Below are positions 1 to 64,000 of a DNA stretch of 64,000 bases, in pieces (positions within the stretch are counted from its first letter, which is position 1; every line of letters begins with the position of its first letter). The translations under genes were made by a program, and so were the position numbers. The notes beneath the pieces were generated by a model. It saw only the letters and a program-made list of their open reading frames with translations, did no database searches and had not been told where the DNA came from. Source of the DNA: Pseudomonadota bacterium (lineage in GTDB: Bacteria > Pseudomonadota > Alphaproteobacteria > RF32 > CAG-239); NCBI GenBank assembly GCA_018362935.1, contig JAHALQ010000005.1, positions 62,490-126,489 of the forward strand, given 5' to 3'.

Positions 1-79
1 CGTTAAAATCCAAATAATGGTTTTTCAGCACATCTACAAAATACATGTTAAAACTTGCTTTAATGTTTTCAAAATTCAT
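1..79 (-). CDS. 5' end of an unidentified gene running off the window (N-terminal 26 aa MNFENIKASFNMYFVDVLKNHYLDFN)
   Basis: ATG at 79..77 preceded by GGAGAAAAAA RBS (forward 80-89); frame is open to position 1; not in the supplied ORF track because it is partial. Confidence 0.3.
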   Translation of the reverse strand, partial: MNFENIKASFNMYFVDVLKNHYLDFN

Positions 80-238
80 TTTTTTCTCCTATAAAATATA
101 CCGACTGTCCTAGTTTTAATCTCTCTTGACATAAAAAACAACGTAAAATTAAAATTATACGTGCTATTATTTAAGTACGGCACCAATCTGTATACAATTC
201 GATTGCCACAAGCAACAAACCGGTGTAAAAAAAACATT

Positions 239-1249
239 ATGTCAGAAAACTTGTCCACATTGTTGCTCGAATGGTATGCCGCCAACGGCCGTGACCTGCC
301 CTGGCGGGTTAAAGGCGGCGCGCACCCCAACCCGTACGTTATCCTTGTTTCCGAATTTATGCTGCAGCAAACCACCGTTAAAACGGTTATTCCTTATTTC
401 CATCGTTTTATGGAACGCTTTCCGACAGTCAGCAGCCTCGCCGAAGCGTCTGTCGAAGACGTTTACCAGTACTGGCAGGGCTTGGGATATTATTCGCGGG
501 CGCGTTCTTTGCACGCCGCAGCCCGCATGATTGCCGAAGACTGCGGCGGAATTTTTCCGCAAACCCGCGAGCAAGTGCTCAAGCTGAAAGGCGTCGGCCC
601 CTATACCGCATCCAGCCTGCTGGCACTTGGCTTTAATCTGCCCGAAACCGTCATTGACGGCAACGTTATCCGCGTCATCTGCCGCCTTTGTCATTTTACC
701 GAACCGGCAGCTGAAATTATGGAAAAGATAAAACAAAAAGCTGCGGCTCTGACTTCCCGCCGGCATCCCGCCGACTACGCCTCCGCCATAATGGATTTGG
801 GCGCAACCGTCTGCACCCCCAAGAAACCGCTGTGCCTTGTCTGCCCGTGGCAGAAACACTGCCTTTCCTGCGGCAAAGCCGATGTTGAAAATATCCCTCT
901 CCGCTCCAAAATCGCAAAGAAAGAAAAACAGGGAATAGTCTACCTTATTACCAATTCCCCGGGGCAGATATATATCCGTAAGCGTATCGAAAAAGGACTG
1001 TTGTCCGGACTATGGGAATTCCCCTGGTCAGAAGATGACAAACCTTTGCCCGGCGCTGAAGATACCGGCAGCTCAGTCACCCACGTGTTTACCCACATCA
1101 AACTCCGGCTTAAAATTTATAAGCTTGAAAAAGAATATTCCGGCGACGGTATCTTTATTGCGCCGGACGAGCTGGATAACTTCCCGCTCTCAACCTTAAT
1201 GAAAAAAATCTGGACGCAGATTTCCTGCCGGTCTAAGGACGCCAAGTGA
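239..1249 (+). CDS. mutY: A/G-specific adenine DNA glycosylase MutY
   Basis: HhH-GPD glycosylase core (LLLEWYAANGRDLPWR, PYxILVSEFMLQQT, GVGPYTA), C-terminal 4-Cys cluster (CTPKKPLCLVCPWQKHC) and NUDIX-like tail; the track ORF begins at GTG 161, the first ATG is at 239. Confidence 0.85.
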   Translation: MSENLSTLLLEWYAANGRDLPWRVKGGAHPNPYVILVSEFMLQQTTVKTVIPYFHRFMERFPTVSSLAEASVEDVYQYWQGLGYYSRARSLHAAARMIAEDCGGIFPQTREQVLKLKGVGPYTASSLLALGFNLPETVIDGNVIRVICRLCHFTEPAAEIMEKIKQKAAALTSRRHPADYASAIMDLGATVCTPKKPLCLVCPWQKHCLSCGKADVENIPLRSKIAKKEKQGIVYLITNSPGQIYIRKRIEKGLLSGLWEFPWSEDDKPLPGAEDTGSSVTHVFTHIKLRLKIYKLEKEYSGDGIFIAPDELDNFPLSTLMKKIWTQISCRSKDAK

Positions 1250-1820
1250 CGATTCCGTTTTGCGGATGAGTTTGGCGCCATTTTATAAACTCATCATAAG
1301 TCCGCACATTATCCCGCATGACCGCCATGTAATATTCGATTCCCGGTATCTTGACATCATCAGGCGTTTGCCATTTCAGACGCAGGATTGTTTCTTTCAG
1401 CTCCGGTGTTAACGCAGCGACAATACGCGCCGCCATATCCTCAAAATAACCGTCATAGGTTGAGCCTTTGACAATATGCATCATGTCAATCTGCCATAAT
1501 TGCCCGTCATAATCTTCATACCACGCATGCCATTCCAGACAGCTGTCTTCTTCGTCCAACAGATTGGCATATTCGATTCTTTTAATGCGCGGTTTATCCG
1601 CCAGCCGGGCTATTGCCCGAAAACTGTCGGCAAGTTTCAGCTCCGGCGTATAAATATGAAAATCAATGTCACGGTGCTTCATCAGCAGCCCCATTTTGAG
1701 AGAACCGATTAAATTGACTTCCGCGCCGATTTCCTCCCAACATTCGATGACCCCGCTTCCGGCAATCACCAGCCGGGCTTTTTCCTGATTTTCTTCGGCC
1801 AGCCGCAAAATGTCTTCCAT
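1233..1820 (-). CDS. hypothetical protein, nucleotidyltransferase-like (DUF4269-like)
   Basis: Internal Met MEDILRLAEE taken as start; motifs GSxxxG and HxDIDFHIY resemble a minimal nucleotidyltransferase fold; converges on mutY with a 17-nt overlap. Confidence 0.4.
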   Translation of the reverse strand: MEDILRLAEENQEKARLVIAGSGVIECWEEIGAEVNLIGSLKMGLLMKHRDIDFHIYTPELKLADSFRAIARLADKPRIKRIEYANLLDEEDSCLEWHAWYEDYDGQLWQIDMMHIVKGSTYDGYFEDMAARIVAALTPELKETILRLKWQTPDDVKIPGIEYYMAVMRDNVRTYDEFIKWRQTHPQNGIVTWRP

Positions 1821-1881
1821 AACTCTGCTCCGTAAAAAAACCGCAGCCGTTCGACTGCGGTTTTTGGATAAACAATCAGCC

Positions 1882-3342
1882 TTACCCGATTTTGGAATCT
1901 TTGGTAAGCTGTTCGCCGGTCTGGGCATAAGCGTCAACCGCGCGCGCCGCTTTCTTGGACAGGGCGATACAGCCCGGACCGGAAACACAGCCGCCTTCGC
2001 AGCACATAACTTCCAGCATATTGTTCTCACCGCCTTTGGCCGCATAGCGCTTAAGCAGTTTGATGTTCTCCTTGGTCAGGCCGTCAACCTTTTCGGGACG
2101 GATGTCAATGCTGTCGCCGACCAGACTCGCCACCGCTCCGGCCACGCCGCCGGTAACCGGAAACTGGCGTCCCTGGGCATGCGAAAGCTTACCGAACGGA
2201 ACTTCTTCGCATTCGTCAACATTAATACCGGAAGCAACCAGCATCGCGCCAAGTTCTTCGAAAGTCAGGACATAATCAACGTTCGGATCCCACTCCGCCT
2301 CGGCGCGTTTGGCCAGACACGGGCCGACAAACACGGCAACGCATTCGGGACATTCCTGTTTAACCAGCTCCGCCGTATAATACATCGGCGTTTTGGTGTC
2401 CGAAACAAACGGGCGGATTTCCGGAATATGCACCTGTGCCGCACGGAAATAGGCCGGACAGCAGGAAGTTGTCATAAAAGGCTGACCATGCTCCATTCTC
2501 TCGACAAACTCGGCGGCTTCTTTCTGCGTGGTAATATCGGCGCCGACGGCAACTTCAATCACATCGGCAAAACCGAATTTTTTCAAAGCGCCGGCCAGAT
2601 TATTGAGCGAACCGGGAAATTGCCCGGCAATCGCCGGCGCCAGCATGGCCACGACTTTTTTGCCGGTTTCTTTAATCTCGCGCATAACGTCAATCATTTG
2701 CGAACGCTCGACAATGGCGCCGAACGGGCACGATGCCAGACATTTGCCGCAGGAAATACATTTTTCGGTATCAATATGTTCTTTGCCGAATTCGTCCTTG
2801 GTTATCGCGCCGACCGGACAGGCCTCTTCGCACGGAACCGGAATTTTAACGACGGAATGATACGGGCAGACCTCAAAACACTTGCCGCAGTTGACGCATT
2901 TGTCCGGATCAATATGGGCGCGCCCTTTGACAATCGAGATGGCTTCTTTCGGGCAGTTCAGGCGGCAGGGCTGCGCAAAACAGCCGCGGCAGACATCGGT
3001 AATCACATACTGCGATTTCACACAGGCCGAACAGGCAATATCAATGACCGACAGTTTGTTTTTCGGCGCCTCTTTGCGTTCAAGCGCCTGTTCGCCGTAT
3101 TCTTTGAGACTGGTCAGCTCGTCCTGCTCTTCTTCCGGACAATGCCCCAGACCGGCCATACAGCGGTACTTGAGCACCGCGCGGTCTTTATAAATACAGC
3201 AGCGGCTGGGCTGCATTTCTTTGGGGCGCAGTTCCAGCGGGATTCTGTCCGCATTGGCAAATTTATCATGCAAATAGCTTTCGGCCAGTTTAATCAAAAT
3301 TTTGGTACGCATTAAGTTCGCGTTATTCTTAGGTATCAGCAT
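1882..3342 (-). CDS. hydA: [FeFe] hydrogenase, catalytic-type H-cluster domain with two N-terminal 4Fe-4S ferredoxin motifs
   Basis: Ferredoxin motifs CVNCGKCFEVCP and CISCGKCLASCP; H-cluster motifs L1 FMTTSCCPAYF (proton-relay Cys retained), L2 VGPCLAKRAE, L3 EVMCCEGGCVSGPGC; last gene of the Fd-hydS-PP2C-Fd-hydA operon. Confidence 0.85.
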   Translation of the reverse strand: MLIPKNNANLMRTKILIKLAESYLHDKFANADRIPLELRPKEMQPSRCCIYKDRAVLKYRCMAGLGHCPEEEQDELTSLKEYGEQALERKEAPKNKLSVIDIACSACVKSQYVITDVCRGCFAQPCRLNCPKEAISIVKGRAHIDPDKCVNCGKCFEVCPYHSVVKIPVPCEEACPVGAITKDEFGKEHIDTEKCISCGKCLASCPFGAIVERSQMIDVMREIKETGKKVVAMLAPAIAGQFPGSLNNLAGALKKFGFADVIEVAVGADITTQKEAAEFVERMEHGQPFMTTSCCPAYFRAAQVHIPEIRPFVSDTKTPMYYTAELVKQECPECVAVFVGPCLAKRAEAEWDPNVDYVLTFEELGAMLVASGINVDECEEVPFGKLSHAQGRQFPVTGGVAGAVASLVGDSIDIRPEKVDGLTKENIKLLKRYAAKGGENNMLEVMCCEGGCVSGPGCIALSKKAARAVDAYAQTGEQLTKDSKIG

Positions 3343-3371
3343 TTATTTCAAACTCTTCAGTATCTATATCA

Positions 3372-3641
3372 TTAACAGCTTTTTTTAATTTCTTCGCGGA
3401 TTTTATTGACGACCTTTTCATAGGTGGCTTCTTCAACCAGTTCGTCATTGACAAAAACAAACGGACCGTTGTTATATTTTGTTTTAACGTCCTTGCATAA
3501 ATTCATGCACCGCTCTTCAATAATTTCGATATGATCTGCAATATCAGCCGGCGCATTAAATTCCAATGACTGGATTTGGGCGGCTCCCATAACAAAACAG
3601 GAAGTGCCGACGCAGATTCTAACTCTAACTTTGTTTGCCAT
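3372..3641 (-). CDS. thioredoxin-like [2Fe-2S] ferredoxin (NuoE/HydC-fold small protein)
   Basis: 89 aa with C-x4-C (CVGTSC) and C-x3-C (CMNLC) separated by about 40 aa; RBS AAAGGA 9 nt upstream. Confidence 0.65.
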   Translation of the reverse strand: MANKVRVRICVGTSCFVMGAAQIQSLEFNAPADIADHIEIIEERCMNLCKDVKTKYNNGPFVFVNDELVEEATYEKVVNKIREEIKKSC

Positions 3642-3658
3642 CTCTCAAAAGTCCTTTT

Positions 3659-4834
3659 CTATATGTATTTGACACTAATTTCTTTCAGGTATTTGTCCTG
3701 CAAAATCCTGAATATCTTTTTCACAATATTGCGTCGGATTTCAAGCTCCATCGGCAAATTGGGATCCTGGTGGGCGATGTTGATTTTGGTACCGACCACA
3801 AAATCAATCTTGTCGCTGTCCAACAGCAGTTTGGCCAGCCGGGTCGCCCCGTTGTTTTTATCGGCATCAATGCCTTCTTTTAGCATACGGTACACATCAG
3901 TCAAGGTTAAAATTCCTTCCGTGACCAAATCAATGCCTTCCATTGTTGAACACATCGGGATTTTTTCGTCAAAAGACGTCTTGTCAATCTCGCATTTCAG
4001 ACAAAGTTCACGCTCGATAATATTGGCCGTTGTGCCGCCGCAGATTGCCGTCTTGCCGTCATAAGCAGAAACCAATTCGGCAAATTCGGCGTCGCGTTTT
4101 TCGTCAAACGGAGGGCCGGTCAAAACCAGCAGCTTGCGCGGCTTACGGAAATACAGCACGGTGCAGCTGATATCGTCGCCGGCTTTCTTGTCAACTTCTT
4201 TGCTTAAGGCTTCCTGCACAATCGCATGCGCCAAATCGCTGGCAGAAATTGTCGGGTTCCTGCGGATTTTCTCCAGCACGAAGTCCAGACAACCCTGCCG
4301 CTGCCAGCCCAGCGGATAAAGCCGGTTGCCCAGCCCGGCCTGCGTCACCCCGTCCGACATCAGAATAATCCGGTCTTCTTCCTGATTCGTCAGCTGCGAT
4401 ATATTAATTGTCCGGTCTTTCCACTTTTCGGAATATATCTCGCGGTAACGTACATTGACGGCCTTGTCGTCGCGGATAAACATAAAAGGCGGGTTGTCCA
4501 TCTCGAATATGCGCGTTTTGCCGTCGAGCTGTGTATCCACAACCGAAAAAGTCGCATAGCTGATTTTACGAATCTGACAGACCGGCAGCGCGTCCATCAT
4601 AACTTCCGACGAATGCATCAGTTCCATATTGCTTTCGACAAACTTCATTGCCATCCGCGTTGTCATCGATGACAGGATATTGGCTTTGACGCCGCTGCCC
4701 AGCCCATCGGACAGTATGGAAATAATCCGGCGCTCTTCGGGGATCTTTTTGGAATACACCGTGTCGCCGAAACAATCTTCGCCGTGTTTCTGCTGCTGCG
4801 CCGAACCGATTTCGATAAATAAAGAGTCGCTCAT
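3659..4834 (-). CDS. PP2C-family (SpoIIE/RsbU-like) serine phosphatase with a ~175-aa C-terminal domain of unknown function
   Basis: N-terminal PP2C motifs (GEDCFGD ... ILMSDGV ... GDDISCTVLYF); the C-terminal part (CGGTTANIIERELCLKCE...MCSTMEGIDLV) matches no domain I recognise; 3 nt downstream of hydS. Confidence 0.7.
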   Translation of the reverse strand: MSDSLFIEIGSAQQQKHGEDCFGDTVYSKKIPEERRIISILSDGLGSGVKANILSSMTTRMAMKFVESNMELMHSSEVMMDALPVCQIRKISYATFSVVDTQLDGKTRIFEMDNPPFMFIRDDKAVNVRYREIYSEKWKDRTINISQLTNQEEDRIILMSDGVTQAGLGNRLYPLGWQRQGCLDFVLEKIRRNPTISASDLAHAIVQEALSKEVDKKAGDDISCTVLYFRKPRKLLVLTGPPFDEKRDAEFAELVSAYDGKTAICGGTTANIIERELCLKCEIDKTSFDEKIPMCSTMEGIDLVTEGILTLTDVYRMLKEGIDADKNNGATRLAKLLLDSDKIDFVVGTKINIAHQDPNLPMELEIRRNIVKKIFRILQDKYLKEISVKYI

Positions 4835-4837
4835 CGG

Positions 4838-6619
4838 CTAAAACTTCCTCTCGGTCGAATTGGTACGGATTTTAACCCCCTCGTTCTCGCGATCGTTCAC
4901 GGCATAGTCTTTGGCGATAGAACGCAAAAGCACTTCCGTTTCAGCCATGTGCTCGCCCAGAGTGCATGCAATCTGCTGAACAGTCGCCAGATTCTTATGG
5001 ATAACTTCCTTTGCCCTTTCGGCAATCTGCTCTTTGTGCATCTCGGCGTTGGTCACATCTTCGATAATGCCGCCGACGCTTTGTTTCTTATCGATATTAA
5101 AGACCACCACGTCAAACATCTTGTCTTCGTGGCGGACATGCTCTTTGTGAATATCCTGTTCCAAATCCAGCGACGCCGTAAACAGATTGGTAAAGCTGAC
5201 AAAATCGCGCAGATTGGCACCGTACAGATTGTTGTAGTCATAAATTTCGGCATGTTCTTCCTCGTTCCAGAACGTATCGCGGAACTGGTCGTTGTATTCC
5301 ATGATATTGAGCTTGGCATCGGCAATTACAATCGGCGACGGAATGCAGCGGATAAGCGCGTTGGCTTTGCGCTGCGCCTGATGTTTCATGTGCGAAACGC
5401 ACATTTCGGGCTCGGCCTTTCCTTCCAGCAACGCGCAGGCAAAATTGCGGCAGGTGTTATAACCGCAGCCGCCGCAGTTCAACTCGTCCTCAATGCTGTA
5501 TTTGCCGATTCTCGTCAGTACTTTGCGAATGTCGCTTTCCTCAAATTTGCGGTCCAAGCCGTTAATATCCTGCGACTTATAACTTTCGGCTATATTGTAC
5601 TGCGGTTTGCGTGAAGCGGCTTCGTCAAACGACGCGTTTTTGAGGATTTCCATTCTCTTTTGCAGGCCGGAAGCCTTGTTGCTGGTACAGGGGCCGGACA
5701 CGCAGCCGCCGTAACAGGCCAGGCATTCCAGAAAAGTCGGCCGGTTCAGGTTGTCGATGTCAATATGCGTCAGCTCGTCCTGCAAACTGTATATGCCGGT
5801 AATCTGCGCCATATAAACGTCTTTTGACAGATTATGCGGTTTGATGGTTTCAATCATACCGCCCTCAATCGGATAAGCGCTGCCTTCTTTAGCATTATCC
5901 AGGGCAAAAACGTCAAAGACGCCGGGCACCAATTCTTCCGGATTAATGTTTTCATCTTTCAGCCACTGGCGCAAATCCTCAAAACTCAGAGCCAAAGACA
6001 ACAGCTCCGGATGCCTGTCGGCTTCAAACTTTTTGGCAATGCACGGGCCGATAAAAACGGTTTCAACATTCTGTCCGAACTTTTCTTTAAGCATCCGGCA
6101 GTGAGCCAGCAGCGGCGAAGCCACCTGCGCCAGATACGGCGTCAGTTCCGGCAGATATTTCTCAACATATTCAACCACCGCCGGGCAGGCTGTGGAAATC
6201 ATCAGCCGGTTTTCGTTTCTGGCAACGGCATCTTTGAGCTGGCGGACGGTTTCGGCAGTCACTTCCTGCGCGCCGAGCGCCGTTTCGCTCACGCCTTTAA
6301 TCCCCAGCCGGCGTATTGCCGCTACAATCTGCTCCTTGGTATATTCGGGAAATTCCGTCACCCATGACGGCGCCAGCGACACATAAATCTCGCGATTGGA
6401 AGAAACCAGATATTTGGCGCGCGCCAAATCATTGCGCGGCTGCTTGGCGCTGGCCGGGCAGACTTCGTAGCAAATGCCGCAGGCGATGCACAGCTCCGGC
6501 ACAATCATCGCCGAATTGTCCTCAATCTTAATTGCCTTGACCGGGCAGCGGCGGACGCATTTATAGCAGTCCTGGCAATCGTTCTTAACGGTATGCAGCG
6601 GGAAGTCGCGATTAGACAT
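4838..6619 (-). CDS. hydS: putative sensory [FeFe] hydrogenase HydS (H-cluster domain + Cx2Cx4Cx16C + PAS)
   Basis: N-terminal 2x4Fe-4S motif (CYKCVRRCP, CIACGICYEVCP); L1 ISTACPAVV with Ala in place of the proton-relay Cys; L2 GPCIAKKFE; L3 ECLACYGGCVSGPC; then CGGCGYNTC-x16-C and a PAS-like domain; start overlaps the upstream ferredoxin stop (TAATG). Confidence 0.85.
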   Translation of the reverse strand: MSNRDFPLHTVKNDCQDCYKCVRRCPVKAIKIEDNSAMIVPELCIACGICYEVCPASAKQPRNDLARAKYLVSSNREIYVSLAPSWVTEFPEYTKEQIVAAIRRLGIKGVSETALGAQEVTAETVRQLKDAVARNENRLMISTACPAVVEYVEKYLPELTPYLAQVASPLLAHCRMLKEKFGQNVETVFIGPCIAKKFEADRHPELLSLALSFEDLRQWLKDENINPEELVPGVFDVFALDNAKEGSAYPIEGGMIETIKPHNLSKDVYMAQITGIYSLQDELTHIDIDNLNRPTFLECLACYGGCVSGPCTSNKASGLQKRMEILKNASFDEAASRKPQYNIAESYKSQDINGLDRKFEESDIRKVLTRIGKYSIEDELNCGGCGYNTCRNFACALLEGKAEPEMCVSHMKHQAQRKANALIRCIPSPIVIADAKLNIMEYNDQFRDTFWNEEEHAEIYDYNNLYGANLRDFVSFTNLFTASLDLEQDIHKEHVRHEDKMFDVVVFNIDKKQSVGGIIEDVTNAEMHKEQIAERAKEVIHKNLATVQQIACTLGEHMAETEVLLRSIAKDYAVNDRENEGVKIRTNSTERKF

Positions 6620-6888
6620 TACTTATCTCCGGAGTTCGAATTTTGGTTATTCTGATAGTGTTTTTCCAAAATATCGTACAGCATGCCGCTTTCGATATTA
6701 TTATACTCCACGCCGTCAATCGTAATATTCGGCCCTTTGGAGCATTGGTCACAGCAGCGCAGCCCGGTCAGTTCGACCTCGGCTGACAGGTTATGGCTTT
6801 CAAGAAAATTTTGGATTACCTGAAGATTTTTCGAATTTCCGCGTGCAAAACAGGAACTGCCCATACAAACTTTGATTGTCGAAGCCAT
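6619..6888 (-). CDS. thioredoxin-like [2Fe-2S] ferredoxin
   Basis: C-x4-C (CMGSSC) and CC-x2-C (CCDQC); start set at MASTIKV because GGAGG lies 6 nt upstream, and the track ORF start at 6912 falls inside the RBS; 89 aa, same length as the paralog at 3372-3641. Confidence 0.65.
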   Translation of the reverse strand: MASTIKVCMGSSCFARGNSKNLQVIQNFLESHNLSAEVELTGLRCCDQCSKGPNITIDGVEYNNIESGMLYDILEKHYQNNQNSNSGDK

Positions 6889-6920
6889 TTTTTCCTCCGG
6901 CTGATAAAACACTTGTAAAA

Positions 6921-6949
6921 ATTATATAATTAAGCTCCTCAAAACGCAA
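6921..6949 (-). promoter_or_regulatory. sigma70-like promoter for the hyd operon (TTGCGT-17-TATAAT on the minus strand)
   Basis: Reverse complement of 6921-6949 reads TTGCGT tttgaggagcttaatta TATAAT, about 30 nt upstream of the RBS and start at 6888. Confidence 0.35.
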
Positions 6950-7001
6950 CAGAAATAGTTAACGTCCGAAACATATTTTTACTTAGGAAAACATTGGTAA
7001 T

Positions 7002-7034
7002 TTGCTTGATATAAGCATAAAGCAAGATTATGAT
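7002..7034 (+). promoter_or_regulatory. candidate promoter (TTGATA-17-TATGAT) for the first GGDEF-EAL gene, overlapping inverted repeat TTGCTT-N12-AAGCAA
   Basis: -35 at 7006-7011, -10 at 7029-7034; inverted-repeat arms at 7002-7007 and 7020-7025, a possible operator in the divergent intergenic region. Confidence 0.3.
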
Positions 7035-7066
7035 AAAAAGCAAAATGTCAATCGCTGAGAAACAAA

Positions 7067-8347
7067 ATGGCACAAGCAAACAGATTTGTAGCTGAAAAAA
7101 ATTTACTGGACACGTTGGATCGCATTGCCCGCAATCAGGCGGCATATTCGGTTTTGTATGTCAGTTTGTCCAAACTCAAGCCCAAAAACCGCCATCCCGC
7201 CTTTATCAAAATCATTGCCAAACTGTTTGATGATCTGGTCGGTGCCGCCGAAGGTTCAATGTTTATCCTCAACAACGGCGATTTTGCCATTCTCGGCAAA
7301 AACATTACTGCTGAAATTGTCGCCGATGCGGTCGACAAACTGCGCAAAGGCCTTGCGTCAGACCCGATTTTGTTCAACAGCAACATCTCAGAATTTGCGC
7401 ACCTGTATAACTTTCCCGAAGATTTCTCAACTTTGTACGAGTATATCAGACTGCAGATTGACAATGCCAGGCAGCCCGATTTTTCAAACCTTAAATATCC
7501 TGTCGAAGCTTCGCAGATGGACGGCGTGCTGGCGCACCTGGACGCCATTAACGTTGCCGAAATCATCAAGCATCAGAGCGTCATCCGCGTTGAAAAAGCC
7601 AATCAGTTCAAAGTACTGTTTCAGGAATTCTTTGTCGCTGTCAAAGACCTTAGCACCCTGTATGACAAAAACATCGACCTGACCGCCAACAAATGGCTTT
7701 TTCTTTATCTGACGCAGGCGCTTGATAAAAAAACAATTGCTTCGTTTCAGGCTGCCGAAATAAAAAACTGGCCGGCGTGCATAAGCCTTAACCTCCATTT
7801 ATCATCCGTATTCACGACCGAATTCGACAATCTGGCCGGCAGCCTTTTCGCCCCGCAGCAGCAGATTATTGCCGAAGTCCAGATGATGGACGTATTCAAC
7901 CGGCTCGAAAGTTACTTTGAAGCCAGAGAAAAACTGCATGCGCAGGGAAACCGGATTCTTATAGACGGGCTGATTCCCGAAACTTTATCCCTGATAGACA
8001 TAAACCGCCTGCAGCCTGACTTGATTAAACTGTTCTGGAATCCGATGATGGAATATGACACGAACAATCAGGAGCTGCGTGACATCATCAGCCAATTCGG
8101 CAGCGATCGGATTATTCTGGCCAAATGCACCGACGACAAAGCGCTGCGCTGGGGAATTTCATACGGTATTCGCGCTTTTCAGGGGCCGTATGCCGATAAT
8201 CTGGAAACTGCCGTTATCCGCTCGCAATGCCCGGCCGCAGCCGCATGCACAGCGGCTGACTGCCTCAGGCGCCGCCGCCTGATTACCGGCGCCGCGCGCA
8301 GCCAGTGCAAACATATCGAACACCTGGAAAAACTGCTGGGACAATAA
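7067..8347 (+). CDS. degenerate GGDEF-EAL protein (both domains apparently catalytically inactive)
   Basis: N-terminal GGDEF-like fold with GGDEF replaced by NNGDF and the DxDxFK region by SLSKLK; C-terminal EAL-like fold with DDFGTG replaced by IDGLIP, KLFW in place of KID, AKCTDD in place of AEGVE, and a FQGPY tail. Confidence 0.55.
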   Translation: MAQANRFVAEKNLLDTLDRIARNQAAYSVLYVSLSKLKPKNRHPAFIKIIAKLFDDLVGAAEGSMFILNNGDFAILGKNITAEIVADAVDKLRKGLASDPILFNSNISEFAHLYNFPEDFSTLYEYIRLQIDNARQPDFSNLKYPVEASQMDGVLAHLDAINVAEIIKHQSVIRVEKANQFKVLFQEFFVAVKDLSTLYDKNIDLTANKWLFLYLTQALDKKTIASFQAAEIKNWPACISLNLHLSSVFTTEFDNLAGSLFAPQQQIIAEVQMMDVFNRLESYFEAREKLHAQGNRILIDGLIPETLSLIDINRLQPDLIKLFWNPMMEYDTNNQELRDIISQFGSDRIILAKCTDDKALRWGISYGIRAFQGPYADNLETAVIRSQCPAAAACTAADCLRRRRLITGAARSQCKHIEHLEKLLGQ

Positions 8348-8348
8348 C

Positions 8349-9608
8349 ATGGAAGCCAAAACCGAAACCCGCACAATCCGAACCGATATAGCCGTCGCCG
8401 AATATCTGCGCAAGCTCGACGCGGCGGTCGGCGAATATGACGCGATTTATATCAACGTTTCCAAACTTGAAAGCAAAAACATCCGCGATTCCCACCGGCA
8501 GGAACTGGCCGACACTTTTGCAGCTTTCGTATCCAAAGCGATGGCGCGTTATTTTTGGTTCGCCAATGAAGACGTCATCGTCATTTACAACCGCCGCATC
8601 AAAGACGAAATTTTATCTTGCCTGGTCAAAATCCGTTTTATGTTTCACGACGACGAACTGCTCAAAAATTCCGACAATCTGGAAGCAATCGGCTTTGTCA
8701 AATTTTATAACATGGCCGATGACAAAAGAGAATTTTACCATCTTGTCAGCAAATTGAGCCACCAGCAAAACCCGGTCAAACTGCAGACAAAGAAGACCAA
8801 TCCCTTTGTTGTCAACACAATAGCTTCCTCTGCGCCCGCCAAACAGAAAAAACCGCTCACGCCGGACATTTTGGCGCGCGTTCAAAAAATACTGTCCGTC
8901 GCAGATTTTTCCAGCTTTATCCGCCGTCAGGCAATCTGCGCGGTCATCGGAAAATCGGCGCCGCTGCGTGTCTTTGAAGAAGTTTATGTGTCGATTCCAG
9001 ATTTGCGCGAAATGCTGCTTCCCGACATTGACCTGGTCGCCAATCCGTGGCTGTTTTTGTCGCTGAGCGAAACGCTGGACAAACGCGTTCTGGAAACGAT
9101 CGGACGCCATGACGACGGCTCGTTGATTGGAAATTTCAGCGTCAACATCAACGTATCGACGATTTTGTCAGATGAATTTCTGGCTTTCGACGAAAGTATC
9201 AGCGCTTCAATGCGCCCGAGCATCATTCTGGAGCTTCAGCTCGTAGATATTTTCAGCGACATCAAATCTTTTGTTCTGGCCAAAACTTTTGCCCAGGCGC
9301 GCGGATACAAAATCTGCATAGACGGCATCTCGGTTGACAAACTTAAATATCTTAATCGCGCCAATCTCAATTGCGATTTGATGAAGATTATCTGGCACCC
9401 GAGCTTTATGGACGTGATAAACGAAGACAAACATTTTATGGACTATGTTAACAAGGCAGAACGCGCCAAAATGATTCTCTGCCGGATTGACGACCCCTCC
9501 GCAATTGAAGTCGGCAACTCTCTGGGCATTAATCTTTATCAGGGTCGATATGTGCAAAGGCTCTTAAATGCCGTTGCGCCCAAAGTTCCTTTTACGCTTC
9601 GCAAGTAA
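8349..9608 (+). CDS. degenerate GGDEF-EAL protein, tandem paralog of 7067-8347
   Basis: Same architecture and colinear motifs (ANPWLFLSLSETLDK; ICIDGISVDKLKYLNR...KIIW; ILCRIDDPSAIEVGNSLGINLYQGRY); start lies 1 nt after the upstream stop. Confidence 0.55.
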   Translation: MEAKTETRTIRTDIAVAEYLRKLDAAVGEYDAIYINVSKLESKNIRDSHRQELADTFAAFVSKAMARYFWFANEDVIVIYNRRIKDEILSCLVKIRFMFHDDELLKNSDNLEAIGFVKFYNMADDKREFYHLVSKLSHQQNPVKLQTKKTNPFVVNTIASSAPAKQKKPLTPDILARVQKILSVADFSSFIRRQAICAVIGKSAPLRVFEEVYVSIPDLREMLLPDIDLVANPWLFLSLSETLDKRVLETIGRHDDGSLIGNFSVNINVSTILSDEFLAFDESISASMRPSIILELQLVDIFSDIKSFVLAKTFAQARGYKICIDGISVDKLKYLNRANLNCDLMKIIWHPSFMDVINEDKHFMDYVNKAERAKMILCRIDDPSAIEVGNSLGINLYQGRYVQRLLNAVAPKVPFTLRK

Positions 9609-9644
9609 ATCCCCTCTGCAAGCCCGTATTTTGTGCAATAAACA

Positions 9645-9673
9645 AAAGCTCCCGCCTGAACGGGAGCTTTCTT
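9645..9673. terminator. bidirectional intrinsic terminator
   Basis: AAAGCTCCCG-cctgaa-CGGGAGCTTT hairpin followed by CTT, between convergent genes. Confidence 0.45.
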
Positions 9674-9684
9674 AAGAATTACGG

Positions 9685-9867
9685 TTAATTTGCCTGCAGG
9701 CTTCTGCGTAACATTTCATCTTTTTTACGGAGCTTTTCTTTCTTGAGCTGCTCAATTCTAATCATATTTTTCCAGATGTGGCTTTCTTCCTCTCTGAGAG
9801 CGGCCTCAAGCTGCGCATGCTGGACTTTCAAACTTTCGATGGTAGCCTCAACTTCCGTATACACCAT
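9685..9867 (-). CDS. DUF465 (YdcH-like) coiled-coil protein
   Basis: 60 aa with a ...LKKEKLRKKDEMLRR motif typical of DUF465; AAGGAGA RBS. Confidence 0.55.
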   Translation of the reverse strand: MVYTEVEATIESLKVQHAQLEAALREEESHIWKNMIRIEQLKKEKLRKKDEMLRRSLQAN

Positions 9868-9954
9868 AATATATCTCCTTTTAAAAGGTGATTTATGCTA
9901 TATATTATAATCATACTTTTAATAAATTGCCACAAAAAAATACAGGAGTAACAA

Positions 9955-10344
9955 ATGTTTGATTTGGAATGGTATCAAAGCCTCGGCAAACCTGCCCTGA
10001 CTCCGCCGCCGGAAGCGTTTCAGACCGTATGGCCGGTGCTCTATATTCTGATGGCCGTATCTTTTTATTTTTATCTGAAACAAACGCCCAAAATACAACG
10101 GCCGCTTGGCATCATCTTTTTCTGCCTGCAATTATTCCTGAATTTTCTGTGGAGTCCCGTCTTTTTCGGCATGCAGCGCATTGGCAGCGCACTGTTGGTT
10201 TTATCGCTGCTGATTGTGACCGTCGCCTGTACGGTCTGGATATTCAACAAAACATCACGCCTTGCCGCCGGGCTGCTGTTACCGTATTTTGTCTGGATTC
10301 TTTTTGCCTGGTATCTCAATTTTGAAATCTGGCGGCTAAATTAA
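9955..10344 (+). CDS. tspO: TspO/MBR family tryptophan-rich sensory protein, N-terminally short
   Basis: WYxxLxKPxxxPP, W-rich transmembrane segments, C-terminal LNFEIWRLN; only 129 aa, a TAA 2 codons upstream rules out an extension, so TM1 is absent. Confidence 0.6.
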   Translation: MFDLEWYQSLGKPALTPPPEAFQTVWPVLYILMAVSFYFYLKQTPKIQRPLGIIFFCLQLFLNFLWSPVFFGMQRIGSALLVLSLLIVTVACTVWIFNKTSRLAAGLLLPYFVWILFAWYLNFEIWRLN

Positions 10345-10462
10345 AACCATAAAACAAAAAGCCGGATGGCGTGTGTATACAAAGTGTTTTGCAAGGCAAG
10401 AAAAATTTTAGCGTACAATAAAGACCGCGCAAAATTGCTCTGAATGAGCCGTTACACGCATT

Positions 10463-11602
10463 TTAATCTTTGCCGATATTAATATTACGGTTAATATTGA
10501 CGGAAAGGATAATGCCGAAAGCCGCCATAACCGAAAGGATAACAGTGCCGCCGTAGGATATTAACGGCAGGGGAACGCCGACAACCGGAATCAGGCCGAG
10601 CACCATCGCCATATTAATCATGACATAAAGAAAAAAGTTTGTCGCCAGGCCGACCGCCGCAAGTTTGCCGAAATAGCTGGTCGTACGCAAAGCGAAAGCA
10701 TAGCTGTAAGCCAGAATCAAAATATTGACAAGAACCACAAAAATAGCGCCAATCATGCCGAACTCTTCCGAAAGCATCGTAAAAATAAAATCGGTGTGCT
10801 TTTCCGGCAGAAAGTTAAGGTGGCTCTGCGTCCCCTTCAAAAAGCCTTTGCCGAATACGCCGCCCGACCCCAATGCGATTTTAGACTGGATAATGTGATA
10901 ACCGGCACCGAGCGGATCGCGCTCCGGATCCAAAAATGTCAGCACGCGGTTCTGCTGATAATCATGCAGCAGATTCCACGCAATCGGCAGAGAGATTATT
11001 CCGCCGAGCAAAACAATTCCGAATTTCCACAATTGCACGCCGACGGCAAAAAACATGGCGCCCGCCGTAAAGACCAGCATTAAGGCCGTTCCCAAATCCG
11101 GCTGTGTCATAACCAGCAGCGACGGAACCAATACCATCAGCAGCGGCACCATAATTCCGCGCATGGTTTCGATATTTTGCAGCGACGTGCCGTGGAAATA
11201 GCGCGCCAAAGCCAGAACCAAAGCAATTTTCATTAATTCCGACGGCTGCAGCTTTATAAAACCGAGGTTAATCCAGCGCTGCGCGCCCATACCGACATGG
11301 CCGCCGACTTCAACAATAATTAAAAGCAGCAATACCCCGAAATAAAAGACATAAGCATAACGCATAAAATACTTAACATCGACCAAGGCCAGCGTAATCA
11401 TGACAACCAGCCCGATGCCGAAACGCAGCAGCTGATTCAATGCCCAGGGATGCCAGCTGCCGTTCGCCGCCGAATACAGCATAGTTACGCCGACTGCGGC
11501 CAAAATAAAGATAAACATGATATAGGCAAAACTTAAACTCTGAATTTTTTCTTTCAGGGTCAAAGACTGGCTTTTAAAACTTGTTTCATAAAATTTATAC
11601 AT
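10463..11602 (-). CDS. mrdB: peptidoglycan glycosyltransferase RodA (SEDS family)
   Basis: FtsW/RodA/SpoVE family multi-pass membrane protein directly downstream of mrdA. Confidence 0.9.
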   Translation of the reverse strand: MYKFYETSFKSQSLTLKEKIQSLSFAYIMFIFILAAVGVTMLYSAANGSWHPWALNQLLRFGIGLVVMITLALVDVKYFMRYAYVFYFGVLLLLIIVEVGGHVGMGAQRWINLGFIKLQPSELMKIALVLALARYFHGTSLQNIETMRGIMVPLLMVLVPSLLVMTQPDLGTALMLVFTAGAMFFAVGVQLWKFGIVLLGGIISLPIAWNLLHDYQQNRVLTFLDPERDPLGAGYHIIQSKIALGSGGVFGKGFLKGTQSHLNFLPEKHTDFIFTMLSEEFGMIGAIFVVLVNILILAYSYAFALRTTSYFGKLAAVGLATNFFLYVMINMAMVLGLIPVVGVPLPLISYGGTVILSVMAAFGIILSVNINRNINIGKD

Positions 11603-11605
11603 TTG

Positions 11606-13341
11606 TTATTCCACCGGTTTTGGGCTGGCATCAAGCTTGAGAGCTTCCAGCAATAACTTTCCGCCGATCGGCGCCGCCACAGCCGAACCGCTGCGCCCGT
11701 GCTCGACCAGAACCGCAACGGCATAGCGCGGATTATTATGCGGCGCATATCCGACAAACAAAGCATGGTTGCGATATTTCCACGGCAGATCCTCCTGCCG
11801 GATAATTCCGGTCTGGCGCTCTTTCATGCTGATGCGCCGAACCTGGGTCGTTCCGGTCTTGCCCGCCATTTTAAGGCCGTTAAAATCAAATCTCGACCCC
11901 AGAGCCGTTCCGCCCGGAATATTAACCACGTCAAACATGCCCTGCTTGACAAGGGAAATATTGCCCGAACTGATATTCATCTTCTCAAGTTTAGACTTTT
12001 CGCTGACTTTGCTGAACGTCGGAACCACCGCATAGCCGCCGTTGGCAATTCGCGCCGTCATCGTTGCCAATTGTATCGGCGTCGTCAGTATATACCCCTG
12101 CCCGATGCCGGAAATCAAAGATTCGCCGAGTTGCCACGGTTCCCCGAAACGGCGGCGTTTCCAATCCGTATCGGGAATCAAGCCTTCTTTTTCATTTTCC
12201 AGACCGACGTTGATTTTCTGCCCGAGACCAAAACGCCGCGCCATCTCGGCAATTTTGTTGATTCCCACTTTCTGCGCCGTTTCATAAAAGAAAATATCGC
12301 ATGAATGTTGCAAAGCCTGAACAACGTCCAGATAACCATGCCCTTCTTTTTTCCAGCAGTGAAAAGCATGATCGCCCAAAAACATTTTTCCCGCGCAAAA
12401 AGAACGCGTCTGCGGCGTAATCGCTCCGCTTTCCAACGCGGCCAAAGCCACGACCATTTTGAATGTCGAACCCGGCGAATACTGCCCGGCGAGCACTTTG
12501 TTCATCATCGGCTTATGCTCGTTTTGATTAAGTTCTGCCCACTCTTTGGCACTGACACCCTGCGTAATCATATTGGGGTCATAAGCCGGCGTCGACGCAA
12601 ACACCAATATCTCGCCGCTGTATATGTCAACCATGACCGCGGCGCCGGTTTCTTCGCCAAACAGCTCATAGGCTTTGCTTTGCAGGCGCGCATCAATGCT
12701 CAGTTCTATCTTTTCGCCCGGCACGCCGTCAACCCGTTCTATTTCTTTCATAACGCGGCCGAAAGCATTAACTTCAAGCTTGAGGTTGCCGCCTTTGCCG
12801 CGCAGCTTCTTTTCATAGAGCTTTTCAATGCCGGCCTTGCCGATTTTGAATCCGGGAACTTCCAGCAGCGGATCGTCCTTGACCTTGACATCCTGCTCCG
12901 ACACCGAAGAAACATAGCCGATGACATGCGCCATTTTTTCACCGTAAGGATAATACCTTGTCAATCCTTCATCGATGATAATCCCCGGCAAATCCGGCGC
13001 ATTAAGCTGAATTTGCGCGACTTCGTCCCAATTCAGATTGTCTTTGATTTTTATCGGAACAAAGCTCCGATTCTTTTTCAAATCTTTTTTTATTTTTTCC
13101 TCTTCGGCTTCCGACAAGGGCATAATCCGCTTAAAGGCATCCAGCGTTTCCTGCACGTTGGTCGTCTGTTCGGCCACAATCATTGCTTGGAAATTCTGAC
13201 GGTTGGTTGCCAGCATCTCGCCGTATATACCTGCAGATAATATAAGCGGGCAATAATGATAATCAGCAGCACAATCTGCCCCGCCGCCAACACCAGCGAC
13301 CGACCGATCAGAACTTTTCCCTTATCATTATCCCGGTTCAT
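11606..13341 (-). CDS. mrdA: penicillin-binding protein 2 (MrdA) with an apparent 1-nt frameshift after the N-terminal membrane anchor
   Basis: Transpeptidase motifs (STFK, SxN, KTGT) lie in the frame of the track ORF 11606-13216; the anchor (MNRDNDKGKVLIGRSLVLAAGQIVLLIIIIARLYYLQVYT, ATG at 13341 overlapping the mreD stop) is in the +1 frame and stops after ..WQPTVRISKQ; the junction is around 13219-13228. Confidence 0.8.
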
Positions 13342-13859
13342 TATTCTTCATCCTGTATCAGCGTATTTTGCACAAAAGCCAGCAGCAGTGAAACCAGCGG
13401 ATAGCAAAATACAGTTATCAGATAGCTGAAAAACAGCACGCCGAGCGGCAAAAAGCGGCTGTAATAAACCGACACCACCAACCAGCGCAGCAAAATCGTT
13501 CCCAAAGACAGGGCGACAAAGCCGTACCACAAAACCACGAAAGGTTTTGCCGTCAGAAATTTTGACGCGGCATTGGTCAGAACATACAAAACCAGCATGG
13601 CAAAAATACTTGAACCCATCGGCGCGGCGCTGATAACATCATCAACCAGCCCCAGGCAGCAAATAGACCATAAATTAAACAAATCCGGACGGTGCACCAG
13701 CCAAAAATAGCCGCAAATCAATCCGATAGCCGGATGAATGGTGTTAAGAAACAAAAAATTCAGCGGCAGATAAGACAGCAAAACCAGAAAAACCGAAGAC
13801 AACAGCGGCAGCAAACGCTGAAACAGGGAATTGATGTTTTCATCCAAATCATCACTCAT
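13341..13859 (-). CDS. mreD: rod shape-determining protein MreD
   Basis: Small polytopic membrane protein in the mreBCD-mrdAB cluster; overlaps mreC by 8 nt. Confidence 0.8.
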   Translation of the reverse strand: MSDDLDENINSLFQRLLPLLSSVFLVLLSYLPLNFLFLNTIHPAIGLICGYFWLVHRPDLFNLWSICCLGLVDDVISAAPMGSSIFAMLVLYVLTNAASKFLTAKPFVVLWYGFVALSLGTILLRWLVVSVYYSRFLPLGVLFFSYLITVFCYPLVSLLLAFVQNTLIQDEE

Positions 13860-14730
13860 CGGTATCCCCGTTTTTAAGATTCAGCTGGCTGTCCCTGAGC
13901 AGCCCCTCAAGACCGTAATTGATTAGCTTGATGTACTCAAGCTGCTCCAGCGAGCTGAACGGTTTAACCGCAATTTCGTTTTTTCCGGCGCTGACAACTT
14001 TGCCGATGGGCAGCCCGGCCGGAAAAACGCCGGCCACGCCTGAAGTCACAATCCGGTCGCCGATATTAATCCCGGCATCCAGCGGCGTAAAAATCAGTTT
14101 TGGCAGCGACGTATTGTCGCCCGACAAAATTCCGCGTACCCGCGAACTTTCGACAATTACCGGAATTTTTGAGTTGATATCGGTTATCAGCAAAATCCGC
14201 GCATAGCTGTCGCCGGCGCGGTCAACCCGGCCGACTACCCCTTTGTCCGACATCGCCACTTGTCCCTTGCGCGCTCCTGCATCCCCGACATAGGCAATCA
14301 TCGAATGCGAAAAAGCGTCGCCTTCTTCGGCAATGACGCGGGCGGTAATAAAATCAGATTTCGGCGGCGTCACATAATTGAGCAAATCGGTCAACAGCCG
14401 GTTTTCGATTTCCAGAGATTTAAACTTGTCATACAAAAGGTTGAGTTTGCGGTTTTCTTCTTTCAGGCGTTGGTTGTCGGCATGAATTTCCTTCAAATCG
14501 CTGAAATAATCATAAGCATGTGCAATCAGCTTCGCCGGGATAACCAGCACGTCTATCACGGGGGAAACAACATCCGTCGCCACGTTGGAAGTTTTTTCTA
14601 TCAGCACGGTATCGGTTTTGTTCACCAACATCAAAGCAAACGCAGTCAAAAACAAAATTACCAGCGCAAATTTCTTGGCCAGTAATCTAATGTGGCTTAA
14701 ATGTAAAAATAAACTTCTGCGCCGTTTCAT
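13852..14730 (-). CDS. mreC: rod shape-determining protein MreC
   Basis: N-terminal transmembrane helix, coiled coil and beta domains; position between mreB and mreD. Confidence 0.85.
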   Translation of the reverse strand: MKRRRSLFLHLSHIRLLAKKFALVILFLTAFALMLVNKTDTVLIEKTSNVATDVVSPVIDVLVIPAKLIAHAYDYFSDLKEIHADNQRLKEENRKLNLLYDKFKSLEIENRLLTDLLNYVTPPKSDFITARVIAEEGDAFSHSMIAYVGDAGARKGQVAMSDKGVVGRVDRAGDSYARILLITDINSKIPVIVESSRVRGILSGDNTSLPKLIFTPLDAGINIGDRIVTSGVAGVFPAGLPIGKVVSAGKNEIAVKPFSSLEQLEYIKLINYGLEGLLRDSQLNLKNGDTDE

Positions 14731-14781
14731 AAATCAAAAACTTTCGTGATAATTCACTCCAAGAAGTTTGGCCGGCGTGTG

Positions 14782-14851
14782 TAAATAATAAGAATTAAGG
14801 GCGGCAACACCGGAGTTTACAAAGACGTAAATGAGGATGTTGCCGACCCGC
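14782..14851 (-). terminator. complex palindromic intrinsic terminator, member 3 of a three-copy family (downstream of mreB)
   Basis: GGGCGGCAACAccggag[TTTAC..GTAAA]tgaggaTGTTGCCGaCCCG; on the minus strand it is followed by TTAATTCTTATTATTTA; homologous to 22681-22747 and 44333-44402 with compensatory stem changes. Confidence 0.5.
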
Positions 14852-14889
14852 AAATTCTGTATTAGTTACCAGCCGGACAAGCTTCTCGA

Positions 14890-15945
<1,056 letters not shown>

Positions 15946-16021
15946 TTAAATAAATTGTTGTTGCTTAATTTTTATAACGATATTCCGTTCTGTGCAAGCG
16001 CTATTTGTTTTTTTAACAAAT

Positions 16022-16056
16022 AAATAAGGGGGCAAAAGCCCCCTTTTATATTTTTC
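16022..16056 (-). terminator. intrinsic terminator (GGGGGC-aaaa-GCCCCC)
   Basis: Perfect 6-bp GC stem flanked by A/T tracts on both sides; lies downstream of the GNAT gene. Confidence 0.45.
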
Positions 16057-16067
16057 CCGGCCGGCCG

Positions 16068-16913
16068 TCAGCGGCGCGCGCCGGTTTGGTATGAGCGCAG
16101 CATAAAAGCAGGACTGATTTGCGGACCTTTCTGCTCAATATTGTCTTGTTTCCAGCGTTTTATCCAGGTTCCCATCCGGCCTTTGTTTTCAATCCAGTTG
16201 CCGTAACCGCGGTGGCTGCCGTGAAATCCCTTGGCCAAATCGTTTTTGTCATTGGTATTAATGGCGCCGGTACACAGGGCATACTGGTTTTCCACGCCGA
16301 AATTCTGCACGTAATAACCGTCCAGAGCCTCCGCAAAAAGTTTGCCCAGACCTTTGCCCTGTAACGCTGCCGAAACGGCAATCGTATCGTTGTAAATCAG
16401 TTTGTCCTTAATCGGAATACCCTCTTCCTGCATTTCCCGGGCTTCCCGCGAACCGGCTTCAATCAGCTGAAAAGTGGCAAAACCAACCGGCTTGTTGGTG
16501 GCAATTTCTTCCAAAACAAAAATATCGCTTTTTTGAGCATAGGCTTCATAAGATTGGGGCGTTCCGTCAAAATAAATCGGAAAGTTGTTTTCATATCGGC
16601 CGTATTTGTTATACACCGACATAAACTCGGCCGGATCAAAATCCTGCTCGAAAAAAAGGTTGTCGGCAGCAGGCTTGCCCGAAACCGGGGCTGTATGCTC
16701 CTTGTCATAAATACCGCGGGGCGTAAAAGCGCTGCTCTTGACAATGCGGTAGCCTTTAGCCGCCAGCAGTTCCAAAGATTTATCCACTCCCTCGAAACCC
16801 TGAGCGGCAAGAACTTCTTTGCGCTCCGGCAGCATGACGCCGTCCCAGTACGGCAGTTCCCGCTCTGCGTCGATCCCGTAGCGGGCTTCCATTTTGTCTT
16901 TCCAGTTTGCCAT
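16068..16913 (-). CDS. GNAT-family N-acetyltransferase domain protein with an N-terminal extension of unknown function
   Basis: Acetyl-CoA-binding motif IAVSAALQGKGLGKLFAE; start moved to MANWKD because GGAGG lies 6 nt upstream. Confidence 0.55.
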   Translation of the reverse strand: MANWKDKMEARYGIDAERELPYWDGVMLPERKEVLAAQGFEGVDKSLELLAAKGYRIVKSSAFTPRGIYDKEHTAPVSGKPAADNLFFEQDFDPAEFMSVYNKYGRYENNFPIYFDGTPQSYEAYAQKSDIFVLEEIATNKPVGFATFQLIEAGSREAREMQEEGIPIKDKLIYNDTIAVSAALQGKGLGKLFAEALDGYYVQNFGVENQYALCTGAINTNDKNDLAKGFHGSHRGYGNWIENKGRMGTWIKRWKQDNIEQKGPQISPAFMLRSYQTGARR

Positions 16914-16975
16914 TTCAGCCTCCATGTAAAATTATAGAAGCTAATTTACACCTTATTCAATTTTTTGTCAATATT

Positions 16976-17881
16976 TTAGAAAAAACATTTATCCAGGGTT
17001 ATTTCGGCAGACAGTTTGTTGCGAAACCACGTGCGCTGGCGTTTGGCATATTGGCGGGTATGCAGTTTCGCCAAATCAACGGCTTCTGCCAAAGTCAGTT
17101 GCCCTGACAGATACGCCGCCAGTTCCGGCACGCCGAGCATCTTCATTGCCGGCAGATTTTTGTCCAAATTAAGCGACAGCAAATAACGGACTTCATCCAA
17201 GGCGCCGGCTTTCATCATCAAATCAAAACGGCGGTAGCAGCGTTCGTCAAGCTCTTTGGTATCGGGTATGATTTTAATGACATAAAAATCTGCTTCGGAA
17301 AGTTTTTGAAGCATCGGCTTTTGATACCAATCGGCAATGGAAATTCCGGTTTGCAAAAAAATTTCATATGCGCGGCGAACACGCGTCGTGTCATTAGGAT
17401 TAAGCTTTGCCGCTCCGGCAGGATCATCCTTTTGCAGCAAGCCGAAAAGCCCCTCCTGCCCCAGTTCCGCCGCCAGCCGACGAACCTGCTCGCGGATTTC
17501 CGGCTTTGGTTCGGGTATCGGCGTCGTGCCGTTGACCAGATTATCAATATACATTCCGGTTCCGCCGACAACAACCGGCAAATTGCCGCGGTTCCAGACG
17601 TCGCGGACAGCCGCAACGGCGCGCGCCAGCCAGTCAACCACCGTTCCGTTGACGGAAGGATGGTAAATTTCATAAAGATGATGTGGAATTTCGGCGCGCT
17701 CGGCAGCCGAAGGCACGGCAGAAAGCACCGGTGTTCCCTGATAAACCTGCATTGAATCAGCGTTGATAATTTCGCCGTTATACCGCCGCGCAATATCCAA
17801 AGACAGACCGGATTTACCCGATGCCGTCGGCCCGGCAATCACAATCACGGTATTAGGTTTGATATTGTCCAGTTCAAGCAT
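16976..17881 (-). CDS. miaA: tRNA dimethylallyltransferase MiaA
   Basis: P-loop GPTASGKS plus a DSMQVY motif. Confidence 0.9.
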   Translation of the reverse strand: MLELDNIKPNTVIVIAGPTASGKSGLSLDIARRYNGEIINADSMQVYQGTPVLSAVPSAAERAEIPHHLYEIYHPSVNGTVVDWLARAVAAVRDVWNRGNLPVVVGGTGMYIDNLVNGTTPIPEPKPEIREQVRRLAAELGQEGLFGLLQKDDPAGAAKLNPNDTTRVRRAYEIFLQTGISIADWYQKPMLQKLSEADFYVIKIIPDTKELDERCYRRFDLMMKAGALDEVRYLLSLNLDKNLPAMKMLGVPELAAYLSGQLTLAEAVDLAKLHTRQYAKRQRTWFRNKLSAEITLDKCFF

Positions 17882-17960
17882 CTGTTTTACTCATACTTTC
17901 CTTTGAAAGCTTGGATAGTGGAATTGATAGAGTGATTTCACCATTCCTCCTGCCCACAAA

Positions 17961-18878
17961 TTAAATCTTTCTGCAAGAGGCATTTTCAACAAGTTTCGCA
18001 CACAGCTCCTCATACGATATGCCGGCATACTTCGCCTGTTCGGGCACCAGCGAAAGCGCTGTCATTCCTGGATTGGTGTTGATTTCGAGAAGCACGACGC
18101 CGTCTTCGGGATTGTAGCGCAGATCAACGCGCGAAACTGTGTTGCAGCCAAGGCGCTGGTGCAGTTTCTCGGCATAGGCCTTGCAGATTTCCGAAACTTC
18201 ATAAGGAACTTCAGCCGGCAGAATATGCTGGGTAACGCCGTCGGTATACTTGGCTTTATAGTCGTAAAACTCGTCAGAAGCTTTAAGTTCGGTCACAACA
18301 TAGGCCTTGTCTTCCAGACACATCACGGTCAGTTCCTGCCCGGGAATATATTTTTCTACCAAAATTTCACGGTCAAGATCTTTGTATTTAACCTTGAGCA
18401 AATCTTCCTGGTTATTGACAATAAACACGCCGACGCTCGAACCGTCGCAAACCGGCTTGACCACAAACGGCATAGATATAACCGTTCCGTTTTCAAAGAA
18501 GTTGCGCGCTTTCATTTTCTGGCTCGGCGCCACGCGGATACCGCAGCTTTTGGCAACCATTTTGGTAATATACTTGTCCATGCCGATGGCCGAAGCTTTC
18601 AGCCCCGAATGCGTATAAGGTATTTGCATCAAATCGAGCATGCCCTGAATTTCGCCGTCTTCGCCCCAGTTGCCGTAAAGCCCGTTAAACACGACATCAG
18701 GCTTTTCTTTTTTAAGAACGTCAATCAGTTTCCACACATCGGTAAAATCATGCGCGACGACATGATAGCCTTTGGACTCCAAAGCGTTGCAGATATCCTG
18801 CCCCGAACTCAGGCTGACCTCTCTTTCGGCCGACAATCCTCCCATCAAAACCAAAACTTTTTTAGACATTTCAGACAT
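17961..18878 (-). CDS. ddl: D-alanine--D-alanine ligase
   Basis: ATP-grasp fold with the N-terminal VLMGGxSxERxVSL motif. Confidence 0.9.
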   Translation of the reverse strand: MSEMSKKVLVLMGGLSAEREVSLSSGQDICNALESKGYHVVAHDFTDVWKLIDVLKKEKPDVVFNGLYGNWGEDGEIQGMLDLMQIPYTHSGLKASAIGMDKYITKMVAKSCGIRVAPSQKMKARNFFENGTVISMPFVVKPVCDGSSVGVFIVNNQEDLLKVKYKDLDREILVEKYIPGQELTVMCLEDKAYVVTELKASDEFYDYKAKYTDGVTQHILPAEVPYEVSEICKAYAEKLHQRLGCNTVSRVDLRYNPEDGVVLLEINTNPGMTALSLVPEQAKYAGISYEELCAKLVENASCRKI

Positions 18879-18972
18879 TATTTTAATCCTTTAAATTATA
18901 AATTTTTATGCTATGGTATGCAAAATTGCCCATAGTATATGTCAAAAGTTTTAAAGAAAGAATAAAAAAATT

Positions 18973-19746
18973 ATGAAAAAAATCGGACTAATTCTGCTTG
19001 GCATGGCTTTGTTCAGCCGCAGCGCCGCCGCATTCAGCGTCATGCACGAATTTAATATCGGCATCGGCCCTTTCGATGCCAGCCGCACCCGCTTTTCCTA
19101 TACGCTGGAACCGGAATCTTTTGAAGTAAATTCGTCCGTTAAGACTTTCGGCGTTTTCGACACGCTTTACCCTTTCAAGGCTGATTATAAAACTGCCGGA
19201 AAAGTCAGCAAAAATAATCTGTTGCCGCTGAATTACCGCTACAAGTCGCAGACCCGTTTCAACAAGCGCAGCAAAGAACTGGTTTATGACGATGCCGGCA
19301 CGCTTTTATACCGCAAAAGCAGCAAAAACGGCCGCAGCAAAAAAGTCGGCATTGCAAACGACGACAAAAATAACGGAACAACCGACTTTCAGACCGTTTT
19401 TGCCAAACTTGCCCGGCAGTACCAAAAAGTCCGTTTTTGTGATTCCCGCATGCCGGTTTTTGACGGCAAACGCCGTTTTGACGTCATCTTCAAGGACGAA
19501 GGTACGGAAACCCTCCCGCAGTCGGAAAAATTTTCTTTCGGCGGCAAAGCAGCCAAATGCTCGATGTATATCGACAAACTCAAAAACGACGATGACGATA
19601 TGCTGATGCAGATAAGCGCCGAACGCCCGATTTATTTTTGGATTATGGAACGCGAAGGCAAACCGTTTATTGCCCGCATCCATATTGATGAAACCCCGCT
19701 CGGCGCGCTTGACGCCTACGCTGCCGATATTCAGATTAAGGATTAA
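18973..19746 (+). CDS. secreted hypothetical protein (DUF3108-like)
   Basis: Signal peptide (MKKIGLILLGMALFSRSAAA); beta-rich with no clear motif; family assignment is tentative. Confidence 0.4.
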   Translation: MKKIGLILLGMALFSRSAAAFSVMHEFNIGIGPFDASRTRFSYTLEPESFEVNSSVKTFGVFDTLYPFKADYKTAGKVSKNNLLPLNYRYKSQTRFNKRSKELVYDDAGTLLYRKSSKNGRSKKVGIANDDKNNGTTDFQTVFAKLARQYQKVRFCDSRMPVFDGKRRFDVIFKDEGTETLPQSEKFSFGGKAAKCSMYIDKLKNDDDDMLMQISAERPIYFWIMEREGKPFIARIHIDETPLGALDAYAADIQIKD

Positions 19747-19750
19747 TGCC

Positions 19751-21148
19751 ATGTTGGAAAAAGCCGAACTTCTGCTTCCGGCCGGCTCGCTGGTCAAACT
19801 CAAAACCGCCGTTCTATATGGCGCCGACGCCGTCTATGCCGGCACACCGGACATGTGCCTGCGCGCGCAAAGCAAATTCACCATGGAAGAGCTGCGCGAG
19901 GGTATTGAGTTTGCGCATCAAAACGGCAAAAAAATCTATCTGACGCTCAATCTGTTTATGCATAACCGCGACGTTGAAAAGCTGCCGACTTTTGTCGACA
20001 CGCTGCGCGAGCTCAAACCGGACGGCGTATTGATTGCCGATCCCGGCGTTTTCCAATATGTCCGCGAACATGCGCCGGAATTAAGCCTCTTTGTATCGAC
20101 GCAGGCCAACATCTGTTCTTATCAGGCCGTCAAATTTTGGCAGAATCAGGGCGCCAAACTCTGCGTCCTCGGCCGCGAAGTCAGCTTTGAAGAAATGAAG
20201 GAAATCCGCGACAAATGTCCCGACATTTTGCTTGAATGCTTTATGCACGGCGCCATGTGCATGTCTTATTCCGGCCGTTGTCTGATATCCAACTATCTGG
20301 CCGACCGCAGCGCCAATCAGGGCAAATGCGCGCATTGCTGCCGCTGGCATTACAAATTGCACTTGCGCCTTAAGGACGGCACGATTAAAGAACTGACAAT
20401 AGACGAACATAACAAAGATTCTTTTGAATTTCTGCTGGAAGAAGAATTCCGCCCCGGCGAATATTTTGAAGTTATGGAGGACGAACACGGCGGCTATATG
20501 CTCAATTCCAAAGACATGTGCATGATGCCGCGGCTGGACGATTTACTTTCAATCGGCATGGATTCTCTCAAAGTGGAAGGCCGCAACAAAACCGAATATT
20601 ACGCCGCCACTGTCGCCCGCGCCTATCGCCGGGCGATTGACGACTGGTATAAAGACCCGCAAAACTGGGATTATCGCAAATACATGGGCGAGCTGGAAAC
20701 GCTGCAAAACCGCGGCTACTGCCTTGGCTTTCATGACGGAAAACTGACCAACATCAGCCAGAATTATGAATACACGCGGACACTGGGCGACTGGCTGTTT
20801 GCCGGTTCAATCGTCGAATGGCAGGACGACGACGCCATTTTTGAAATTCGCAATTATATTAATGCGGAAGAAGAAATTGAATTTCTGATTCCCGGCACGC
20901 TTGAAGTCGTTAAACTGCGCCTGAATGAGTTTGAAGACGCCCTCAGCGGCGAAGTCACATCCAGAGTTTCGGCCGGTCAGGAAAAGAAAATCCGCATTCG
21001 CCCGCAACTGTGGAACCGTCCGTTTGCCGAAATCAAAAAGCTCTTGCCCCAATATACAATTGCTCGCAAGTTTGCGCCGCTGCAAGGCGATAATGCCGAA
21101 ATGCTCCGACACAAAAAAGACGAATATGAAGTTCTCCGCCGCAAATAA
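19751..21148 (+). CDS. U32-family peptidase (RlhA/TrhP-like RNA-hydroxylation-associated enzyme)
   Basis: Peptidase U32 signature region (ECFMHGAMCMSYSGRCLIS...CAHCCRWHY); start taken at the ATG at 19751 after the upstream stop. Confidence 0.8.
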   Translation: MLEKAELLLPAGSLVKLKTAVLYGADAVYAGTPDMCLRAQSKFTMEELREGIEFAHQNGKKIYLTLNLFMHNRDVEKLPTFVDTLRELKPDGVLIADPGVFQYVREHAPELSLFVSTQANICSYQAVKFWQNQGAKLCVLGREVSFEEMKEIRDKCPDILLECFMHGAMCMSYSGRCLISNYLADRSANQGKCAHCCRWHYKLHLRLKDGTIKELTIDEHNKDSFEFLLEEEFRPGEYFEVMEDEHGGYMLNSKDMCMMPRLDDLLSIGMDSLKVEGRNKTEYYAATVARAYRRAIDDWYKDPQNWDYRKYMGELETLQNRGYCLGFHDGKLTNISQNYEYTRTLGDWLFAGSIVEWQDDDAIFEIRNYINAEEEIEFLIPGTLEVVKLRLNEFEDALSGEVTSRVSAGQEKKIRIRPQLWNRPFAEIKKLLPQYTIARKFAPLQGDNAEMLRHKKDEYEVLRRK

Positions 21149-21151
21149 GCC

Positions 21152-21180
21152 AAAGGCCGGATTAATCTCCGGCCTTTTTC
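21152..21180. terminator. bidirectional intrinsic terminator (GGCCGGA-ttaatc-TCCGGCC + TTTTT)
   Basis: 7-bp GC stem with A tract before and T tract after; between convergent genes. Confidence 0.5.
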
Positions 21181-21656
21181 ATCAAATCAGAAACGTTTTC
21201 CTTGAGTTTTTCCAAACGGACAACCTCATGGAGCTGTCCTTCCTGCATATAGATTTTGGCAAGGCGGCTGCTGATTTTGATAATTTCTTCGCAGCGCTGG
21301 GTTATGCTGACAGGCGCATCGCCCCACATTTCCAGCATTTGTTCCCACACGCTGGCTTTTTGCCGGTTATCTCCGGCCAGATAAATTGCTTTTTGCCAAT
21401 ATTTCAATGCTTCCATCGGCTGATTTTTTTCTTTTAACGCCTTGGCGATATTATTATGAGCCCAATACAACAACACATTCCGCTTGATGTTGGGATTCCA
21501 GCGGCAGGACTTTGTATTGGCACAGAAATCGATTACTTTTGCATAAGCCTGTATGGTATTGTCAGGATCGGAAATCTGATTGGCGCGCTCATATGCCTGT
21601 TTATATGCCTGCACAATTGAGGTGGGCGGCGAATTAGTGCTGTACTCCGCCTGCAT
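21162..21656 (-). CDS. hypothetical TPR-like helical protein
   Basis: Helical repeats (AYAKVIDFC..., ALKYWQKAIYLAG); start uncertain, and the track ORF start overlaps the next gene. Confidence 0.4.
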   Translation of the reverse strand: MQAEYSTNSPPTSIVQAYKQAYERANQISDPDNTIQAYAKVIDFCANTKSCRWNPNIKRNVLLYWAHNNIAKALKEKNQPMEALKYWQKAIYLAGDNRQKASVWEQMLEMWGDAPVSITQRCEEIIKISSRLAKIYMQEGQLHEVVRLEKLKENVSDLMKKAGD

Positions 21657-21999
21657 CATAAGCTTCCGGGGTCTGCTGACGAAGATTGGTTGCATCGTCA
21701 AACCCGGTCACACATCTGTGCGACAATTTTCCTCCGGTTTTCATGCAGTATTCGTCGCGTACCAAATCATACTTGGCATAAACCGGACAGGTTTCACAGA
21801 GGCAGCCGCGATCCTCATCAATACAATGGCTTTTCTCAAAAGCGCAGAACATACTTTCAAAATGTTCGACATTGTCCAAATCCTCGAACATTTTAATGGC
21901 GTTGATCGGATAGTTTTTAATTTTGCAGCCCAGTGTATATGAAGGGCAGCTTGGACATTGGCATTCCTTCAGATTTTCTTTTGTCTTAGCAACCAGCAT
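21634..21999 (-). CDS. small cysteine-rich hypothetical protein
   Basis: Two CxCxxCPxY motifs (CQCPSCPSY, CLCETCPVY) plus further Cys residues; AAAGGAG RBS 8 nt upstream. Confidence 0.45.
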   Translation of the reverse strand: MLVAKTKENLKECQCPSCPSYTLGCKIKNYPINAIKMFEDLDNVEHFESMFCAFEKSHCIDEDRGCLCETCPVYAKYDLVRDEYCMKTGGKLSHRCVTGFDDATNLRQQTPEAYDAGGVQH

Positions 22000-22160
22000 T
22001 GATTTACTCCTTTGATTAAATGACCAATTTAAAGTATGCCGCTTTAGGGCAAAAACAATAGACCTTTGGAATAGAAGCCCAAACTGCTTGTCTCATGTGA
22101 TTAGTTATTCGTGATTCGTTATTGCTTGAATAATTAAATTTTCTCTTTTATACTTCTTTT

Positions 22161-22328
22161 GCTTTCGGGTATTCCGGAAGCGGAGTGTAACGGCTCCTTG
22201 TCAGTAAAAGAACAACTCCTTATATGGGGAGCCGGGGATATAAGCATGCCTGCATGTCGAATAACCCGGACTGTTCTGACACAGTCGTTAACTCCCCGCC
22301 TTAATTTTTGTTAAGGCGGTTTCTTTTT
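22161..22328 (+). ncRNA. candidate structured small RNA, copy 1 (own promoter TTGAAT-17-TATACT at 22126-22154, 3' intrinsic terminator)
   Basis: Nested stems (GGAG..CTCC; CCGGG..CCCGG; GCATGcctgCATG; ACTGT..ACAGT; GGGGAG..CTCCCC) end in CCGCCTTAA-tttttg-TTAAGGCGG + TTTCTTTTT; no conserved ORF; second copy at 43952-44115 with covarying stems. Confidence 0.4.
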
Positions 22329-22354
22329 AGCAAAAGAATTAAGGAGTTATCAAA

Positions 22355-22597
22355 ATGAGATTAAAAGCACATCATATTCTAAGGGAACGTCTGGCGCCTT
22401 TGCTGATTGAAGAGCGCCTGAAACGAAATTTGCAGCCGGCGCAGATTGCACTGGTCTGCGACTTGTCTGTCGATACCATCAACCAGATAGAAAGCGGCGG
22501 CGCCATGTCTTTCAAAAAATACCTTCGGCTGCTGCGGTATTATAATAAAAAGATAAAACTCGAACTGGTTGATTACAACCCAACCAGTTCAGCATAA
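22355..22597 (+). CDS. XRE-family (Cro/CI-type) helix-turn-helix transcriptional regulator, 80 aa
   Basis: HTH_3-like segment LQPAQIALVCDLSVDTINQIESGG; AAGGAG RBS; lies 25 nt downstream of the RNA terminator. Confidence 0.65.
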   Translation: MRLKAHHILRERLAPLLIEERLKRNLQPAQIALVCDLSVDTINQIESGGAMSFKKYLRLLRYYNKKIKLELVDYNPTSSA

Positions 22598-22680
22598 ATA
22601 ACAGGCACAACGCCAAAAAAGCTCGGAGAACTAGATGAGCCATTATACGAGCTTTCCGGAAAGCTTGGAGTTTGAGCTTT

Positions 22681-22747
22681 ATAATAAAAATTTAGGGCGG
22701 CGAAAGCGGAGTTTACAAAGTAGTAAATGAGCATTTCGCCGACCCGC
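22681..22747. terminator. complex palindromic intrinsic terminator, member 1 (terminates acyP on the minus strand, plausibly also the XRE gene on the plus strand)
   Basis: GGGCGGCGAAAgcggag[TTTAC..GTAAA]tgagcaTTTCGCCGaCCCGC with T-rich tracts on both sides; followed by a second hairpin TTGTATT-agaaagccaaa-ATACAA. Confidence 0.5.
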
Positions 22748-22783
22748 TAATTTTGTATTAGAAAGCCAAAATACAAGCTTTCC

Positions 22784-23071
22784 TCAAACGCGTTTAAACA
22801 CCCCCTCCTCTATCTCTGGCAAAAAACTGCTGATACGCCCGGGAATAAAATCAAGGCTGTCGACCCGAGCTAACGACGGGCCTTTGCGGCAGGCTAATAT
22901 CATCTCGTCAAGTTTTTCTTCTTCGCCGCGCATGAGGATTTCGACACTGCCGTCGGCAGCGTTGTGCACCCAGCCGGAGATTCCGCCGATACGCTGCGCC
23001 TCGCGAACGGCAAACCAACGATAGCCGATTCCCTGCACGCGGCCTTTAATTTTGATGTAGACCTCTTTCAT
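22784..23071 (-). CDS. acyP: acylphosphatase
   Basis: VxGxVQGVxFR N-terminal signature (IKGRVQGIGYRWF) and a GWV motif. Confidence 0.85.
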   Translation of the reverse strand: MKEVYIKIKGRVQGIGYRWFAVREAQRIGGISGWVHNAADGSVEILMRGEEEKLDEMILACRKGPSLARVDSLDFIPGRISSFLPEIEEGVFKRV

Positions 23072-23565
23072 TATTTCAAAAAATCTTCAATCTCATACAA
23101 TTCTTTTTTGCGCTCGGCCAATTTTGCGGCGGCTTCGTCATCCTTGCCCCACTTTTTTTCTTGGAAAAGCTGTTCCAGATAAGCTGCCTGATAAGCCTGC
23201 TCCGCACTTATCCGCTTTTTGACCAAAGCGGCCGCCAGCAGGACGGAACGCATGTTCAGCGCCGCCAGATAATAAGCGGCCAGTTCGCGATCGCTCAGAT
23301 TTTCCAAAAAGGCTTTTAAGCGATAACCGGACTGCTGGTTTTCCTCACTGACATCCAGCCCGTGGGTTTTCTTGAATTTGCCGTCAAATTCTTTTTCAGC
23401 CCACGCAATCAGAGGCTCCCAGTGTTTCTCCTGCTCCGCAATCAGTTCTCTGTCGGTTCCCCAGAACAACAGCATATCCGTGGCCGTATATTTCATCAGT
23501 TTGTCGATAATCTCCGGACGGTATTTCTTGACATCGGCCGCCGCCTGTTCCAGCTGAGTAGACAT
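23071..23565 (-). CDS. ATP12-family F1-ATPase assembly chaperone (short form lacking the usual N-terminal ~70 aa)
   Basis: C-terminal two-thirds are colinear with the ATP12 family (HWEPLIAWAEKEF..., LAAYYLAALNMRSVLLAAALV, KKWGKDDEAAAKLAERKKEL). Confidence 0.55.
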   Translation of the reverse strand: MSTQLEQAAADVKKYRPEIIDKLMKYTATDMLLFWGTDRELIAEQEKHWEPLIAWAEKEFDGKFKKTHGLDVSEENQQSGYRLKAFLENLSDRELAAYYLAALNMRSVLLAAALVKKRISAEQAYQAAYLEQLFQEKKWGKDDEAAAKLAERKKELYEIEDFLK

Positions 23566-23574
23566 ATCGTTCTC

Positions 23575-25701
23575 CTATTTTATTTGCAAAGACTTTAATA
23601 TACCTTTAGCGGTATTCTTCAAATCTTTCAAGCCCTGTTTAAGCTGTTTCTCGGTTCCTTCAACCACGTTCTGGGTTGTTGCCTTAACGCCGCTCGGTTT
23701 GGGAAAACGGCTGGCATAGGACGTACCTTCCAAAGCGGTGTAGCATGGGCTGCCGTCGCCGTTTAAGAATACCTGCGAGCCAAGATAAGACACCCCGCCG
23801 GTTGCCGCAACGCCGACAATCGTTCTCAGCGCCTGCTTGTCATCAATGCCGACTTTCGGATTGTCCAATGTGCCGCCGACCTTAATGAATGAAGCCAAAG
23901 CCTGCGTAACGTTGCCGCTGGCAAGTTTGTTCATCGACGGTTCAATCGTAAAATTAAGTTTGTCGTTCATTAAATTAACTCTGCCGTCGCTGACGATGGT
24001 CAGCTGTTTTGAATCAAACGCTATCCCGCGCGGAAAAACCGCCGTTCCTCCGGCTATATCCGCACGCACCACCGCGCAGGTCAAATCAAGCTGATTGGCT
24101 TTGCGGGTATCTATTTTCAAAATGTTTAATATCTGCGTCAGAATATTGCCCTTCAAAAATTCCAGCGCGCCGGTCTGCATAACCGATTTATCGACAATCG
24201 CCACCAAACGGCCGTTCATATTGTTGACCAGCTGGCGGTAGGTCGTGCCGACCGATGTGCCGTTGGCATAAATATCGACGTTTCCACCGCTTAACACGCC
24301 GAAATCGCTCTTGCCGCTGACAGCAAAATCCGAATGCAGATTTTGCAGTTTCATATTCTGGCTGGTCAAATCAAAAACCACCTTATGCTGGGATGAATCA
24401 ACTGTCAGCTTGCCGTCAATTTCGCCGCCGCCGAATTTCAGTTTCAGCGGAGAAGCCGTCAATAAGCCGTTGTTAAGTTTTACGGATGCATAAACATTGT
24501 CCGCCTGTACAGCCGGATCAATTATCAGTTTACCGATGCTCACAACAGCTTCGCCGTTAAGCTCATTCAGAACCTGATACGGAATTTTTTCATCCGAAAC
24601 GCCGGTCAGCGCATGCGCCTCGGCAATCAGCGGCGGCAGTTCAAAAGCCAGTGGCGATGATTTGGCATTAAGGCTTTCCAGATTAAAGCGGTCGCTTTTC
24701 AGATTAGCCTTAACCCAAGGTTTTTTGCCGTTCCATTTGGCATCAATGTTTCCGGTCACCAGATTATTGGCAATATTGAGCGTGTTAATTGCCGCTTTAG
24801 CGCCGTTGGCATCGCCGTCAACGCGCGCTTTCAGCGTCGTTTCGGGCGCGCCGAAATTGCCTGCCGGATTATACAGGTTGCTTTCAAAGGCGTAAACCGG
24901 CTCATCCGTCAACACGCCGGTAATGCTGCCGTTAAGATTAATGTTTGCCTTGTAGGCCGAAGCGCTCAGCAAAATCGGATAAGCCGCATCTTTTTGCATA
25001 AGAGTATTAAGCGAACCGAACGTCGCCTGGCCGTTAATTGCATCGCCGTTATAAATGATATCAAAATCAATATTGATTTTCTCATCCGCCCCCGGAACTT
25101 CCATTGCAATTTTTTTAATCGCCGCATTATAGACGGTTTTGCCGTCAATATACTGTACTTTTCCGTTTTCAATTAAAACGTCGTGCGCGGCAAAACCGGC
25201 CAGCAGCGCCAACTGCGGATTTTCTTTGAGCTGTTCGGCACTGACAGGCTTGCCGTCTGCAATCTTGGCCGCCTGTACTGCTTTGACTTGCGCCGGTTTG
25301 TCTGCCGGGCCAAAATCCCAATTGGCTGTGCCGTCGGCTTTTTTCTGGAGATAAACTTCCGGGGCGCTGAGCAAAATTTTATCAATGACAACCTCTTTTT
25401 TCAGCAGCGGCAGCAGTGCGAATTTGACTTCCAGCTGTTTAACTTTCAGCATCTGCGGGTTAGACGCCCATTCCGGATTCGCCAGCTCGACATCGTTAAC
25501 CACCACGGTCGGCACCAGCGATATGCCAATCTCGGCATTGCCGTTAATACTGAGTTTCCGACCGGTTTCGCGCAGCACAATCTCTTCGGCATAGGACTTA
25601 TATTTATTCAGGTCAAAATGGCGGATTACCAAATATCCGCCGATAGCCAGAACAATCAGCAGGCTGAAAATAACCGTCGCTAAAATTTTGATAAACTTCA
25701 T
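23575..25701 (-). CDS. AsmA-family outer-membrane assembly protein
   Basis: N-terminal transmembrane anchor plus a long beta-rich AsmA-like region. Confidence 0.7.
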   Translation of the reverse strand: MKFIKILATVIFSLLIVLAIGGYLVIRHFDLNKYKSYAEEIVLRETGRKLSINGNAEIGISLVPTVVVNDVELANPEWASNPQMLKVKQLEVKFALLPLLKKEVVIDKILLSAPEVYLQKKADGTANWDFGPADKPAQVKAVQAAKIADGKPVSAEQLKENPQLALLAGFAAHDVLIENGKVQYIDGKTVYNAAIKKIAMEVPGADEKINIDFDIIYNGDAINGQATFGSLNTLMQKDAAYPILLSASAYKANINLNGSITGVLTDEPVYAFESNLYNPAGNFGAPETTLKARVDGDANGAKAAINTLNIANNLVTGNIDAKWNGKKPWVKANLKSDRFNLESLNAKSSPLAFELPPLIAEAHALTGVSDEKIPYQVLNELNGEAVVSIGKLIIDPAVQADNVYASVKLNNGLLTASPLKLKFGGGEIDGKLTVDSSQHKVVFDLTSQNMKLQNLHSDFAVSGKSDFGVLSGGNVDIYANGTSVGTTYRQLVNNMNGRLVAIVDKSVMQTGALEFLKGNILTQILNILKIDTRKANQLDLTCAVVRADIAGGTAVFPRGIAFDSKQLTIVSDGRVNLMNDKLNFTIEPSMNKLASGNVTQALASFIKVGGTLDNPKVGIDDKQALRTIVGVAATGGVSYLGSQVFLNGDGSPCYTALEGTSYASRFPKPSGVKATTQNVVEGTEKQLKQGLKDLKNTAKGILKSLQIK

Positions 25702-25704
25702 GAA

Positions 25705-26637
25705 CTAACTCTCCAATGCTAACCCCAGAATTGACAAAGCCGTTTTAAAATGTTCCGGAAGCGGGGCACAAATTTCCAGTTTTTTATTATATATTCCCGA
25801 CAAATCAATTTTATAAGCATGCAAAAAAAGTTTATTGGCTACGCCATCGATTTTTTCTTTTAAGCGCCCGAAATATTTATCGTCGCCGACAATCGGACAG
25901 CCCAGATATTCCATATGCACGCGGATTTGATGCGTCCGCCCGGTCTGCGGCCGCGCCTCAACCAAAGCAAACTTATCGGCCAGATTGTCCAGCACACGGT
26001 AATCCGTCAGTGCCGGTTTGCCGTCCGCACTGACAACCGTTTTGTCTCCGCTCTTGTCAAGGCGCGCTTTAACCTGCCCTCTTTCCGGCTGCGGACAGCC
26101 GTTGACAAGAGCCAGATAGGTTTTGTGCAAATCGCGTTCGCGAAATGCCTTTGTCAAAAGCTCCGCGCTTTTGCGGCTGCGCGCCAAAACCAGAATTCCG
26201 CTGGTTTCCTTGTCAATCCGGTGAACCAGCTTTGGCGCTTCTTCATAATCATAACGCAGCGCATTAAGCATGCCGTCAATATGCCGCGTTGTGTTGGTGC
26301 CGCCCTGTACCGCAATACCGGAGGGCTTGTTCAAAACGATGATTTCGGCATCCTTATAAATGACCAGCGAGCGGATAAATTCGGCATCCCGCGCCAAAAC
26401 GCCCTGTTTTTCGGCCGTACCCGCGGCTTCGTTGTCCAGCGGCGGCACGCGGACTTCCTGACCGGCGGCAAGCTTAAGCCCGGCTTCGGCCTTTTTGCCG
26501 TCAACTTTAATCTGTTTGGTACGCAGAAGCTTGTTGAAACGCCCCAGCGAAAGCCCCGGATAATACTTCAAAAACCAGCGGTTTAGCCGCATACCGTCGT
26601 CAACATCCCGAACTTTGACCAATTCCACGCCAGACAT
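25705..26637 (-). CDS. rluC: RluA-family 23S rRNA pseudouridine synthase (RluC/RluD-like)
   Basis: S4 domain followed by the catalytic motif HRLDKETSGILVLAR. Confidence 0.8.
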   Translation of the reverse strand: MSGVELVKVRDVDDGMRLNRWFLKYYPGLSLGRFNKLLRTKQIKVDGKKAEAGLKLAAGQEVRVPPLDNEAAGTAEKQGVLARDAEFIRSLVIYKDAEIIVLNKPSGIAVQGGTNTTRHIDGMLNALRYDYEEAPKLVHRIDKETSGILVLARSRKSAELLTKAFRERDLHKTYLALVNGCPQPERGQVKARLDKSGDKTVVSADGKPALTDYRVLDNLADKFALVEARPQTGRTHQIRVHMEYLGCPIVGDDKYFGRLKEKIDGVANKLFLHAYKIDLSGIYNKKLEICAPLPEHFKTALSILGLALES

Positions 26638-26651
26638 ACTTTTTTCTTTCT

Positions 26652-27011
26652 CTATAAGCAGGCTTTTACCAGCCGCATTCCCAAAAACAAAAAGGCCGCG
26701 CCGGCAGCCAGCGACCCAAACATATAAACCAGACCTTCCACCGTTTTCTGGTTATTTACCAGCAAGCCGAAATCCAGCATATACGTTGAAAAAGTCGTAA
26801 AACCGCCGAGCAGCCCGGTGATAACAAAACTCCGCAGTTCCGGCCGCATATCCGTTTTGGCGGCAAAATACTCAAATGCCATGCCGATAAACAGCGCACC
26901 GAGAATATTTACCAGAAAAACGGCCCAATGGCTGCCGATACGCAGGCAAACCAAATGCCGCAGCAGAGAACCGATGCCGCCGCCAATAAAAACTCCCAGC
27001 AGATTAATCAT
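26652..27011 (-). CDS. crcB: fluoride channel CrcB/Fluc
   Basis: Four transmembrane helices, GxxGxxLR and TGxxGGxTTFSTF motifs; start at MINLLGVF, overlapping the rarA stop by 8 nt. Confidence 0.8.
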   Translation of the reverse strand: MINLLGVFIGGGIGSLLRHLVCLRIGSHWAVFLVNILGALFIGMAFEYFAAKTDMRPELRSFVITGLLGGFTTFSTYMLDFGLLVNNQKTVEGLVYMFGSLAAGAAFLFLGMRLVKACL

Positions 27012-28323
27012 TTTTTGTCCCTTTGGCTCTTTGTTTCTCGGCACGCAGTTTGTCAAAATAGTCAACGCGCTTTTTAACCTCGCGCTCAAATCCGCGGTCA
27101 ACCGGATGATACAGCTTGACCCGGCTCATGCCGTCCGGAAAATAATTGGCGCCCGAAAATCCGTCTTCGCAGTCGGGGTCATATTCGTATCCTTCGCTGT
27201 AACCGAGCTGCTTCATCAGCTTGGTCGGCGCGTTGAGAATATTCTTCGGCGGCATCAGCGAACCGGTTTTTCTTGCCAAATCCCGTGCCGCATACATCGC
27301 CTTATAAACGCCGACCGATTTCGGCGCCGTTGCCAGATACGCGGCCAGCTGCATAATTGCCAGATCGCCCTCCGGAGAGCCCAAACGGTCATAGGTTTCC
27401 CAGCAGGCAATTGCCTGCGTGACGGCATTGGGATCGGCCAGCGACACGTCTTCCACCGCAAAGCGGGTCATGCGCCGCAGCAGATATTTCGGGTCTTCGC
27501 CGGATTCCAGCATGCGCGCCACCCAATATAAAGCCGCGTCCACGTCAGACCCGCGCAAAGACTTGTGCACCGCAGAAATCAAATTATAATGGCCGTCGCG
27601 CCCTTTGTCATAAATCGGCGCGCGCGAACGAATAATTTTGACGATGCTGTCCTTGTCAAAAATTTCGCCGTTTTGCGCATAATTCCACACGCTTTCCGCC
27701 AAATTGAGAATATAACGCCCGTCGCCGTCGGCGGTTTCTTTCATAAATGTCCGCGCTTCATCGTCAACCGGCAGTTTGCGCCCTTCTTCTTTTTCGGCGC
27801 GTGCCAGCAGCTCTTCAAAATTATCAACGCTGAGCCGGTTCAGCACAAACACCTGGCACCGCGACAATAAAGCGGCATTAAGCTCAAAGGACGGATTCTC
27901 GGTCGTCGCGCCGACCAAAATAATCGTGCCGTCCTCAACATAGGGCAGAAATCCGTCTTGCTGCGATTTGTTGAACCTGTGAATTTCATCGACAAACAAC
28001 AGCGTTCCCTGCCCCTGATGCGTGCGGCGCTCCTGCGCATATTGAAAAACGCGCTTTAAATCCGCCACACCGGAGAAAACCGCGGAAATCTGTTCAAAAT
28101 AAAGCTTGGTATTTTCGGCAATCAGGCGCGCGATGGTCGTCTTGCCGCAGCCCGGAGGCCCCCATAAGATAAAAGAAGAAATCTTGCCGCTCTTAATCAT
28201 CCGCCCCAGCGGCGCATTATCGCCCACGACATGATCCTGCCCCACCACTTCAGACAAAGTACGGGGACGCAGCCTGTCGGCAAGCGGGCGCTTAACTGTT
28301 GATGAAAAAAGAGTTTCTTCCAT
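27004..28323 (-). CDS. rarA: replication-associated recombination protein A (RarA/MgsA AAA+ ATPase)
   Basis: Walker A GPPGCGKTT plus the MgsA C-terminal domain. Confidence 0.9.
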   Translation of the reverse strand: MEETLFSSTVKRPLADRLRPRTLSEVVGQDHVVGDNAPLGRMIKSGKISSFILWGPPGCGKTTIARLIAENTKLYFEQISAVFSGVADLKRVFQYAQERRTHQGQGTLLFVDEIHRFNKSQQDGFLPYVEDGTIILVGATTENPSFELNAALLSRCQVFVLNRLSVDNFEELLARAEKEEGRKLPVDDEARTFMKETADGDGRYILNLAESVWNYAQNGEIFDKDSIVKIIRSRAPIYDKGRDGHYNLISAVHKSLRGSDVDAALYWVARMLESGEDPKYLLRRMTRFAVEDVSLADPNAVTQAIACWETYDRLGSPEGDLAIMQLAAYLATAPKSVGVYKAMYAARDLARKTGSLMPPKNILNAPTKLMKQLGYSEGYEYDPDCEDGFSGANYFPDGMSRVKLYHPVDRGFEREVKKRVDYFDKLRAEKQRAKGTKND

Positions 28324-28383
28324 GATTCTTCCGATTCGCATAAAATGATATCGTAATATAGCAGAAACTTTATGATTTTACAT

Positions 28384-30741
28384 CTATTTTTTAGTAAAGG
28401 GATTTTCAACTTTTGACGTGCTGTCAACGGCAAAAGCCTTTTCTTCCAGCCACCATTCGTCCGACGCCGGTTTTGTTCCGCGTCCCCGTTTTTCATTATC
28501 ACCGTGCCATTTGTCAGAAATGTCGCTGGCCATAACGCTGTTAATGTCGGTTTCTTCCGGCATTTTGCTTTTCGCATCGTCATAAGCGGTATTCATAAAT
28601 TGTTTCAGTTCGGTTTCATCTTCAATGCCCAAATCCATGTCATTGAGGACTTCGTCGACCGTCGGAGTCCCCGCATCCTGAATATTGCGGCGGCTGATAA
28701 TCTGCGCATCCAAACCGTAACAAGCTTCTTTTATTGCCTTTTCCTTAAATTTTTCGTCTTTGATATAATGGATATTGCGCGCCAAAATCGGGCGGTTATA
28801 ATACCCTTCTGCCAAAACGACCTGATAATCTCTGGTTTTAATGCGCAAATTGCGTTTTGTTTCAAAATCTTTGGCCAGACGATAAAAATAATTGGCGTCG
28901 GCAAAACCTCTTTTATAACGCAGCGACCGCCGGTTATCCAACGAAATCTGCACCGACTTGGTTGCAAAAAGTGCCAGTTTTTTCAGTTGGCGGCTCATTT
29001 TTTTATTATCCTCCGCCAGAACGATTTTATAAGTGGAATTTGAAACGATTTCTTCAAGCGTTTCTTTGGTATAAGTATTTTCCACGCTGTTCAGGCTGTT
29101 GCACAACAGCAAAAAGGACGTGCGCATCGACGGCCCTTTGGCGACCGCTTCGGACAGGGTCCGCACTTTTAGCATCTGCCCGACATCATCAAGCACCACC
29201 AGAAGCGGAAACGCGCCTTTTGCCTGTCCCTCGATGATGCCCTGCTCCAAAATCAGTTCCATGAACATCCGGCTGACAAATTTGGCGCTTTTGGTGTTGG
29301 CGACCACATACACCGTCACCGGTTCCGGCCGGCCGGTTTCGTTGTTTTTGATACCGCGAAACTCCGACACGTCAAAATCGTTCATACCGGTTTTTTCGCG
29401 AATAACCTGGTTAATGAAACTTTTAAGCGGTTTAACCATACAGACAAAGACAATTTGCCGCTGCTGGCGGGACAAATACAAAAATTGTTCCAACCCGCGG
29501 ATAACATTATTGCCGTAATTAAACAAACCGGCTTCAACCACCAGGGTTTCAAGCCATTTTCGCCAATCGGCGCGATCCCCTTCGTCTTTAGAAGTCAGAT
29601 AATTCTGCAGCAGCCAGTCTGTCAGCATGCCCAGACACAAATCCTTCCCTTTCCATGAATCCGGAATACCGTCCCAGCTGCCGATCGGCACATAATCGTC
29701 CGGGCTGAATTCAGGCGAACGTTTCAGTTTTTCAATCGCTTTGTCCACACACGCACGCGGCATCAACAGATAATAGCTGAGCAAAACCTCACGCTCATCT
29801 TTCTTCAAAGAGTTTTTTTCCAGAATCTTATCCAGAAAATAATCATTGGCCATAGCCTGCGAAACTTTTGCCGTCAAAAATGCCAACATCGCGTTCATAA
29901 CATTTTCGCACAGCCAATACCAATAATTGCTGTCTTCATGCTCTTCGTCGGACAAAACCAGATAAGACGCGATTTTCTTAAGATAATCATCGCGTTTTTG
30001 TCCCTTTGGCGGCAGTCTGTCGATACTGAGCGGATTCCACTTAGGATAAAAAATCCCCTTGTCGGTATCATCGGCCAAATCCCAGTTAAAATAAAAAACC
30101 TTGCCGATTTCGGCACGGTGCCCGCTGGTATGGCGTGCCAAAGTACCGGCATTGTCAACCGCCAAAACGCTGACGTTGTCTGACCGCAAAATCGAAGGAA
30201 TGGCGACGGACGAGGTTTTTCCGCTGCCGGTTTCGCCGATGCAAAGTATATTTGAAGGGCGGCTGACACCCAGGACATAACTCTGAAAACGCCCCAGCAC
30301 CAGCAATATGCCTTTATGCAGACCCATTTTTTCAATATCGCCCAATTTAGCAAAATGAGTATTGAGAATATACCAGAAGTTAAAGGAATAAGAGCTTTTC
30401 ATAAAAGCAAAATAAAGCGCAAACAGCGACACCAGCGGCGCGCTCAGCGGCAGCAGCAGTATCCAGTTCAGGCTGTACGTCCGGAAACCGCGAACCAAAG
30501 CCTCCCACCAGCTTGCATAAACGGCAAAAATATGAAACGGGTTATCCCAAATGCCGAAATCGCCGTGCGTAAATAAATGCGCGTGCGCGCTGCCGTCCCG
30601 AAAAACAAACCAGTGCACCGAACCAAACAGGAAGACCGAAAAAAACATAAAGAACACAAACGTAAAAGCCAGCACTAAAATAATATTCAGGAGCGCTTTC
30701 TTTGGGCTGACTTCGTCTTCAAGTGTTAAATCTGTGGTCAT
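28384..30741 (-). CDS. type IV secretion/conjugation coupling protein (TraD/TrwB/DotL-like T4CP), 785 aa
   Basis: Two N-terminal transmembrane helices; Walker A GETGSGKTS with downstream LAVDNAG (the TrwB/TraD-type GKS/T P-loop rather than the VirD4 GKG form); Walker B-like LLVVLDDVGQM; long acidic C-terminal tail. Confidence 0.7.
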   Translation of the reverse strand: MTTDLTLEDEVSPKKALLNIILVLAFTFVFFMFFSVFLFGSVHWFVFRDGSAHAHLFTHGDFGIWDNPFHIFAVYASWWEALVRGFRTYSLNWILLLPLSAPLVSLFALYFAFMKSSYSFNFWYILNTHFAKLGDIEKMGLHKGILLVLGRFQSYVLGVSRPSNILCIGETGSGKTSSVAIPSILRSDNVSVLAVDNAGTLARHTSGHRAEIGKVFYFNWDLADDTDKGIFYPKWNPLSIDRLPPKGQKRDDYLKKIASYLVLSDEEHEDSNYWYWLCENVMNAMLAFLTAKVSQAMANDYFLDKILEKNSLKKDEREVLLSYYLLMPRACVDKAIEKLKRSPEFSPDDYVPIGSWDGIPDSWKGKDLCLGMLTDWLLQNYLTSKDEGDRADWRKWLETLVVEAGLFNYGNNVIRGLEQFLYLSRQQRQIVFVCMVKPLKSFINQVIREKTGMNDFDVSEFRGIKNNETGRPEPVTVYVVANTKSAKFVSRMFMELILEQGIIEGQAKGAFPLLVVLDDVGQMLKVRTLSEAVAKGPSMRTSFLLLCNSLNSVENTYTKETLEEIVSNSTYKIVLAEDNKKMSRQLKKLALFATKSVQISLDNRRSLRYKRGFADANYFYRLAKDFETKRNLRIKTRDYQVVLAEGYYNRPILARNIHYIKDEKFKEKAIKEACYGLDAQIISRRNIQDAGTPTVDEVLNDMDLGIEDETELKQFMNTAYDDAKSKMPEETDINSVMASDISDKWHGDNEKRGRGTKPASDEWWLEEKAFAVDSTSKVENPFTKK

Positions 30742-30746
30742 TGATG

Positions 30747-31886
30747 TTAGCGGCTGTCTCTTCCCCGGTTGATTATTCTCTCGTCAAACTCTTTTTTAAC
30801 CTCTTTTTTCGGTTCCTCTCTGACGACTTCTTTTTCCAGTTCCTGTTTCATTGCCACGCGCACTTCCAGCTCCCGGCGTTTGCGCTCTTCAATTATTCTG
30901 CGCAATTCCTCGTTATGCGACTTGGCTTTGTTTTCCTGTTCGGAACGGATATTTTTAAGGGCGTCTTCATCCTTGACCGGCGGTTTTTCGGCTCCGCGCC
31001 GAAATACCTTTTTGCCCAGTTTCATAAGGCTTTCTATACTGATACCCTTGTCATTGGCAAAATCCAAAACGCCGAATTCGCGCCCGTCCCCCAGAAAAAT
31101 ATCGCTGATATCGACACCGTTAAAACCTTTGGCTGCTTTCTTTTTGGGAGCCATTAGGCGTGCCAGTTCTTCCTTGTTGGGCACGCGCCCCAAAGCCTGG
31201 GCAATCTGCTGCGGCGTAATGATGCATTCGCTCAAATCAAGTTCCATAATATTGACGCCGGTAAAATCGCAGCCCGTAAAATCCACGCCGCGCAAACTCA
31301 CTTTGCTTAAATCTATCTTAGCCAGATTAAGCAGCGTCAGATTCATTTTTGCCAGATTAAGCTTATGCGGATAATATTTGGCCAAATACTCAATCAGCGC
31401 CTGTAATTCTTCTATGCCAAGCTCGTCAATCTCAATATCAAGCAGAATGGCGTTTTCCAAATCGGCATCCTGCAATTTGATACCGTTAAGTTTAGCACCC
31501 GTAAAATTAGTACCGTGCAAAACCGCGCCGGACAATACCGCTCCGCTTAGATCGGCGCCGGACAAATTGGCATCGGTCAGATTAGCGCCCGAAAAATCAA
31601 CCCCGCGCAAATCAGCGCCGGAGAAATCAACATTGGTCAGGTTTGCAACCGAAAAATTGGCGTTTTTAAAACTTTCGTTGGCAAATTTGCCGTCTTCCAG
31701 ATTTTTTCCGACAAAATCGATTGTGTTCAGAAATGTCCCGCGCCCGACATCATTTTCCGCAGCATTCGACACCGCCTGCCAGACCGATTTGTCGTCGCCG
31801 ATGGAATAAGAACTGCCGGCTGCCGCCCGGCTTTCCTGTATTTTGGAACGAATAGTGTCGATTTTACTGCTTTTGTCGTCTGCCAT
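30747..31886 (-). CDS. pentapeptide-repeat protein with a charged coiled-coil C-terminus
   Basis: Tandem A(D/N)LxG repeats (ANLTNVDFSGADLRGVDFSGANLTDANLSGADLSGAVLSGAVL...); the track ORF starts at TTG 31913, the ATG at 31886 has an AAGGACGG RBS; ends 5 nt before the T4CP start. Confidence 0.75.
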   Translation of the reverse strand: MADDKSSKIDTIRSKIQESRAAAGSSYSIGDDKSVWQAVSNAAENDVGRGTFLNTIDFVGKNLEDGKFANESFKNANFSVANLTNVDFSGADLRGVDFSGANLTDANLSGADLSGAVLSGAVLHGTNFTGAKLNGIKLQDADLENAILLDIEIDELGIEELQALIEYLAKYYPHKLNLAKMNLTLLNLAKIDLSKVSLRGVDFTGCDFTGVNIMELDLSECIITPQQIAQALGRVPNKEELARLMAPKKKAAKGFNGVDISDIFLGDGREFGVLDFANDKGISIESLMKLGKKVFRRGAEKPPVKDEDALKNIRSEQENKAKSHNEELRRIIEERKRRELEVRVAMKQELEKEVVREEPKKEVKKEFDERIINRGRDSR

Positions 31887-31968
31887 AAGCCAACCGTCCT
31901 TATATTCTTGCAACTTAACCTATATCATAAATTATCTTTTGCCATTTTACAAACAAATTATGACAAGC

Positions 31969-33729
31969 TTACTGCAACAGACATTCAAAACGGTTGCTGG
32001 TCAGCTGGCCGCATATTTCCGCCAGTTCGGCTGGCTGGCCGTAAATGCGCAGGCGATACCAGTTTCTGCCGTTGACAACAGCTTCTTCAATCTTGGGTTG
32101 GTGCTTTTTCAGCAATCCGAAACGCGAGCTGAGATTTTTCCAATCCGCCACAGCGCTGTTATAATTTTCATAAGAGCCGAGCTGCGCCAGCCGCGCGTTT
32201 TTCGAAGCCGGAGTCCGGGAGGAGCTTTGCGGACGGCGGTATTTATACCCTTCTTTGACAACCTCTTCCAGCCAGTTGTCGCCGCTGGCCCACCCGCTTT
32301 GTTCCATAACCGGCCGCGCTTTCATCTGCATTGTTACGGCCGACAGCATTTCCACAAGATGGCGGTTAAAAGCCTCGCGCAGCGAAACGGCTATATCGTT
32401 TGTTTTGCCGCGCAGCAGCGTTTTGCTGAACGGCGAAAGCCCGGCGTTAAAATAAAGGTTGCGCAGTGCCATTGCCCGCTCTGCTTTAATTTGCGCCGAC
32501 TTCTGCTCCAATATTATCAGGCTGATTTTGTCATTAAGAAGACTGATTTTTTCATCAACCGGCGCCCGGTATGCTTTTTCCTGCTTTTTCACGGCTTTGC
32601 GGACTTTGGCAATTTCCCGTTCGTTGGCGTCATAATCAGCGTCGGCCTGCTCCACGAGCCGGTAAGAAACTTCAACCTGCGTTAAAATGGCGGCGGCCAA
32701 ATCATCAAACACCGTCCGCTGGCTTGCGCGCCAGGCTTCGCTGCCCGGCTTGCTTTCCTGCAGTTGGCGGACATCATTCAACAGCTTGTCGGCAATGCTC
32801 ATCGCCTTGTCATACAAAGCCTGCTCATAAATATCGTTTTCAACTTTCAGGCCGTTGACATCCAAACGTCTGGTCAGCGGATAATCCCGCAAAACATTGT
32901 GCCGCACCTCGCCGACACCGTAATTTTTGACTTTGGCTTTGGCCAGCGCAAACTCGTTGCGGTTGCGCACAGCCGCTTCCTGAAAGATTTCAATGGTATA
33001 ATTCTTGTCAAAATCTTCCAGTTCGTAAAAACGCCTTCCCTCCAGCCGTATTTCCTTAGGCAGCACTTTGGTCAGCTGTTCATATTCGGCCATATTCATG
33101 GCAAACGACTGTTGGAATTCGCGGAGTTTCAACAACGCCACATCCAGATTTTTCTTATATTTTAAGTCTTCCGCACTGAGACTGCCGTTGCGGTTCATCT
33201 TATTTTTCAACTCATCGGACTTCTTTTGTTCGGTCCGCATCATCCGCGCGATTTCTTTCAGTTTGCGATCGGCAAACCAGGCGTCCTGATGTACCCGAAT
33301 TGCCGCCGAAGCCAAATGCTGGGCAGATTTGTTATAAAGGTAGTTGTCCATAAACTGCGAACTGTTTTCAAGATTGGCAACGGCGTAAATCGTGGCAAAT
33401 TCCAACACGCGCGACGCCGCAAACAACCTGCTTTGGTCGTTCACGTCAGAGCTTTTGATATTATTGATAATTTCCTGCGGCTTAAGATTGGGATTTTGGT
33501 TGTAAATTTTCTTGCTGAGGTTCTGAGTGGCCGCATCGGCATTATATTTGGCGGCCCGCGCCATTGTCGCGTATACGTCCAGTTTGCCCTTGACCGGTTC
33601 GGGATTCGAGGCAAAAACCAGCGTATCCGTTTTTATGTCATTGTTTTTGCTTCCGTTATCAACACTGCACGCTGCCAGCGCCATAAGAGCCAAAACCGCG
33701 CCAAATTTAAGCTTACCGGAATTTTTCAT
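31969..33729 (-). CDS. lipoprotein with TolC-like helical repeats and a C-terminal SPOR (peptidoglycan-binding) domain
   Basis: Lipobox LAAC|S; a TolC-like helical/coiled-coil region that I could not tie to one family; C-terminal NWYRLRIYGQPAELAEICGQL motif typical of SPOR domains. Confidence 0.5.
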   Translation of the reverse strand: MKNSGKLKFGAVLALMALAACSVDNGSKNNDIKTDTLVFASNPEPVKGKLDVYATMARAAKYNADAATQNLSKKIYNQNPNLKPQEIINNIKSSDVNDQSRLFAASRVLEFATIYAVANLENSSQFMDNYLYNKSAQHLASAAIRVHQDAWFADRKLKEIARMMRTEQKKSDELKNKMNRNGSLSAEDLKYKKNLDVALLKLREFQQSFAMNMAEYEQLTKVLPKEIRLEGRRFYELEDFDKNYTIEIFQEAAVRNRNEFALAKAKVKNYGVGEVRHNVLRDYPLTRRLDVNGLKVENDIYEQALYDKAMSIADKLLNDVRQLQESKPGSEAWRASQRTVFDDLAAAILTQVEVSYRLVEQADADYDANEREIAKVRKAVKKQEKAYRAPVDEKISLLNDKISLIILEQKSAQIKAERAMALRNLYFNAGLSPFSKTLLRGKTNDIAVSLREAFNRHLVEMLSAVTMQMKARPVMEQSGWASGDNWLEEVVKEGYKYRRPQSSSRTPASKNARLAQLGSYENYNSAVADWKNLSSRFGLLKKHQPKIEEAVVNGRNWYRLRIYGQPAELAEICGQLTSNRFECLLQ

Positions 33730-33842
33730 GCGTTTATTCCCATATGTAACAATATGTAACAAGAATTTAAAAGCTTTTTACCAAATTTCTTGTTATATGT
33801 AAACCAAAATTAAATCACGTGAACTATTTAGGGGTAAAACTT

Positions 33843-34862
33843 ATGTCTGACAATATCAAAGTAGCAGTCATCGGCGCCGGCATGATGGGCAAGAACCATC
33901 TCAAAACTTATAAAGCGCTGCCCGGCGTTGAATTGGTTGGTGTTTATGATATTTTCCCGGAAGCCTGCAAGGCCGCGGCTGAAAATTTTGGAATTAAAGC
34001 TTTTTCTTCATTGGAAGAAGTTGCCGCCAATGTTGAAGCGGTCAGTGTCGTAACCACTTCCGTCACCCATGCCGAAGTCGGCGAATTTTTCCTGAACAAA
34101 GGCATTCACTGCCTGATGGAAAAACCGCTGGCCACCACCGAAGCCGAATGCCAGCGGCTGATAAAAGCGGCCAAGAAAAACAAAGTCACCCTTTTGGTCG
34201 GACATATTGAACAGTTCAACCCCGCTGTTGAACAAATGCACAAGCTGCTGAGCGACACTTCCAAAATCTGCTCGCTGACGGCGCAGCGCATGTCTGCCGC
34301 TTCCGGACGCATCACCGACGTTGACGTTTCGATGGATTTGATGATTCATGACATGGAAGTCATCCAGTCGCTGGTACAGTCTCCGGTTTCCAAAGTTCAC
34401 GCGGCAGCCGTCAAGACCCCGTCCAGCCCGCAGGGTAAAGATTATATCACAGCCGTTATTGAATTTGAAAACGGCGTAACCGCCAACCTCACTGCCAGCC
34501 GCATTACTCAGGCGCGCGTCCGCACCTTGTCGGTTACCACCGATACCAACTATATTGACATGGATTTCATCAGCCAGAGCATCAATGTCCACACGCAAGG
34601 GCGCATGCCCTATGTCAACCAGGAAGAAATTCCCGAATGGATGCATTACGGTTTGAAAGGCAGCGTTGAGCAGCTGTTCATTCCGACCAACCAGCCGCTG
34701 CAGGCCGAGCTGAGCCACTTCATTAACTGCGTCAAAGGCAAAGAAACGCCGCGCATCACCGGAGAAAAAGCTCTGGCAGCCCTGCGTACCATCTGGACAA
34801 TTCAGGAACAACTCGGTTTTTTCGCCCAAGACAACAACCTGTTGAAGATTGCGGCTGAATAA
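33843..34862 (+). CDS. Gfo/Idh/MocA-family NAD(P)-dependent oxidoreductase
   Basis: Rossmann motif VAVIGAGMMG followed by EKP. Confidence 0.8.
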   Translation: MSDNIKVAVIGAGMMGKNHLKTYKALPGVELVGVYDIFPEACKAAAENFGIKAFSSLEEVAANVEAVSVVTTSVTHAEVGEFFLNKGIHCLMEKPLATTEAECQRLIKAAKKNKVTLLVGHIEQFNPAVEQMHKLLSDTSKICSLTAQRMSAASGRITDVDVSMDLMIHDMEVIQSLVQSPVSKVHAAAVKTPSSPQGKDYITAVIEFENGVTANLTASRITQARVRTLSVTTDTNYIDMDFISQSINVHTQGRMPYVNQEEIPEWMHYGLKGSVEQLFIPTNQPLQAELSHFINCVKGKETPRITGEKALAALRTIWTIQEQLGFFAQDNNLLKIAAE

Positions 34863-34883
34863 ATCACAGCTTGCCAAAAAAAT

Positions 34884-34916
34884 AAAAAAGGGGCATAAAT
34901 CTTATGCCCCTTTAAT
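34884..34916 (+). terminator. intrinsic terminator (GGGGCATAA-atc-TTATGCCCC + TTT)
   Basis: 9-bp stem preceded by an A tract. Confidence 0.5.
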
Positions 34917-34943
34917 AATAACCGAAACCCGAACGGCAGAAAA

Positions 34944-35747
34944 ATGCGATATAAAATAACAATCGAATACGACGGCACTCATACTTTGGGCTGGCAGCGC
35001 CAGCTTGACGGCCCCAGCATTCAGGAATATCTGGAAAACGCATTGTCGCTCTTAATGCCGAAAAAAAAAGAAGAAGAGGAAGCGAGCATCAGATCGGCAC
35101 CGCAGATTCCCGCCATAACCCGATTAACGCCCGAAGTTCAGGGAGCCGGACGAACGGACGCAGGAGTCCATGCGCTGGGACAGGTAGCGCACTTTGATTT
35201 AAAACGGGATATAGAGGATTGGAAGCTGCGCGAAGCGATTAATTTTCATCTGCGCGAGCAGGATGCGCCGGTAGTTGTCCTCAATGTCGAACGCGTCAGC
35301 GAGGATTTTAATGCCCGGTTTTCCGCTGTTGGCCGCGGTTATATATATCGGATCCTCAACCGCCGCACCCCGCCGATTCTGGAAAAAGACCGGGTCTGGT
35401 GGGTACCGGTGCCGCTGGATGTCGAAAAAATGCGGCAAGGCGCCCGATACCTGCTCGGGCATCATGATTTCAGTTCCTTTCGCGCCGCCGCCTGCCAGGC
35501 CAAATCTCCGGTCAAAACACTGGATAAGCTGAAAATTACCCGCCGCGGCGATGAAATCGTTTTTGAAGTCGAAGCGCGTTCTTTCCTGCATCATCAGGTA
35601 CGCAATATGGTCGGCACGCTCAAATTGGTCGGCGACGGACACTTGCGCCCAGAAGATGTCAAAACCATCCTCGAAGCAAAAGACCGTAAAGCGGCCGGCC
35701 CCACCGCGCCGGCCGGCGGATTATATTTAAGCAAAGTCATGTATTAG
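34944..35747 (+). CDS. truA: tRNA pseudouridine(38-40) synthase TruA
   Basis: YDGTxxxGWQxQ start and the catalytic GRTDAGVHA motif; carries an unusual ~40-aa K/E-rich insertion before the catalytic motif. Confidence 0.9.
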   Translation: MRYKITIEYDGTHTLGWQRQLDGPSIQEYLENALSLLMPKKKEEEEASIRSAPQIPAITRLTPEVQGAGRTDAGVHALGQVAHFDLKRDIEDWKLREAINFHLREQDAPVVVLNVERVSEDFNARFSAVGRGYIYRILNRRTPPILEKDRVWWVPVPLDVEKMRQGARYLLGHHDFSSFRAAACQAKSPVKTLDKLKITRRGDEIVFEVEARSFLHHQVRNMVGTLKLVGDGHLRPEDVKTILEAKDRKAAGPTAPAGGLYLSKVMY

Positions 35748-36319
35748 GCAACAGAAGAGGCCAGAACCTTAACTGCCGTATCATAATCAAAACCGGCGCG
35801 TACCAGAATGGCAAGGTCTTTGCTGCGGCGTTCCGCGCGCAGTTCTTCATTTTCGCAGAAAGGCCCGATTTTTTTCTTTTTAGCCAGTTTATATGCGGCC
35901 TCAAACGGGTCATAATCCTGCACGTCCATCAGCGCGTTGACAATTCCTTCGTCCACGCCTTTTTCGCGCAGTTTGCCGAAGATATAACGCGGCGATTTTC
36001 CGGCGCTCATATAATCCTTGATTTTCATTTCGGCATAACGTTCGTCATTGAGATAGCCGTAACGCCGAAAATCCTGTAAGACTTCTTCAATCCAGCCATA
36101 AGCTTCGCTGCGGTCAAAATCCTTGTCCTGATACGCGTAGGCATCGACCCGGCGCTTAAGCACGGTACGCAGATTCTCAACCGAAGATTCAAACCGTTTG
36201 AGATAATACAGGCCGATGTTTTTGACCCGCTGCCGCGTCATCTTGCGTAAAGTCCGCGGTTTTTTGGGGCTTCTCAGTTCCTCTAACACTTGAAAAATCC
36301 TTTCATCTGGATTATACAT
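35744..36319 (-). CDS. recX: RecX-family regulatory protein
   Basis: Three-helix repeats typical of RecX (YYLKRFESSVENLRTVLKRR...). Confidence 0.55.
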   Translation of the reverse strand: MYNPDERIFQVLEELRSPKKPRTLRKMTRQRVKNIGLYYLKRFESSVENLRTVLKRRVDAYAYQDKDFDRSEAYGWIEEVLQDFRRYGYLNDERYAEMKIKDYMSAGKSPRYIFGKLREKGVDEGIVNALMDVQDYDPFEAAYKLAKKKKIGPFCENEELRAERRSKDLAILVRAGFDYDTAVKVLASSVA

Positions 36320-36355
36320 TCTATTAAATAAATAATATACAGGGAAAAAACATCA

Positions 36356-37288
36356 ATGCCTACACAAAATAATACAAATTTCGACTCATGTGCATCATTC
36401 TTTATCGACAACGGCGCCTATCAGGGGCGTCTTATCCGCCTCGGCGGCGTGCTGGACACCATTCTTGGCAAACACTGCTATCCGCTGCCGGTTTCGGCCA
36501 TTATAGCCGAATGCACCGTTTTGGGCGCCATGCTGGCCAGCATGCTCAAATACGAAGGGCTGTTTACGCTCCAGACCCAGAGCAACGGCGTTGTGTCCAT
36601 GGTTGTGGTTGATGTGACTTCCGAGGGCAAAATCCGTGCCTGCGCCCGTTATGATGAAAAACGCCTGGAACAAAACCAGTCTTTGCGCAAAACAAGCGGC
36701 GAAATTGAAGCGGCGCCGCATCTCTTGGGAGGCGGACATCTGGCGTTTACGGTCGATCAGGGCAAAGATACCCAGCTTTATCAGGGCATTGTAGACCTTC
36801 AGGGCAAAACGCTGGCCGAATGCGCGCTGCGTTATTTCAAGCAATCCGAGCAGATTGACACCGACCTCAAATTGTTCCTCAAAGCGCCGGAAGGCGATTC
36901 CCAGTCCTGGGCCGCTGCCGGAATTATGCTCCAGAAAATGCCCTCTGCCGGCGGCAAAGAAAACGGCGTTGATGAAGAAACGCTGAATGAAAACTGGAAT
37001 CAGGCAAAGATTTTCATGCAGAGTTTGTCCGAAAATGAAGTCTTTGATGCTTCCCTGACCTCCGAAGCATTGCTTCACCGCCTGTTCCACGCCAATAACC
37101 TGAATATTTCCAATACCAAAGAATATACTTTCGGCTGCCGTTGTTCGCGTGACAAACTGCTCAACACGCTGAGCTCTTTTTCCGAAGACGATATTAACGC
37201 CATGGTTGAAAACAACAAAATTACCGCCACCTGTAATTTTTGTTCTGAACAATACACTTTTGACAAAGGCGAAGTTTTAAGGCAGTAA
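36356..37288 (+). CDS. hslO: redox-regulated chaperone Hsp33
   Basis: Hsp33 fold with the C-terminal zinc centre CRCS...CNFC. Confidence 0.9.
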   Translation: MPTQNNTNFDSCASFFIDNGAYQGRLIRLGGVLDTILGKHCYPLPVSAIIAECTVLGAMLASMLKYEGLFTLQTQSNGVVSMVVVDVTSEGKIRACARYDEKRLEQNQSLRKTSGEIEAAPHLLGGGHLAFTVDQGKDTQLYQGIVDLQGKTLAECALRYFKQSEQIDTDLKLFLKAPEGDSQSWAAAGIMLQKMPSAGGKENGVDEETLNENWNQAKIFMQSLSENEVFDASLTSEALLHRLFHANNLNISNTKEYTFGCRCSRDKLLNTLSSFSEDDINAMVENNKITATCNFCSEQYTFDKGEVLRQ

Positions 37289-37325
37289 GCGTGTTTAACC
37301 AGTTTTTAATTAATATCTAATATTG

Positions 37326-37362
37326 TAAAAGAAGCTCATTGTCCCGAGCTTCTTTATTTATA
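37326..37362 (+). terminator. intrinsic terminator (AAGAAGCTC-attgtccc-GAGCTTCTT + TATTTAT)
   Basis: 9-bp stem followed by a T-rich tract. Confidence 0.5.
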
Positions 37363-37380
37363 ACATACGGATAGAAAAAT

Positions 37381-38001
37381 ATGACGATTTCAAAAAGAAT
37401 TTTGACCCTTTGCGCCGTTTGCGGATTACTTTCCGGCTGCGCCTATTTATTTCCGTCAGACAATGAAGAATTGCCGCGTTATACCGAACCGCGCTACAAT
37501 ACACAGGAACCGATACAGCTCAAAGTCAGCAAAATTAATGTCGTTTCCGAATTCACGCCTTCGTTCACACGTCCGCATGTTGAGCACCTCTTTCCGGTAT
37601 CCATAGAAAAATCGGCCAAACTCTGGGCGAATGACCGCCTTAAGGCTGTCGACTTCTCCAGCGAAAACGTCGCCGATGTGATTATCAAAGATGCCAGCGT
37701 CACCGAAACGCTTGAGCCTAATGACAAAATGTGGGCCAAAGACCGTGTCAAATACAAAGCCCGCCTGATTGTCGCCGTGCGAATTCACAATCCGAACAAT
37801 ATGTCCGAAGCAACCACCCAGGTTGAAGGCTGGCGCGAACTGACCATCGACGCCGATACCGACATCGCCGACAAAGAACAGTATTGGAGCTCCATGGTAG
37901 ACAAACTATTTGACGATTATAACAACAAAATGACGGCCAATATATACCAGTATCTCAATTTATACGTGGTCAACCAGCCCTTGGTACCGACTTACTACTA
38001 G
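37381..38001 (+). CDS. hypothetical lipoprotein
   Basis: Lipobox LSGC|A after a signal peptide. Confidence 0.45.
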   Translation: MTISKRILTLCAVCGLLSGCAYLFPSDNEELPRYTEPRYNTQEPIQLKVSKINVVSEFTPSFTRPHVEHLFPVSIEKSAKLWANDRLKAVDFSSENVADVIIKDASVTETLEPNDKMWAKDRVKYKARLIVAVRIHNPNNMSEATTQVEGWRELTIDADTDIADKEQYWSSMVDKLFDDYNNKMTANIYQYLNLYVVNQPLVPTYY

Positions 38002-38405
38002 TTAATTATCCGCGGCATTTTCTGCTTGACGGCCGACAGGTTAAAGGTCGGAATTTTGACGTCATGGGGAATGCTCTGCCCTTCGCGCAGCACTTTGCAT
38101 GAGCCGTAAAAAACGGCATTGGCAAAATCCAGCGGCGCTTCGGAAGTAAATTCAAAATATTCGCCCGGCTCCAGTTCCGGCAGTTCGCCTTTGAAACCGG
38201 CGCTGTCATCGACATAGCTGTTTCCGGCTTCGTCGGTAATCCGCCAGTCTTTGCCGACCAGCTGTATTTTTGAATTGGTATTGTTTTCGATACAGAGGTA
38301 ATACCCCCACCAAAAACGATTGTCGCATTTTTCATCAACCAAGACCGGACGTGCCGATACCACGATTCCGTCGCTTTCCTGAACCAAGAAATCTTGTGTT
38401 TCCAT
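37998..38405 (-). CDS. apaG: ApaG (DUF525) domain protein
   Basis: ApaG-domain signature motifs (WRITDEAG...GEQP-like GELPELEPGE...FEFTS). Confidence 0.7.
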   Translation of the reverse strand: METQDFLVQESDGIVVSARPVLVDEKCDNRFWWGYYLCIENNTNSKIQLVGKDWRITDEAGNSYVDDSAGFKGELPELEPGEYFEFTSEAPLDFANAVFYGSCKVLREGQSIPHDVKIPTFNLSAVKQKMPRIIN

Positions 38406-38529
38406 CGTTTTTGTTCCCCAGCAAAAAATATCTTTTCCGCCGGTTCCCCAACCGGCTATAATTAACCTTTAGTTAACCTTTGTCTGATTCGCAAGCGCCG
38501 ATGACTCTTATCCACCCCTTTTTCCACAC

Positions 38530-38560
38530 AAAAAATGCCGCCGGGCAGCCCCGGCGGCAT
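38530..38560 (-). terminator. intrinsic terminator downstream of cdnL (ATGCCGCCGGG-cagc-CCCGGCGGCAT)
   Basis: 11-bp GC-rich stem; T tract on the minus strand. Confidence 0.55.
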
Positions 38561-38585
38561 AAAATGAAAAAACTTTTGTATTGGT

Positions 38586-39092
38586 TTATTTGGCCAGAAT
38601 ACTCAGAATTTTAGACGTTGCTTCTGCCGGCGCAATATTTTCGCAGACAGCATATTCATTAGCAAGACGGTCAAGTGCCTGCTCATAAATCTGCCGCTCG
38701 CTGTAAGACTGCTCCGCCAGATTCTCGCTGCGGTACAAATCGCGGATAACCTCTGCGATTGCCACCGGGCTGCCCGAATTAATCTTATTCTCGTATTCTT
38801 GAGCGCGGCGCGACCACATAACTTTTTTAACTTTAGCCTTGCCTTTCAGGGTTGTCAGCGCGTCAGCCATTGTATTTTCTTCCGAAATCTTTCTCAAACC
38901 GGTGGTTTCGGCTTTGGACATCGGAATACGAAGCGTCATTTTATCTTTGGCAAAATTAACCACTATTAATTCCAGCTCCGATCCGGCAACGGTCTGCTTG
39001 GTAATATCCGCAACTTTTCCGACGCCGTGAGCAGGATAAACAACATACTCACCAGAACAAAAAGGATTTTTTACTGAGATTTTTTTATTCAT
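38586..39092 (-). CDS. cdnL: CarD-family transcriptional regulator (CdnL)
   Basis: CarD_CdnL_TRCF domain motif YVVYPAHGVGKV. Confidence 0.8.
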   Translation of the reverse strand: MNKKISVKNPFCSGEYVVYPAHGVGKVADITKQTVAGSELELIVVNFAKDKMTLRIPMSKAETTGLRKISEENTMADALTTLKGKAKVKKVMWSRRAQEYENKINSGSPVAIAEVIRDLYRSENLAEQSYSERQIYEQALDRLANEYAVCENIAPAEATSKILSILAK

Positions 39093-39279
39093 ATCATTTC
39101 CCTGTTTTTTATTGATTCTGTGGCGGTTTTATTCAAACACAGCGTTACCATATCACAAAATCCGGTTTAAATCTAGTCAAAAAATAATTTTTTGTCAAAA
39201 ATTGCCCGGCTTTTTAACTCAATATTAATTCTAACTCTTTAGTATAGTTTATAATATCTGTAATAGCGGGAAAATTACG

Positions 39280-41007
39280 ATGAAGAATGCCAGAATATTT
39301 GCTTTTGCTGCTCTGTTGAGCCTGTGCGGAACAGCCCGTGCCGCGGTTGTTCCTGAATATGCCACCAACACCTATAAGAATCACGAATTGTCGCGCGCCG
39401 AGCAAAAATGCATTGACGAAGGCTATAAGATTACTTATGCCAACTGTTCCAATCAGACGGCGCCGGCCGAACGCTGCCCGCATCACGATTCGTACTACCG
39501 CAGTTGTTCTCAGGAGCAATGGTGCCGCAATAATAATTTTACCTTCCTTGAAAAAGACTGCAAAATCCCGCTTTATCCGCACAAAATGTGCGATAACAAG
39601 TTCCCGCTTTACCGCGTTTGCATCGAAAACATCGGCAAAGCCTGTGAAGACAAGGGCTTTGTCCATAAGGACAAATGCCAGCTCAATGACAAAAAGTGCC
39701 CTTATTCGCCCGAATACGGCAAATGCTGCGACAATTGCCCGAAATTCACGCATTCCGTAAATGCCGTCCCCGAGGGCTATGTTGCCTTCGGCGAAACCTG
39801 CACCACCTGTTCCGGCGAAGTCAAAACCAACATCAGGCCGGCAGAATGCGAAGGTTTCCAGAACTGCCGGTACGGGCCGATGAGTTCACAGACGCCATCC
39901 TGCCTGCAAGGAAAGAAGACCTTGTACAGCCTTTGCAAAACCGACGCTATGGTCTGCCAGGAAAAAGGCTTTATCGTCAATTCCTGCGCGGACACGGAAG
40001 ACGCTTTTGATTGCCCCGAAAATCCGAGCTTTAAGCATTGCAAAATCAATTGCCTTAAACTGGCGCGTATCGACAATCCCGAAGCCGATGTCTTTGGCGC
40101 CGACCAGGAAAACCCCATTCTTGACGTAACCAAAAATGAACTGATATCCGTCGTCGGGATGATTGACAAAGACTGCCGCAACCTCGGGCGCCCGACACTC
40201 ACTTTCCGCATTAACAAAAGCAATCTCGAACAATATGCCGGACTGTTCGACCGTTATATTGCCGACGTCAACATCAATCTCATATTTGAAGAACCGGTCA
40301 CCCTCTCGGCCAACGGCAAATACCGCAATGTCAAAATAACCGCGCAGGGCGAATTTGCCGGTTGCCCGCTCAGCGGCCACAAAACCGAAATTCTCGGCAC
40401 TGTCAGTTTTAACAACTTCCCGAATATTTGCACCAATTTTACCGTCTTCCCCAATGCCAAGCTGCTGACCACCGGCAGTATCAAAGGCAATGTGGATGTC
40501 GGCAAAGACGCGGCTCTCGGCATCAAGGGCGACCTCAACGGCGCGCTCAAGGCTCAAAGTTTTGCCGAGATTTTCATTAAAGGTCAGTTGAACTACACGG
40601 ACGAACTAAATAATAACCTTGATAATGAAAGTATCGTCTTTGGCTGCAACTCAAAAATAAAAATCGGCGGCGGCATCAATGCCAAAACGTCCAATGTTGT
40701 CATCAAACAGTGGAGCAAGCTTGACACCCCCTATATCAAAATTACCTCAACCAGTGACAACACGAGCCTGCCAAACACTTTGTCAAGCATACATCTGTAC
40801 AAGTATGCCAAATTGTTCAGCACCTATGAACAAACCGTTTTTCCGCTGGTTGAAAACGACGACGCGCAGTGTGACGACAAATATTACCGGCATCTTGGCT
40901 CCGCCACTGACGCCGCGCTGCAGGAATTCAGCCTGGAACCGTCCAATCGCGGCGAAGACAAATGGCAGTGCCGCAGCCTCACTTTCAAACAGCAGGAGTG
41001 TAACTAA
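39280..41007 (+). CDS. secreted cysteine-rich protein (575 aa) with three C-x-[DE]-[EK]-G-[FY] modules and a beta-rich C-terminal region
   Basis: Signal peptide ...GTARA|AV; modules CIDEGYKITYANC, CEDKGFVHKDKCQ, CQEKGFIVNSCAD; more than 35 Cys in the first 260 aa; the C-terminal half is G/N/K-rich and likely beta-solenoid. Confidence 0.55.
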   Translation: MKNARIFAFAALLSLCGTARAAVVPEYATNTYKNHELSRAEQKCIDEGYKITYANCSNQTAPAERCPHHDSYYRSCSQEQWCRNNNFTFLEKDCKIPLYPHKMCDNKFPLYRVCIENIGKACEDKGFVHKDKCQLNDKKCPYSPEYGKCCDNCPKFTHSVNAVPEGYVAFGETCTTCSGEVKTNIRPAECEGFQNCRYGPMSSQTPSCLQGKKTLYSLCKTDAMVCQEKGFIVNSCADTEDAFDCPENPSFKHCKINCLKLARIDNPEADVFGADQENPILDVTKNELISVVGMIDKDCRNLGRPTLTFRINKSNLEQYAGLFDRYIADVNINLIFEEPVTLSANGKYRNVKITAQGEFAGCPLSGHKTEILGTVSFNNFPNICTNFTVFPNAKLLTTGSIKGNVDVGKDAALGIKGDLNGALKAQSFAEIFIKGQLNYTDELNNNLDNESIVFGCNSKIKIGGGINAKTSNVVIKQWSKLDTPYIKITSTSDNTSLPNTLSSIHLYKYAKLFSTYEQTVFPLVENDDAQCDDKYYRHLGSATDAALQEFSLEPSNRGEDKWQCRSLTFKQQECN

Positions 41008-41009
41008 GG

Positions 41010-41507
41010 CTATGGGTTGACATTGGGCGAATATATGGTTTCCGGATTACTCGGATTGCCGATTGCCTTAAGATCCTTAACCGGATAGGCCTGTACGTCA
41101 TAAACCATGCCGTCGGCTTCCATAAGAGTATTTTGGAACTGTTTGCCCAGATTTTCCGATGAGGCGTTGCCGTCAGGCTGCGCCTTTTCTGCTTTCTGAA
41201 GTTCTCCCGCCGTCGGTGCAGACGCATTTATCCCGGCCGGGAGCTGCGCCGGCTGCCCGGGCTCTGCAATGACTTCCGGCAGCGGATTACCCAGCGGATT
41301 GACATTATTGTCCGGCTGTTCGACAATCACCTCGTCGGTCTTCCCGTCCGGACGCCGGGATTTTCCGAACACGACCGTCGGAGCCGTTTCCGTCTGCATT
41401 TGCGCATTTTCTTCTTGTATCCCTTGAGCCTGCGCCGGCCTTGAACCGCTGTTTACCGCACAGGCAATCCACAACAGCATCGCAAAATTTTTCATCATTT
41501 CCGACAT
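41010..41507 (-). CDS. secreted proline-rich hypothetical protein
   Basis: Signal peptide; GGAGGAGGA RBS. Confidence 0.45.
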   Translation of the reverse strand: MSEMMKNFAMLLWIACAVNSGSRPAQAQGIQEENAQMQTETAPTVVFGKSRRPDGKTDEVIVEQPDNNVNPLGNPLPEVIAEPGQPAQLPAGINASAPTAGELQKAEKAQPDGNASSENLGKQFQNTLMEADGMVYDVQAYPVKDLKAIGNPSNPETIYSPNVNP

Positions 41508-41626
41508 TTAAAATCCTCCTCCGCTGCTTATTAAATAGTCACGCTTTAACCAAAAACAAGGGGGATTAAGAATCTCTTAAGCCTTTTGCGCTACACTGGA
41601 TAAATCTGGAATAAGGAGAACAGTAA

Positions 41627-41800
41627 ATGTCCGAATTAGGAGCCCTCAGCAGTTACGCGCTGGCCATTCAGCAGACTCAGATGAGCCTGATAAAAAACAG
41701 TGCCGAAATGCAGCAAAAACTTGTTGAGGTATTATTTGAAGACAACCGCAGCGTTCCGGCATCTTCCGATGTCGGGCAAAACGTCGACGTTTCAATTTAG
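41627..41800 (+). CDS. small protein resembling the YjfB putative motility protein family (57 aa)
   Basis: Absent from the ORF track because it is under 60 aa; strong AAGGAGAA RBS; ...SSDVGQNVDVSI C-terminus like the YjfB family. Confidence 0.4.
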   Translation: MSELGALSSYALAIQQTQMSLIKNSAEMQQKLVEVLFEDNRSVPASSDVGQNVDVSI

Positions 41801-42114
41801 AAACTGAGCATTATAATAAACGAAATTGTCAGGCCGCAGGCGAGAACAAATTTGACAATTCCGCCCAGCCCCGCAAATATCATCGCGGTATAATCCAGAT
41901 TAACGCCGTCGTCTTTATAGACTTTCTTAAACAAAAATACATGGGCAAAAGAAATCAGCGCCGCCAGAGCGTATAAATGATAATCGCTGAACAGCTCGCG
42001 CATCTGCTCCGCATCCATCCGAATCATGCAGTAGACTGCCAGAAAAATTCCCAGTAATACCATCGGGTTTAAAATCGCGCCCGACGTAAACAGCGCCATA
42101 ATACCTTTAATCAT
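41797..42114 (-). CDS. hypothetical membrane protein (3 transmembrane helices)
   Basis: Hydrophobic segments only. Confidence 0.4.
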   Translation of the reverse strand: MIKGIMALFTSGAILNPMVLLGIFLAVYCMIRMDAEQMRELFSDYHLYALAALISFAHVFLFKKVYKDDGVNLDYTAMIFAGLGGIVKFVLACGLTISFIIMLSF

Positions 42115-42123
42115 AAATTAATC

Positions 42124-42348
42124 CTAACGGGTTTCCCAAACGCGGCGGCTTAAATATCTGCCGTCTGCCGCTTTCATATTAGTCGGCCAGACACAGCGGG
42201 TCGTTCCGTTGCTGCCGCTGAAACGGACTTCCGAATCTTTCATCCGGGCAACCACCAGCGAAGCTATCCCCCGGCTCTGTATGCCGACTTTGCGTCCGCG
42301 CTGCCAGTCAAATAAAGACCTGTCGATTGTTTTCTGCATCCTTGTCAT
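42124..42348 (-). CDS. hypothetical small basic protein
   Basis: AGGGAG RBS; no recognisable domain. Confidence 0.3.
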   Translation of the reverse strand: MTRMQKTIDRSLFDWQRGRKVGIQSRGIASLVVARMKDSEVRFSGSNGTTRCVWPTNMKAADGRYLSRRVWETR

Positions 42349-42402
42349 CTCCCTGAAAGAGCTTTATCTCCTCCAGTCTAGGCTCAATTAGTAAATAAAA
42401 AT

Positions 42403-43764
42403 TTAAGATTGGGCATCGCGCAGTTTTTCAATCAGTGCCAACAAACGCCTGCCTGCTTCGTCAACTTTGGCGGCATTGCTGCCGCAGACCCACACGCGGA
42501 TAAGCGGTTCGGTGCCTGACGGATGGATAACCGCCCGGCCGCAATCGCCCAGATTCCGCCGACATTCTTCCAACAAAGACTGCACTTCGGTGCTCAGCGC
42601 AATCGGTTTCACCTGTTCACGGCTGTTCAGCCGCGGATTTTCAAAAAACAAATGTTCAAATTCAAACAGCGGAAAAATCTCGCTCATTTTTTTGCCGGAA
42701 GCCTTAAGCCCTTCTGCCAAAACCAGTGATATTATCAACGCATCGCCGGAACGGCTGTAATCCGACAAGACGATATGTCCAGATTCCTCGCCGCCGACCG
42801 CACCGCCTGTTTCACACATTTTTTCGACGACCGGACGTTCGCCGACCGGCGTGGAATAATAGTCCAGCCCGAGCTTTCCGCGCACAAATTTCTCCAATCC
42901 GGTATTGGACAGGATTGTCGATACCACCGGGCGCCCGCGATTCACGCCTTTTTGCTCCAGATACTGGGCCAGAAAAGCAATCAGCTGTTCGCTTCTGACC
43001 AATTCGCCTTTCTCGTCGCAGACTTTAATCCGGTCTCCGTCGCCGTCAACGGCTATCCCCAAGTCAGCGCCGAAAGCCCTGACTTCTGCCAGCATATTTT
43101 CCACATGCTGTGACCCGCAATCGCGGTTGATGTTATAACCGTCGGGTGAACAGGCAATTGCCTTGACATCGGCGCCAAGCTCGGCAAACAATTCCGGCAT
43201 TATTGCCGAAAAACAGCCGTTGGCACAGTCAAGTACGATTTTCAGGCCTTGCAGCGGTTTGCTGCCCTCGGCGGTTGACAGAGCAATTTGCTTATATTTG
43301 TTCAAAACTTCGTCCGAACAGCTTTTGCACCCGATTTTTTCGGCTTCGAAAACAAAATTATTTTGCTCAATCAAGGCTTCAAGCCGCGCAGTCATCTCGT
43401 CGGAAAACTTATTGCCGTCAGCCGCAATCAGCTTAATGCCGTTGTCATGATACGGATTATGCGACGCGGTAATCATCACTGCCATATCGACGCCAAGCTG
43501 CGGGGTCAGGCTGGTGACCGCCGGAGTCGGCACCACCCCGAGCGACATAACATCAATGCCGGAAGACAGAAAACCGGCGCTGAGCGCCGCCTCGAGCATA
43601 TCGCCGGATATGCGGGTATCTCTGGCAATCGCAACTTTTTTCTGTTTGTCACAAATCAGGACAGACGCGGCTGCGGCCAGCCGAAAAGCAAAATCCGCGT
43701 TCATCGGAAAAACATTAGCAACACCGCGAACCCCGTCAGTTCCGAACCATTTGTTTTTAGCCAT
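42403..43764 (-). CDS. glmM: phosphoglucosamine mutase
   Basis: Active-site motif TASHNP and the alpha-D-phosphohexomutase domains. Confidence 0.9.
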   Translation of the reverse strand: MAKNKWFGTDGVRGVANVFPMNADFAFRLAAAASVLICDKQKKVAIARDTRISGDMLEAALSAGFLSSGIDVMSLGVVPTPAVTSLTPQLGVDMAVMITASHNPYHDNGIKLIAADGNKFSDEMTARLEALIEQNNFVFEAEKIGCKSCSDEVLNKYKQIALSTAEGSKPLQGLKIVLDCANGCFSAIMPELFAELGADVKAIACSPDGYNINRDCGSQHVENMLAEVRAFGADLGIAVDGDGDRIKVCDEKGELVRSEQLIAFLAQYLEQKGVNRGRPVVSTILSNTGLEKFVRGKLGLDYYSTPVGERPVVEKMCETGGAVGGEESGHIVLSDYSRSGDALIISLVLAEGLKASGKKMSEIFPLFEFEHLFFENPRLNSREQVKPIALSTEVQSLLEECRRNLGDCGRAVIHPSGTEPLIRVWVCGSNAAKVDEAGRRLLALIEKLRDAQS

Positions 43765-43951
43765 GGCAAATCTCCGTAGTCATTGTTTTCAGTTATTGTC
43801 GCAGATACAGCGCAAAACTCAATCAATGATAAAGAGATATTCACTTCTTTTCGAGTCGCCATTTTAAATGGGTTCAGTAATTTCTGTATTAGCTGGCCGC
43901 TATACGCCTTTTTTAATTGCTTTTCAATAAAAGAGTTTTTATACTGCTTTT

Positions 43952-44115
43952 GCTTGCGACGTGTTGCCGCAGCGGAGTGTAGTAACTCCTTCACAGTAAA
44001 GAACAACTCCTTATCTGGGGAGCCGGGGGAATAAGCGTGCCTGCACGACGAAGAACCCGGACTGTTCTGTGACAGTCTTCTAACTCCCCGCCTTTGATTT
44101 TTTAAAGGCGGTTTC
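43952..44115 (+). ncRNA. candidate structured small RNA, copy 2 (promoter TTGCTT-17-TATACT at 43917-43945), 3' end eroded
   Basis: Colinear with 22161-22328; stems are preserved by paired substitutions (CATG/CATG becomes CGTG/CACG; CCTTAA/TTAAGG becomes CCTTTGA/TAAAGG); the U tract is lost to a ~120-nt deletion. Confidence 0.35.
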
Positions 44116-44119
44116 AATC

Positions 44120-44250
44120 GTCTGCGACTTGTCCGCCGATACCATTGAACGGATTGAAAACGGCTTGGGTGTTTCAATCAGAAAATATATTCACCTGCTG
44201 CGCTATTATCACAAAGAGATAAAAGTTGAACTGGTTGATTACAACCAATA
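44120..44250 (+). pseudogene. 5'-deleted remnant of the XRE-family regulator (paralog of 22355-22597)
   Basis: Translates in frame as VCDLSADTIERIENGLGVSIRKYIHLLRYYHKEIKVELVDYNQ*; the RBS, start codon and first ~35 codons are missing. Confidence 0.5.
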
Positions 44251-44332
44251 AATAACAGGCACAACGCCAAAAAGCTCGGAGAACTAGATGAGCCATTATA
44301 CGGGCTTTCCGGAAAGCTTGGAGTTTGAGCTT

Positions 44333-44402
44333 TATAATAAAAATTTAGGGCGGCGAAAGCGGAGTGTACTTTAGTGCGTACATGAGCATTTCGCCGACCC
44401 GC
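44333..44402 (-). terminator. complex palindromic intrinsic terminator, member 2 (downstream of ftsH)
   Basis: GGGCGGCGAAAgcggag[TGTAC..GTACA]tgagcaTTTCGCCGaCCCGC; the inner stem covaries relative to copy 1 (TTTAC/GTAAA). Confidence 0.5.
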
Positions 44403-44458
44403 TAATTTTGTATTAGAAAGCCAAAATACAAGCTTTCAACTAGACGAGCTTTTCCCTG

Positions 44459-46324
44459 CTATACTTCGGGTAACGAACTATGCACCCTCTTCTCTTCCGG
44501 CACCGGAGATTCGGAAGACTTGTCTATCGGTTTGCCGTCAAGCAGGTCTTTGATTTCGTCGCCGGTCAGGGTTTCATATTCCATCAGCGCCGAAGCCAGA
44601 GCTTCCCAGTCCTTTTCGTGCTCTTTAAGAAGCTGCGTCGCCTGCTCATGCGCGGTAACAACCAGATTTTTAATCTCGGCGTCAACCAGACGGGCGGTCT
44701 CTTCGCTCATGTTTTTGCTCTGCGTCACAGACTTGCCGAGAAAAACTTCGCCGGTATTTTCCGCATAAAGAACCGGGCCGAGCTTCTCGCTCATTCCCCA
44801 TTCCGTTACCATAGAACGCGCAAGGTTGGTCGCCGCGGCAATATCCGAAGACGCGCCGCTGGTTACTTTCTTGGCGCCGAACTTAAGTTCTTCGGCAACG
44901 CGGCCGCCCATCATGATAATCAGGCGCGACAGCATCTTAATCCGCGAATAGGAATACTGGTCTTTTTCCGGCAGCTGCTGCACCATGCCGAGTGCCCGCC
45001 CGCGCGGAATAATCGTCGCTTTGTGAATCGGGTCGCTGTCTTCGACAAACAGGGAGCAAATCGCATGCCCGGCTTCATGATACGCCGTCAGCCGTTTTTC
45101 GTTTTCATCCATTGCCATAGAGCGGCGTTCGCTGCCCATCAAGACCTTGTCTTTGGCTTCGTCAAAGTCTTTGGATGTCACTTTATGCTTGTTTTTGCGC
45201 GCGGCCAGCAGAGCGGCTTCATTAACCAGATTCGCCAAATCGGCGCCGGAAAAACCGGGCGTGCCGCGGGCAACCACCGACAAATTGACATCGCGTGCCA
45301 GCGGAACGTTACGGGCGTGGACTTTCAAAATTTCTTCGCGGCCTTTCTTGTCCGGATTCGTCACCGTGACCTGGCGGTCAAAACGCCCCGGGCGCAACAG
45401 CGCCGGATCCAAAACATCCGGGCGGTTGGTCGCCGCAATCAGAATAACGTTTTCATTGGCTTCAAAACCGTCCATTTCGACCAGCAGCTGATTCAGCGTC
45501 TGCTCGCGTTCGTCATTGCCGCCGCCCAGACCGGCGCCGCGATGGCGGCCGACCGCGTCAATTTCGTCAATGAACAACAGGCAAGGCGCGTTTTTCTTAG
45601 CCTGCGCAAACATATCGCGCACGCGGCTCGCGCCGACGCCGACAAACATTTCGACAAAGTCCGAACCGGAAATAGAAAAGAACGGCACATCCGCTTCGCC
45701 GGCAACAGCTTTTGCCAACAGGGTTTTGCCGGTACCCGGAGGGCCGACCATCAAAACGCCTTTCGGAATTTTTCCGCCCAAACGCTGGAATTTCTCCGGG
45801 TCTTTCAGGAAGTCGATAATTTCTTCCAGCTCTTGCTTGGCTTCGTCAGCACCAGCCACATCGGCAAAAGTCACCTTTTTGGTATTTTCAATCAACCGCG
45901 CGCGCGACTTTCCGAAGCTCATTGCCTTGTTATTGCCGGAATTGGCCTGCCGCATAAAGAAAATCCAAACGCCGATAAGCAGCAGCATCGGGAACCACGA
46001 AATCAGCATCCCCCACAAATTGTCGGAAGTATTGCTTTCCGGCTGAGCCGAAACCTTAACGTCGTTTTTGCGCAGCATTTCGACCATGGTCGGGTCAAAC
46101 GGCGCGTAAGTATAGAAACGCTTGCCGTCAGTATAGGTACCCGAAATGCTGGCGCCTTCAATTGTCACTTCGGCAATTTTTTTGTTTTCGACATGGTTCA
46201 TAAATTCCGAAAAAGCGAGCTTTTCCGAATTGACCCTGTCACCGCCCGGCACAAACATGTTCATTGCTGCCGAAAGCAGAATAAAGGCCACAACCCAGAC
46301 AATAATATTTCTTGCGTTTCTCAT
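44459..46324 (-). CDS. ftsH: ATP-dependent zinc metalloprotease FtsH
   Basis: AAA+ motifs GPPGTGKT and SRF, plus the HEAGH zinc site. Confidence 0.95.
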
Positions 46325-46413
46325 ATTGGTTCCTCAAAACAGGTTAACTGACTTTCTATATATAAGTTTTTTATTTGCAAAACTCAAGCACGAATGTTCA
46401 CCCGCCCCCAGCC

Positions 46414-46441
46414 GATAAAAAAACGGCCGGGATCCCGGCCG
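46414..46441 (-). terminator. intrinsic terminator downstream of the dsbA-like gene
   Basis: CGGCCGGGA-tc-CCGGCCG with a T7 tract on the minus strand. Confidence 0.55.
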
Positions 46442-46466
46442 TTTCGATACATTTTCAAACTAAAGA

Positions 46467-47192
46467 TTATTTAGCCTGATTAATGGCATCCTGAAGAACG
46501 CCCTCATCCAGAGTTTGAATGATTTTTCCGTTCAGAATCAAAGTCGGAACGCCGTTAACCTGGATTTTGGCAGCCAGATTAGAAGTCTCGTCCAAAGCCT
46601 TGTTGACTTTTTCAGATTCCATATCGGCTTTCATTTTTTCCAGATCGACACCGGCCTTAACAGCGGCTTCGTCGATTTTGGCTTCGGTCAGAGGACCGCT
46701 GATTTCAAAAATAGCCGTATAAACTTCCGAGAACTTGCCCTGCTCTTTAGCGGCCAGAGAAGCCTTGGCGGCATACTTAGACATCGGTGACAGGAATGCC
46801 AGAGGTTTGGCGACAACTTTCAAATCGTCGTTCTTGGCCAGAACATTTTTCAAAACCGGATAGATTTTGTGGCAGTAGCCGCAGGAATAGTCAAAGAATT
46901 CAACCAAAACGACCTTGCCGTCCGGATTTCCGAGGAAACCGTCAGCCGGATTTTTGGTCAGTTCTTCTTCGCTCTGAGCCAGAAGTTCCTGCGCTCTTTT
47001 CTGAGCTTCTTCTCTCTGTCTGGTCTCATAGTTCTGCATAGCCTGGATAATCATTTCCGGATTTTCGTTCAGGGCCTGTTCGACACTGACCGAATTACCG
47101 CCCTTGTTGCAGCAGACAATGCACATAACCAATGCGGCAATGGCAACGACCAGCGCTGCCAGAGATACATATACAGCATTAATTTTATTCAT
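46467..47192 (-). CDS. DsbA-family thiol:disulfide oxidoreductase
   Basis: Signal anchor; thioredoxin-fold CGYC active site. Confidence 0.7.
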   Translation of the reverse strand: MNKINAVYVSLAALVVAIAALVMCIVCCNKGGNSVSVEQALNENPEMIIQAMQNYETRQREEAQKRAQELLAQSEEELTKNPADGFLGNPDGKVVLVEFFDYSCGYCHKIYPVLKNVLAKNDDLKVVAKPLAFLSPMSKYAAKASLAAKEQGKFSEVYTAIFEISGPLTEAKIDEAAVKAGVDLEKMKADMESEKVNKALDETSNLAAKIQVNGVPTLILNGKIIQTLDEGVLQDAINQAK

Positions 47193-47361
47193 GTTAAATT
47201 CCTCAAAGTTATTTATTATCAACTCATCTAATCTAACAAACTATTAGATATTTACAAGCGGAAAATAATATTTATTTATTAGATTTGTTAAAATGGTAAA
47301 TTATTTTTTCATAAATGAGTGATATATCTGACTTAAGTTTAAACCTTTAGAAAGCTGTAAA

Positions 47362-48021
47362 ATGTTTCATATTAACGTATCTCTTTTTTCCAAAACCAAA
47401 AGCCTTGAAAATAAAATCGACTTTTTCCATGACAAGCTGCTTGACGCGGCCATGACATTTAAAAAAGCGGTTCGCGTCTTTCTCGACGAAGGGCGCAGCG
47501 AAGACTATAAAAAACTGTCCAAACAGGTCAAACAGATTGAGCACGACGCCGACAACCTGCGCCGCGAAATTGAAAACAGCCTTTATGCCGAAAACCTGAT
47601 TCCCGATTTGCGCGCCGACGTTTTGCACCTGGTTGAGAACCTTGACAAAGTCATCAATAAGTTTGATGAAGTGACCTATATGTTTTATATCGAAAAACCC
47701 GAAGTCGACCAAGCGTACCATATTCGGATTAACGAACTCTGCGACCTCAGCGCCGAATGCGCCGAAAACATGGCCAAAGCCAGCCGCGCCTTTTTCCGCG
47801 ACCTCAGCTCGGTACGCGACTATTCGCAAAAGGTCTACTTCATTGAACATGAATCCGACATCAGCGCCGACAATCTGCGCAAAGCCGTCTTTGATTCTGA
47901 ACTGCCGTTGGCCAACAAGCTCCAGTTGTCAAACTTCATCAACGAAATTGCCGATATCGCCGACATTGCCGAAGACTTCATTGATGAACTGCTCATCTTC
48001 ACGATTAAGAGAGATATTTAA
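47362..48021 (+). CDS. PhoU-like DUF47 protein (phosphate-transport regulator-related), partner of PiT
   Basis: DUF47/TIGR00153-like helical protein immediately upstream of pit. Confidence 0.7.
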   Translation: MFHINVSLFSKTKSLENKIDFFHDKLLDAAMTFKKAVRVFLDEGRSEDYKKLSKQVKQIEHDADNLRREIENSLYAENLIPDLRADVLHLVENLDKVINKFDEVTYMFYIEKPEVDQAYHIRINELCDLSAECAENMAKASRAFFRDLSSVRDYSQKVYFIEHESDISADNLRKAVFDSELPLANKLQLSNFINEIADIADIAEDFIDELLIFTIKRDI

Positions 48022-48023
48022 CC

Positions 48024-49079
48024 ATGGATTTGACTTTTTTGCTGTTTTTGAGTTCCGGTTTGTTTTTAGGGTGGTCGCTCGGCGCCAATGATGCGTCTAA
48101 CATTTTCGGCACCGCCGTCGGCACCAAAATGGTCAGCTTCCGCACCGCCGCGGTTATATCTTCGATTTTTATCATTATCGGCGCGGTCTATGCCGGTTCG
48201 GGCGCTTCGCAGACTTTGGGGCATCTAGGCACGATTAATACGCTTCCCGGCGCTTTTATGTCCGCTTTGGCCGCCGCCCTGACCATCTACTGGATGGTAC
48301 TGTCTTCCATGCCCATTTCCACCTCTCAGGCGATTGTCGGCGCCATTATCGGCTGGAACTTTTTTTCCGGCAAACCGACCGATATCAGCGTTTTAAGCCA
48401 GATTGTCAGCACCTGGGTAGTCTGCCCGATTCTTTCAGGCCTGATTGCCGTTTTTCTTTATTGGCTGGTACGCGTGATTATCCGCAAGTCACACATCCAC
48501 TTGCTGCGCCAAGACAGCTATACCCGCGCAGGATTGATTATCGCCGGCGCATTCGGCGCCTATGCGCTGGGCGCCAACAACATTGCCAATGTTATGGGCG
48601 TATTTGTCAATTCGTCGCCGCTGCACAGCGTCAATTTCGGATGGGGTATCGTGCTGAGCGCCACACAGGTTTTGTTTCTGATTGGCGGCATCGCCATCAG
48701 CTTTGGCGTCGCGACTTACTCGCACAAAGTCATGAACACCGTCGGTAACTCGATTATGAAAATGTCGCCGCTCATGGCCTGGGTCGTGGTCGTGTCACAG
48801 TCTTTGGTGCTGTTTTTGTTTGCCTCGCAAAACCTCAAATATTTTCTGATGTCGCATGACCTGCCTTCGCTGCCTCTTGTTCCGGTATCCAGCTCACAGG
48901 CGGTCATCGGCGCGTTGATTGGCATCGGCCTGGCACGCGGCGGCAGAACACTGCATTGGGGGCTCATCGGGAAAATAGCCCTCAGCTGGATAACCACGCC
49001 GATAATTGCCGCCATTGTCTGCTATGTCTCGCTGTTCTTTTTGCAAAATGTCTTCGGACAAGTGGTCTTTCTGCCCTAG
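48024..49079 (+). CDS. pit: inorganic phosphate transporter, PiT family
   Basis: GANDxxN motifs in both halves (GANDASNIFG, GANNIANVMG). Confidence 0.85.
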   Translation: MDLTFLLFLSSGLFLGWSLGANDASNIFGTAVGTKMVSFRTAAVISSIFIIIGAVYAGSGASQTLGHLGTINTLPGAFMSALAAALTIYWMVLSSMPISTSQAIVGAIIGWNFFSGKPTDISVLSQIVSTWVVCPILSGLIAVFLYWLVRVIIRKSHIHLLRQDSYTRAGLIIAGAFGAYALGANNIANVMGVFVNSSPLHSVNFGWGIVLSATQVLFLIGGIAISFGVATYSHKVMNTVGNSIMKMSPLMAWVVVVSQSLVLFLFASQNLKYFLMSHDLPSLPLVPVSSSQAVIGALIGIGLARGGRTLHWGLIGKIALSWITTPIIAAIVCYVSLFFLQNVFGQVVFLP

Positions 49080-49088
49080 GAGCATCTC

Positions 49089-49529
49089 ATGAAAATTATC
49101 ATACTGGCTATCGGCAAATGTAAAAAAAACTCGCCCGAAGCAGCGATAATCGCCGAATACGCCAAACGTTCAAACTGGGAAATTATCATCAAAGAGAAAG
49201 ACAATTCCACGCAGGAGGACGAAGCCAAATTTCTGCAAGGCAGCATTCCGAATAATGCCAAGGTCATTGTTCTGGACGAACGCGGCGAAAACATCAAATC
49301 GCAGGAACTTGCCAAACGGATAGAAAACTGGCAGAACAACGGCTGTTCTGAAATATGTTTTTTAATCGGCGGCGCCGACGGCCATCTGCAATCGACCCGC
49401 GACAAAGCCGACTTGCTTCTTTCCTTCGGCCGGCTGACCCTGCCGCATATGCTGATGCGCGCGGTCTTAAGCGAACAGATTTACCGGATTCAGACCATAA
49501 TTGCCGGACATCCCTATCACCGCGAATAA
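49089..49529 (+). CDS. rlmH: 23S rRNA (pseudouridine1915-N3)-methyltransferase RlmH
   Basis: SPOUT fold with a GHPYHRE C-terminus. Confidence 0.85.
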   Translation: MKIIILAIGKCKKNSPEAAIIAEYAKRSNWEIIIKEKDNSTQEDEAKFLQGSIPNNAKVIVLDERGENIKSQELAKRIENWQNNGCSEICFLIGGADGHLQSTRDKADLLLSFGRLTLPHMLMRAVLSEQIYRIQTIIAGHPYHRE

Positions 49530-49601
49530 TAATTAATTGACAGCGAAACTTATTTTGTCTATATTTGTACACAAACAAATATACATCTTAAATTATCCAA
49601 A

Positions 49602-50210
49602 ATGAAAATTTTCAAAAATCTTGCAGATTTGTTTTCCAGGAAGACAACTGCGCCGACACAAAAAGAAACTGCCCCTGAGCAGAACTGTGAAAAACCGATA
49701 CCGTCAGACGATGGCCCGCAAGACGCGCCCTGCACGGTGCACTCTCTGGGCAAGCTGGAACACCCGGCTTTTATGCCGCAGCCCCTGCTGAGTTTTTATG
49801 TCATGTACAAGGCGCTTCAAAACAACAGCGCAGCCTGCGGCGATATATCCTTAATAAAGGCTGTCGACCTGTTTCATCCCGAAACCAGCGCTTACATCTG
49901 CACGGTGTATGCAGTCAAAGTAGAAAAAGGCTGGTTCTGGGCGGAAGTCGGCTCATCGGATGCATATTTTTCAAAACCGGAAGCTTTTATTTACCGCCAG
50001 GCAGATAAATTTCGTATCCGCATGAAGAAAAAAGACGACAAAACCGATTACGTCGCCGTCTGCGAATATAAAGAAGAAGTGCGCGTTACGGCAATCGTCG
50101 AAGAAGTGCTGACGCCTCCGACTGACGCTGACCAAGAACGCTTCGTCAAATGCAAAAAACTTCCCTGCAGTTTGGAAGATGCCGCCGAGTTTGTCGAAAG
50201 CCTCGGATAG
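49602..50210 (+). CDS. hypothetical protein
   Basis: ORF with a downstream terminator; no recognisable domain. Confidence 0.4.
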   Translation: MKIFKNLADLFSRKTTAPTQKETAPEQNCEKPIPSDDGPQDAPCTVHSLGKLEHPAFMPQPLLSFYVMYKALQNNSAACGDISLIKAVDLFHPETSAYICTVYAVKVEKGWFWAEVGSSDAYFSKPEAFIYRQADKFRIRMKKKDDKTDYVAVCEYKEEVRVTAIVEEVLTPPTDADQERFVKCKKLPCSLEDAAEFVESLG

Positions 50211-50230
50211 ACCCAACAGCGTAACACAAC

Positions 50231-50267
50231 AAAAAAGCCCCGCTTCTCCGCAAGCCGGGCTTTTTTG
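50231..50267. terminator. bidirectional intrinsic terminator
   Basis: AAAAAAGCCCCGCTT-ctccgc-AAGCCGGGCTTTTTTG. Confidence 0.45.
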
Positions 50268-50300
50268 TTAAAACACAGAATAAAAAATTCAATATGCGCT

Positions 50301-50678
50301 CTAGTTCGCCGTTTCCCGGATTTTTCCGACGGAAGACCACATCTTCTCTATACTGTAAAACTCCCGCACTTCAGGACGGAAAATATGGACAATAACTTCA
50401 AAGGCGTCAATCAACACCCAGTCGGCTTTTTCTTTGCCTTCGGCAACAGATTTAAAACCGGCCTCTTTAAGCTTGAGCTGGATATTGTCGGCCAAAGAAG
50501 CAACCTGCCGATTGGAAGTGCCGCTGGCGACAACCATATAATTGGCAATGGACGTTTTGCCCTGCAAATCCATAACGATAACATCCTGCGCTTTGCCGTC
50601 ATCCAGCACGCCGGTAATAATATCCAGAATCTGTTCGGCCTCGTCTTTATTCTCTGCAACAACTGCTTTTTTAACCAC
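50301..50678 (-). CDS. rsfS: ribosomal silencing factor RsfS (Iojap)
   Basis: Iojap-family motifs (DVIVMDL, NYMVVASGTSNRQ). Confidence 0.8.
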   Translation of the reverse strand: MVKKAVVAENKDEAEQILDIITGVLDDGKAQDVIVMDLQGKTSIANYMVVASGTSNRQVASLADNIQLKLKEAGFKSVAEGKEKADWVLIDAFEVIVHIFRPEVREFYSIEKMWSSVGKIRETAN

Positions 50679-50695
50679 TTAATCTTCTCCTTTAA

Positions 50696-51829
<1,134 letters not shown>

Positions 51830-51844
51830 TCAGTGCAGAATCAA

Positions 51845-52099
51845 CTATTCGCAAACAACAGAAACAACTGTTTTGTTGCCGGCTTTTTTAGAAAATTCTA
51901 CTTTACCTTCGGCAACGGCGAAGATAGTGTGGTCTTTGCCCATGCCGACGTTAGCGCCCGGATGATACTGGGTACCGCGCTGGCGGACAATAATGTTTCC
52001 CGGAATAACAGCCTGACCGCCGGCCTTCTTCAAGCCCAAACGGCGGCCGATGGAATCACGTCCGTTATTGGAACTACCGCCGGATTTCTTATGTGCCAT
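51845..52099 (-). CDS. rpmA: 50S ribosomal protein L27
   Basis: [11 protein letters not shown]-terminus. Confidence 0.95.
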
Positions 52100-52123
52100 G
52101 ATTAAATCTCCTTAAACCTATAC

Positions 52124-52426
52124 TTATTTGCCGCAAACATCGGTAATTTTTACCAATGTGATTGACTGTCTGTGGCCGTTTTTACGACGATAGTTTTGTC
52201 TTCTTTTCTTTTTGAAGACAATAACTTTAGCATCTCTGGCCTGTTTCAAGATGGTAGCCTTAACAGAGGCGCCGTCAACCAGCGGATTGCCGATGGTGTC
52301 GCCCATAGCCAAAACTTCATTGAAAACAACTTCTTTACCTTCTTCGCCGGCAAGTTTTTCAACTTTTACAACATCGCCGGAAGCGACTCTGTATTGTTTT
52401 CCGCCGGTTTTAATTACTGCATACAT
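52124..52426 (-). CDS. rplU: 50S ribosomal protein L21
   Basis: MYAVIKTGGKQY N-terminus. Confidence 0.95.
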   Translation of the reverse strand: MYAVIKTGGKQYRVASGDVVKVEKLAGEEGKEVVFNEVLAMGDTIGNPLVDGASVKATILKQARDAKVIVFKKKRRQNYRRKNGHRQSITLVKITDVCGK

Positions 52427-52581
52427 ATTTATTCACCTTTATATTTTAAACATAAAACGTTGCTTTGCAATATACATAAGTTTTTCGCTCTGTCAATAAG
52501 AATCTCAACAAAAAATACAAAAAACTCCGCCCGGAGCTTTATGTCCTCTCAAGCTGCGGCCGGTCACGATACTTTGGCCGG

Positions 52582-53052
52582 TTAACGCTTGCGCTGCGCT
52601 TTGTCGGCTTCAAGCGCGCGGTATAAATCCGGACGGATAAACCGCCCGCCCCAAATGCCTTTTTTCTCCCGGCGCGCTTCCTGTTCATCCCCGGCAAAAC
52701 CGGCATAATAATGCGTATACGCCACTGCCAGGCCGTCGCGCACTAATTGTTGATTGACATTGACTCTGCCGGCATAACATATGGAAACGTCGCGGCCGTA
52801 TATATCCGTCGTCTGCTTCCGGCAGTCAACGCCGTTTTTGACCATATCCGCCAGCGCTTCTTTGGCTTTCTGCCCGCATTCGTACAACCGCCCTTCGGCA
52901 TCATAGCAGCTTTGGTTGTATTCGGGCGCGTCGATTCCTTCCAGCCTCACCCGGCGGCCGTCAATCAGCAGGCTGTCGCCGTCGACGGCAGTTACTTCCG
53001 CCCGCGCGGCAAAACACCACAAACACCCCGCGATGAACAAAAATTTTTTCAT
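52582..53052 (-). CDS. secreted thermonuclease (staphylococcal nuclease homologue)
   Basis: Signal peptide; SNase motifs (VDGDS, RLxGIDAPE, GRxxA, GxW). Confidence 0.7.
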   Translation of the reverse strand: MKKFLFIAGCLWCFAARAEVTAVDGDSLLIDGRRVRLEGIDAPEYNQSCYDAEGRLYECGQKAKEALADMVKNGVDCRKQTTDIYGRDVSICYAGRVNVNQQLVRDGLAVAYTHYYAGFAGDEQEARREKKGIWGGRFIRPDLYRALEADKAQRKR

Positions 53053-53210
53053 ATCAGACTCCTCTGCCCGTCATTTTGAACAGTTCTGTGCCGATATGCA
53101 AGTTTTATCAGCATTTGCCGATTAAAATACATTGAATAACTAAAAAAAACTTTTGGTATTTCCGCTTCTTTGTCTTAAGATAAAGTATAATTTTGCAACA
53201 AGGATTAACT

Positions 53211-54083
53211 ATGCTCAAAAATATCTCTAAAAGTGTTCTTTTTGCCGGTGCTGTTTTATGCCTGGCCGGATGCGAATATTTCCGTACGCGCACCCCGCAG
53301 GATATTCTTAGCAATCCGTTTGCCCCGAGCGCTGCCGAATATGCCGAGCAGGGACGCCGCATGCAGCCTTACGTCAAAACGCCGGGTTCAATTGTCGTTT
53401 GCCGCTCCCGTCAGTGCGCGCCGGCCAAATTGTCAATGTCCAAAGAATACATCTACAACAGCCTGTTACAGCTTTTCGACAACAACAATTATCAAAAAGC
53501 TTTGATTTGTCAGGGCGACCCCGCTTCCCATGTCTGTCTTGAAAATTATATCACGCTGCCGATTACCGCCGGCATTACGCCGACCAACGCTTATATCGAC
53601 TATGTCAAAATTACGGATGTCATCATCGGCAAAAGCGCCAACAAGCTCAACCTTATCTTAAATTATAACCTGACCTACGGCGGACAGGTTCCCGACTGCA
53701 CGCCGTCCAAAAGCATTATGTTCGCCAAATCCGTTGACCATGTATTGCTTGAAGACGCCGGTTATACCTGCAAAATGACAACCATCGGCCAGAGCACGAT
53801 TAAGACCGTTTTCGCCGTTGATTATATCGACCTCGATTACGGATACATCGGCGGCTACTATTCAGTCGGCATTTCCGGACCGGCTTACGGCGGCGGCAAC
53901 GGCTACATGATTCTGCGCCTGCCCAAAAACGCCTATCCGCTGACGCCTGCATTGCAAAATCCCGGACAAAAACAAATGTCCAAAGGCGAGCGGACGATTG
54001 CCGAATACAAAAACAATGGCCGTCCGGCCTCACGCAATCACAGTCTCGGCAACGTCGAAGTCTTCCCGATAAGCAAAGAATAA
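53211..54083 (+). CDS. hypothetical lipoprotein
   Basis: Lipobox LAGC|E; the track ORF starts at TTG 53193, the ATG at 53211 has an AAGGAT RBS. Confidence 0.45.
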   Translation: MLKNISKSVLFAGAVLCLAGCEYFRTRTPQDILSNPFAPSAAEYAEQGRRMQPYVKTPGSIVVCRSRQCAPAKLSMSKEYIYNSLLQLFDNNNYQKALICQGDPASHVCLENYITLPITAGITPTNAYIDYVKITDVIIGKSANKLNLILNYNLTYGGQVPDCTPSKSIMFAKSVDHVLLEDAGYTCKMTTIGQSTIKTVFAVDYIDLDYGYIGGYYSVGISGPAYGGGNGYMILRLPKNAYPLTPALQNPGQKQMSKGERTIAEYKNNGRPASRNHSLGNVEVFPISKE

Positions 54084-54104
54084 AACGCCGCCCAGACGCT
54101 TTTA

Positions 54105-54140
54105 ACCCGCAGAATTACTAATCTGCGGGTTATTTATTCC
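54105..54140 (+). terminator. intrinsic terminator (ACCCGCAGA-attactaa-TCTGCGGGT + TATTTATT)
   Basis: 9-bp stem followed by a T-rich tail. Confidence 0.5.
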
Positions 54141-54269
54141 GGTTTCTCCAAATATATATAATTTCTTTATTGTTCTTTTCAGAACAATATATCATGTTTT
54201 AAATTATAACAATCCGCAGATTGTTATAACTTTCATCCAAAATATTCTTTCTTAACCTAATTGCTTTAA

Positions 54270-54302
54270 CACCATATACAAACACCTCCTTTGCGGAGGT
54301 GT
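54270..54302 (-). terminator. intrinsic terminator downstream of the acidic-protein gene
   Basis: ACACCTCC-tttgc-GGAGGTGT hairpin; T-rich on the minus strand. Confidence 0.45.
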
Positions 54303-54307
54303 CTGCA

Positions 54308-55735
54308 TTATGCGCCGTAGCTGAAATAACGCACGCTCTGATAAATCAAAATTCGCTCAATGTTGCTGAAGCGGCATTGGTTCGCCCCGTAGCGTATAAC
54401 CCCGGAATCTGCGGGCAGCGCACCGTTTCTGATTTGATATTTGCGGACGTCATCCAGACTCATAACCGGGCCGCCGTCAAACTCGACCAGCCACCCGTAT
54501 GTATCATAACCGGCATTGACATGGATAATATTATTCTCTGCGCTGCCGTCAATCGCTGCGGGCAATTCGTTTTTGGAAATTTCAAACATTTCGTCATGCA
54601 CCGAGCCGCTGAACCATTTTACAAAGTTCGGCTCCGCGGCAAATAATCCTCCGGGCTTGGTTTCTTCGTCTGATAAACCGGACGCAGCCGCCGTTGCCAA
54701 AGCGCCGGGAGCAGAAACTCCGTCGTTTGCCGCTTCGTTATCGGCCATATAATCCGCACCGTTTATATCGGAATGCTCCTCCTCCGATGAACCGAGCCAT
54801 GCGCTGTCTTCCGCAATGCCGCCAGCCTCATCTTCGCTCTCAACCGATACGGGGGCGGCCGCTTCGGCATTTTCCTCAGCCGCCTCGTACAATTGCGGAT
54901 AGGCGGATAAACTTTCCTCGATATTCGTTTCGGCAGTATCACCTGTTGTCAGCCAGCTGTTTTCAGCGGCAGCTTCGTTTTCTGTCTCAAAACCGGTTAT
55001 TACTGAAGTTTCTGTTTCATCTGTCGGGTTTTCGTCCGCGACAACGGCCGATTCCGCCGGTTCGGCTTCCAACCCAACGGAAGTTTCCGTTTCCGCCAGC
55101 CAGCCGCCCCCATCGGCAGGAGCCGCCTCAGTTTCAGATTCCGGCGTTTCTTCAGCCGCCCAGCCGTTGCCCGCTGCCGGTGATGTTTCCTCAGCCGGCG
55201 CATTATCCGCAGTTAAATCTTCTGTACTGTTAAGCTCATCCGCATCAGTTTCAGAAATAGAAAAGTTCAAACTTTCCGTTCCGCCGTCTTCAACCTGGTC
55301 TGCCGGTATATCCGACATAAAACCGTCATCCCGCACCGGTTCGGGCGCCGCAGCATCCTCGGCGTTTTCCAGAGCAGCGCCATCCGAATTCAACGAATCA
55401 GCAAAACCGCCGGCATCTTCAAATTCCGGCACTCCCTCAGCGCCGCTCACACCAATGCCCGAAAAATCCGGATTGATGTCTGCCGGCGCGTCGTCATCCT
55501 GGCTTATTCCCGACAGCCAGCTTTCCATATCCAAATCGGCTTTGCTCTCTTCCTCTTCGGCAAGGTTTAGCGGCGTTTCGAACCCTGCCGCTCCCGGATT
55601 ATCCAACACTTCGTCCAGATTAAAATCCGTTTCCGCGTCCAAATTCAGATTCTGAGCCGGCTGCAGGTTTTCCGGATTTTCATCGGAAAGCGCAGTTACA
55701 GGCGTCATATCCAAATTTTCTGTTGCGTCATCCAT
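54308..55735 (-). CDS. extremely acidic low-complexity protein (~380 aa D/E/A/T/S-rich) with a ~95-aa C-terminal globular domain
   Basis: AAGGTGA RBS; starts 11 nt after the envZ-like stop; the C-terminal domain (FVKWFSGSVHDEMFEI...VRKYQIRNGALPADSGVIRYG...) matches no family I recognise. Confidence 0.5.
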   Translation of the reverse strand: MDDATENLDMTPVTALSDENPENLQPAQNLNLDAETDFNLDEVLDNPGAAGFETPLNLAEEEESKADLDMESWLSGISQDDDAPADINPDFSGIGVSGAEGVPEFEDAGGFADSLNSDGAALENAEDAAAPEPVRDDGFMSDIPADQVEDGGTESLNFSISETDADELNSTEDLTADNAPAEETSPAAGNGWAAEETPESETEAAPADGGGWLAETETSVGLEAEPAESAVVADENPTDETETSVITGFETENEAAAENSWLTTGDTAETNIEESLSAYPQLYEAAEENAEAAAPVSVESEDEAGGIAEDSAWLGSSEEEHSDINGADYMADNEAANDGVSAPGALATAAASGLSDEETKPGGLFAAEPNFVKWFSGSVHDEMFEISKNELPAAIDGSAENNIIHVNAGYDTYGWLVEFDGGPVMSLDDVRKYQIRNGALPADSGVIRYGANQCRFSNIERILIYQSVRYFSYGA

Positions 55736-55746
55736 ATTATATCACC

Positions 55747-57105
55747 TTATAACGGAATGCTGATTAACACTTTCAAGCCGCCCAATTCGCTGTCGCCCAG
55801 TTCTATTGTGCCCCCGTGCGACGTAATAATGTCTTTGGCGATAGACAATCCCAACCCGACGCCGCCGGTTTCCTTATTGCGCGAATTTTCAAGTCTGTAA
55901 AAGGCCTTAAAAACATCATCCCTTTTATCCTGGGGAATTCCCGGGCCGTCGTCTTCAATCATCAGGTTAAGTTTTTTATTGTTGCTCTCGAGCTTAACTC
56001 CAATTGTTTTTCCGTAGCGGAAAGCATTGGCTATAATGTTGGTCACCGCCCTTTTCAAAGCCTGTTCGCGCCCTTGGATAGCGCTGACCTGATCATTGGT
56101 CGAATAACGGATGAGCGCTTTCTTGTTGCGGAACTTGTTGATAATGCTCAAAATCATTTCATTCATATCGACAAAGCTGGATTTTTCGCCGCCCTCGCCG
56201 CTGACAAACGACAGATAGCCGTCAAGCATTTTCTCCATCTCGTCGATATCCGACAGAAAGTCTTTTTTGTCTTCATTATCAGGCAGCATGGTAACCTGCA
56301 GTTTCATCCGGGTCAGCGGCGTCCGCAAATCATGCGACACGCCGGCCAGCATTTGCGTGCGCTCGCTGATTTGGCGCTGAATCCGCTCTTTCATTTTAAT
56401 AAAGGCAATAGAAGCTTTACGAACTTCCGAAGACCCGGAAGGTTTAAAATCCTTGTTGTCAATGCCTTTGCCGAAATCTTCCGCAACTTCGGCCAGCCGG
56501 GCAATTGAACGCACCTGAATCCGCAGGAACAGCACCGCCACCAAAAACAGCAGAATAGAGGTTCCGGCCATCCAGACCACAAACATGAAAATCGAACTGC
56601 TGAAAATCTTTTTCCGCGAAGTCGTAAACTTGTACAATCCCGATTCCGTATCGACAAACACCAGCAGATCTTTGTCTTCCTTCCCCAGATAAATTGAGGT
56701 TGTATCCGGCCCGAAATTATTGTTGAGGGCTTCCTCAAGGTAACCGATAATCAGTTTGCTGCCTTTCCCGGCTTTGTTCATGACCTGATGCTTGTCCTGA
56801 TTGCTGTAATATTCCATATCCATATCAAAGGTTTCGGCCGACATTTTCTGTAAGGCCGCAATTTTGGAAGGCTCCTGCGTGCCGATATCAATAATAAACT
56901 TCATATCCGAAGCCAGATTTTCCGAAAGGCGCCGCCCCATCCGGCTCCAGCTCCCGTCAAAGAACATAACAACCGAAACAATCTGCACTACAATCAGCGG
57001 CACAAAAATTAACAGCATCGTCCTGAAAAACAATGTCCGCGGCAAAAATTTCAAACGCATATAGCGCAGCTTTTCTTCCCATTTAGGCGATAATCTGATA
57101 TGCAT
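55747..57105 (-). CDS. EnvZ-like sensor histidine kinase
   Basis: Two transmembrane segments, HAMP, H-box AGVSHDLRTPLTRMKLQ (EnvZ-type), and HATPase N/G boxes. Confidence 0.8.
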   Translation of the reverse strand: MHIRLSPKWEEKLRYMRLKFLPRTLFFRTMLLIFVPLIVVQIVSVVMFFDGSWSRMGRRLSENLASDMKFIIDIGTQEPSKIAALQKMSAETFDMDMEYYSNQDKHQVMNKAGKGSKLIIGYLEEALNNNFGPDTTSIYLGKEDKDLLVFVDTESGLYKFTTSRKKIFSSSIFMFVVWMAGTSILLFLVAVLFLRIQVRSIARLAEVAEDFGKGIDNKDFKPSGSSEVRKASIAFIKMKERIQRQISERTQMLAGVSHDLRTPLTRMKLQVTMLPDNEDKKDFLSDIDEMEKMLDGYLSFVSGEGGEKSSFVDMNEMILSIINKFRNKKALIRYSTNDQVSAIQGREQALKRAVTNIIANAFRYGKTIGVKLESNNKKLNLMIEDDGPGIPQDKRDDVFKAFYRLENSRNKETGGVGLGLSIAKDIITSHGGTIELGDSELGGLKVLISIPL

Positions 57106-57109
57106 GGTC

Positions 57110-57805
57110 TTATTCCTTCATAGATAACAACATATAACCTTTTCCGCGAACCGTCTGCAGGTAACGCGGATTTTTGGTATCAGGCTCAATTTTTTTCCTC
57201 AGACGCGTAATTTGCACGTCAATTGAACGCGGACTCTGGCCGGCGCCCAAAATTTCCGCCAGTTTCTCGCGGCTGAATACCTGCCCCGATTTGGCGCCCA
57301 AAACGTTGAGCAGTGCCTGCTCGACCGGCGTGATGTGAATAACCTCACCTTGTCTGGTGAGCAGCTCTTTGGTTTGCAGATTATAAGTACACAACCCCAG
57401 ATTCAGACATTCGTCGACTTCCGGTTTTTCGGCAGGCGCACGGCGCAAAATGCTTTTAATCCGCAATACCAGTTCCTTGGGTTCAAAAGGCTTGGGCAGA
57501 TAATCGTCGGCACCGCTCTCCAAACCGCAGATTCGGTCTTCGGTTTCGCCCATGGCTGTCAGCATGATGACCGGGATATTATTTTCCCGCCGCAGTTTTG
57601 CCAAAAATTCCAAACCGCTTTCTTCCGGCATCATAATGTCCATAATCAGCAAATCAAACTTATACTGTTCCATGAGGTGACGCGCATCCGCCGCCGACTT
57701 TGCCGTCGATGTATAAAAACCGCTCTCCCGCAAAAATCTTTGCAGGAGAGAACGCAGACGCGTGTCGTCGTCGACGACCAGAATATGTTTGATTTCACAA
57801 TCCAT
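57110..57805 (-). CDS. OmpR-family response regulator
   Basis: REC domain (VVDDD ... D in LLIMDIMMP ... KPF) plus a winged helix (RSIDVQITRLRKKIE...YLQTVRGKGY). Confidence 0.85.
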   Translation of the reverse strand: MDCEIKHILVVDDDTRLRSLLQRFLRESGFYTSTAKSAADARHLMEQYKFDLLIMDIMMPEESGLEFLAKLRRENNIPVIMLTAMGETEDRICGLESGADDYLPKPFEPKELVLRIKSILRRAPAEKPEVDECLNLGLCTYNLQTKELLTRQGEVIHITPVEQALLNVLGAKSGQVFSREKLAEILGAGQSPRSIDVQITRLRKKIEPDTKNPRYLQTVRGKGYMLLSMKE

Positions 57806-57835
57806 AAAGCCTCATTTTCAAAGCCGGTGGTGAAA

Positions 57836-58549
57836 TTATTTTTCAGCTTTCTTTTTCGCCTTGGAAACTTTTGCTGTTTTGGCAGCGGCCGGCTTGGCCT
57901 TTTTGCTTTTGGCAGCAGGTTTGGAAACCGGTTTCACCTTTTTCTTTACCGGTGCCGCAGCGGCCGCAGCTTTTTCAGCCTTATTCATCTTGCGAATGTA
58001 ATTCAGGCTTTTTTGAAAATACTGGTAACCGGTAATAAAAGTCAGCACAGCGGCAATCCATAACAGAATCTCGCCGATACCGCCCCAATACCACACGCCT
58101 TTCAGAAGCAGCATCGACAGTGCCGTCATCTGGAAACCCGTCTTCCATTTGGCCAGTCGCGTTACCGGCATGCCGACTTTGACTTCCATCAAAAACTCGC
58201 GCAGACCCGAAACCAGTATTTCGCGGCACAAAATAACCACAACCGGGATATAACTCAGCCGGGTAACCAGCATATCGGGCTTGGCCAGCAGAACCACCAG
58301 CGCCGAAGCCACCAGCAATTTATCGGCAATCGGGTCAAGCAGTCGTCCGAAAGCGGATGTTTCGCCGCGGGCGCGTGCCAGATAGCCGTCAAAATAATCG
58401 GTAATTGAGGCGGCAATAAACAAAATCGCGGCAAATATCGCCCAGACATTGGAAGTAATATAAACCGACAGGAAAATCAGCGGAATAACCACGATTCTCG
58501 AAATTGTCAAAATGTTAGGCAAACTATACACGTTTCTACCCCTTTTCAA
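57836..58549 (-). CDS. pgsA: CDP-diacylglycerol--glycerol-3-phosphate 3-phosphatidyltransferase with a Lys/Ala/Pro-rich C-terminal tail
   Basis: CDP-alcohol phosphotransferase motif DxxDGxxAR...GxxxDxxxD; last ~50 aa are AKPAAKSKKAKPAAAKTAKVSKAKKKAEK. Confidence 0.85.
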   Translation of the reverse strand: MKRGRNVYSLPNILTISRIVVIPLIFLSVYITSNVWAIFAAILFIAASITDYFDGYLARARGETSAFGRLLDPIADKLLVASALVVLLAKPDMLVTRLSYIPVVVILCREILVSGLREFLMEVKVGMPVTRLAKWKTGFQMTALSMLLLKGVWYWGGIGEILLWIAAVLTFITGYQYFQKSLNYIRKMNKAEKAAAAAAPVKKKVKPVSKPAAKSKKAKPAAAKTAKVSKAKKKAEK

Positions 58550-58582
58550 TAATTAACTTTCCCTCATACTAGAGGAGAATTT

Positions 58583-60388
58583 TTAATTATGGAAGTAGTT
58601 AAAGATTTTTTCCGCCGTTTTTTTACTGATTCCGGCAACTTTTTGCAAATCTTTCACCGATGCCTGCGCCACTTCTTCCGCCGAACCGAAATAATTAAGC
58701 AAATCGCGCTTTCTTTTGGCGCCGATTCCTTCGACTTCGTCAAGGGAAGATTTAAAAATAGACTTGCCGCGTTTTTTGCGGTGCGTCCCGATTGCGAAAC
58801 GGTGCGCCTCGTCGCGCAGATTTTGCAGATAAAAAGCCAGCGGCGACTGAAATTCCAAAGCAAAGCTTTCTTTGCCCTGCATATGGTAAAACTCTTTGCC
58901 GGCATTGCGCTCCGGGCCTTTGGAAATAGCGATAATCGCAATTCCGGACAAATCAAATTCCGCCAGCGCTTCATGCACGGCATTAAGCTGCCCGCGGCCG
59001 CCGTCAAGCAGTATGACATCCGGCTTGTTTTCCGGCGCCATCCGATTAAACCGACGCAGCAGCACCTCTTTCATCATCGCAAAATCGTCATTGGTAATAT
59101 CCGGGTTTTTTATATTAAAAGTGCGATAGTTTTTCTTGTCAAAGCCTTCCGGCGTAGCCACCACCATGGCGCCGATGGCATAACTGCCCTGAATATGCGA
59201 GTTATCGTAAATTTCTATCCGCCGCGGAATATCCGGCAGCCCGAAACGCTCCTTAAAGGCCTGCAGATTATTGTCAACGCTGGCCATAAGCGCCGCCTTG
59301 CGCGCGATAGAGGCCATCGCGTTTTCGTGCGCCATATTCACCAGTTTGGCTTTGTTGCCCTTGCGCGCGCAGACGATTTTAGCCCCCACCGCCTCGCTCA
59401 GAAAATCCGCGTTTTCAAGCTCCGCATCAACAATAATTTCTTTGGGCGGCACATGCCCGGTATAAAAGCTGCTGATAAAGGCTTCAAGGACTTCGCCGTC
59501 AGAAGCGTCTTCAACCTGTGCCGGAAAGAAAGGCGCATTGCCGCAGTTCTGTCCGCATCTGATAAAAAAGATTTGAATGCAAACCAGATTTTTGTCACGT
59601 GCCAATGCAATCACATCGGCGGATTTTATACCGGCATATTCGACATTCTGCCGCGATTGTACGGTTGTCAGCGCGCGGATGCGGTCCCGCAGGACAATTG
59701 CCGTTTCATAGTCCTCGCGGGCGCTGGCTTCATTCATGGCGGCCGACAAATCATCCTGAATTTTGCTGTTTTTGCCTTCCAGAAACGCAACCGCTTCTCT
59801 GACCAGCTGCCGATAATCCTCGACCGAGATTTTCGCGACACACGGCGCCGAACAGCGCTTGATTTGATATTGCAGGCACGGCCGCTGGCGGTTATGAAAA
59901 ACCGTATCCGAACACGACCGCAGCAAAAAAGCCTTCTGTACAACGTCAATAACGCTGTTGACGGCGCCGACACTGGCAAACGGCCCGAAATACTTGTTTC
60001 TGTCACGCCTCTGCCCGCGGTATTTGCGCAGGCACGGATACGCCGCCTGCATGTCTATCATCAGATGCGGAAATGTTTTGTCGTCTTTGAGCAGAATATT
60101 ATAACGCGGTTTAAATTTTTTTATCAGCTCGTTTTCGACCAGCAGCGCCCGCGCCTCATTTTCAACAATGATAAACTCCATGCGCGCGATCTGCGCCACC
60201 ATCTGCTGCAAACGCACCGGCAGTTTGTCGATATGCGAATAAGCGACAATCCTTTTTTTAATGTTTTTGGCCTTGCCGACATATAAAACTTCGTCATACT
60301 CGCTGATCATCCGGTAGACGCCCGGATTGTCGGGAGCAATTTGAATATGCCGTTTCAGATTTTCCAGACCTTTCTGAATATCATACAA
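58583..60388 (-). CDS. uvrC: excinuclease ABC subunit C
   Basis: GIY-YIG domain (GVYRM..YVGKAKN), UvrBC region, RNase H-like and HhH domains. Confidence 0.9.
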   Translation of the reverse strand: MYDIQKGLENLKRHIQIAPDNPGVYRMISEYDEVLYVGKAKNIKKRIVAYSHIDKLPVRLQQMVAQIARMEFIIVENEARALLVENELIKKFKPRYNILLKDDKTFPHLMIDMQAAYPCLRKYRGQRRDRNKYFGPFASVGAVNSVIDVVQKAFLLRSCSDTVFHNRQRPCLQYQIKRCSAPCVAKISVEDYRQLVREAVAFLEGKNSKIQDDLSAAMNEASAREDYETAIVLRDRIRALTTVQSRQNVEYAGIKSADVIALARDKNLVCIQIFFIRCGQNCGNAPFFPAQVEDASDGEVLEAFISSFYTGHVPPKEIIVDAELENADFLSEAVGAKIVCARKGNKAKLVNMAHENAMASIARKAALMASVDNNLQAFKERFGLPDIPRRIEIYDNSHIQGSYAIGAMVVATPEGFDKKNYRTFNIKNPDITNDDFAMMKEVLLRRFNRMAPENKPDVILLDGGRGQLNAVHEALAEFDLSGIAIIAISKGPERNAGKEFYHMQGKESFALEFQSPLAFYLQNLRDEAHRFAIGTHRKKRGKSIFKSSLDEVEGIGAKRKRDLLNYFGSAEEVAQASVKDLQKVAGISKKTAEKIFNYFHN

Positions 60389-60401
60389 TTTTATTGTTCT
60401 C

Positions 60402-61364
60402 CTACATCAGAACCAGTCCGCCGCGGTTAATCAAAACCTGCGCATACATATAAGCTATAAAGCATGCCAGCATAAACAAGCCTTCCAGGCGGGTAATTTT
60501 ATTTTTAAACATCATAATCGGCAGCAGCATAAACGAAGCGAACATCATTACCCAGACGTCAAACAGAATAAACTGGTCGGCAACCTGAACATCGGTAATC
60601 ACGGTGGTCGCCCCCATCACAAACACGATATTCCAGATATTCGAGCCGATAACATTACCCAGCGCAATCCCGTTCTGCCGGCGGAAAGCTGCTACGCAGC
60701 TGGTTGCCAGTTCCGGCGCCGATGTGCCGACTGCAACGATGGTAACGCCGATAATTTCTTCCGACACGCCGAAAATGCGCGCCACATCGACCGCGCCGCC
60801 GACCAAAAATTCCGCGCCGTAGGCAATAGCGGCCAAACCGCCGCCCAAAGCCGCCAAAATCATCCACCAGCTGCTGTTGACAAGCTGTGACGGAATTTCG
60901 TCTTCGGGGTTCTCATCCTTTTGCGCGCCGAAATAATTATAAATAAGAAACACTGCCAGAAAGCCCAGCAGCACCCAGCCATTCCAATTAATAAATTTGC
61001 CGTTGACGACAAAAAAAGCAAAGAGCAGCGTCACCACAAACAAAAAAGAAAAATCGCGGTAAAAGGCCTTGCCGTCGCAGCTGATTGGATAAATCACCGC
61101 CGAGGCGCCGAGCACCAGCAGCACATTGGCAATGTTTGAACCGATGACATTGCCGACGGATATGCCCGCATTGCCGTTCAGCGCCGATTTAATACTGACC
61201 ACAAATTCGGGCACCGATGTTCCGAGCGCGACAATCGTCAAACCGATAATCAGGCTCGGAATATGCAGGCGGTTGGCAATCGCCACCGCGCCGCGCACCG
61301 CATATTCGGCGCCGGCCATTAACATCACAAAACCCAACACGATATACAAAGCGGGCATAATCAT
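60402..61364 (-). CDS. Ca2+/Na+ antiporter, CaCA family (YrbG-like)
   Basis: Two alpha-repeat GxSxPE motifs (GTSVPEF, GTSAPEL). Confidence 0.8.
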   Translation of the reverse strand: MIMPALYIVLGFVMLMAGAEYAVRGAVAIANRLHIPSLIIGLTIVALGTSVPEFVVSIKSALNGNAGISVGNVIGSNIANVLLVLGASAVIYPISCDGKAFYRDFSFLFVVTLLFAFFVVNGKFINWNGWVLLGFLAVFLIYNYFGAQKDENPEDEIPSQLVNSSWWMILAALGGGLAAIAYGAEFLVGGAVDVARIFGVSEEIIGVTIVAVGTSAPELATSCVAAFRRQNGIALGNVIGSNIWNIVFVMGATTVITDVQVADQFILFDVWVMMFASFMLLPIMMFKNKITRLEGLFMLACFIAYMYAQVLINRGGLVLM

Positions 61365-61466
61365 TATAAAATCCTTTCACAACAAGAAACTGCAACCACT
61401 ATAAACGAAACGCAAAAAAACTCCAGAGTTTTTACACTCCGGAGCCTTTCTGCGGAAAACGCCGTG

Positions 61467-61739
61467 TCATTTAAAACCGCGTTTCCGGCATTCGTCTTCA
61501 AGCAATTCCAGCATTTCATAAAATAAAGTGGGAATACCGACGTTCTGCATGGAGCAGACTTTGTCATACTCGCCCCAGACATAGACCAGTTTCTCGTGCG
61601 GCCATTCGGATATCTGCTTGCGCAGGTCATCCATGTCTTTCTGATGCTTTTTCTCTCGCTGAATGGCATTTCTAAAGGCGATAAAAGCCAAAACCACAAC
61701 AGCCGAAATTGCGATAAATAATAATACGTTCTCGTTCAT
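61467..61739 (-). CDS. hypothetical single-transmembrane protein (90 aa)
   Basis: Start at MNENVLLFIA...; weak terminator downstream. Confidence 0.3.
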   Translation of the reverse strand: MNENVLLFIAISAVVVLAFIAFRNAIQREKKHQKDMDDLRKQISEWPHEKLVYVWGEYDKVCSMQNVGIPTLFYEMLELLEDECRKRGFK

Positions 61740-61903
61740 GGCGCTATATATTAAAGGGTTTGTAATTTCTAAGTAATTAATAGCAATTGCAAGCATAGCG
61801 TATTTTTGTCCAAAATCAACAAAATTGTCCAAATACTTTCGAACAGGTTTAAAAAATACCACGCCGGCATTATCTTTTTTATATAAACATAAGGAGAAAA
61901 AAC

Positions 61904-62161
61904 ATGCTTTTGGAAAGAAAACCCTGCGGCTTCCAGACCATCGGCTTTACCCCGTATCCCGATGATGACGACGACAAGAATTTTCATATCGGCGATGTCG
62001 AGAAAAACGTCCTGACCGATTCTCTGCCCGAACGCGACGACAAAAGAACTTTTGAAGCCGATATGTATAACTTCGGCGATGAAGATGACCTGCCGGACAG
62101 CGACCGGATTATGGAATGCCAGACAAAAGGTATCAGCCAGGAAAAATGCCTGGACATCTAA
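61904..62161 (+). CDS. hypothetical small acidic protein
   Basis: AAGGAGAAAAAAC RBS; followed by a terminator. Confidence 0.35.
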   Translation: MLLERKPCGFQTIGFTPYPDDDDDKNFHIGDVEKNVLTDSLPERDDKRTFEADMYNFGDEDDLPDSDRIMECQTKGISQEKCLDI

Positions 62162-62162
62162 C

Positions 62163-62196
62163 AAAAAACTCCCGGTTTCCCGGGAGTTTTTGTTTC
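62163..62196. terminator. bidirectional intrinsic terminator downstream of rpoC
   Basis: AAAAAACTCCCGG-tttc-CCGGGAGTTTTTGTTT. Confidence 0.55.
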
Positions 62197-62222
62197 AACT
62201 TAGAGAGCTGTATAATCAGCAT

Positions 62223-64000
62223 TTATTCAGCGGGAGTTTCCTCTGCCGGTTGGTGCTGAATTTCAGCGGCGGCCTCTTCTTTGAGCGCCTGTATCTCTTT
62301 GTCATTCTGAGCGGCAACACGCTTCAGGGCACGCAGGACGTTACCGGTACCGGCCGGAATCAGGCGGCCGACGATAACGTTTTCTTTGAGCCCTTTGAGG
62401 CTGTCAACCTTGCCCTCGACGGCAGCTTCGGTCAGAACACGGGTTGTTTCCTGGAACGAAGCGGCAGAGATGAAGGACTTGGTCTGCAGAGAAGCCTTGG
62501 TAATACCGAGCAAAATCGGATCGGCAACTGCCGGATTCTCGCCGTTGGCAATCGCTTTGGCATTTTCGGCCTCAAACACGTCGCGGTCAACCTGCTCGCC
62601 GACCAGGAAGGTTGTGTCGCCCGGCTGGGTAATCTCAACCTTGCGCAGCATCTGCGATACAATAACCTCGATGTGCTTGTCGTTAATCTTAACGCCTTGC
62701 AGACGGTAAACGTCCTGAACTTCCTTAACCAAATATTCAGCCAGTTTCTCAACGCCCAAGACGCGCAGGATATCGTGCGGAGCCGGCGTGCCTTCAACCA
62801 GCATGTCGCCCTTCTTCACCATATCGCCGTCCTGAACCGCCAAGTGGCGTCCTTTCGGAATCAGGTATTCAATCGGCTGGCCTTTGGCCGGAACGACCGA
62901 AATACGCTGTTTGGCTTTGTAATCTTTGCCAAACTCGACCATACCGTCAATATCGGAGATAATTGCCGGATCTTTCGGGCGGCGGGCTTCAAACAGCTCG
63001 GCAACGCGCGGCAGACCGCCGGTAATATCCTTGGTCTTGGAGCTTTCTCTCGGAATTCTTGCGATAACGTCGCCGACTTTGACTTCGTCACCGTTGTCAA
63101 CCGACAGAATGGCATCAGCCGACATATAATAACGAATTTCCTTGCCGTTATCATAAGTAATCGGTTTGCCTTTGGCGTCTTTGAGAATAATGCTCGGTTT
63201 CAGACCGGCACTGGCAGAGCTTGAACGCCAGTCGATAACCGTTTTGGAAACGATACCGGTGGTTTCGTCCGTGGTTTCGCGAACCGATACATTGTTAATC
63301 AAATCAACCAGTTCAACCTTACCGGCTTTTTCGGTAATGACCGGAATGGTAAACGGATCCCACTCGGCAACCTTCTGGCCTTTCTTGACCTTGGCTCCTT
63401 CGGCGACCAAAATCTTCGTGCCGTACGGAACATGGTGGCGCGATTTCTCGCGGTCGTTGGCATCAACAATGACAATTTCGCAGTTGCGCGACAAGACAAT
63501 GCCGTTGCCTTCCGAGTTAATGACCATATGGTTGTTCTCGAGCTTCAGGATACCGGCGAACGGAACTTCGACCGAAGCCTGTTCGGCGCCTTTCTGAGCT
63601 GCACCGCCGATGTGGAACGTTCTCATCGTCAGCTGGGTACCCGGTTCGCCGATGGACTGGGCGGCAATAACGCCGACAGCCTCGCCGACATTAACCGGCG
63701 TACCGCGGGCCAGGTCGCGGCCGTAGCAGGCGGCGCAGACACCGTCTTTGGTTTCGCAGGTCAGTACCGAACGGATTTTAACCTGTTCGACACCGGCGGC
63801 TTCGACAACTTCAACGTCGTTTTCATCAATCAGCTTGCCTTTGCAGACCAGAATTTCACCGGTTTCAGGATGGACAATGTCTTCCTGAATGGTGCGGCCG
63901 AGGATTCTTTCGCCGATTGAAACGATAACGTTGCCGCCGTCAACAACCGGACGGACAATAATGCCGCGTTCGGTGCCGCAGTTGGTTTCGTTGATGACAA
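62223..64000 (-). CDS. rpoC: DNA-directed RNA polymerase subunit beta' (3' portion; continues beyond the window)
   Basis: [23 protein letters not shown] trigger-loop region; the frame stays open upstream of the track ORF's internal Met to position 64000. Confidence 0.95.

Follow-up and report, generated by a model that had tools for sequence, protein, structure and literature searches.

The window, by which we mean the whole stretch of 64,000 nucleotides that was analysed, comes from an alphaproteobacterium of the RF32 lineage and carries the gene of a VirD4-type coupling protein (T4CP), preceded by the gene of a pentapeptide-repeat protein (PRP) (Table 1). The sizes, coordinates and strand of both genes, as well as the 5 nt separating the PRP stop from the T4CP start, were reproduced by an open reading frame check exactly as given in the initial annotation; with such a gap, the two genes are probably translationally coupled. 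The pair had been placed at the head of an eight-gene minus-strand array. Pfam bears out the downstream genes, and the gaps are at most about 60 nt; the gene count differs: because a co-directional gene for an OMF-like SPOR lipoprotein, 82 nt upstream on the same strand, precedes the PRP gene, the array comprises nine genes. A strong hairpin behind acyP, found by consensus scan only, probably marks where the transcription unit ends.

Table 1. Features of the array (nucleotide positions in the window) and of the coupling protein (residues)
Feature	Position	Strand	Basis or remark
VirD4-type coupling protein (T4CP), 785 aa	28384-30741	-	ORF list, Pfam PF02534, AF2/Foldseek
Pentapeptide-repeat protein (PRP), 379 aa from ATG	30747-31886	-	PF00805, alignment, charge profile
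OMF-like SPOR lipoprotein, 586 aa	31969-33729	-	First gene of the array in the T4CP clade
rarA, crcB, rluC-like, asmA, ATP12, acyP	22784-28341	-	Pfam; co-directional, downstream of T4CP
Terminator-like hairpin, 12 pairs and T-run	22591-22561	-	3' of acyP; consensus scan only
T4CP membrane domain, N-terminal	residues ~13-127
T4CP P-loop GETGSGKTS	residues 169-177
T4CP enlarged all-alpha domain	residues ~246-470
T4CP Walker B VLDD	residues 516-519
T4CP family motif DWWLEEKAF...NPFTKK	residues 762-785		In acidic tail

The T4CP is a true coupling protein, as had been recognized from its sequence, and belongs to the VirD4/TrwB type. It exceeds the Pfam cut-offs of PF02534 (81.8 bits, E 6e-23, cut-off 20.1), PF12696 (TraG-D_C; 29.2 bits, cut-off 22) and PF10412 (TrwB_AAD_bind; 25.4 bits, cut-off 20.5), and its AlphaFold (AF2) model (pLDDT 78.7) is matched in Foldseek by Cagbeta (8dol, E 2e-15), TrwB (6e-8) and DotL (6sz9, 8e-7). 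Cagbeta was matched by the T4CP profile too (E 1e-12). Only profiles and structure comparison reveal these relationships; a single-sequence phmmer search of PDB returned no coupling protein. Transmembrane helices at the N-terminus are followed by a RecA-like nucleotide-binding domain that carries an all-alpha domain as an insert. Its previously noted membrane domain (hydrophobic windows begin at residues 11 to 96, with helices at 13-47 and 93-127), P-loop and acidic tail were all borne out, the tail (residues 691-785) having a net charge of -11 and pI of 4.4. The C-terminal WW...NPF motif is seen in most of 87 orthologues scanned, and 47 residues are invariant in a 25-sequence alignment; conservation is high in the enlarged all-alpha domain. 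The special affinity to DotL and TraD that the initial annotation assumed did not hold, as the nearest relatives are alphaproteobacterial VirD4 proteins. Among NCBIfam models, the T4CP stays far below the cut-offs for VirD4 (PRK13897/PRK13850; 56 bits, cut-off 728), IncP TraG, Ti TraG, F TraD and CD1115, the last giving the best score (71.9 bits, cut-off 250).

Two other assignments of the T4CP were considered. In many proteobacteria rarA follows ftsK, for which reason a replacement of FtsK was taken into account; an FtsK/SpoIIIE translocase was rejected, as PF01580 gave no match at E <= 0.01 and the 50 best structural matches include no chain of FtsK. In the PADLOC defence models, the T4CP gave only a match of P-loop length to mad8 (E 2e-4, residues 156-179), and neither PRP nor lipoprotein gave any.

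The PRP consists of two dissimilar halves. Tandem A(D/N)LXX repeats match PF00805 (105.5 bits, E 8.6e-31, cut-off 20.2), and PDB matches include Np275/276, Qnr and MfpA. The resulting beta-helix (residues 56-225) is acidic, with pI 4.3, and is broken by a helical insert that is itself conserved. Basic (pI 9.3-9.7) and charged, the C-terminal half ends with ...NRGRDSR, in accord with the charged, arginine-containing C-terminus described before; its charge is opposite to that of the T4CP tail. The sequence contains no hydrophobic segment, and the protein is judged on this basis to be cytoplasmic. Membership in the Qnr or MfpA families is not indicated (27-52 bits, cut-offs 240-500; 379 aa compared with about 180-220 aa).

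The first gene of the array encodes a lipoprotein with the lipobox LAAC (Cys21), a helical domain resembling TolC, CusC and NodT that shows the OMF helical barrel fold, and a C-terminal SPOR domain (about residues 514-583, PF05036-type), which is a peptidoglycan-binding domain. There is no Pfam OEP match and no membrane-barrel segment in the lipoprotein, the candidate hairpin stretches being short and highly charged. We know of no described fusion of OMF and SPOR domains.

A relative is encoded in no fewer than 163 species-level genomes from gut alphaproteobacteria. Among the 80 loci fetched, nearly all share the block lipoprotein-PRP-T4CP-rarA-(crcB)-rluC-asmA-atp12-acyP. Nearly all of the 87 T4CP ORFs recovered are full length, most with 739-842 aa, and the few short or unrecovered ones lie mostly at contig ends; intact ORFs span 27-99% identity. 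With dN/dS of about 0.09 for the T4CP and about 0.03 for the PRP, purifying selection acts strongly on both genes. The pair is found with other neighbours in two sister clades as well, in the order pepN-373aa-PRP-T4CP-flavodiiron in the first and pepN-PRP-T4CP-peptidase A24 in the second. The HExxH insert protein, the 373-aa protein encoded upstream in the sister clade and the transmembrane proteins of a third group matched no Pfam or NCBIfam family.

The link between PRP and T4CP is thus real, and the comparison with related genomes, called for by the initial annotation, finds it conserved in the 80 loci fetched from the clade of the window and in both sister clades. The spacing of the two genes lies between about -44 and +26 nt nearly throughout, two loci being outliers, and the basic, arginine-containing C-terminus of the PRP recurs in all three PRP clades. 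The PRP is the most conserved member of the trio with T4CP and lipoprotein; alignment gives it 48-69% identity where the T4CP retains 27-48%. A mirror-tree partial correlation of 0.56 between PRP and T4CP speaks weakly for co-evolution and is not relied on here. The highest residual rate correlation (0.64) connects lipoprotein and T4CP, and the lipoprotein gene adjoins the pair in nearly all genomes of the window clade; it is missing beside the pair at loci L089 and L050 and in either sister clade.

The catalytic site was inspected in 81 sequences of the PRP-linked T4CP family, with residues mapped via Cagbeta alignments and the published data (PMC9886983). The initial annotation had asked for the integrity of the Walker B and arginine-finger positions, and the answer is divided. 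The P-loop lysine (Lys175) is present in all 81 sequences and the Walker B aspartate (Asp518) in 80 of them. Three other positions are replaced. The catalytic glutamate (position 519) is never retained, giving way to D in 76 sequences and N in five; position 537, corresponding to TrwB Arg375, the arginine finger (PMC9886983), is variable (P/K/A/E); and the glutamine at position 548 is substituted in at least 80 of 81 (N50/D24/S4/E2, no Q). The cis-arginine of Walker A is absent too (G172). Chromosomal relatives lacking a PRP have E in 61 of 62, R in 62 of 62 and Q in 62 of 62 sequences at the same three positions, and a plasmid VirD4 keeps all three residues. In Cagbeta, the substitutions E551A/Q and K244A abolish ATPase activity (PMC9886983). 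The three replaced positions, as read from the alignments, argue against a working translocation motor; ATPase activity has probably been lost, and some residual hydrolysis is possible since aspartate sometimes replaces the Walker B glutamate.

The initial annotation reported no T4SS channel gene or relaxase in the window, and both the identical Pfam-annotated contigs and phmmer agree. At 176 loci the survey was extended to 10 kb on either side of the gene, for a total of 2.95 Mb together with the window, and no homologue of VirB2/4/6/8/9/10/11 or MobA was detected by phmmer with single plasmid type IVA queries, which could miss components of the Dot/Icm or F type; a VirD4 control query produced 175 matches in the same scan.

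Because the T4CP is fixed in the chromosome, paired with the PRP and altered in its catalytic residues, these results suggest its re-use for a new cellular job. Our best reading, held with moderate confidence, is that an exapted, hydrolysis-impaired T4CP serves as membrane receptor or scaffold for the PRP. A VirD4-type T4CP would have been taken over from a conjugative or T4SS lineage of Alphaproteobacteria and would have turned into a core gene that a clade of gut alphaproteobacteria inherits vertically. Presumably no longer a translocation motor, it may act as a nucleotide-binding membrane protein to which the PRP docks, probably much as the positively charged C-terminal signals of substrates dock to canonical VirD4, with predicted contacts between the basic tail of the PRP and the all-alpha domain and acidic tail of the T4CP. 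A housekeeping function of the complex at the inner membrane would follow from the probable co-transcription of the pair with rarA and envelope genes. In the window clade, it may be connected to septal peptidoglycan by the upstream lipoprotein. One candidate role is that the DNA-mimic-like PRP controls a DNA-handling enzyme, another is a part in envelope or division. The more specific proposal of a T4SS-independent, hydrolysis-dead housekeeping T4CP that is the receptor of a DNA-mimic-like PRP and is perhaps anchored at the septum through the OMF-SPOR lipoprotein is put forward tentatively.

The main rival is that the T4CP works for a T4SS encoded elsewhere in the genome, the PRP being its dedicated substrate or adaptor. 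In Rickettsiales, T4SS genes are dispersed and yet conserved throughout the order. The membrane, nucleotide-binding and all-alpha domains as well as the P-loop are all retained, the closest relatives are true plasmid VirD4s located beside virB genes, and PRP modules are known from secreted effectors (PipB2, SopA-like). Basic, arginine-containing C-termini resemble VirB/D4-type translocation signals, and the presence of such a terminus in all three PRP clades favours the PRP as the candidate substrate that the initial annotation saw in it. Its conservation, exceeding that of the T4CP, is however unusual in effectors and tells against that role. The location of the pair in a housekeeping operon clade-wide and the lack of channel genes within 10 kb at the 176 loci do not fit a working T4CP either, nor does the replacement of Walker B glutamate, arginine finger and glutamine, the Cagbeta equivalents of which abolish ATPase activity (PMC9886983). 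On balance, this rival is rather unlikely.

T4SS-independent export, with the T4CP as inner-membrane pump, the TolC-like SPOR lipoprotein as outer duct and PRP or DNA as cargo, could account for the adjacency of the lipoprotein in the window clade and for its rate correlation with the T4CP. Such a route is nevertheless improbable: the sites of the barrel hairpins are short and highly charged so that no membrane pore is evident, a periplasmic adaptor is missing, the T4CP has lost its catalytic residues, and the pair occurs without an adjacent lipoprotein at L089, L050 and in both sister clades. That the T4CP survives only by chance, as the pseudogenising relic of a conjugative element once integrated, which is akin to the last remnant of a decayed integrative element contemplated in the initial annotation, would explain an orphan with degenerate ATPase motifs and no relaxase or channel genes nearby but is hardly credible for a gene with intact ORFs in nearly all loci over the entire identity range, fixed synteny, low dN/dS, numerous invariant residues and a gained family-specific C-terminal motif, situated in a window where signs of integration were sought and neither a tRNA nor a base-composition anomaly turned up.

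A coupling protein is regarded as inseparable from a conjugative or effector-secreting type IV system, and an orphan copy is mostly written off as mobile-element debris. In the present case, such an orphan is a conserved gene of widespread uncultured gut alphaproteobacteria and is linked in the genome to one PRP partner. No description of the PRP-T4CP module was found in the literature on T4CP and pentapeptide proteins, T4SS of RF32 or orphan T4CPs. If the exaptation is true, this would be, to our knowledge, the first T4CP whose role in the cell lies beyond secretion and conjugation. The series from plasmid VirD4 through the intact chromosomal copy to the degenerate PRP-linked copy lends itself to a study of how a secretion ATPase is domesticated, and the T4CP offers a testable partner for a PRP, a family with mostly unknown functions. 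Caution is advisable in genome annotation and for conjugation and ICE predictors that count T4CP genes. Should a T4SS exist elsewhere in these genomes, the pair would be a conserved substrate-receptor unit in abundant gut commensals.

Comparison with known systems places each of the three proteins apart from its relatives. Contrary to OMF lipoproteins (CusC, NodT, OprM, TolC) and SPOR proteins (RlpA), the lipoprotein lacks barrel hairpins and an OEP match. The PRP shares the right-handed beta-helix of PF00805 repeats and the acidic, DNA-mimic-like surface with Qnr, MfpA, Np275/276, PipB2 and HetL; it differs from all of these in its conserved helical insert, in a C-terminal half of about 150 aa that is basic and coiled, and in its obligatory genomic bond to a T4CP, and it scores far under the cut-offs of Qnr, MfpA and PipB2. 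The pentapeptide-like repeats of DotG were rejected as a parallel, having a different 10-residue motif.

In the DotL-DotM-DotN-IcmSW complex of Legionella and TraD-TraM of the F plasmid, the coupling protein is a scaffold whose C-terminal (acidic) extension recruits partners or adaptors. Unlike in these complexes, no DotM, DotN or IcmSW is found near our T4CP gene and there is no relaxosome, and in sequence the T4CP stands closer to VirD4 than to either DotL or TraD. Alphaproteobacterial plasmid VirD4s are its best plasmid matches (22-24% identity over about 68% of the T4CP). These proteins, an example of which is encoded beside virB2-virB11 on a plasmid of Erythrobacter aureus (NZ_CP031358), have the same domain order and share motifs such as TSGYR, (V)F..NW, YP.WNPLS and W.G.E...M..DW. 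In contrast to plasmid VirD4, the T4CP has no adjacent virB genes or relaxase, about 60 aa (NDYFL...LSYY...PIGSW) are inserted in its all-alpha domain, its tail is acidic and bears the WW...NPF motif, Walker B reads DD in place of DE, and the arginine finger and glutamine are lost.

The closest solved structure is that of the VirD4-like Cagbeta with CagZ of Helicobacter pylori (8dol). Unlike our T4CP, Cagbeta retains the Walker B glutamate and the Walker A cis-arginine, is an active ATPase and belongs to a full Cag T4SS; CagZ, unlike the partner described here, is not a pentapeptide-repeat protein. Like our T4CP, Cagbeta lacks arginine at the position of TrwB R375 (PMC9886983). Cagbeta is controlled by a dedicated small partner, CagZ, bound to its all-alpha domain, and it is to this arrangement that we liken the PRP-T4CP pair.

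The window encodes a type IV coupling protein (T4CP) and, directly 5' of it, a pentapeptide-repeat protein (PRP), with exactly the placements, lengths and 5-nt gap that the initial annotation had given (ORF check). The T4CP scores above the Pfam cut-offs of T4SS-DNA_transf (E 6e-23), TraG-D_C and TrwB_AAD_bind and lies far under all curated NCBIfam thresholds for T4CP subfamilies. A single-sequence PDB search found no coupling protein, and Cagbeta was the sole one reached with the family profile. In structure, the AlphaFold model (pLDDT 78.7) comes closest to Cagbeta (E 2e-15), TrwB (6e-8) and DotL (8e-7), with HerA and VirB4 next in rank; the predicted fold makes the T4CP assignment unambiguous. 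The model and the charge/hydrophobicity profile also bear out the annotated N-terminal membrane helices, P-loop GETGSGKTS (169-177) and acidic tail (net -11, pI 4.4). Most of the 87 orthologues scanned bear a conserved motif at the C-terminus that this family has acquired, DWW(L/M)xExxF...NPF(xxKK), and a 25-sequence alignment contains 47 invariant residues, many of them aromatic and within the all-alpha domain. A PF00805 match (E 8.6e-31) confirms the PRP as a genuine member of the pentapeptide-repeat proteins, with an acidic beta-helix (pI 4.3), a basic C-terminal half and no hydrophobic segment in its sequence profile; a longer, TTG-initiated ORF extends to 31913.

The downstream genes rarA, crcB, rluC-like, asmA, ATP12 and acyP agree with Pfam, and a terminator-like hairpin lies 3' of acyP. 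The array also includes a SPOR-bearing lipoprotein, for which no Pfam family scored above threshold. Because its sites matching the membrane-hairpin positions of outer-membrane factors are short and charged (LEGRRFYELEDFDK, RLDVNGLKVEND), we take it to be a helical protein of the periplasm, held by a lipid anchor, rather than a pore. Neither a tRNA nor a compositional anomaly was found in the window. Its hydrogenase-like cluster resembles a sensory hydrogenase module, which would fit anaerobic life in the gut.

Coordinates of features in the window and in fetched loci (L numbers; +/-10 kb around T4CP relatives)
Feature	Position	Strand	Description
T4CP gene	28384-30741	-	785 aa
PRP gene	30747-31886	-	379 aa counted from ATG
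Lipoprotein gene	31969-33729	-	586 aa; 82 nt upstream of PRP, co-directional; extra array member
Hydrogenase-like cluster	3659-6912	-	[FeFe]-hydrogenase-like protein with FeS and Fer4 domains (593 aa), SpoIIE-type phosphatase (391 aa), 2Fe-2S thioredoxin-like protein
Two neighbouring genes	7067-9608	+	products alike in size (426, 419 aa); sole annotation a weak EAL match on the first
ORF	39280-41007	+	575 aa; signal-peptide-like N-terminus; no Pfam family
ORF	54308-55735	-	475 aa; no Pfam family
HExxH-type genes between T4CP and rarA	L053:12277-13548; L060:5292-6575; L071:12353-13690; L076:8282-9637 and 9634-10932		423-451 aa
PRP-less VirD4-like group (example locus)	L126:8152-12217
Orphan T4CP followed by two lipoprotein genes	L095:2888-6963; also L096		T4CP 755 aa; canonical LDEM Walker B

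An exhaustive profile search yielded a graded series of 154 T4CP cluster representatives with E <= 1e-30, and context look-ups with a metagenome scan resolved four groups. One sister clade has the order pepN, 373-aa secreted protein, PRP (400 aa, tail ...RVKRQRQRS), T4CP, flavodiiron protein; the other has pepN, PRP (328 aa, PF00805 E 8e-24), T4CP and a prepilin-peptidase-like gene. As the pair recurs in two sister clades with other neighbours, the PRP-T4CP link is older than the window clade, and it therefore survives shifts of genomic context. A large, human-gut group without PRP has two unannotated transmembrane proteins immediately 5' of the T4CP in housekeeping surroundings, and in the fourth group two lipoprotein genes follow the T4CP. 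The PRP-less VirD4-like genes (L110, L113-L176), from human-gut and other metagenome contigs, retain Glu, Arg finger and Gln in canonical form; their upstream transmembrane proteins (163 and 413-504 aa) are mutually related and match no known family. The orphan T4CP of L095 and L096 precedes a 393-aa TPR-like and a 201-aa LpoB-family lipoprotein, amid rsmE, bamB-like and sigma-factor genes. Among plasmid proteins, VirD4 of alphaproteobacterial megaplasmids comes closest (22-24% identity); that of an Erythrobacter plasmid, situated within a full virB2-virB11/virD4/mobA cluster, scores 400 bits against the PRP-less group. The plasmid protein lacks an insertion of ~60 residues within the all-alpha domain, which is common to all chromosomal clades.

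Family-profile mapping equates the 'DD' of VLDD with Cagbeta D550-E551, position +18 with A569 and the later Asn with the Gln of Cagbeta 'FQS'; the Walker B Glu of TrwB is, we presume, residue 357, which puts Arg375 at an equal distance (+18). TrwB has Arg375 as its trans arginine finger; Cagbeta lacks it and uses a cis Arg241 in Walker A, its activity being abolished by K244A and by E551A/Q (PMC9886983). The Walker A position of this Arg is Gly in the window T4CP family. When Walker B and arginine-finger integrity was checked, the catalytic Glu, Arg finger and Gln proved to be replaced in the core family (window-type orthologues paired with PRP), with Lys175 and Asp518 kept.

Residues at ATPase positions by clade (window T4CP numbering)
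Position	Core family (81)	pepN-373aa clade	pepN-PRP clade	PRP-less group	Plasmid VirD4
Lys175	K 81/81	K 14/14	K 6/6	K 62/62	K
Asp518	D 80/81	D 14/14	D 6/6	D 62/62	D
519 (catalytic Glu)	D76, N5, E0	E13, D1	D3, E3	E 61/62	E
537 (Arg finger)	P26, K16, A10, E8, others	0 R	R 6/6	R 62/62	R
548 (Gln)	N50, D24, S4, E2, Q0	Q 12/14	Q 6/6	Q 62/62	Q

From this census it follows that the catalytic residues decay stepwise, and only in PRP-linked clades. The P-loop is under constraint in all clades; on the simplest reading of these residues, the T4CP would bind nucleotide without efficient hydrolysis.

As initially annotated, no T4SS or relaxase gene is present in the window (annotated identical contigs; phmmer scan). 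Single type IVA queries for VirB2/4/6/8/9/10/11 and MobA, taken from the Erythrobacter plasmid, had no phmmer match among six-frame ORFs of 176 loci and the window (2.95 Mb), a set in which the control VirD4 query gave 175 matches. Catalytic residues are replaced and channel genes absent nearby, and we infer that the T4CP now serves PRP as a receptor or scaffold in the membrane instead of being a secretion motor. The main rival, a T4SS encoded elsewhere in the genome with PRP as its substrate, we consider less likely, though a serious alternative.

Four metagenome contigs carry the identical T4CP with the same neighbours. A protein search gave 73 T4CP clusters (27-99% identity), nearly all of 740-796 aa, the few shorter ones stemming from short contigs; those with a source name are all labelled uncultured Alphaproteobacteria. 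A relative is encoded in at least 163 genomes (scan of one genome per species). Titles of 80 listed loci are almost all gut MAGs, such as 'Proteobacteria bacterium CAG:495', 'uncultured Azospirillum' and 'Candidatus Scatocola', the last placed by NCBI taxonomy in Rhodospirillales incertae sedis; presumably these genomes correspond to GTDB order RF32. Gene order in the 80 fetched loci is near-invariant: truA<-, gfo/idh/mocA<-, lipoprotein->, PRP->, T4CP->, rarA->, (crcB), rluC->, asmA->, atp12->, acyP->. Identity to the window proteins is 83-97% for rarA, 51-93% for PRP, 32-85% for T4CP and 32-79% for the lipoprotein. T4CP ORFs are intact in nearly all loci (most 739-842 aa), and the PRP stop lies about -44 to +26 nt from the T4CP start in nearly all, with two outliers. 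Against closest relatives, dN/dS is ~0.09 for T4CP, ~0.03 for PRP and 0.09-0.14 for the lipoprotein, figures only approximate because dS is near saturation; T4CP and PRP are both under purifying selection. Fixed synteny, intact ORFs and low dN/dS therefore exclude the remnant of a decayed integrative element, which the initial annotation had entertained. Of its other suggestion, the part that has a coupling protein fixed in the chromosome beside PRP holds: the pair is kept across nearly all of the 80 loci, and PRP is an obligatory neighbour in this clade. The T4CP gene is VirD4-derived, vertically inherited and conserved in nearly all fetched loci of its clade. Since the lipoprotein gene is missing beside the pair in L089 and L050, the pair forms the invariant core.

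L089 and L090, titled Lactobacillaceae / Lactobacillus MAGs, bear an alphaproteobacterial PRP-T4CP-rarA-rluC-asmA block and are probably mis-binned contigs. In one subclade, the protein encoded between T4CP and rarA has a conserved FYHExxHxLQ (HExxH metalloprotease-like) motif, matches no Pfam or NCBIfam family and is duplicated in L076; the module might have it as an accessory component or as cargo.

Docking of PRP on the receptor or scaffold that we propose was probably inherited from VirD4 recognition of positively charged C-terminal signals, and may gain strength from the acidic T4CP tail, complementary to the basic C-terminal half of PRP; Cagbeta-CagZ, DotL-adaptor and TraD-TraM serve as working analogies. 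A role in DNA transactions is suggested by the acidic helix of PRP, by rarA and by the DNA-binding ancestry of T4CPs, and one at the envelope or septum by the SPOR lipoprotein together with asmA. No description of the module was found in the literature or in the four profile-HMM libraries searched. Its components belong to known superfamilies; new are the way in which they are combined, their fixed inheritance in the chromosome and the systematic loss of catalytic residues. Should the module prove to be independent of a T4SS, it could form a new functional class.

What the first reader, a model, noticed from the sequence alone, without database searches (positions are those of the whole stretch)
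39280..41800. Secreted cysteine-rich modular protein with an adjacent secreted Pro-rich protein and a YjfB-like mini-protein
The 575-aa protein has a signal peptide, an N-terminal ~260 aa with more than 35 cysteines including three C-x-[DE]-[EK]-G-[FY]-x4-5-C modules, and a C-terminal ~300 aa that is G/N/K-rich and solenoid-like. It resembles no family I know. Immediately downstream lie a convergent secreted proline-rich protein and an unannotated 57-aa ORF with a strong RBS resembling the YjfB motility family. This could be a novel surface adhesin or host-interaction locus.
Basis: seen in the sequence. Interest (0 to 1): 0.5.

Follow-up and report, generated by a model that had tools for sequence, protein, structure and literature searches.

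The report
Secreted cysteine-rich beta-helix protein, CtrA-box locus
This is a real, strongly conserved gene of uncultured gut Alphaproteobacteria that encodes an exported protein made of a previously undescribed disulfide-rich domain joined to an adhesin-like beta-helix, and it sits in a small group of genes whose promoters all carry a motif matching the binding site of CtrA, the alphaproteobacterial cell-cycle and motility regulator.

Summary
The three ORFs exist as described, and all are conserved genes. Some details were wrong. The N-terminal 270 aa hold 26 cysteines, not more than 35. There are four cysteine modules, not three.

Orthologues occur in 51 species-level gut alphaproteobacterial MAGs. 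The gene is always divergent from carD/cdnL (57/57 loci). It is usually followed by the Pro-rich, YjfB-like, 3-TM and small basic genes (48-50/57). The 57-aa ORF belongs to the YjfB_motility family at family level (21/31 orthologues hit PF14070).

New observation: all five TTAA-N7-TTAA sites in the 64-kb window lie within 4.8 kb here, and all are intergenic. Four are conserved in orthologous loci, including 55/57 upstream of this gene.

Most likely this is a DsbA-oxidised, non-enzymatic envelope or surface binding protein expressed under CtrA control. The function is inferred, not shown.

The parts
39280..41007 (+). CDS of the 575-aa exported Cys-rich / beta-helix protein (called CRP575 here)
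   Evidence: ORF. 103 full-length homologue clusters of 558-593 aa. Invariant cysteines. AlphaFold2 model pLDDT 86.7.
39280..39342 (+). Signal peptide (aa 1-21, predicted cleavage ARA|AV)
   Evidence: Variable sequence, hydrophobic core in 39/39 members, -1 = A/G/S and -3 = a small residue. C16 is not conserved and there is no lipobox.
39343..39390 (+). Conserved N-terminal tail of the mature protein (aa 22-37, VVPEYAxNxYxNHEL), modelled with low confidence
   Evidence: pLDDT below 50 for residues 23-36, yet 59% mean pairwise identity, A28 invariant and Y27/N30/Y32 at 90% or more. Role unexplained.
39391..40056 (+). Disulfide-rich N-domain (aa 38-259): modules M1 38-77, M2 78-115, M3 116-151, 8-Cys insert 152-219, M4 220-259
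40072..41004 (+). Right-handed parallel beta-helix domain with a Cys-stapled C-terminal end (aa ~265-575)
39214..39228 (.). TTAA-N7-TTAA (CtrA-box-like) motif, centre 59 bp upstream of the CRP575 ATG, in the divergent carD/CRP575 intergenic region
   Evidence: Present at the equivalent position in 55 of 57 orthologous loci. Consensus taken from PMC3692519.
39240..39248 (+). Conserved -10-like element TAGTATAGT downstream of the CtrA-box-like motif
   Evidence: Conserved columns in the 21-locus intergenic alignment. Its role as a -10 element is inferred.
38586..39092 (-). carD/cdnL gene, divergent neighbour in every locus examined
   Evidence: Pfam CarD_TRCF_RID and CarD_C. Adjacent in 57/57 loci despite rearranged flanks.
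41010..41507 (-). 165-aa exported Pro/Gln/Asn-rich protein, with a conserved N-terminal PTVVxG...NPLG block and a C-terminal DFQNTLxEANGxVYDxQxYP...TIYSPNVN block around a variable linker
   Evidence: 95 homologue clusters, all from alphaproteobacterial MAGs and all unnamed. No Pfam or PDB hit. Present downstream of CRP575 in 50/57 loci.
41566..41580 (.). TTAA-N7-TTAA motif in the divergent intergenic region, centre 54 bp upstream of the YjfB-like ATG
   Evidence: Conserved in 26 of 50 loci, 51-59 bp from the YjfB-like start.
41627..41800 (+). 57-aa YjfB_motility-like protein gene with an AAGGAG ribosome-binding site
   Evidence: PF14070 E=0.005 for the window copy. 21/31 orthologues match, best 7.2e-9. 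Called as a gene in other assemblies.
41797..42114 (-). 105-aa hydrophobic, predicted membrane protein gene (three hydrophobic segments by eye), convergent with and overlapping the YjfB-like gene by 4 nt
   Evidence: Conserved in 49/57 loci. No Pfam hit.
42124..42348 (-). 74-aa small basic protein gene (65-72 aa in most relatives; conserved FDWSR...RCVWP...SRYLSRRVW)
   Evidence: Conserved in 48/57 loci.
38462..38476 (.). Exact full-site TTAA-N7-TTAAC, 64 bp upstream of apaG (37998-38405, -)
   Evidence: Conserved upstream of apaG in essentially all 34 loci that include the gene (34 site counts, two loci counted twice).
37295..37309 (.). TTAACCAG-type TTAA-N7-TTAA motif, 79 bp upstream of the lipoprotein gene 37381-38001 (+; lipobox LLSGC)
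   Evidence: Conserved in 33/34 loci.

Best explanation
CRP575 is exported through Sec and cleaved by signal peptidase I. In the periplasm its 32 mature cysteines are oxidised; 32 is an even number, enough for 16 disulfides. A DsbA homologue is encoded 5.5 kb away.

The product has two domains. The first is a rigid, elongated, disulfide-laddered N-domain made of four ~38-aa helix-plus-hairpin 4-Cys modules and an 8-Cys insert. The second is a right-handed parallel beta-helix whose C-terminal end is stapled by cysteines.

The beta-helix has no recognisable catalytic signature, and its closest solved folds are adhesin passenger domains. I therefore think it acts as a non-enzymatic binding or structural module of the cell envelope or surface. 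The most conserved parts, the N-terminal tail and modules M1-M2, probably dock onto a conserved bacterial partner. The less conserved beta-helix probably faces the ligand.

The gene is monocistronic. Its promoter carries a conserved TTAA-N7-TTAA box placed about where a -35 element would lie relative to a conserved -10-like element. The same box lies upstream of three neighbouring genes (a lipoprotein gene, apaG and the YjfB-like gene). I therefore propose that these genes are switched on together by CtrA, the alphaproteobacterial cell-cycle and motility response regulator.

Shown here: gene reality, conservation, synteny, domain anatomy, predicted folds, absence of known family signatures, and presence and conservation of the motif.
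Inferred: export and oxidation, the binding function, the final location, and CtrA control.
For: Real gene under purifying selection:
- 103 full-length clusters.
- 30 invariant cysteines across the 39 aligned homologues.

Signal peptide: features present in 39/39 members.

Oxidising machinery:
- A DsbA homologue lies in the window at 46467-47222.
- A distant relative of the Cys domain lies directly downstream of dsbA in L060.

Folds:
- Full-length model pLDDT 86.7 and N-domain model pLDDT 94.6.
- Module repeats by hhalign.

Adhesin-type associations of the N-domain:
- It is fused to Lcl_C (PF07603), a domain Pfam names after the Legionella collagen-like protein, in P0122, P0125 and P0137 above Pfam's cut-off. 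P0143 gives a sub-threshold match.
- It occurs in tandem arrays, for example seven matches in P0109.

Conservation gradient: M1 77% > M2 68% > beta-helix 43-49% mean pairwise identity.

No catalytic signature: invariant C-domain residues are mostly Gly and Cys, and no Pfam enzyme family is matched by any of the 39 members.

CtrA-box evidence:
- 5 sites in the window against 1.9 expected, all within 4.8 kb (P about 1e-4) and all intergenic.
- Conserved upstream of CRP575 in 55/57 loci, the lipoprotein gene in 33/34, apaG in 34/34 and the YjfB-like gene in 26/50. None lies upstream of recX, hslO, glmM or ftsH.
- 172 sites in 524 kb of loci against 48 +/- 7 simulated.
- The consensus TTAA-N7-TTAAC and the half-site TTAACCAT are given in PMC3692519.
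Against: - No experiment and no characterised homologue exists, so function rests on fold resemblance at 11% sequence identity or less.
- The protein has no device for crossing or anchoring to the outer membrane. It may simply be periplasmic, where known beta-helix proteins are mostly polysaccharide-processing enzymes or NosD-like.
- Its position among housekeeping genes and its presence in 51 species-representative genomes fit a housekeeping envelope role better than a host-specific adhesin.
- No ctrA gene is in the window. The only OmpR-type regulator there is 29% identical to my recalled Caulobacter CtrA sequence, so the presence of CtrA in this organism is assumed.
- The box upstream of CRP575 lacks the terminal C of the full consensus. 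It lies in a shared divergent region, so it could serve carD instead.
Confidence: 0.45

Rival explanations
1. The protein stays in the periplasm and its beta-helix is a carbohydrate-active enzyme or polysaccharide-handling module (lyase, hydrolase, epimerase, or a NosD-like accessory), for example acting on a capsule, exopolysaccharide or peptidoglycan-associated polymer. The Cys-rich domain would be a stabilising or targeting module.
For: - No outer-membrane export or anchor signal.
- Position among housekeeping genes, close to glmM and, in one genome, to the mreBCD-pbp2-rodA cell-wall genes.
Against: - No Pfam glycosidase, lyase or Beta_helix match at E<=1 in any of the 39 members.
- Invariant C-domain residues are mainly Gly and Cys, with only K434, D482 and N526 as invariant polar residues and no acidic cluster.
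- The best structural matches are adhesins.
Confidence: 0.2
2. It is a periplasmic structural component of a polar or motility-associated envelope machine (a flagellar basal-body accessory ring, or a pilus or holdfast-like anchor), built together with the YjfB-like, Pro-rich, 3-TM and lipoprotein products.
For: - Shared CtrA-box-like motifs on four promoters.
- CtrA controls flagellar motility in other Alphaproteobacteria (title of PMC3692519).
- The neighbour belongs to the YjfB 'putative motility protein' family.
- The five unknown-function genes are held together in 48-50 of 57 loci.
- FlaF lies nearby in one rearranged locus.
Against: - No flagellar, pilus or secretion gene is adjacent in the window.
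- YjfB's own role is untested.
- In 7 of 57 loci CRP575 is separated from the downstream genes.
- There is no resemblance to any known basal-body protein.
Confidence: 0.15
3. It is a secreted toxin or effector of the VacA or large-clostridial type that acts on host or competitor cells.
Against: - One orthologue in each of 51 species-representative genomes, at a fixed locus among housekeeping genes, and 44-85% identical to the window protein. That is unlike accessory, mobile or fast-evolving toxins.
- No pore-forming or enzymatic domain and no secretion system nearby.
Confidence: 0.05

Closest known systems
Beta-helical adhesin domains: L. reuteri SRRP binding region (5nxk), Haemophilus Hap (3syj), Bordetella Vag8 and pertactin, E. 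coli EtpA, Ag43 and TibA
   Different: Sequence identity is 11% or less. There is no C-terminal autotransporter barrel, no N-terminal TPS domain with a TpsB partner, no LPXTG and no serine-rich repeats. CRP575 carries a 220-aa disulfide-rich N-domain that none of these have, and it is a syntenic gene among housekeeping genes rather than an accessory virulence gene.
Periplasmic or secreted beta-helix carbohydrate-active proteins (pectate lyase superfamily, AlgG/AlgE epimerases, VexL, NosD)
   Different: No Pfam match to any of these families in 39 members. No conserved catalytic acidic or basic cluster.
TNF-receptor-type cysteine-rich domains (DcR3, CD40, HVEM)
   Same: Conceptually alike: an elongated ladder of small disulfide-stapled modules. 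These were the top Foldseek hits for the N-domain.
YjfB_motility family (PF14070), for the 57-aa ORF
   Same: Same length (57 aa; the profile is 57 positions) and an almost end-to-end match. 21 of 31 orthologues hit, best E 7.2e-9.
   Different: The window copy itself scores 17.3 bits, below the 27-bit cut-off. To my knowledge the family was named from Bacillus subtilis and has no demonstrated function. Here it is alphaproteobacterial and preceded by a CtrA-box-like motif rather than a sigma-D promoter.
CtrA-activated promoters of Alphaproteobacteria
   Same: TTAA-N7-TTAA(C) full sites and TTAACCA-type half sites, with the box about one promoter-length upstream of the coding start.
   Different: Binding is untested, ctrA was not seen in the available sequence, and the target genes (apaG, a lipoprotein gene, the Cys-rich protein gene and a yjfB-like gene) are not classical CtrA targets.

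Membership tests
Type Va autotransporter adhesins | C-terminal 12-stranded beta-barrel translocator domain | tested here: not met
   The protein ends at the beta-helix cap (WQCRSLTFKQQECN). No Pfam Autotransporter hit. The model shows no barrel.
Type Va autotransporter adhesins | Beta-helical passenger domain with an N-terminal signal peptide | tested here: met
Two-partner secretion TpsA exoproteins (FHA, EtpA, HxuA) | N-terminal TPS secretion domain and an adjacent TpsB transporter gene | tested here: not met
   The N-terminus is the Cys-rich domain. No haemagglutination-activity domain hit. No TpsB-like gene in any of the loci.
Pectate-lyase-superfamily or GH28 enzymes | Sequence signature and conserved catalytic Asp or Lys/Arg cluster on the beta-helix | tested here: not met
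   No Pfam match at E<=1 in 39 members. Invariant residues are mostly Gly and Cys.
Bacterial lipoproteins | Lipobox [LVI][ASTVI][GAS]C at the end of the signal peptide | tested here: not met
   C16 is preceded by L-S-L, is not conserved, and lies before the conserved AxA cleavage site.
Bactofilin (PF04519) | Pfam match above the gathering score; cytoplasmic polymer-forming beta-helix | tested here: not met
YjfB_motility (PF14070), 57-aa ORF | Match to the Pfam profile above the gathering score (27 bits) | tested here: inconclusive
   The window copy scores 17.3 bits, E 0.005. 21 of 31 orthologues match at E<=0.1, best 7.2e-9. Membership is supported for the orthologous group as a whole.
CtrA regulon | TTAA-N7-TTAA(C) box in the promoter region, conserved in orthologous promoters | tested here: met
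   Consensus from PMC3692519.
CtrA regulon | CtrA is encoded by the organism, binds the site, and expression depends on it | not testable with these tools
   No ctrA in the window or fetched loci. GcrA is seen in a contig carrying a distant relative of the Cys-rich domain (L058). Binding and expression need experiments.
Known cysteine-rich repeat families (TNFR CRD, Cys_rich_FGFR and similar) | Significant sequence or structure match | tested here: not met

The most novel reading that the evidence does not exclude
The N-domain is a new disulfide-rich fold built from a 'C-x3-G-[FY]' 4-Cys helix-hairpin module. It serves as a common scaffold for a large, so far unnoticed repertoire of exported proteins in anaerobic gut Alphaproteobacteria. 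CRP575 is its one universally conserved member: a CtrA-timed polar or surface adhesin that, together with the co-regulated lipoprotein, ApaG, YjfB-like and Pro-rich proteins, links the motile-to-attached switch to gut colonisation.
Probability: 0.2. Interest if true: 0.65.

Novelty: new variant of a known kind. Interest (0 to 1): 0.45.

Why it matters
Gut Alphaproteobacteria of this clade are uncultured and almost entirely uncharacterised.

- The work defines a conserved envelope protein family with a confidently modelled but unmatched disulfide-rich domain.
- It shows that this domain is a recurrent building block in about 120 other protein clusters.
- It gives a concrete, testable regulatory hypothesis: a compact group of CtrA-box promoters.

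If correct, it offers an entry point to the cell-cycle and motility regulon and the surface biology of these organisms. It also adds a new fold family for structural databases. On present evidence it is a well-characterised 'conserved hypothetical', not a surprise that overturns anything.

Tried and rejected
1. Pfam and NCBIfam scans of the 575-aa protein and of 39 family members gave nothing except sub-threshold Bactofilin hits in 9/39 members. I attribute these to beta-helix periodicity.
2. A PDB sequence search with the family profile at E<=10 gave no hit.
3. Fold search of the N-domain alone:
   - Foldseek against the PDB was also non-significant.
   - The AFDB50 library was unavailable.
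4. A word-indexed search with the N-domain alignment found only 17 proteins, none named. The cluster-member look-up gave no names either.
6. I looked for paralogues in the window and in all fetched loci. There were none.
7. I looked for ctrA in the window using a Caulobacter CtrA sequence recalled from memory. The only hit was a 29%-identical OmpR-type regulator at 57110-57805.
8. The sigma-70 promoter and terminator scan of 38900-42500 was not above the shuffled expectation. It did pick out a TTGACA-17-TAGATT promoter for carD that coincides with conserved intergenic blocks.
9. Pfam, NCBIfam or PDB searches of the Pro-rich, 3-TM, small basic and lipoprotein products gave nothing significant.
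10. The antisense ORFs inside the gene (39214-39753 and 39886-40557, minus strand) are dismissed as shadows of the conserved plus-strand frame.
11. The lipoprotein, autotransporter, TPS and toxin readings were rejected, as set out in the membership table.
Full report
**Observation**

- 39280-41007 (+), 575 aa.
- 41010-41507 (-), 165 aa. It is convergent, and its stop codon lies 2 bp from the stop of the first gene.
- 41627-41800 (+), 57 aa, preceded by AAGGAG 8 nt before the ATG.

The three C-x-[DE]-[EK]-G-[FY] motifs are at C44, C122 and C226. The cysteine count was overstated. There are 26 Cys in the first 270 residues (25 in the mature part) and 33 in the whole protein. The C-terminal 300 residues are richest in N (9.5%), L, K, G, I and T. 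The 165-aa protein is only moderately proline-rich, at 10.3%.

**Is it a real gene?**

Yes.
- A search of about 5.8 billion proteins found 103 clusters, all 558-593 aa and aligned over 85% or more of the query (nearly all 94-100%), at 44-100% identity. The only names given are 'MAG: hypothetical protein [Alphaproteobacteria bacterium]'.
- In a 39-sequence alignment, every one of the 25 mature N-domain cysteines is invariant, as are C299, C456, C531, C564 and C574.
- The N-terminal 21 residues behave as a classical signal peptide in all 39 members. Sequence identity is low (23%), the core is hydrophobic, position -1 is A/G/S and position -3 is a small residue. There is no lipobox.

**Who has it, and where?**

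A scan of one genome per GTDB species found orthologues in 51 genomes. All are uncultured Alphaproteobacteria from animal or human guts: roe deer, sheep, rumen, rabbit, Hadza and Nepali people, and 'Proteobacteria bacterium CAG:495'. To my knowledge GTDB places CAG:495 in order RF32; I did not test this.

Across 57 loci:
- The gene is always divergently adjacent to carD/cdnL (57/57). This holds even where the flanks on either side have been rearranged, for example mreBCD-pbp2-rodA upstream in L004 and different downstream genes in L001, L006, L051-L053 and L057.
- Downstream, the order is Pro-rich gene, YjfB-like gene, a predicted 3-TM protein gene, a small basic protein gene, then glmM. This order is kept in 48-50 of 57 loci.

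It is also not an operon. CRP575 is monocistronic and convergent with the Pro-rich gene. The Pro-rich and YjfB-like genes are divergent. The 3-TM and small basic genes lie downstream of glmM on the other strand.

**Anatomy**

AlphaFold2 on the family alignment gave a confident model, with mean pLDDT 86.7.

Residues 38-259 form the cysteine-rich domain.
- It has four modules, each an alpha-helix followed by a beta-hairpin with four Cys: M1 38-77, M2 78-115, M3 116-151 and M4 220-259.
- An 8-Cys insert of two hairpin pairs (152-219) lies between M3 and M4.
- Profile-profile comparison supports the repeat: M1~M2 78%, M1~M4 87%, M3~M4 89%, M1~M3 54%.
- The domain modelled alone reaches pLDDT 94.6.

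Residues ~265-575 form a right-handed parallel beta-helix.

The mature protein has 32 cysteines, 25 in the N-domain and 7 in the C-domain. This is compatible with 16 disulfides, including one inter-domain bridge. That is an inference, because I could not access the model coordinates.

Conservation falls from the N-terminus onward. Mean pairwise identity is 77% for M1, 68% for M2, 55% for M3 and 43-49% for the beta-helix. The 16 residues after the cleavage site (VVPEYAxNxYxNHEL) are modelled with low confidence, which suggests disorder, yet they are well conserved. I cannot explain this. A docking peptide is one possibility.

**Comparison with known folds and families**

- *Sequence searches.* The window protein gives no Pfam or NCBIfam hit, and the family profile finds nothing in the PDB at E<=10. 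Among the 39 members the only recurrent match is sub-threshold Bactofilin (9/39, best E 0.0017). I attribute this to beta-helix periodicity.

**The Cys-rich domain is a widespread module**

An exhaustive profile search of 1.84 billion representatives gave 145 hits.
- Only three full-length 50%-identity clusters match both domains.
- About 120 clusters share only the N-domain.
- Within the N-domain, the common core is M1-M3 plus the insert, about 180 aa with about 20 conserved Cys.

These N-domain-only proteins carry other C-termini:
- Lcl_C adhesin-type domains: P0122, P0125 and P0137 above Pfam's cut-off, and P0143 sub-threshold.
- Other Cys-rich repeats.
- Tandem arrays of the domain, for example seven matches in P0109.

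Most start with a signal peptide followed by a conserved 'CFLPDC' or 'CF[VI]TDT' motif.

Two contigs that carry such relatives look alphaproteobacterial or are syntenic with the window:
- L058 carries GcrA, MotAB and PFOR.
- L060 carries PHO4-PhoU-DsbA, syntenic with window 46467-49079, and there the Cys-rich gene lies immediately after dsbA.

The window itself encodes a DsbA homologue at 46467-47222 (Pfam DSBA, E 2.6e-24). No paralogue of the domain lies in the window.

**The neighbours**

- *57-aa ORF.* It belongs to the YjfB_motility family at the level of its orthologous group. 21 of 31 orthologues hit PF14070 with a best E of 7.2e-9, although the window copy is below the cut-off at 17.3 bits.
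- *165-aa protein.* It has a signal peptide, a conserved N-terminal block (PTVVxG...NPLG), a variable Pro/Gln/Asn-rich linker and a strongly conserved C-terminal block (DFQNTLxEANGxVYDxQxYP...TIYSPNVN). Its 95 homologue clusters carry only alphaproteobacterial-MAG names, where any name is given, and none is annotated. It has no Pfam or PDB match.

**A regulatory link not in the original finding**

I aligned the 167-206-bp carD/CRP575 intergenic region from 21 loci. It contains blocks that stay conserved even where the proteins are only 46% identical.
- Two blocks coincide with a TTGACA-17-TAGATT promoter for carD.
- Another block is TTAAC-N6-TTAA, that is, TTAA-N7-TTAA, at 39214-39228. It is followed by a conserved -10-like TAGTATAGT.

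TTAA-N7-TTAAC is the full CtrA recognition site and TTAACCAT is the half-site (PMC3692519).

The exact pattern TTAA-N7-TTAA occurs only five times in the 64-kb window, against 1.9 expected. All five fall within 37295-42121, and all lie between genes. A span that small has a probability of about 1.3e-4 for five randomly placed sites.

| Site | Position relative to genes |
|---|---|
| 37295 | 79 bp upstream of a lipoprotein gene |
| 38462 | 64 bp upstream of apaG; an exact TTAA-N7-TTAAC |
| 39214 | 59 bp upstream of CRP575 |
| 41566 | 54 bp upstream of the YjfB-like gene |
| 42107 | At the start of the 3-TM protein gene |

In the orthologous loci the motif is kept upstream of CRP575 in 55/57, the lipoprotein gene in 33/34, apaG in 34/34 and the YjfB-like gene in 26/50. 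It is never found upstream of recX, hslO, glmM or ftsH. Overall there are 172 sites in 524 kb, against 48 +/- 7 in first-order Markov simulations.

I therefore propose that these four promoters form a small CtrA-controlled group.

Caveats:
- No ctrA gene lies in the available sequence.
- Binding is untested.
- The box before CRP575 lies in a shared divergent region, so it could act on carD.

**Interpretation**

The most likely picture has these elements:
- A Sec-exported, DsbA-oxidised, non-enzymatic binding or structural protein of the envelope or surface.
- A rigid disulfide-laddered N-domain, whose most conserved end probably contacts a conserved bacterial partner.
- An adhesin-like beta-helix.
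- Expression under the CtrA cell-cycle and motility programme, together with three neighbouring genes.

I give this composite 0.45. The structural and export parts are much firmer than the adhesin and CtrA parts.

Rivals:
- A periplasmic polysaccharide-active beta-helix enzyme, 0.2. The fold class and the lack of an outer-membrane export device speak for it. The absence of any enzyme signature speaks against it.
- A structural part of a polar or motility machine, 0.15.
- A toxin or effector, 0.05.

**Novelty and verdict**

The beta-helix is a known kind of domain. The N-domain is an undescribed family with no fold match, and the CtrA-box grouping is new as far as I can tell. I rate the finding 'new variant of a known kind' with interest 0.45. 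It is a solid, well-delimited conserved hypothetical with a testable regulatory hypothesis, but its function is still inferred.

Noticed in passing
window 39146-39201: Three intergenic blocks (TACCATATCACAAAA, GGTTTAAATCTAGTCAAAAAA, TTTTTGTCAAAAA) are almost invariant across 21 loci whose proteins are as little as 46% identical. Read on the minus strand they contain TTGACA-17-TAGATT, a likely carD/cdnL promoter, plus further conserved sequence of unknown role.
   Followed up: partly
window 46467-47222 (-) and L060:2899-3648: A DsbA-family gene lies next to PhoU/PHO4 genes in the window. In the related contig L060 the same PHO4-PhoU-DsbA arrangement is followed directly by a 'CFLPDC'-type member of the Cys-rich domain family (P0184), at the position where the window has ftsH.
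   Followed up: partly
window 42107-42121: The fifth TTAA-N7-TTAA site overlaps the start codon of the 105-aa 3-TM protein gene, at the junction with the small basic protein gene. It is not conserved in the other loci (1/50), so it is probably chance or strain-specific.
   Followed up: partly
window 37381-38001 (+): A 206-aa lipoprotein (lipobox LLSGC) with no Pfam or PDB match. It is conserved in 33 of the 57 loci, and its gene overlaps the 3' end of the convergent apaG by 4 nt. Its promoter carries a nearly invariant TTAACCAGTTTTTAAT.
   Followed up: partly
window 42124-42348 (-) and 41797-42114 (-): Two conserved genes of unknown function lie downstream of glmM: a small basic protein (FDWSR...RCVWP...SRYLSRRVW) and a predicted 3-TM protein. 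Both are present in 48-49 of 57 loci, and neither has a Pfam match.
   Followed up: partly
window 31969-33762 (-): A 597-aa ORF (TTG start) with no Pfam family at E<=0.001. Not examined further.
   Followed up: no
proteins P0109-P0247: Many distant carriers of the Cys-rich domain share a conserved motif directly after the signal peptide ('[AG][AIV]CFLPDC' or 'CF[VI]TDT'). Another subset shares a His/Thr-rich 'HTHT...P.ELKP' leader. Their meaning is unknown.
   Followed up: no
P0185 (2026 aa): A collagen-repeat and CBM5/12 protein with a sub-threshold lower-baseplate (BppL_N) match, which looks phage tail-fibre-like. It matches a ~60-aa stretch of the CRP575 beta-helix profile eight times in register. 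This is probably beta-helix repeat similarity only.
   Followed up: no
window 41005-41012 and 41797-41800: Both convergent gene pairs (CRP575 with the Pro-rich gene, and the YjfB-like gene with the 3-TM gene) end with abutting or 4-nt-overlapping stop codons and have no room for a terminator. The overlap is conserved in other loci, for example L003 7746-7749.
   Followed up: no

Follow-up and report, generated by a model that had tools for sequence, protein, structure and literature searches.

PopZ, a protein of about 180 residues, has three parts: a short motif for interactions at the N-terminus, a linker that is acidic and disordered, and a conserved assembly domain at the C-terminus, which is a helical oligomerisation domain (DUF2497/PF10691). 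It assembles into polar microdomains to which the N-terminal motif draws client proteins, and it organises signalling proteins that include histidine kinases. The accessory proteins of EnvZ-, CpxA- and ChvG-type systems, MzrA, CpxP, ExoR and FeuN, are small and folded, and reside in the periplasm or the membrane. The RNA polymerase delta subunit (RpoE of Firmicutes) carries an acidic tail, prothymosin-alpha pairs with histone H1, and the polar hubs HubP and FimV are marked by a LysM domain, a transmembrane (TM) helix and a FimV C-terminal domain.

The gene described here encodes a 475-residue acidic protein directly downstream of an EnvZ/OmpR-like kinase–regulator pair, in a 64,000-nucleotide stretch of DNA (hereafter the window) from the alphaproteobacterial lineage RF32/CAG-239. 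Searches of the literature for acidic disordered partners of EnvZ-like kinases, for this lineage and for Lys-rich PgsA tails returned nothing relevant. Comparison with related loci divides the protein into a long polyanionic arm and a compact C-terminal domain (C-domain), two parts with very different evolutionary behaviour, which we describe separately after the genomic context.

Gene organization

Conservation of the encoded domain in 60+ loci and a dN/dS below 1 identify the open reading frame, by these comparative measures, as a real coding gene (Table 1). As the earlier note had read from the sequence, the gene, which lies on the minus strand, starts 11 nt past the stop codon of the sensor kinase: the kinase TAA occupies positions 55747-55749, the acidic-gene ATG positions 55733-55735, and the spacer between them is GGTGATATAAT. 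The good ribosome-binding site mentioned in that note was located as AAGGTGA, which overlaps the kinase stop codon, an arrangement typical of, and expected for, translational coupling. The uvrC, pgsA, regulator, kinase and acidic genes follow one another on one strand, separated by gaps of 33, 30, 4 and 11 nt. Hairpins are confined to the region beyond the acidic gene, with none in the spacer that follows the kinase. Short gaps, an overlapping Shine-Dalgarno sequence and the lack of an intervening hairpin thus favour the earlier view that the acidic gene is probably co-transcribed with the ompR-like/envZ-like pair. In keeping with the terminator proposed for the gene, two strong hairpins lie beyond its stop codon. 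The folding energy of this 123-nt region is -40.4 kcal/mol, where shuffled sequences average -18.8 (z = -7.7); a simple terminator consensus scan left the first hairpin (54273-54312) unflagged because its tail is UUUGUAUAU. Tandem DNA repeats are absent from the gene, so the acidic arm did not arise by recent expansion of repeats. For the two neighbours, the best NCBIfam models were EnvZ (kinase, 241.9 bits) and OmpR (regulator, 221.7 bits); both scores fall below the equivalog cut-offs of 415 and 331, and ‘EnvZ/OmpR-like’ is therefore the correct wording.

Table 1. Features of the acidic gene and its upstream neighbours, in window coordinates
Feature	Position	Strand	Basis
Whole gene of the 475-aa acidic protein, stop TAA 54308-54310	54308..55735	minus	ORF list and translation; orthologs in 60+ loci
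Polyanionic, probably disordered region, residues 1-370	54626..55735	minus	26.5% D/E, 0.8% K/R, net charge per residue -0.26
N-proximal motif DFNLDEVL, residues 37-44	55604..55627	minus	Motif regex
[G/S]-W-[L/A] motif, first of five (MESWLSG)	55508..55528	minus	Sequence inspection
Other four [G/S]-W-[L/A] motifs	55151-55171, 55091-55111, 54944-54964, 54788-54808	minus	Sequence inspection
Conserved C-domain, residues 371-475, five strands, one helix, three strands (predicted)	54311..54625	minus	AlphaFold2, alignment
KWFSG, residues 373-377, N-edge of the C-domain; family consensus KWYSG	54605..54619	minus	W 86%, Y/F 96%, G 95%
YFSYG, residues 470-474, near-invariant aromatic C-terminal tail	54314..54328	minus	Y470 99%, F471 93%, Y473 99%
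Shine-Dalgarno AAGGTGA, overlapping the kinase stop codon	55742..55748	minus	Sequence inspection
Hairpin directly 3' of the acidic-gene stop, 13-bp core stem then UUUGUAUAU	54273..54312	minus	Folding
Second hairpin, perfect palindrome between two convergent genes	54201..54232	minus	Sequence and folding
EnvZ-like sensor histidine kinase (2 TM, HAMP, HisKA, HATPase_c), invariant upstream neighbour	55747..57105	minus	Profile search
OmpR-family response regulator, 4 nt upstream of the kinase	57110..57805	minus	Profile search
Lys-rich 52-aa C-terminal PgsA tail, net +15, putative electrostatic partner	57839..57994	minus	Charge scan

Linkage to the kinase in related loci

The order pgsA, regulator, kinase, acidic gene is found in 24 of 24 genome loci with upstream sequence, and the usual order downstream is a convergent orphan lipoprotein-like gene of ~280-310 aa, an SNase homolog, L21, L27, Obg and RsfS. 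With the whole neighbourhood syntenic, adjacency alone is weak evidence, and the rearranged loci are the informative cases; uvrC, pgsA, SNase, L21, L27, Obg and RsfS are also largely syntenic, so the linkage may partly be inherited gene order. Of the 64 loci, about 45 include upstream sequence, and each of these has the kinase gene upstream of the acidic gene and on its strand. In two loci (L029/L030), pgsA and the regulator are gone from upstream and unrelated genes, those of AAA_14/DUF4143 and DUF559 proteins among them, stand in their place, with the kinase–acidic pair intact. In another (L033), the lipoprotein and SNase pair has relocated to the far side of uvrC, and the kinase and acidic genes are 9 nt apart; in a fourth (L034), an integrase and an ATP synthase operon lie downstream of the acidic gene. 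A higher-GC lineage (L060/L062; GC 0.56-0.59) has a kinase only 40% identical, a single inserted PEPCK gene and the acidic gene next, the product of which has 755 residues and a net charge of -143. The synteny check proposed in the earlier note thus returned kinase–acidic linkage in all ~45 loci with upstream sequence, through rearrangements.

About 30 loci have 9-20 nt between the two genes, and a long-form clade has 135-218 nt; these longer gaps, together with the intervening gene of L060/L062, indicate that co-transcription is not universal. The loci thus display the conserved linkage, and about 30 of them the close spacing in keeping with co-transcription, by which an accessory protein of a two-component system would be recognised.

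The inserted PEPCK gene drew attention to ChvG/ChvI, because pckA adjoins bvrR/bvrS in Brucella (PMC9491525). By sequence inspection, the L060/L062 enzyme appears to be of the GTP type, and its gene is on the same strand; for these reasons, orthology of the kinase pair with ChvG/ChvI remains only a lead.

An acidic arm maintained for charge

Residues 1-380 contain 98 D/E and four K/R and carry a net charge of -94, the last 95 residues contribute -5, and the whole protein, at -99, is the most anionic among the ORFs scanned in the window. The value is thus about -100, and the earlier estimate of a charge ‘well below -100’ was too extreme. In residues 1-380, eight residue types (A, E, D, S, G, T, P and N) make up 78%, in line with its description of some 380 acidic low-complexity residues.

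With the window protein as reference, the arms of relatives are 27-44% identical and require 67-157 gap columns, and their charge is retained. Against a close relative whose arm is 90% identical, dN/dS is 0.40 for the arm, 0.09 for the C-domain and 0.02 for the kinase, and five acidic losses in the arm are offset by five acidic gains. Among 166 full-length members of the family, the region that precedes the C-domain spans 102-808 aa and contains on average 28.5% D+E and 4.2% K+R; the mean net charge per residue is -0.24, compared with -0.26 in the window protein. Low identity, abundant gaps and balanced acidic gains and losses argue that the arm is kept for its charge: as read from these alignments, the acidic region drifts in sequence while it is maintained for charge. 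An acidic region poorly conserved or absent in orthologs had been named beforehand as part of the outcome that would refute the earlier note, and the opposite was found, with charge kept across the family. The low complexity, the high charge per residue, the indel-rich evolution and the conserved composition suggest that the arm is probably an intrinsically disordered polyanion.

Two kinds of short motif punctuate the arm. The first, near the N-terminus, is a hydrophobic-acidic segment with a family consensus of roughly (I/V)(N/D)LD(D/E)FNFDDL, also written DFN[FL]DD[LV]L. A regular expression for it matches within the first 90 residues of 79 of the 166 members, where 7.3 matches are expected from shuffled sequences (shuffle maximum 15), an enrichment of about 11-fold. 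The second, of the type GGWLAE or NSWLxx ([G/S]-W-L-[A/S/T]), is present five times in the window protein and recurs in one to six copies, but only in its closest relatives (L003-L006). Long members of the family (600-900 aa) add EYEYVE(L/V)-type repeats and a middle domain of ~175 aa that is missing from the window protein. Derivation of this middle domain by duplication of the C-domain is unsupported (hhalign probability 2.8%).

No TM-like segment or signal-like N-terminus was found in the 166 members, which have acidic N-termini; the maximum Kyte-Doolittle mean over 19 residues is 1.8 across these members and 0.65 in the window protein. Acidic N-termini and the absence of TM-like segments place the protein, probably, in the cytoplasm.

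A constrained C-terminal domain

The C-domain is 50-86% identical to those of relatives, with 0-2 gaps and 14 invariant columns; in the set compared for the arm, its identity to the window protein is 53-86%. A dN/dS of 0.09, virtually no indels and the 14 invariant columns indicate that, at the level of codons and alignment, it is under strong constraint. AlphaFold2, run with a 15-sequence alignment, returned eight strands and one helix with pLDDT values of about 82-96 at model residues ~30-110, which correspond to protein residues ~385-465; a two-sequence run gave the same topology at lower confidence. The earlier impression that the last ~95 residues look folded is therefore shared by the model, which is confident over ~385-465.

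Two conserved segments flank this predicted core. KWFSG falls within model residues 1-23, where pLDDT is <50, and the YFSYG tail belongs to a last 10-residue block with a mean pLDDT of 55. Being conserved yet poorly placed in the monomer model, the KWYSG and YFSYG segments resemble those that typically take up their fold on binding a partner or within an oligomer, which we infer may be their behaviour here. The constrained C-domain, its unplaced conserved flanks and the enriched N-proximal motif together suggest a specific binding role for the protein.

Profile searches with the whole protein and with the C-domain identified no Pfam, NCBIfam, PADLOC or PHROGs family, the sole PHROGs match having E = 0.08, and eight divergent members of the family gave no Pfam match either. 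Sequence searches of the PDB with one sequence and with a 37-sequence profile returned chance-level matches only (LolD, E 0.07; galectin-10, E 0.2), and Foldseek comparison of the C-domain model with PDB and BFVD returned nothing at E <= 0.001. The homology searches and structure prediction that had been advised for the C-terminal ~100 residues thus yield a domain that appears folded and has no known relative in the libraries searched. A common ribosomal or housekeeping fold, the other part of the refuting outcome named in the earlier note, was not seen in the profile, PDB or Foldseek searches. With Foldseek covering PDB and BFVD, the predicted structure is likely a novel fold.

The loose PilZ-like signature that the earlier note had suspected in this domain did not hold up. 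RxxxR is absent from the whole protein, and [DN]xSxxG occurs once, at residue 90 of the acidic arm, and not in the C-domain. The columns of the DSG triplet are variable: serine is the commonest residue at the D443 and S444 columns, at 26% and 29%, and aspartate occupies the former in <14% of members. Neither a PF07238 match nor a PilZ-like beta-barrel fold emerged from the profile and structure searches.

An unannotated family in gut Alphaproteobacteria

The family became visible only in an exhaustive HMM search, a word-indexed protein search having returned no more than short pieces of its members. Among 1.84 billion representative proteins, the HMM search recovered 233 clusters (defined at 50% identity) at E <= 0.001, of which 217 at E <= 1e-10. 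Family members are 114-913 aa long, the domain is C-terminal in 150 of the 150 matches listed, and the sole annotation attached to any member is ‘hypothetical protein’. A genome scan retrieved 26 species-level loci. All belong to metagenome-assembled genomes that carry the label uncultured Alphaproteobacteria or proteobacterium, in one case uncultured Azospirillaceae, and one is recorded as Proteobacteria bacterium CAG:495; wherever a record title gives the source, this is the gut of an animal or a human (rectum of roe deer, colon of sheep, Hadza). A metagenome scan added 29 loci, many from human gut. Going by the members located, the protein founds an undescribed, unannotated family confined to an uncultured, mostly gut-derived lineage of Alphaproteobacteria. 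The acidic gene is apparently hard to assemble, since about 20 contigs break off within it.

A lysine-rich PgsA tail in the same gene string

The C-terminal tail of PgsA is the most cationic segment among the window ORFs scanned, the next best, at +13, being L21 and four unannotated ORFs. Of 34 related loci, 33 encode a PgsA with a Lys-rich tail of 37-76 aa and a net charge of +12 to +21. Lengths among the 120 closest relatives of PgsA run from 217 to 370 aa, all but one being <=252 aa, and each exceeds the 182-183 positions of the PgsA family profiles. PgsA has six TM helices and catalyses its reaction at the membrane-cytosol interface (PMC8640168), so the tail should be cytoplasmic. Across loci, its charge is related to that of the acidic protein with a Spearman coefficient of 0.41 (p = 0.017, uncorrected for phylogeny), and L034 combines the acidic protein with a PgsA that lacks the tail. 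Given a modest, uncorrected correlation and the tailless PgsA of L034, pairing of PgsA with the acidic protein is a weak idea.

Proposed role and rival explanations

The reading that fares best is that the acidic protein might be a cytoplasmic third component, or a scaffold, of the EnvZ/OmpR-like two-component system, and we advance it tentatively, its function being one that we infer. The interpretation in the earlier note survives in this part, as a partner of the two-component system, and loses its PilZ component. The kinase linkage that persists through rearrangement counts for the partner reading; against it, the known accessories of EnvZ-type kinases are periplasmic or membrane proteins, not cytoplasmic polyanions. 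As we picture it, the C-domain with its KWYSG and YFSYG flanks would bind the kinase, or other copies of itself, at the inner membrane face, and the acidic arm would tether basic partners electrostatically or serve as a decoy for them. The DNA-binding domain of the regulator and the Lys-rich, presumably cytoplasmic tail of PgsA, pgsA being two genes upstream, are the candidates for such partners. Interaction with either might tune signalling or couple it to the synthesis of anionic phospholipids; the binding partners and regulatory effects in this scheme are all putative.

A bolder version, to which we give little credence, would make the protein a new kind of intracellular accessory of signalling that relies on polyelectrolyte pairing: it has the polyanion of about -100, with its docking domain of novel fold, pairing with the PgsA tail of about +15 and/or the DNA-binding domain of the regulator at the inner membrane, in a charge-driven complex or condensate through which the EnvZ-like kinase would sense or control anionic-lipid homeostasis.

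The protein could instead be a general cytoplasmic polyanion unrelated to the kinase, by analogy with the acidic tail of the delta subunit or with prothymosin-alpha and histone H1 a counter-ion or buffer for cations (K+, Mg2+ or polyamines), a mimic of nucleic acids, or a chaperone that serves basic proteins and tails, with a C-domain that only anchors it to an abundant machine. An arm that conserves charge and not sequence, varies from 102 to 808 aa and balances five acidic losses with five gains is what such a protein would be expected to have; moreover, uvrC and pgsA, members of the same gene string, have unrelated functions, so a place in the operon need not mean a common function. However, bulk charge leaves unexplained the N-proximal motif, the constrained C-domain and a kinase linkage that withstands rearrangement, and we regard this account as rather unlikely.

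Less probable still is a self-assembling organiser analogous to PopZ, a hub or condensate at the pole or the membrane, in which the C-domain would oligomerise, the acidic linker would provide spacing and the N-proximal motif would recruit clients, with the kinase at most one of them. The layout is the same, from the motif at residues 37-44 through the acidic arm to a C-domain with flanks unplaced in the monomer model, and the host is an alphaproteobacterium. On the other hand, the protein has no PopZ/DUF2497 match, and its C-domain is predicted to be beta-rich and not helical.

It is very doubtful that the protein leaves the cell without an N-terminal signal to become a secreted or surface polyanion, for instance as a type I secretion substrate with a C-terminal signal. 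No type I secretion ABC transporter, membrane-fusion protein or TolC was found among the 30 larger annotated ORFs of the window or the called genes of related loci, and checks of the protein for RTX motifs, including tandem GGxGxDxUx nonapeptides, and for EF-hand-like motifs were negative. A PilZ-type c-di-GMP receptor domain on an acidic tail, hinted at by R431-x4-R436 and D443-S444-G445 in the window sequence and by an EAL-like gene elsewhere in the window, is effectively refuted, as motifs, profiles and structure comparison all fail.

If the linkage to the kinase is functional, the protein would be the first cytoplasmic, polyanionic and disordered accessory of a two-component system of the OmpR/EnvZ class, and would extend the scaffold-plus-kinase theme of Caulobacter to a different protein family. 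The C-domain, which matches nothing in the profile and structure libraries searched, is a candidate new domain family and possibly a new fold, and its hosts form a common but uncultured group of gut Alphaproteobacteria with next to no functional description. An orphan domain, an extreme charge and operon-level pairing with a polycationic PgsA tail are unusual features, and a polyanion of about -100 with a tail of about +15 in one operon offers an unusually clean natural system for bacterial polyelectrolyte interactions, with an acidic gene and a pgsA small enough for work in a heterologous host.

Comparison with known systems

The protein is outside the PilZ, PopZ and RTX families, the defining feature of each having been looked for and found absent. 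With the PilZ domain (PF07238) it shares a small, predicted beta-rich domain and, in the window sequence only, loose R...R and DSG patterns, but these motifs are neither those of PilZ nor conserved, and no profile or structural match accompanies them. The polar hubs HubP and FimV likewise have very acidic, repeat-rich regions of variable length, whereas their LysM domain, TM helix and FimV C-terminal domain are all absent here. The RNA polymerase delta subunit and eukaryotic polyanions such as prothymosin-alpha resemble it in having a small module, folded or for docking, that continues into a long, disordered and polyanionic tail serving as a nucleic-acid mimic or as the partner of a polycationic tail. 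Here, the domain order is reversed, the tail is much longer, the taxon is another one, and neither a HARE-HTH domain nor a link to RNA polymerase is seen.

The two closest comparisons are with the accessory proteins and with PopZ. Like MzrA, CpxP, ExoR and FeuN, the acidic protein would be an extra protein tied to an OmpR-family two-component system, which is its proposed functional class; unlike them, it has no export signal, is largely disordered by prediction, carries a charge of about -100 and bears no sequence relation to any of them. PopZ shares with it an alphaproteobacterial host, a location in the cytoplasm, probable in the case of the acidic protein, and the succession of N-terminal motif, acidic linker and conserved C-terminal domain, a likeness that here is an analogy of layout only. 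The differences are a predicted beta-rich C-domain with no Pfam match, an arm of 100-800 aa and a gene fixed downstream of an EnvZ-like kinase. By analogy with these two groups, its mode of action may be that of a PopZ-type scaffold or of an accessory component of a two-component system.

Assembly and variation of the acidic gene

The acidic gene is evidently difficult to assemble, because about 20 of the 64 contigs carrying related loci stop within it (L004, L015, L040–L053, L059, L061 and L064) and frameshifts interrupt it in L001 and L002. Gene callers also tend to break it up, as in the family member P0001, called at just 107 aa. The long members of the family reach 600–913 aa (for example, L060 4021–6288, P0088, P0100, P0124 and P0130), with multiple EYEYVE(V/L)P-type repeats in the vicinity of the N-terminus and an additional conserved middle domain of ~175 aa that has no Pfam match; the window protein has neither the repeats nor the middle domain.

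Neighboring genes

The orphan lipoprotein-like protein downstream of the acidic gene has no match in Pfam, NCBIfam, PADLOC or PHROGs, and its gene is conserved (50–86% identity) beside that of SNase in most of the related loci. The staphylococcal-nuclease homolog is kept in the same neighborhood, flanked by the orphan gene on one side and rplU on the other, and in L033 the two genes were relocated as a pair.

On the upstream side, PgsA ends in a tail with the highest cationic charge among the ORF segments scanned in the window (the runner-up is +13). Of 34 related loci, 33 have a similar tail (37–76 aa, net +12 to +21). The closest 120 PgsA relatives span 217–370 aa, at most 252 aa in all but one, and every one exceeds the 182–183 positions of the PgsA family profiles. 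A literature search on Lys-rich PgsA tails found nothing.

Features of the window, with coordinates and strand
Feature	Coordinates	Strand	Remarks
Two [FeFe]-hydrogenase large-subunit-like genes either side of a SpoIIE/PP2C-type phosphatase gene	1882–3342, 3659–4834, 4838–6619	all -	
426-aa protein with weak EAL-like region	7067–8347	+	26.9 bits, below 31.3 cut-off
419-aa ORF directly after the EAL-like gene	8349–9608	+	no Pfam match
VirD4/TraG-like type IV coupling protein (785 aa), then pentapeptide-repeat protein (388 aa), then 597-aa ORF	28384–33762	-	
Staphylococcal-nuclease homolog, signal-like N-terminal sequence	52582–53052	-	between orphan lipoprotein gene and rplU
Orphan 296-aa protein with lipoprotein-type signal (…LCLAGC)	53193–54083	+	convergent gene
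Lys/Ala/Pro-rich C-terminal tail of PgsA, 52 aa, net +15	57839–57994	-	within pgsA 57836–58549

Elsewhere in the window, the coupling-protein genes, whose 597-aa ORF has no Pfam match, may be a conjugative-element remnant or an effector-delivery module. The two hydrogenase-like genes, with the phosphatase gene between them, point to fermentative growth without oxygen; this is unusual among Alphaproteobacteria but fits a gut origin.

PEPCK and the two-component system

In the higher-GC lineage represented by L060 and L062, the kinase and acidic genes are separated by a PEPCK gene (2052–3890 in L060), which by sequence reads as the GTP type. This adjacency may hint at the identity of the alphaproteobacterial two-component system found here: in Brucella, pckA adjoins BvrR/BvrS, the orthologs of ChvI/ChvG (PMC9491525).
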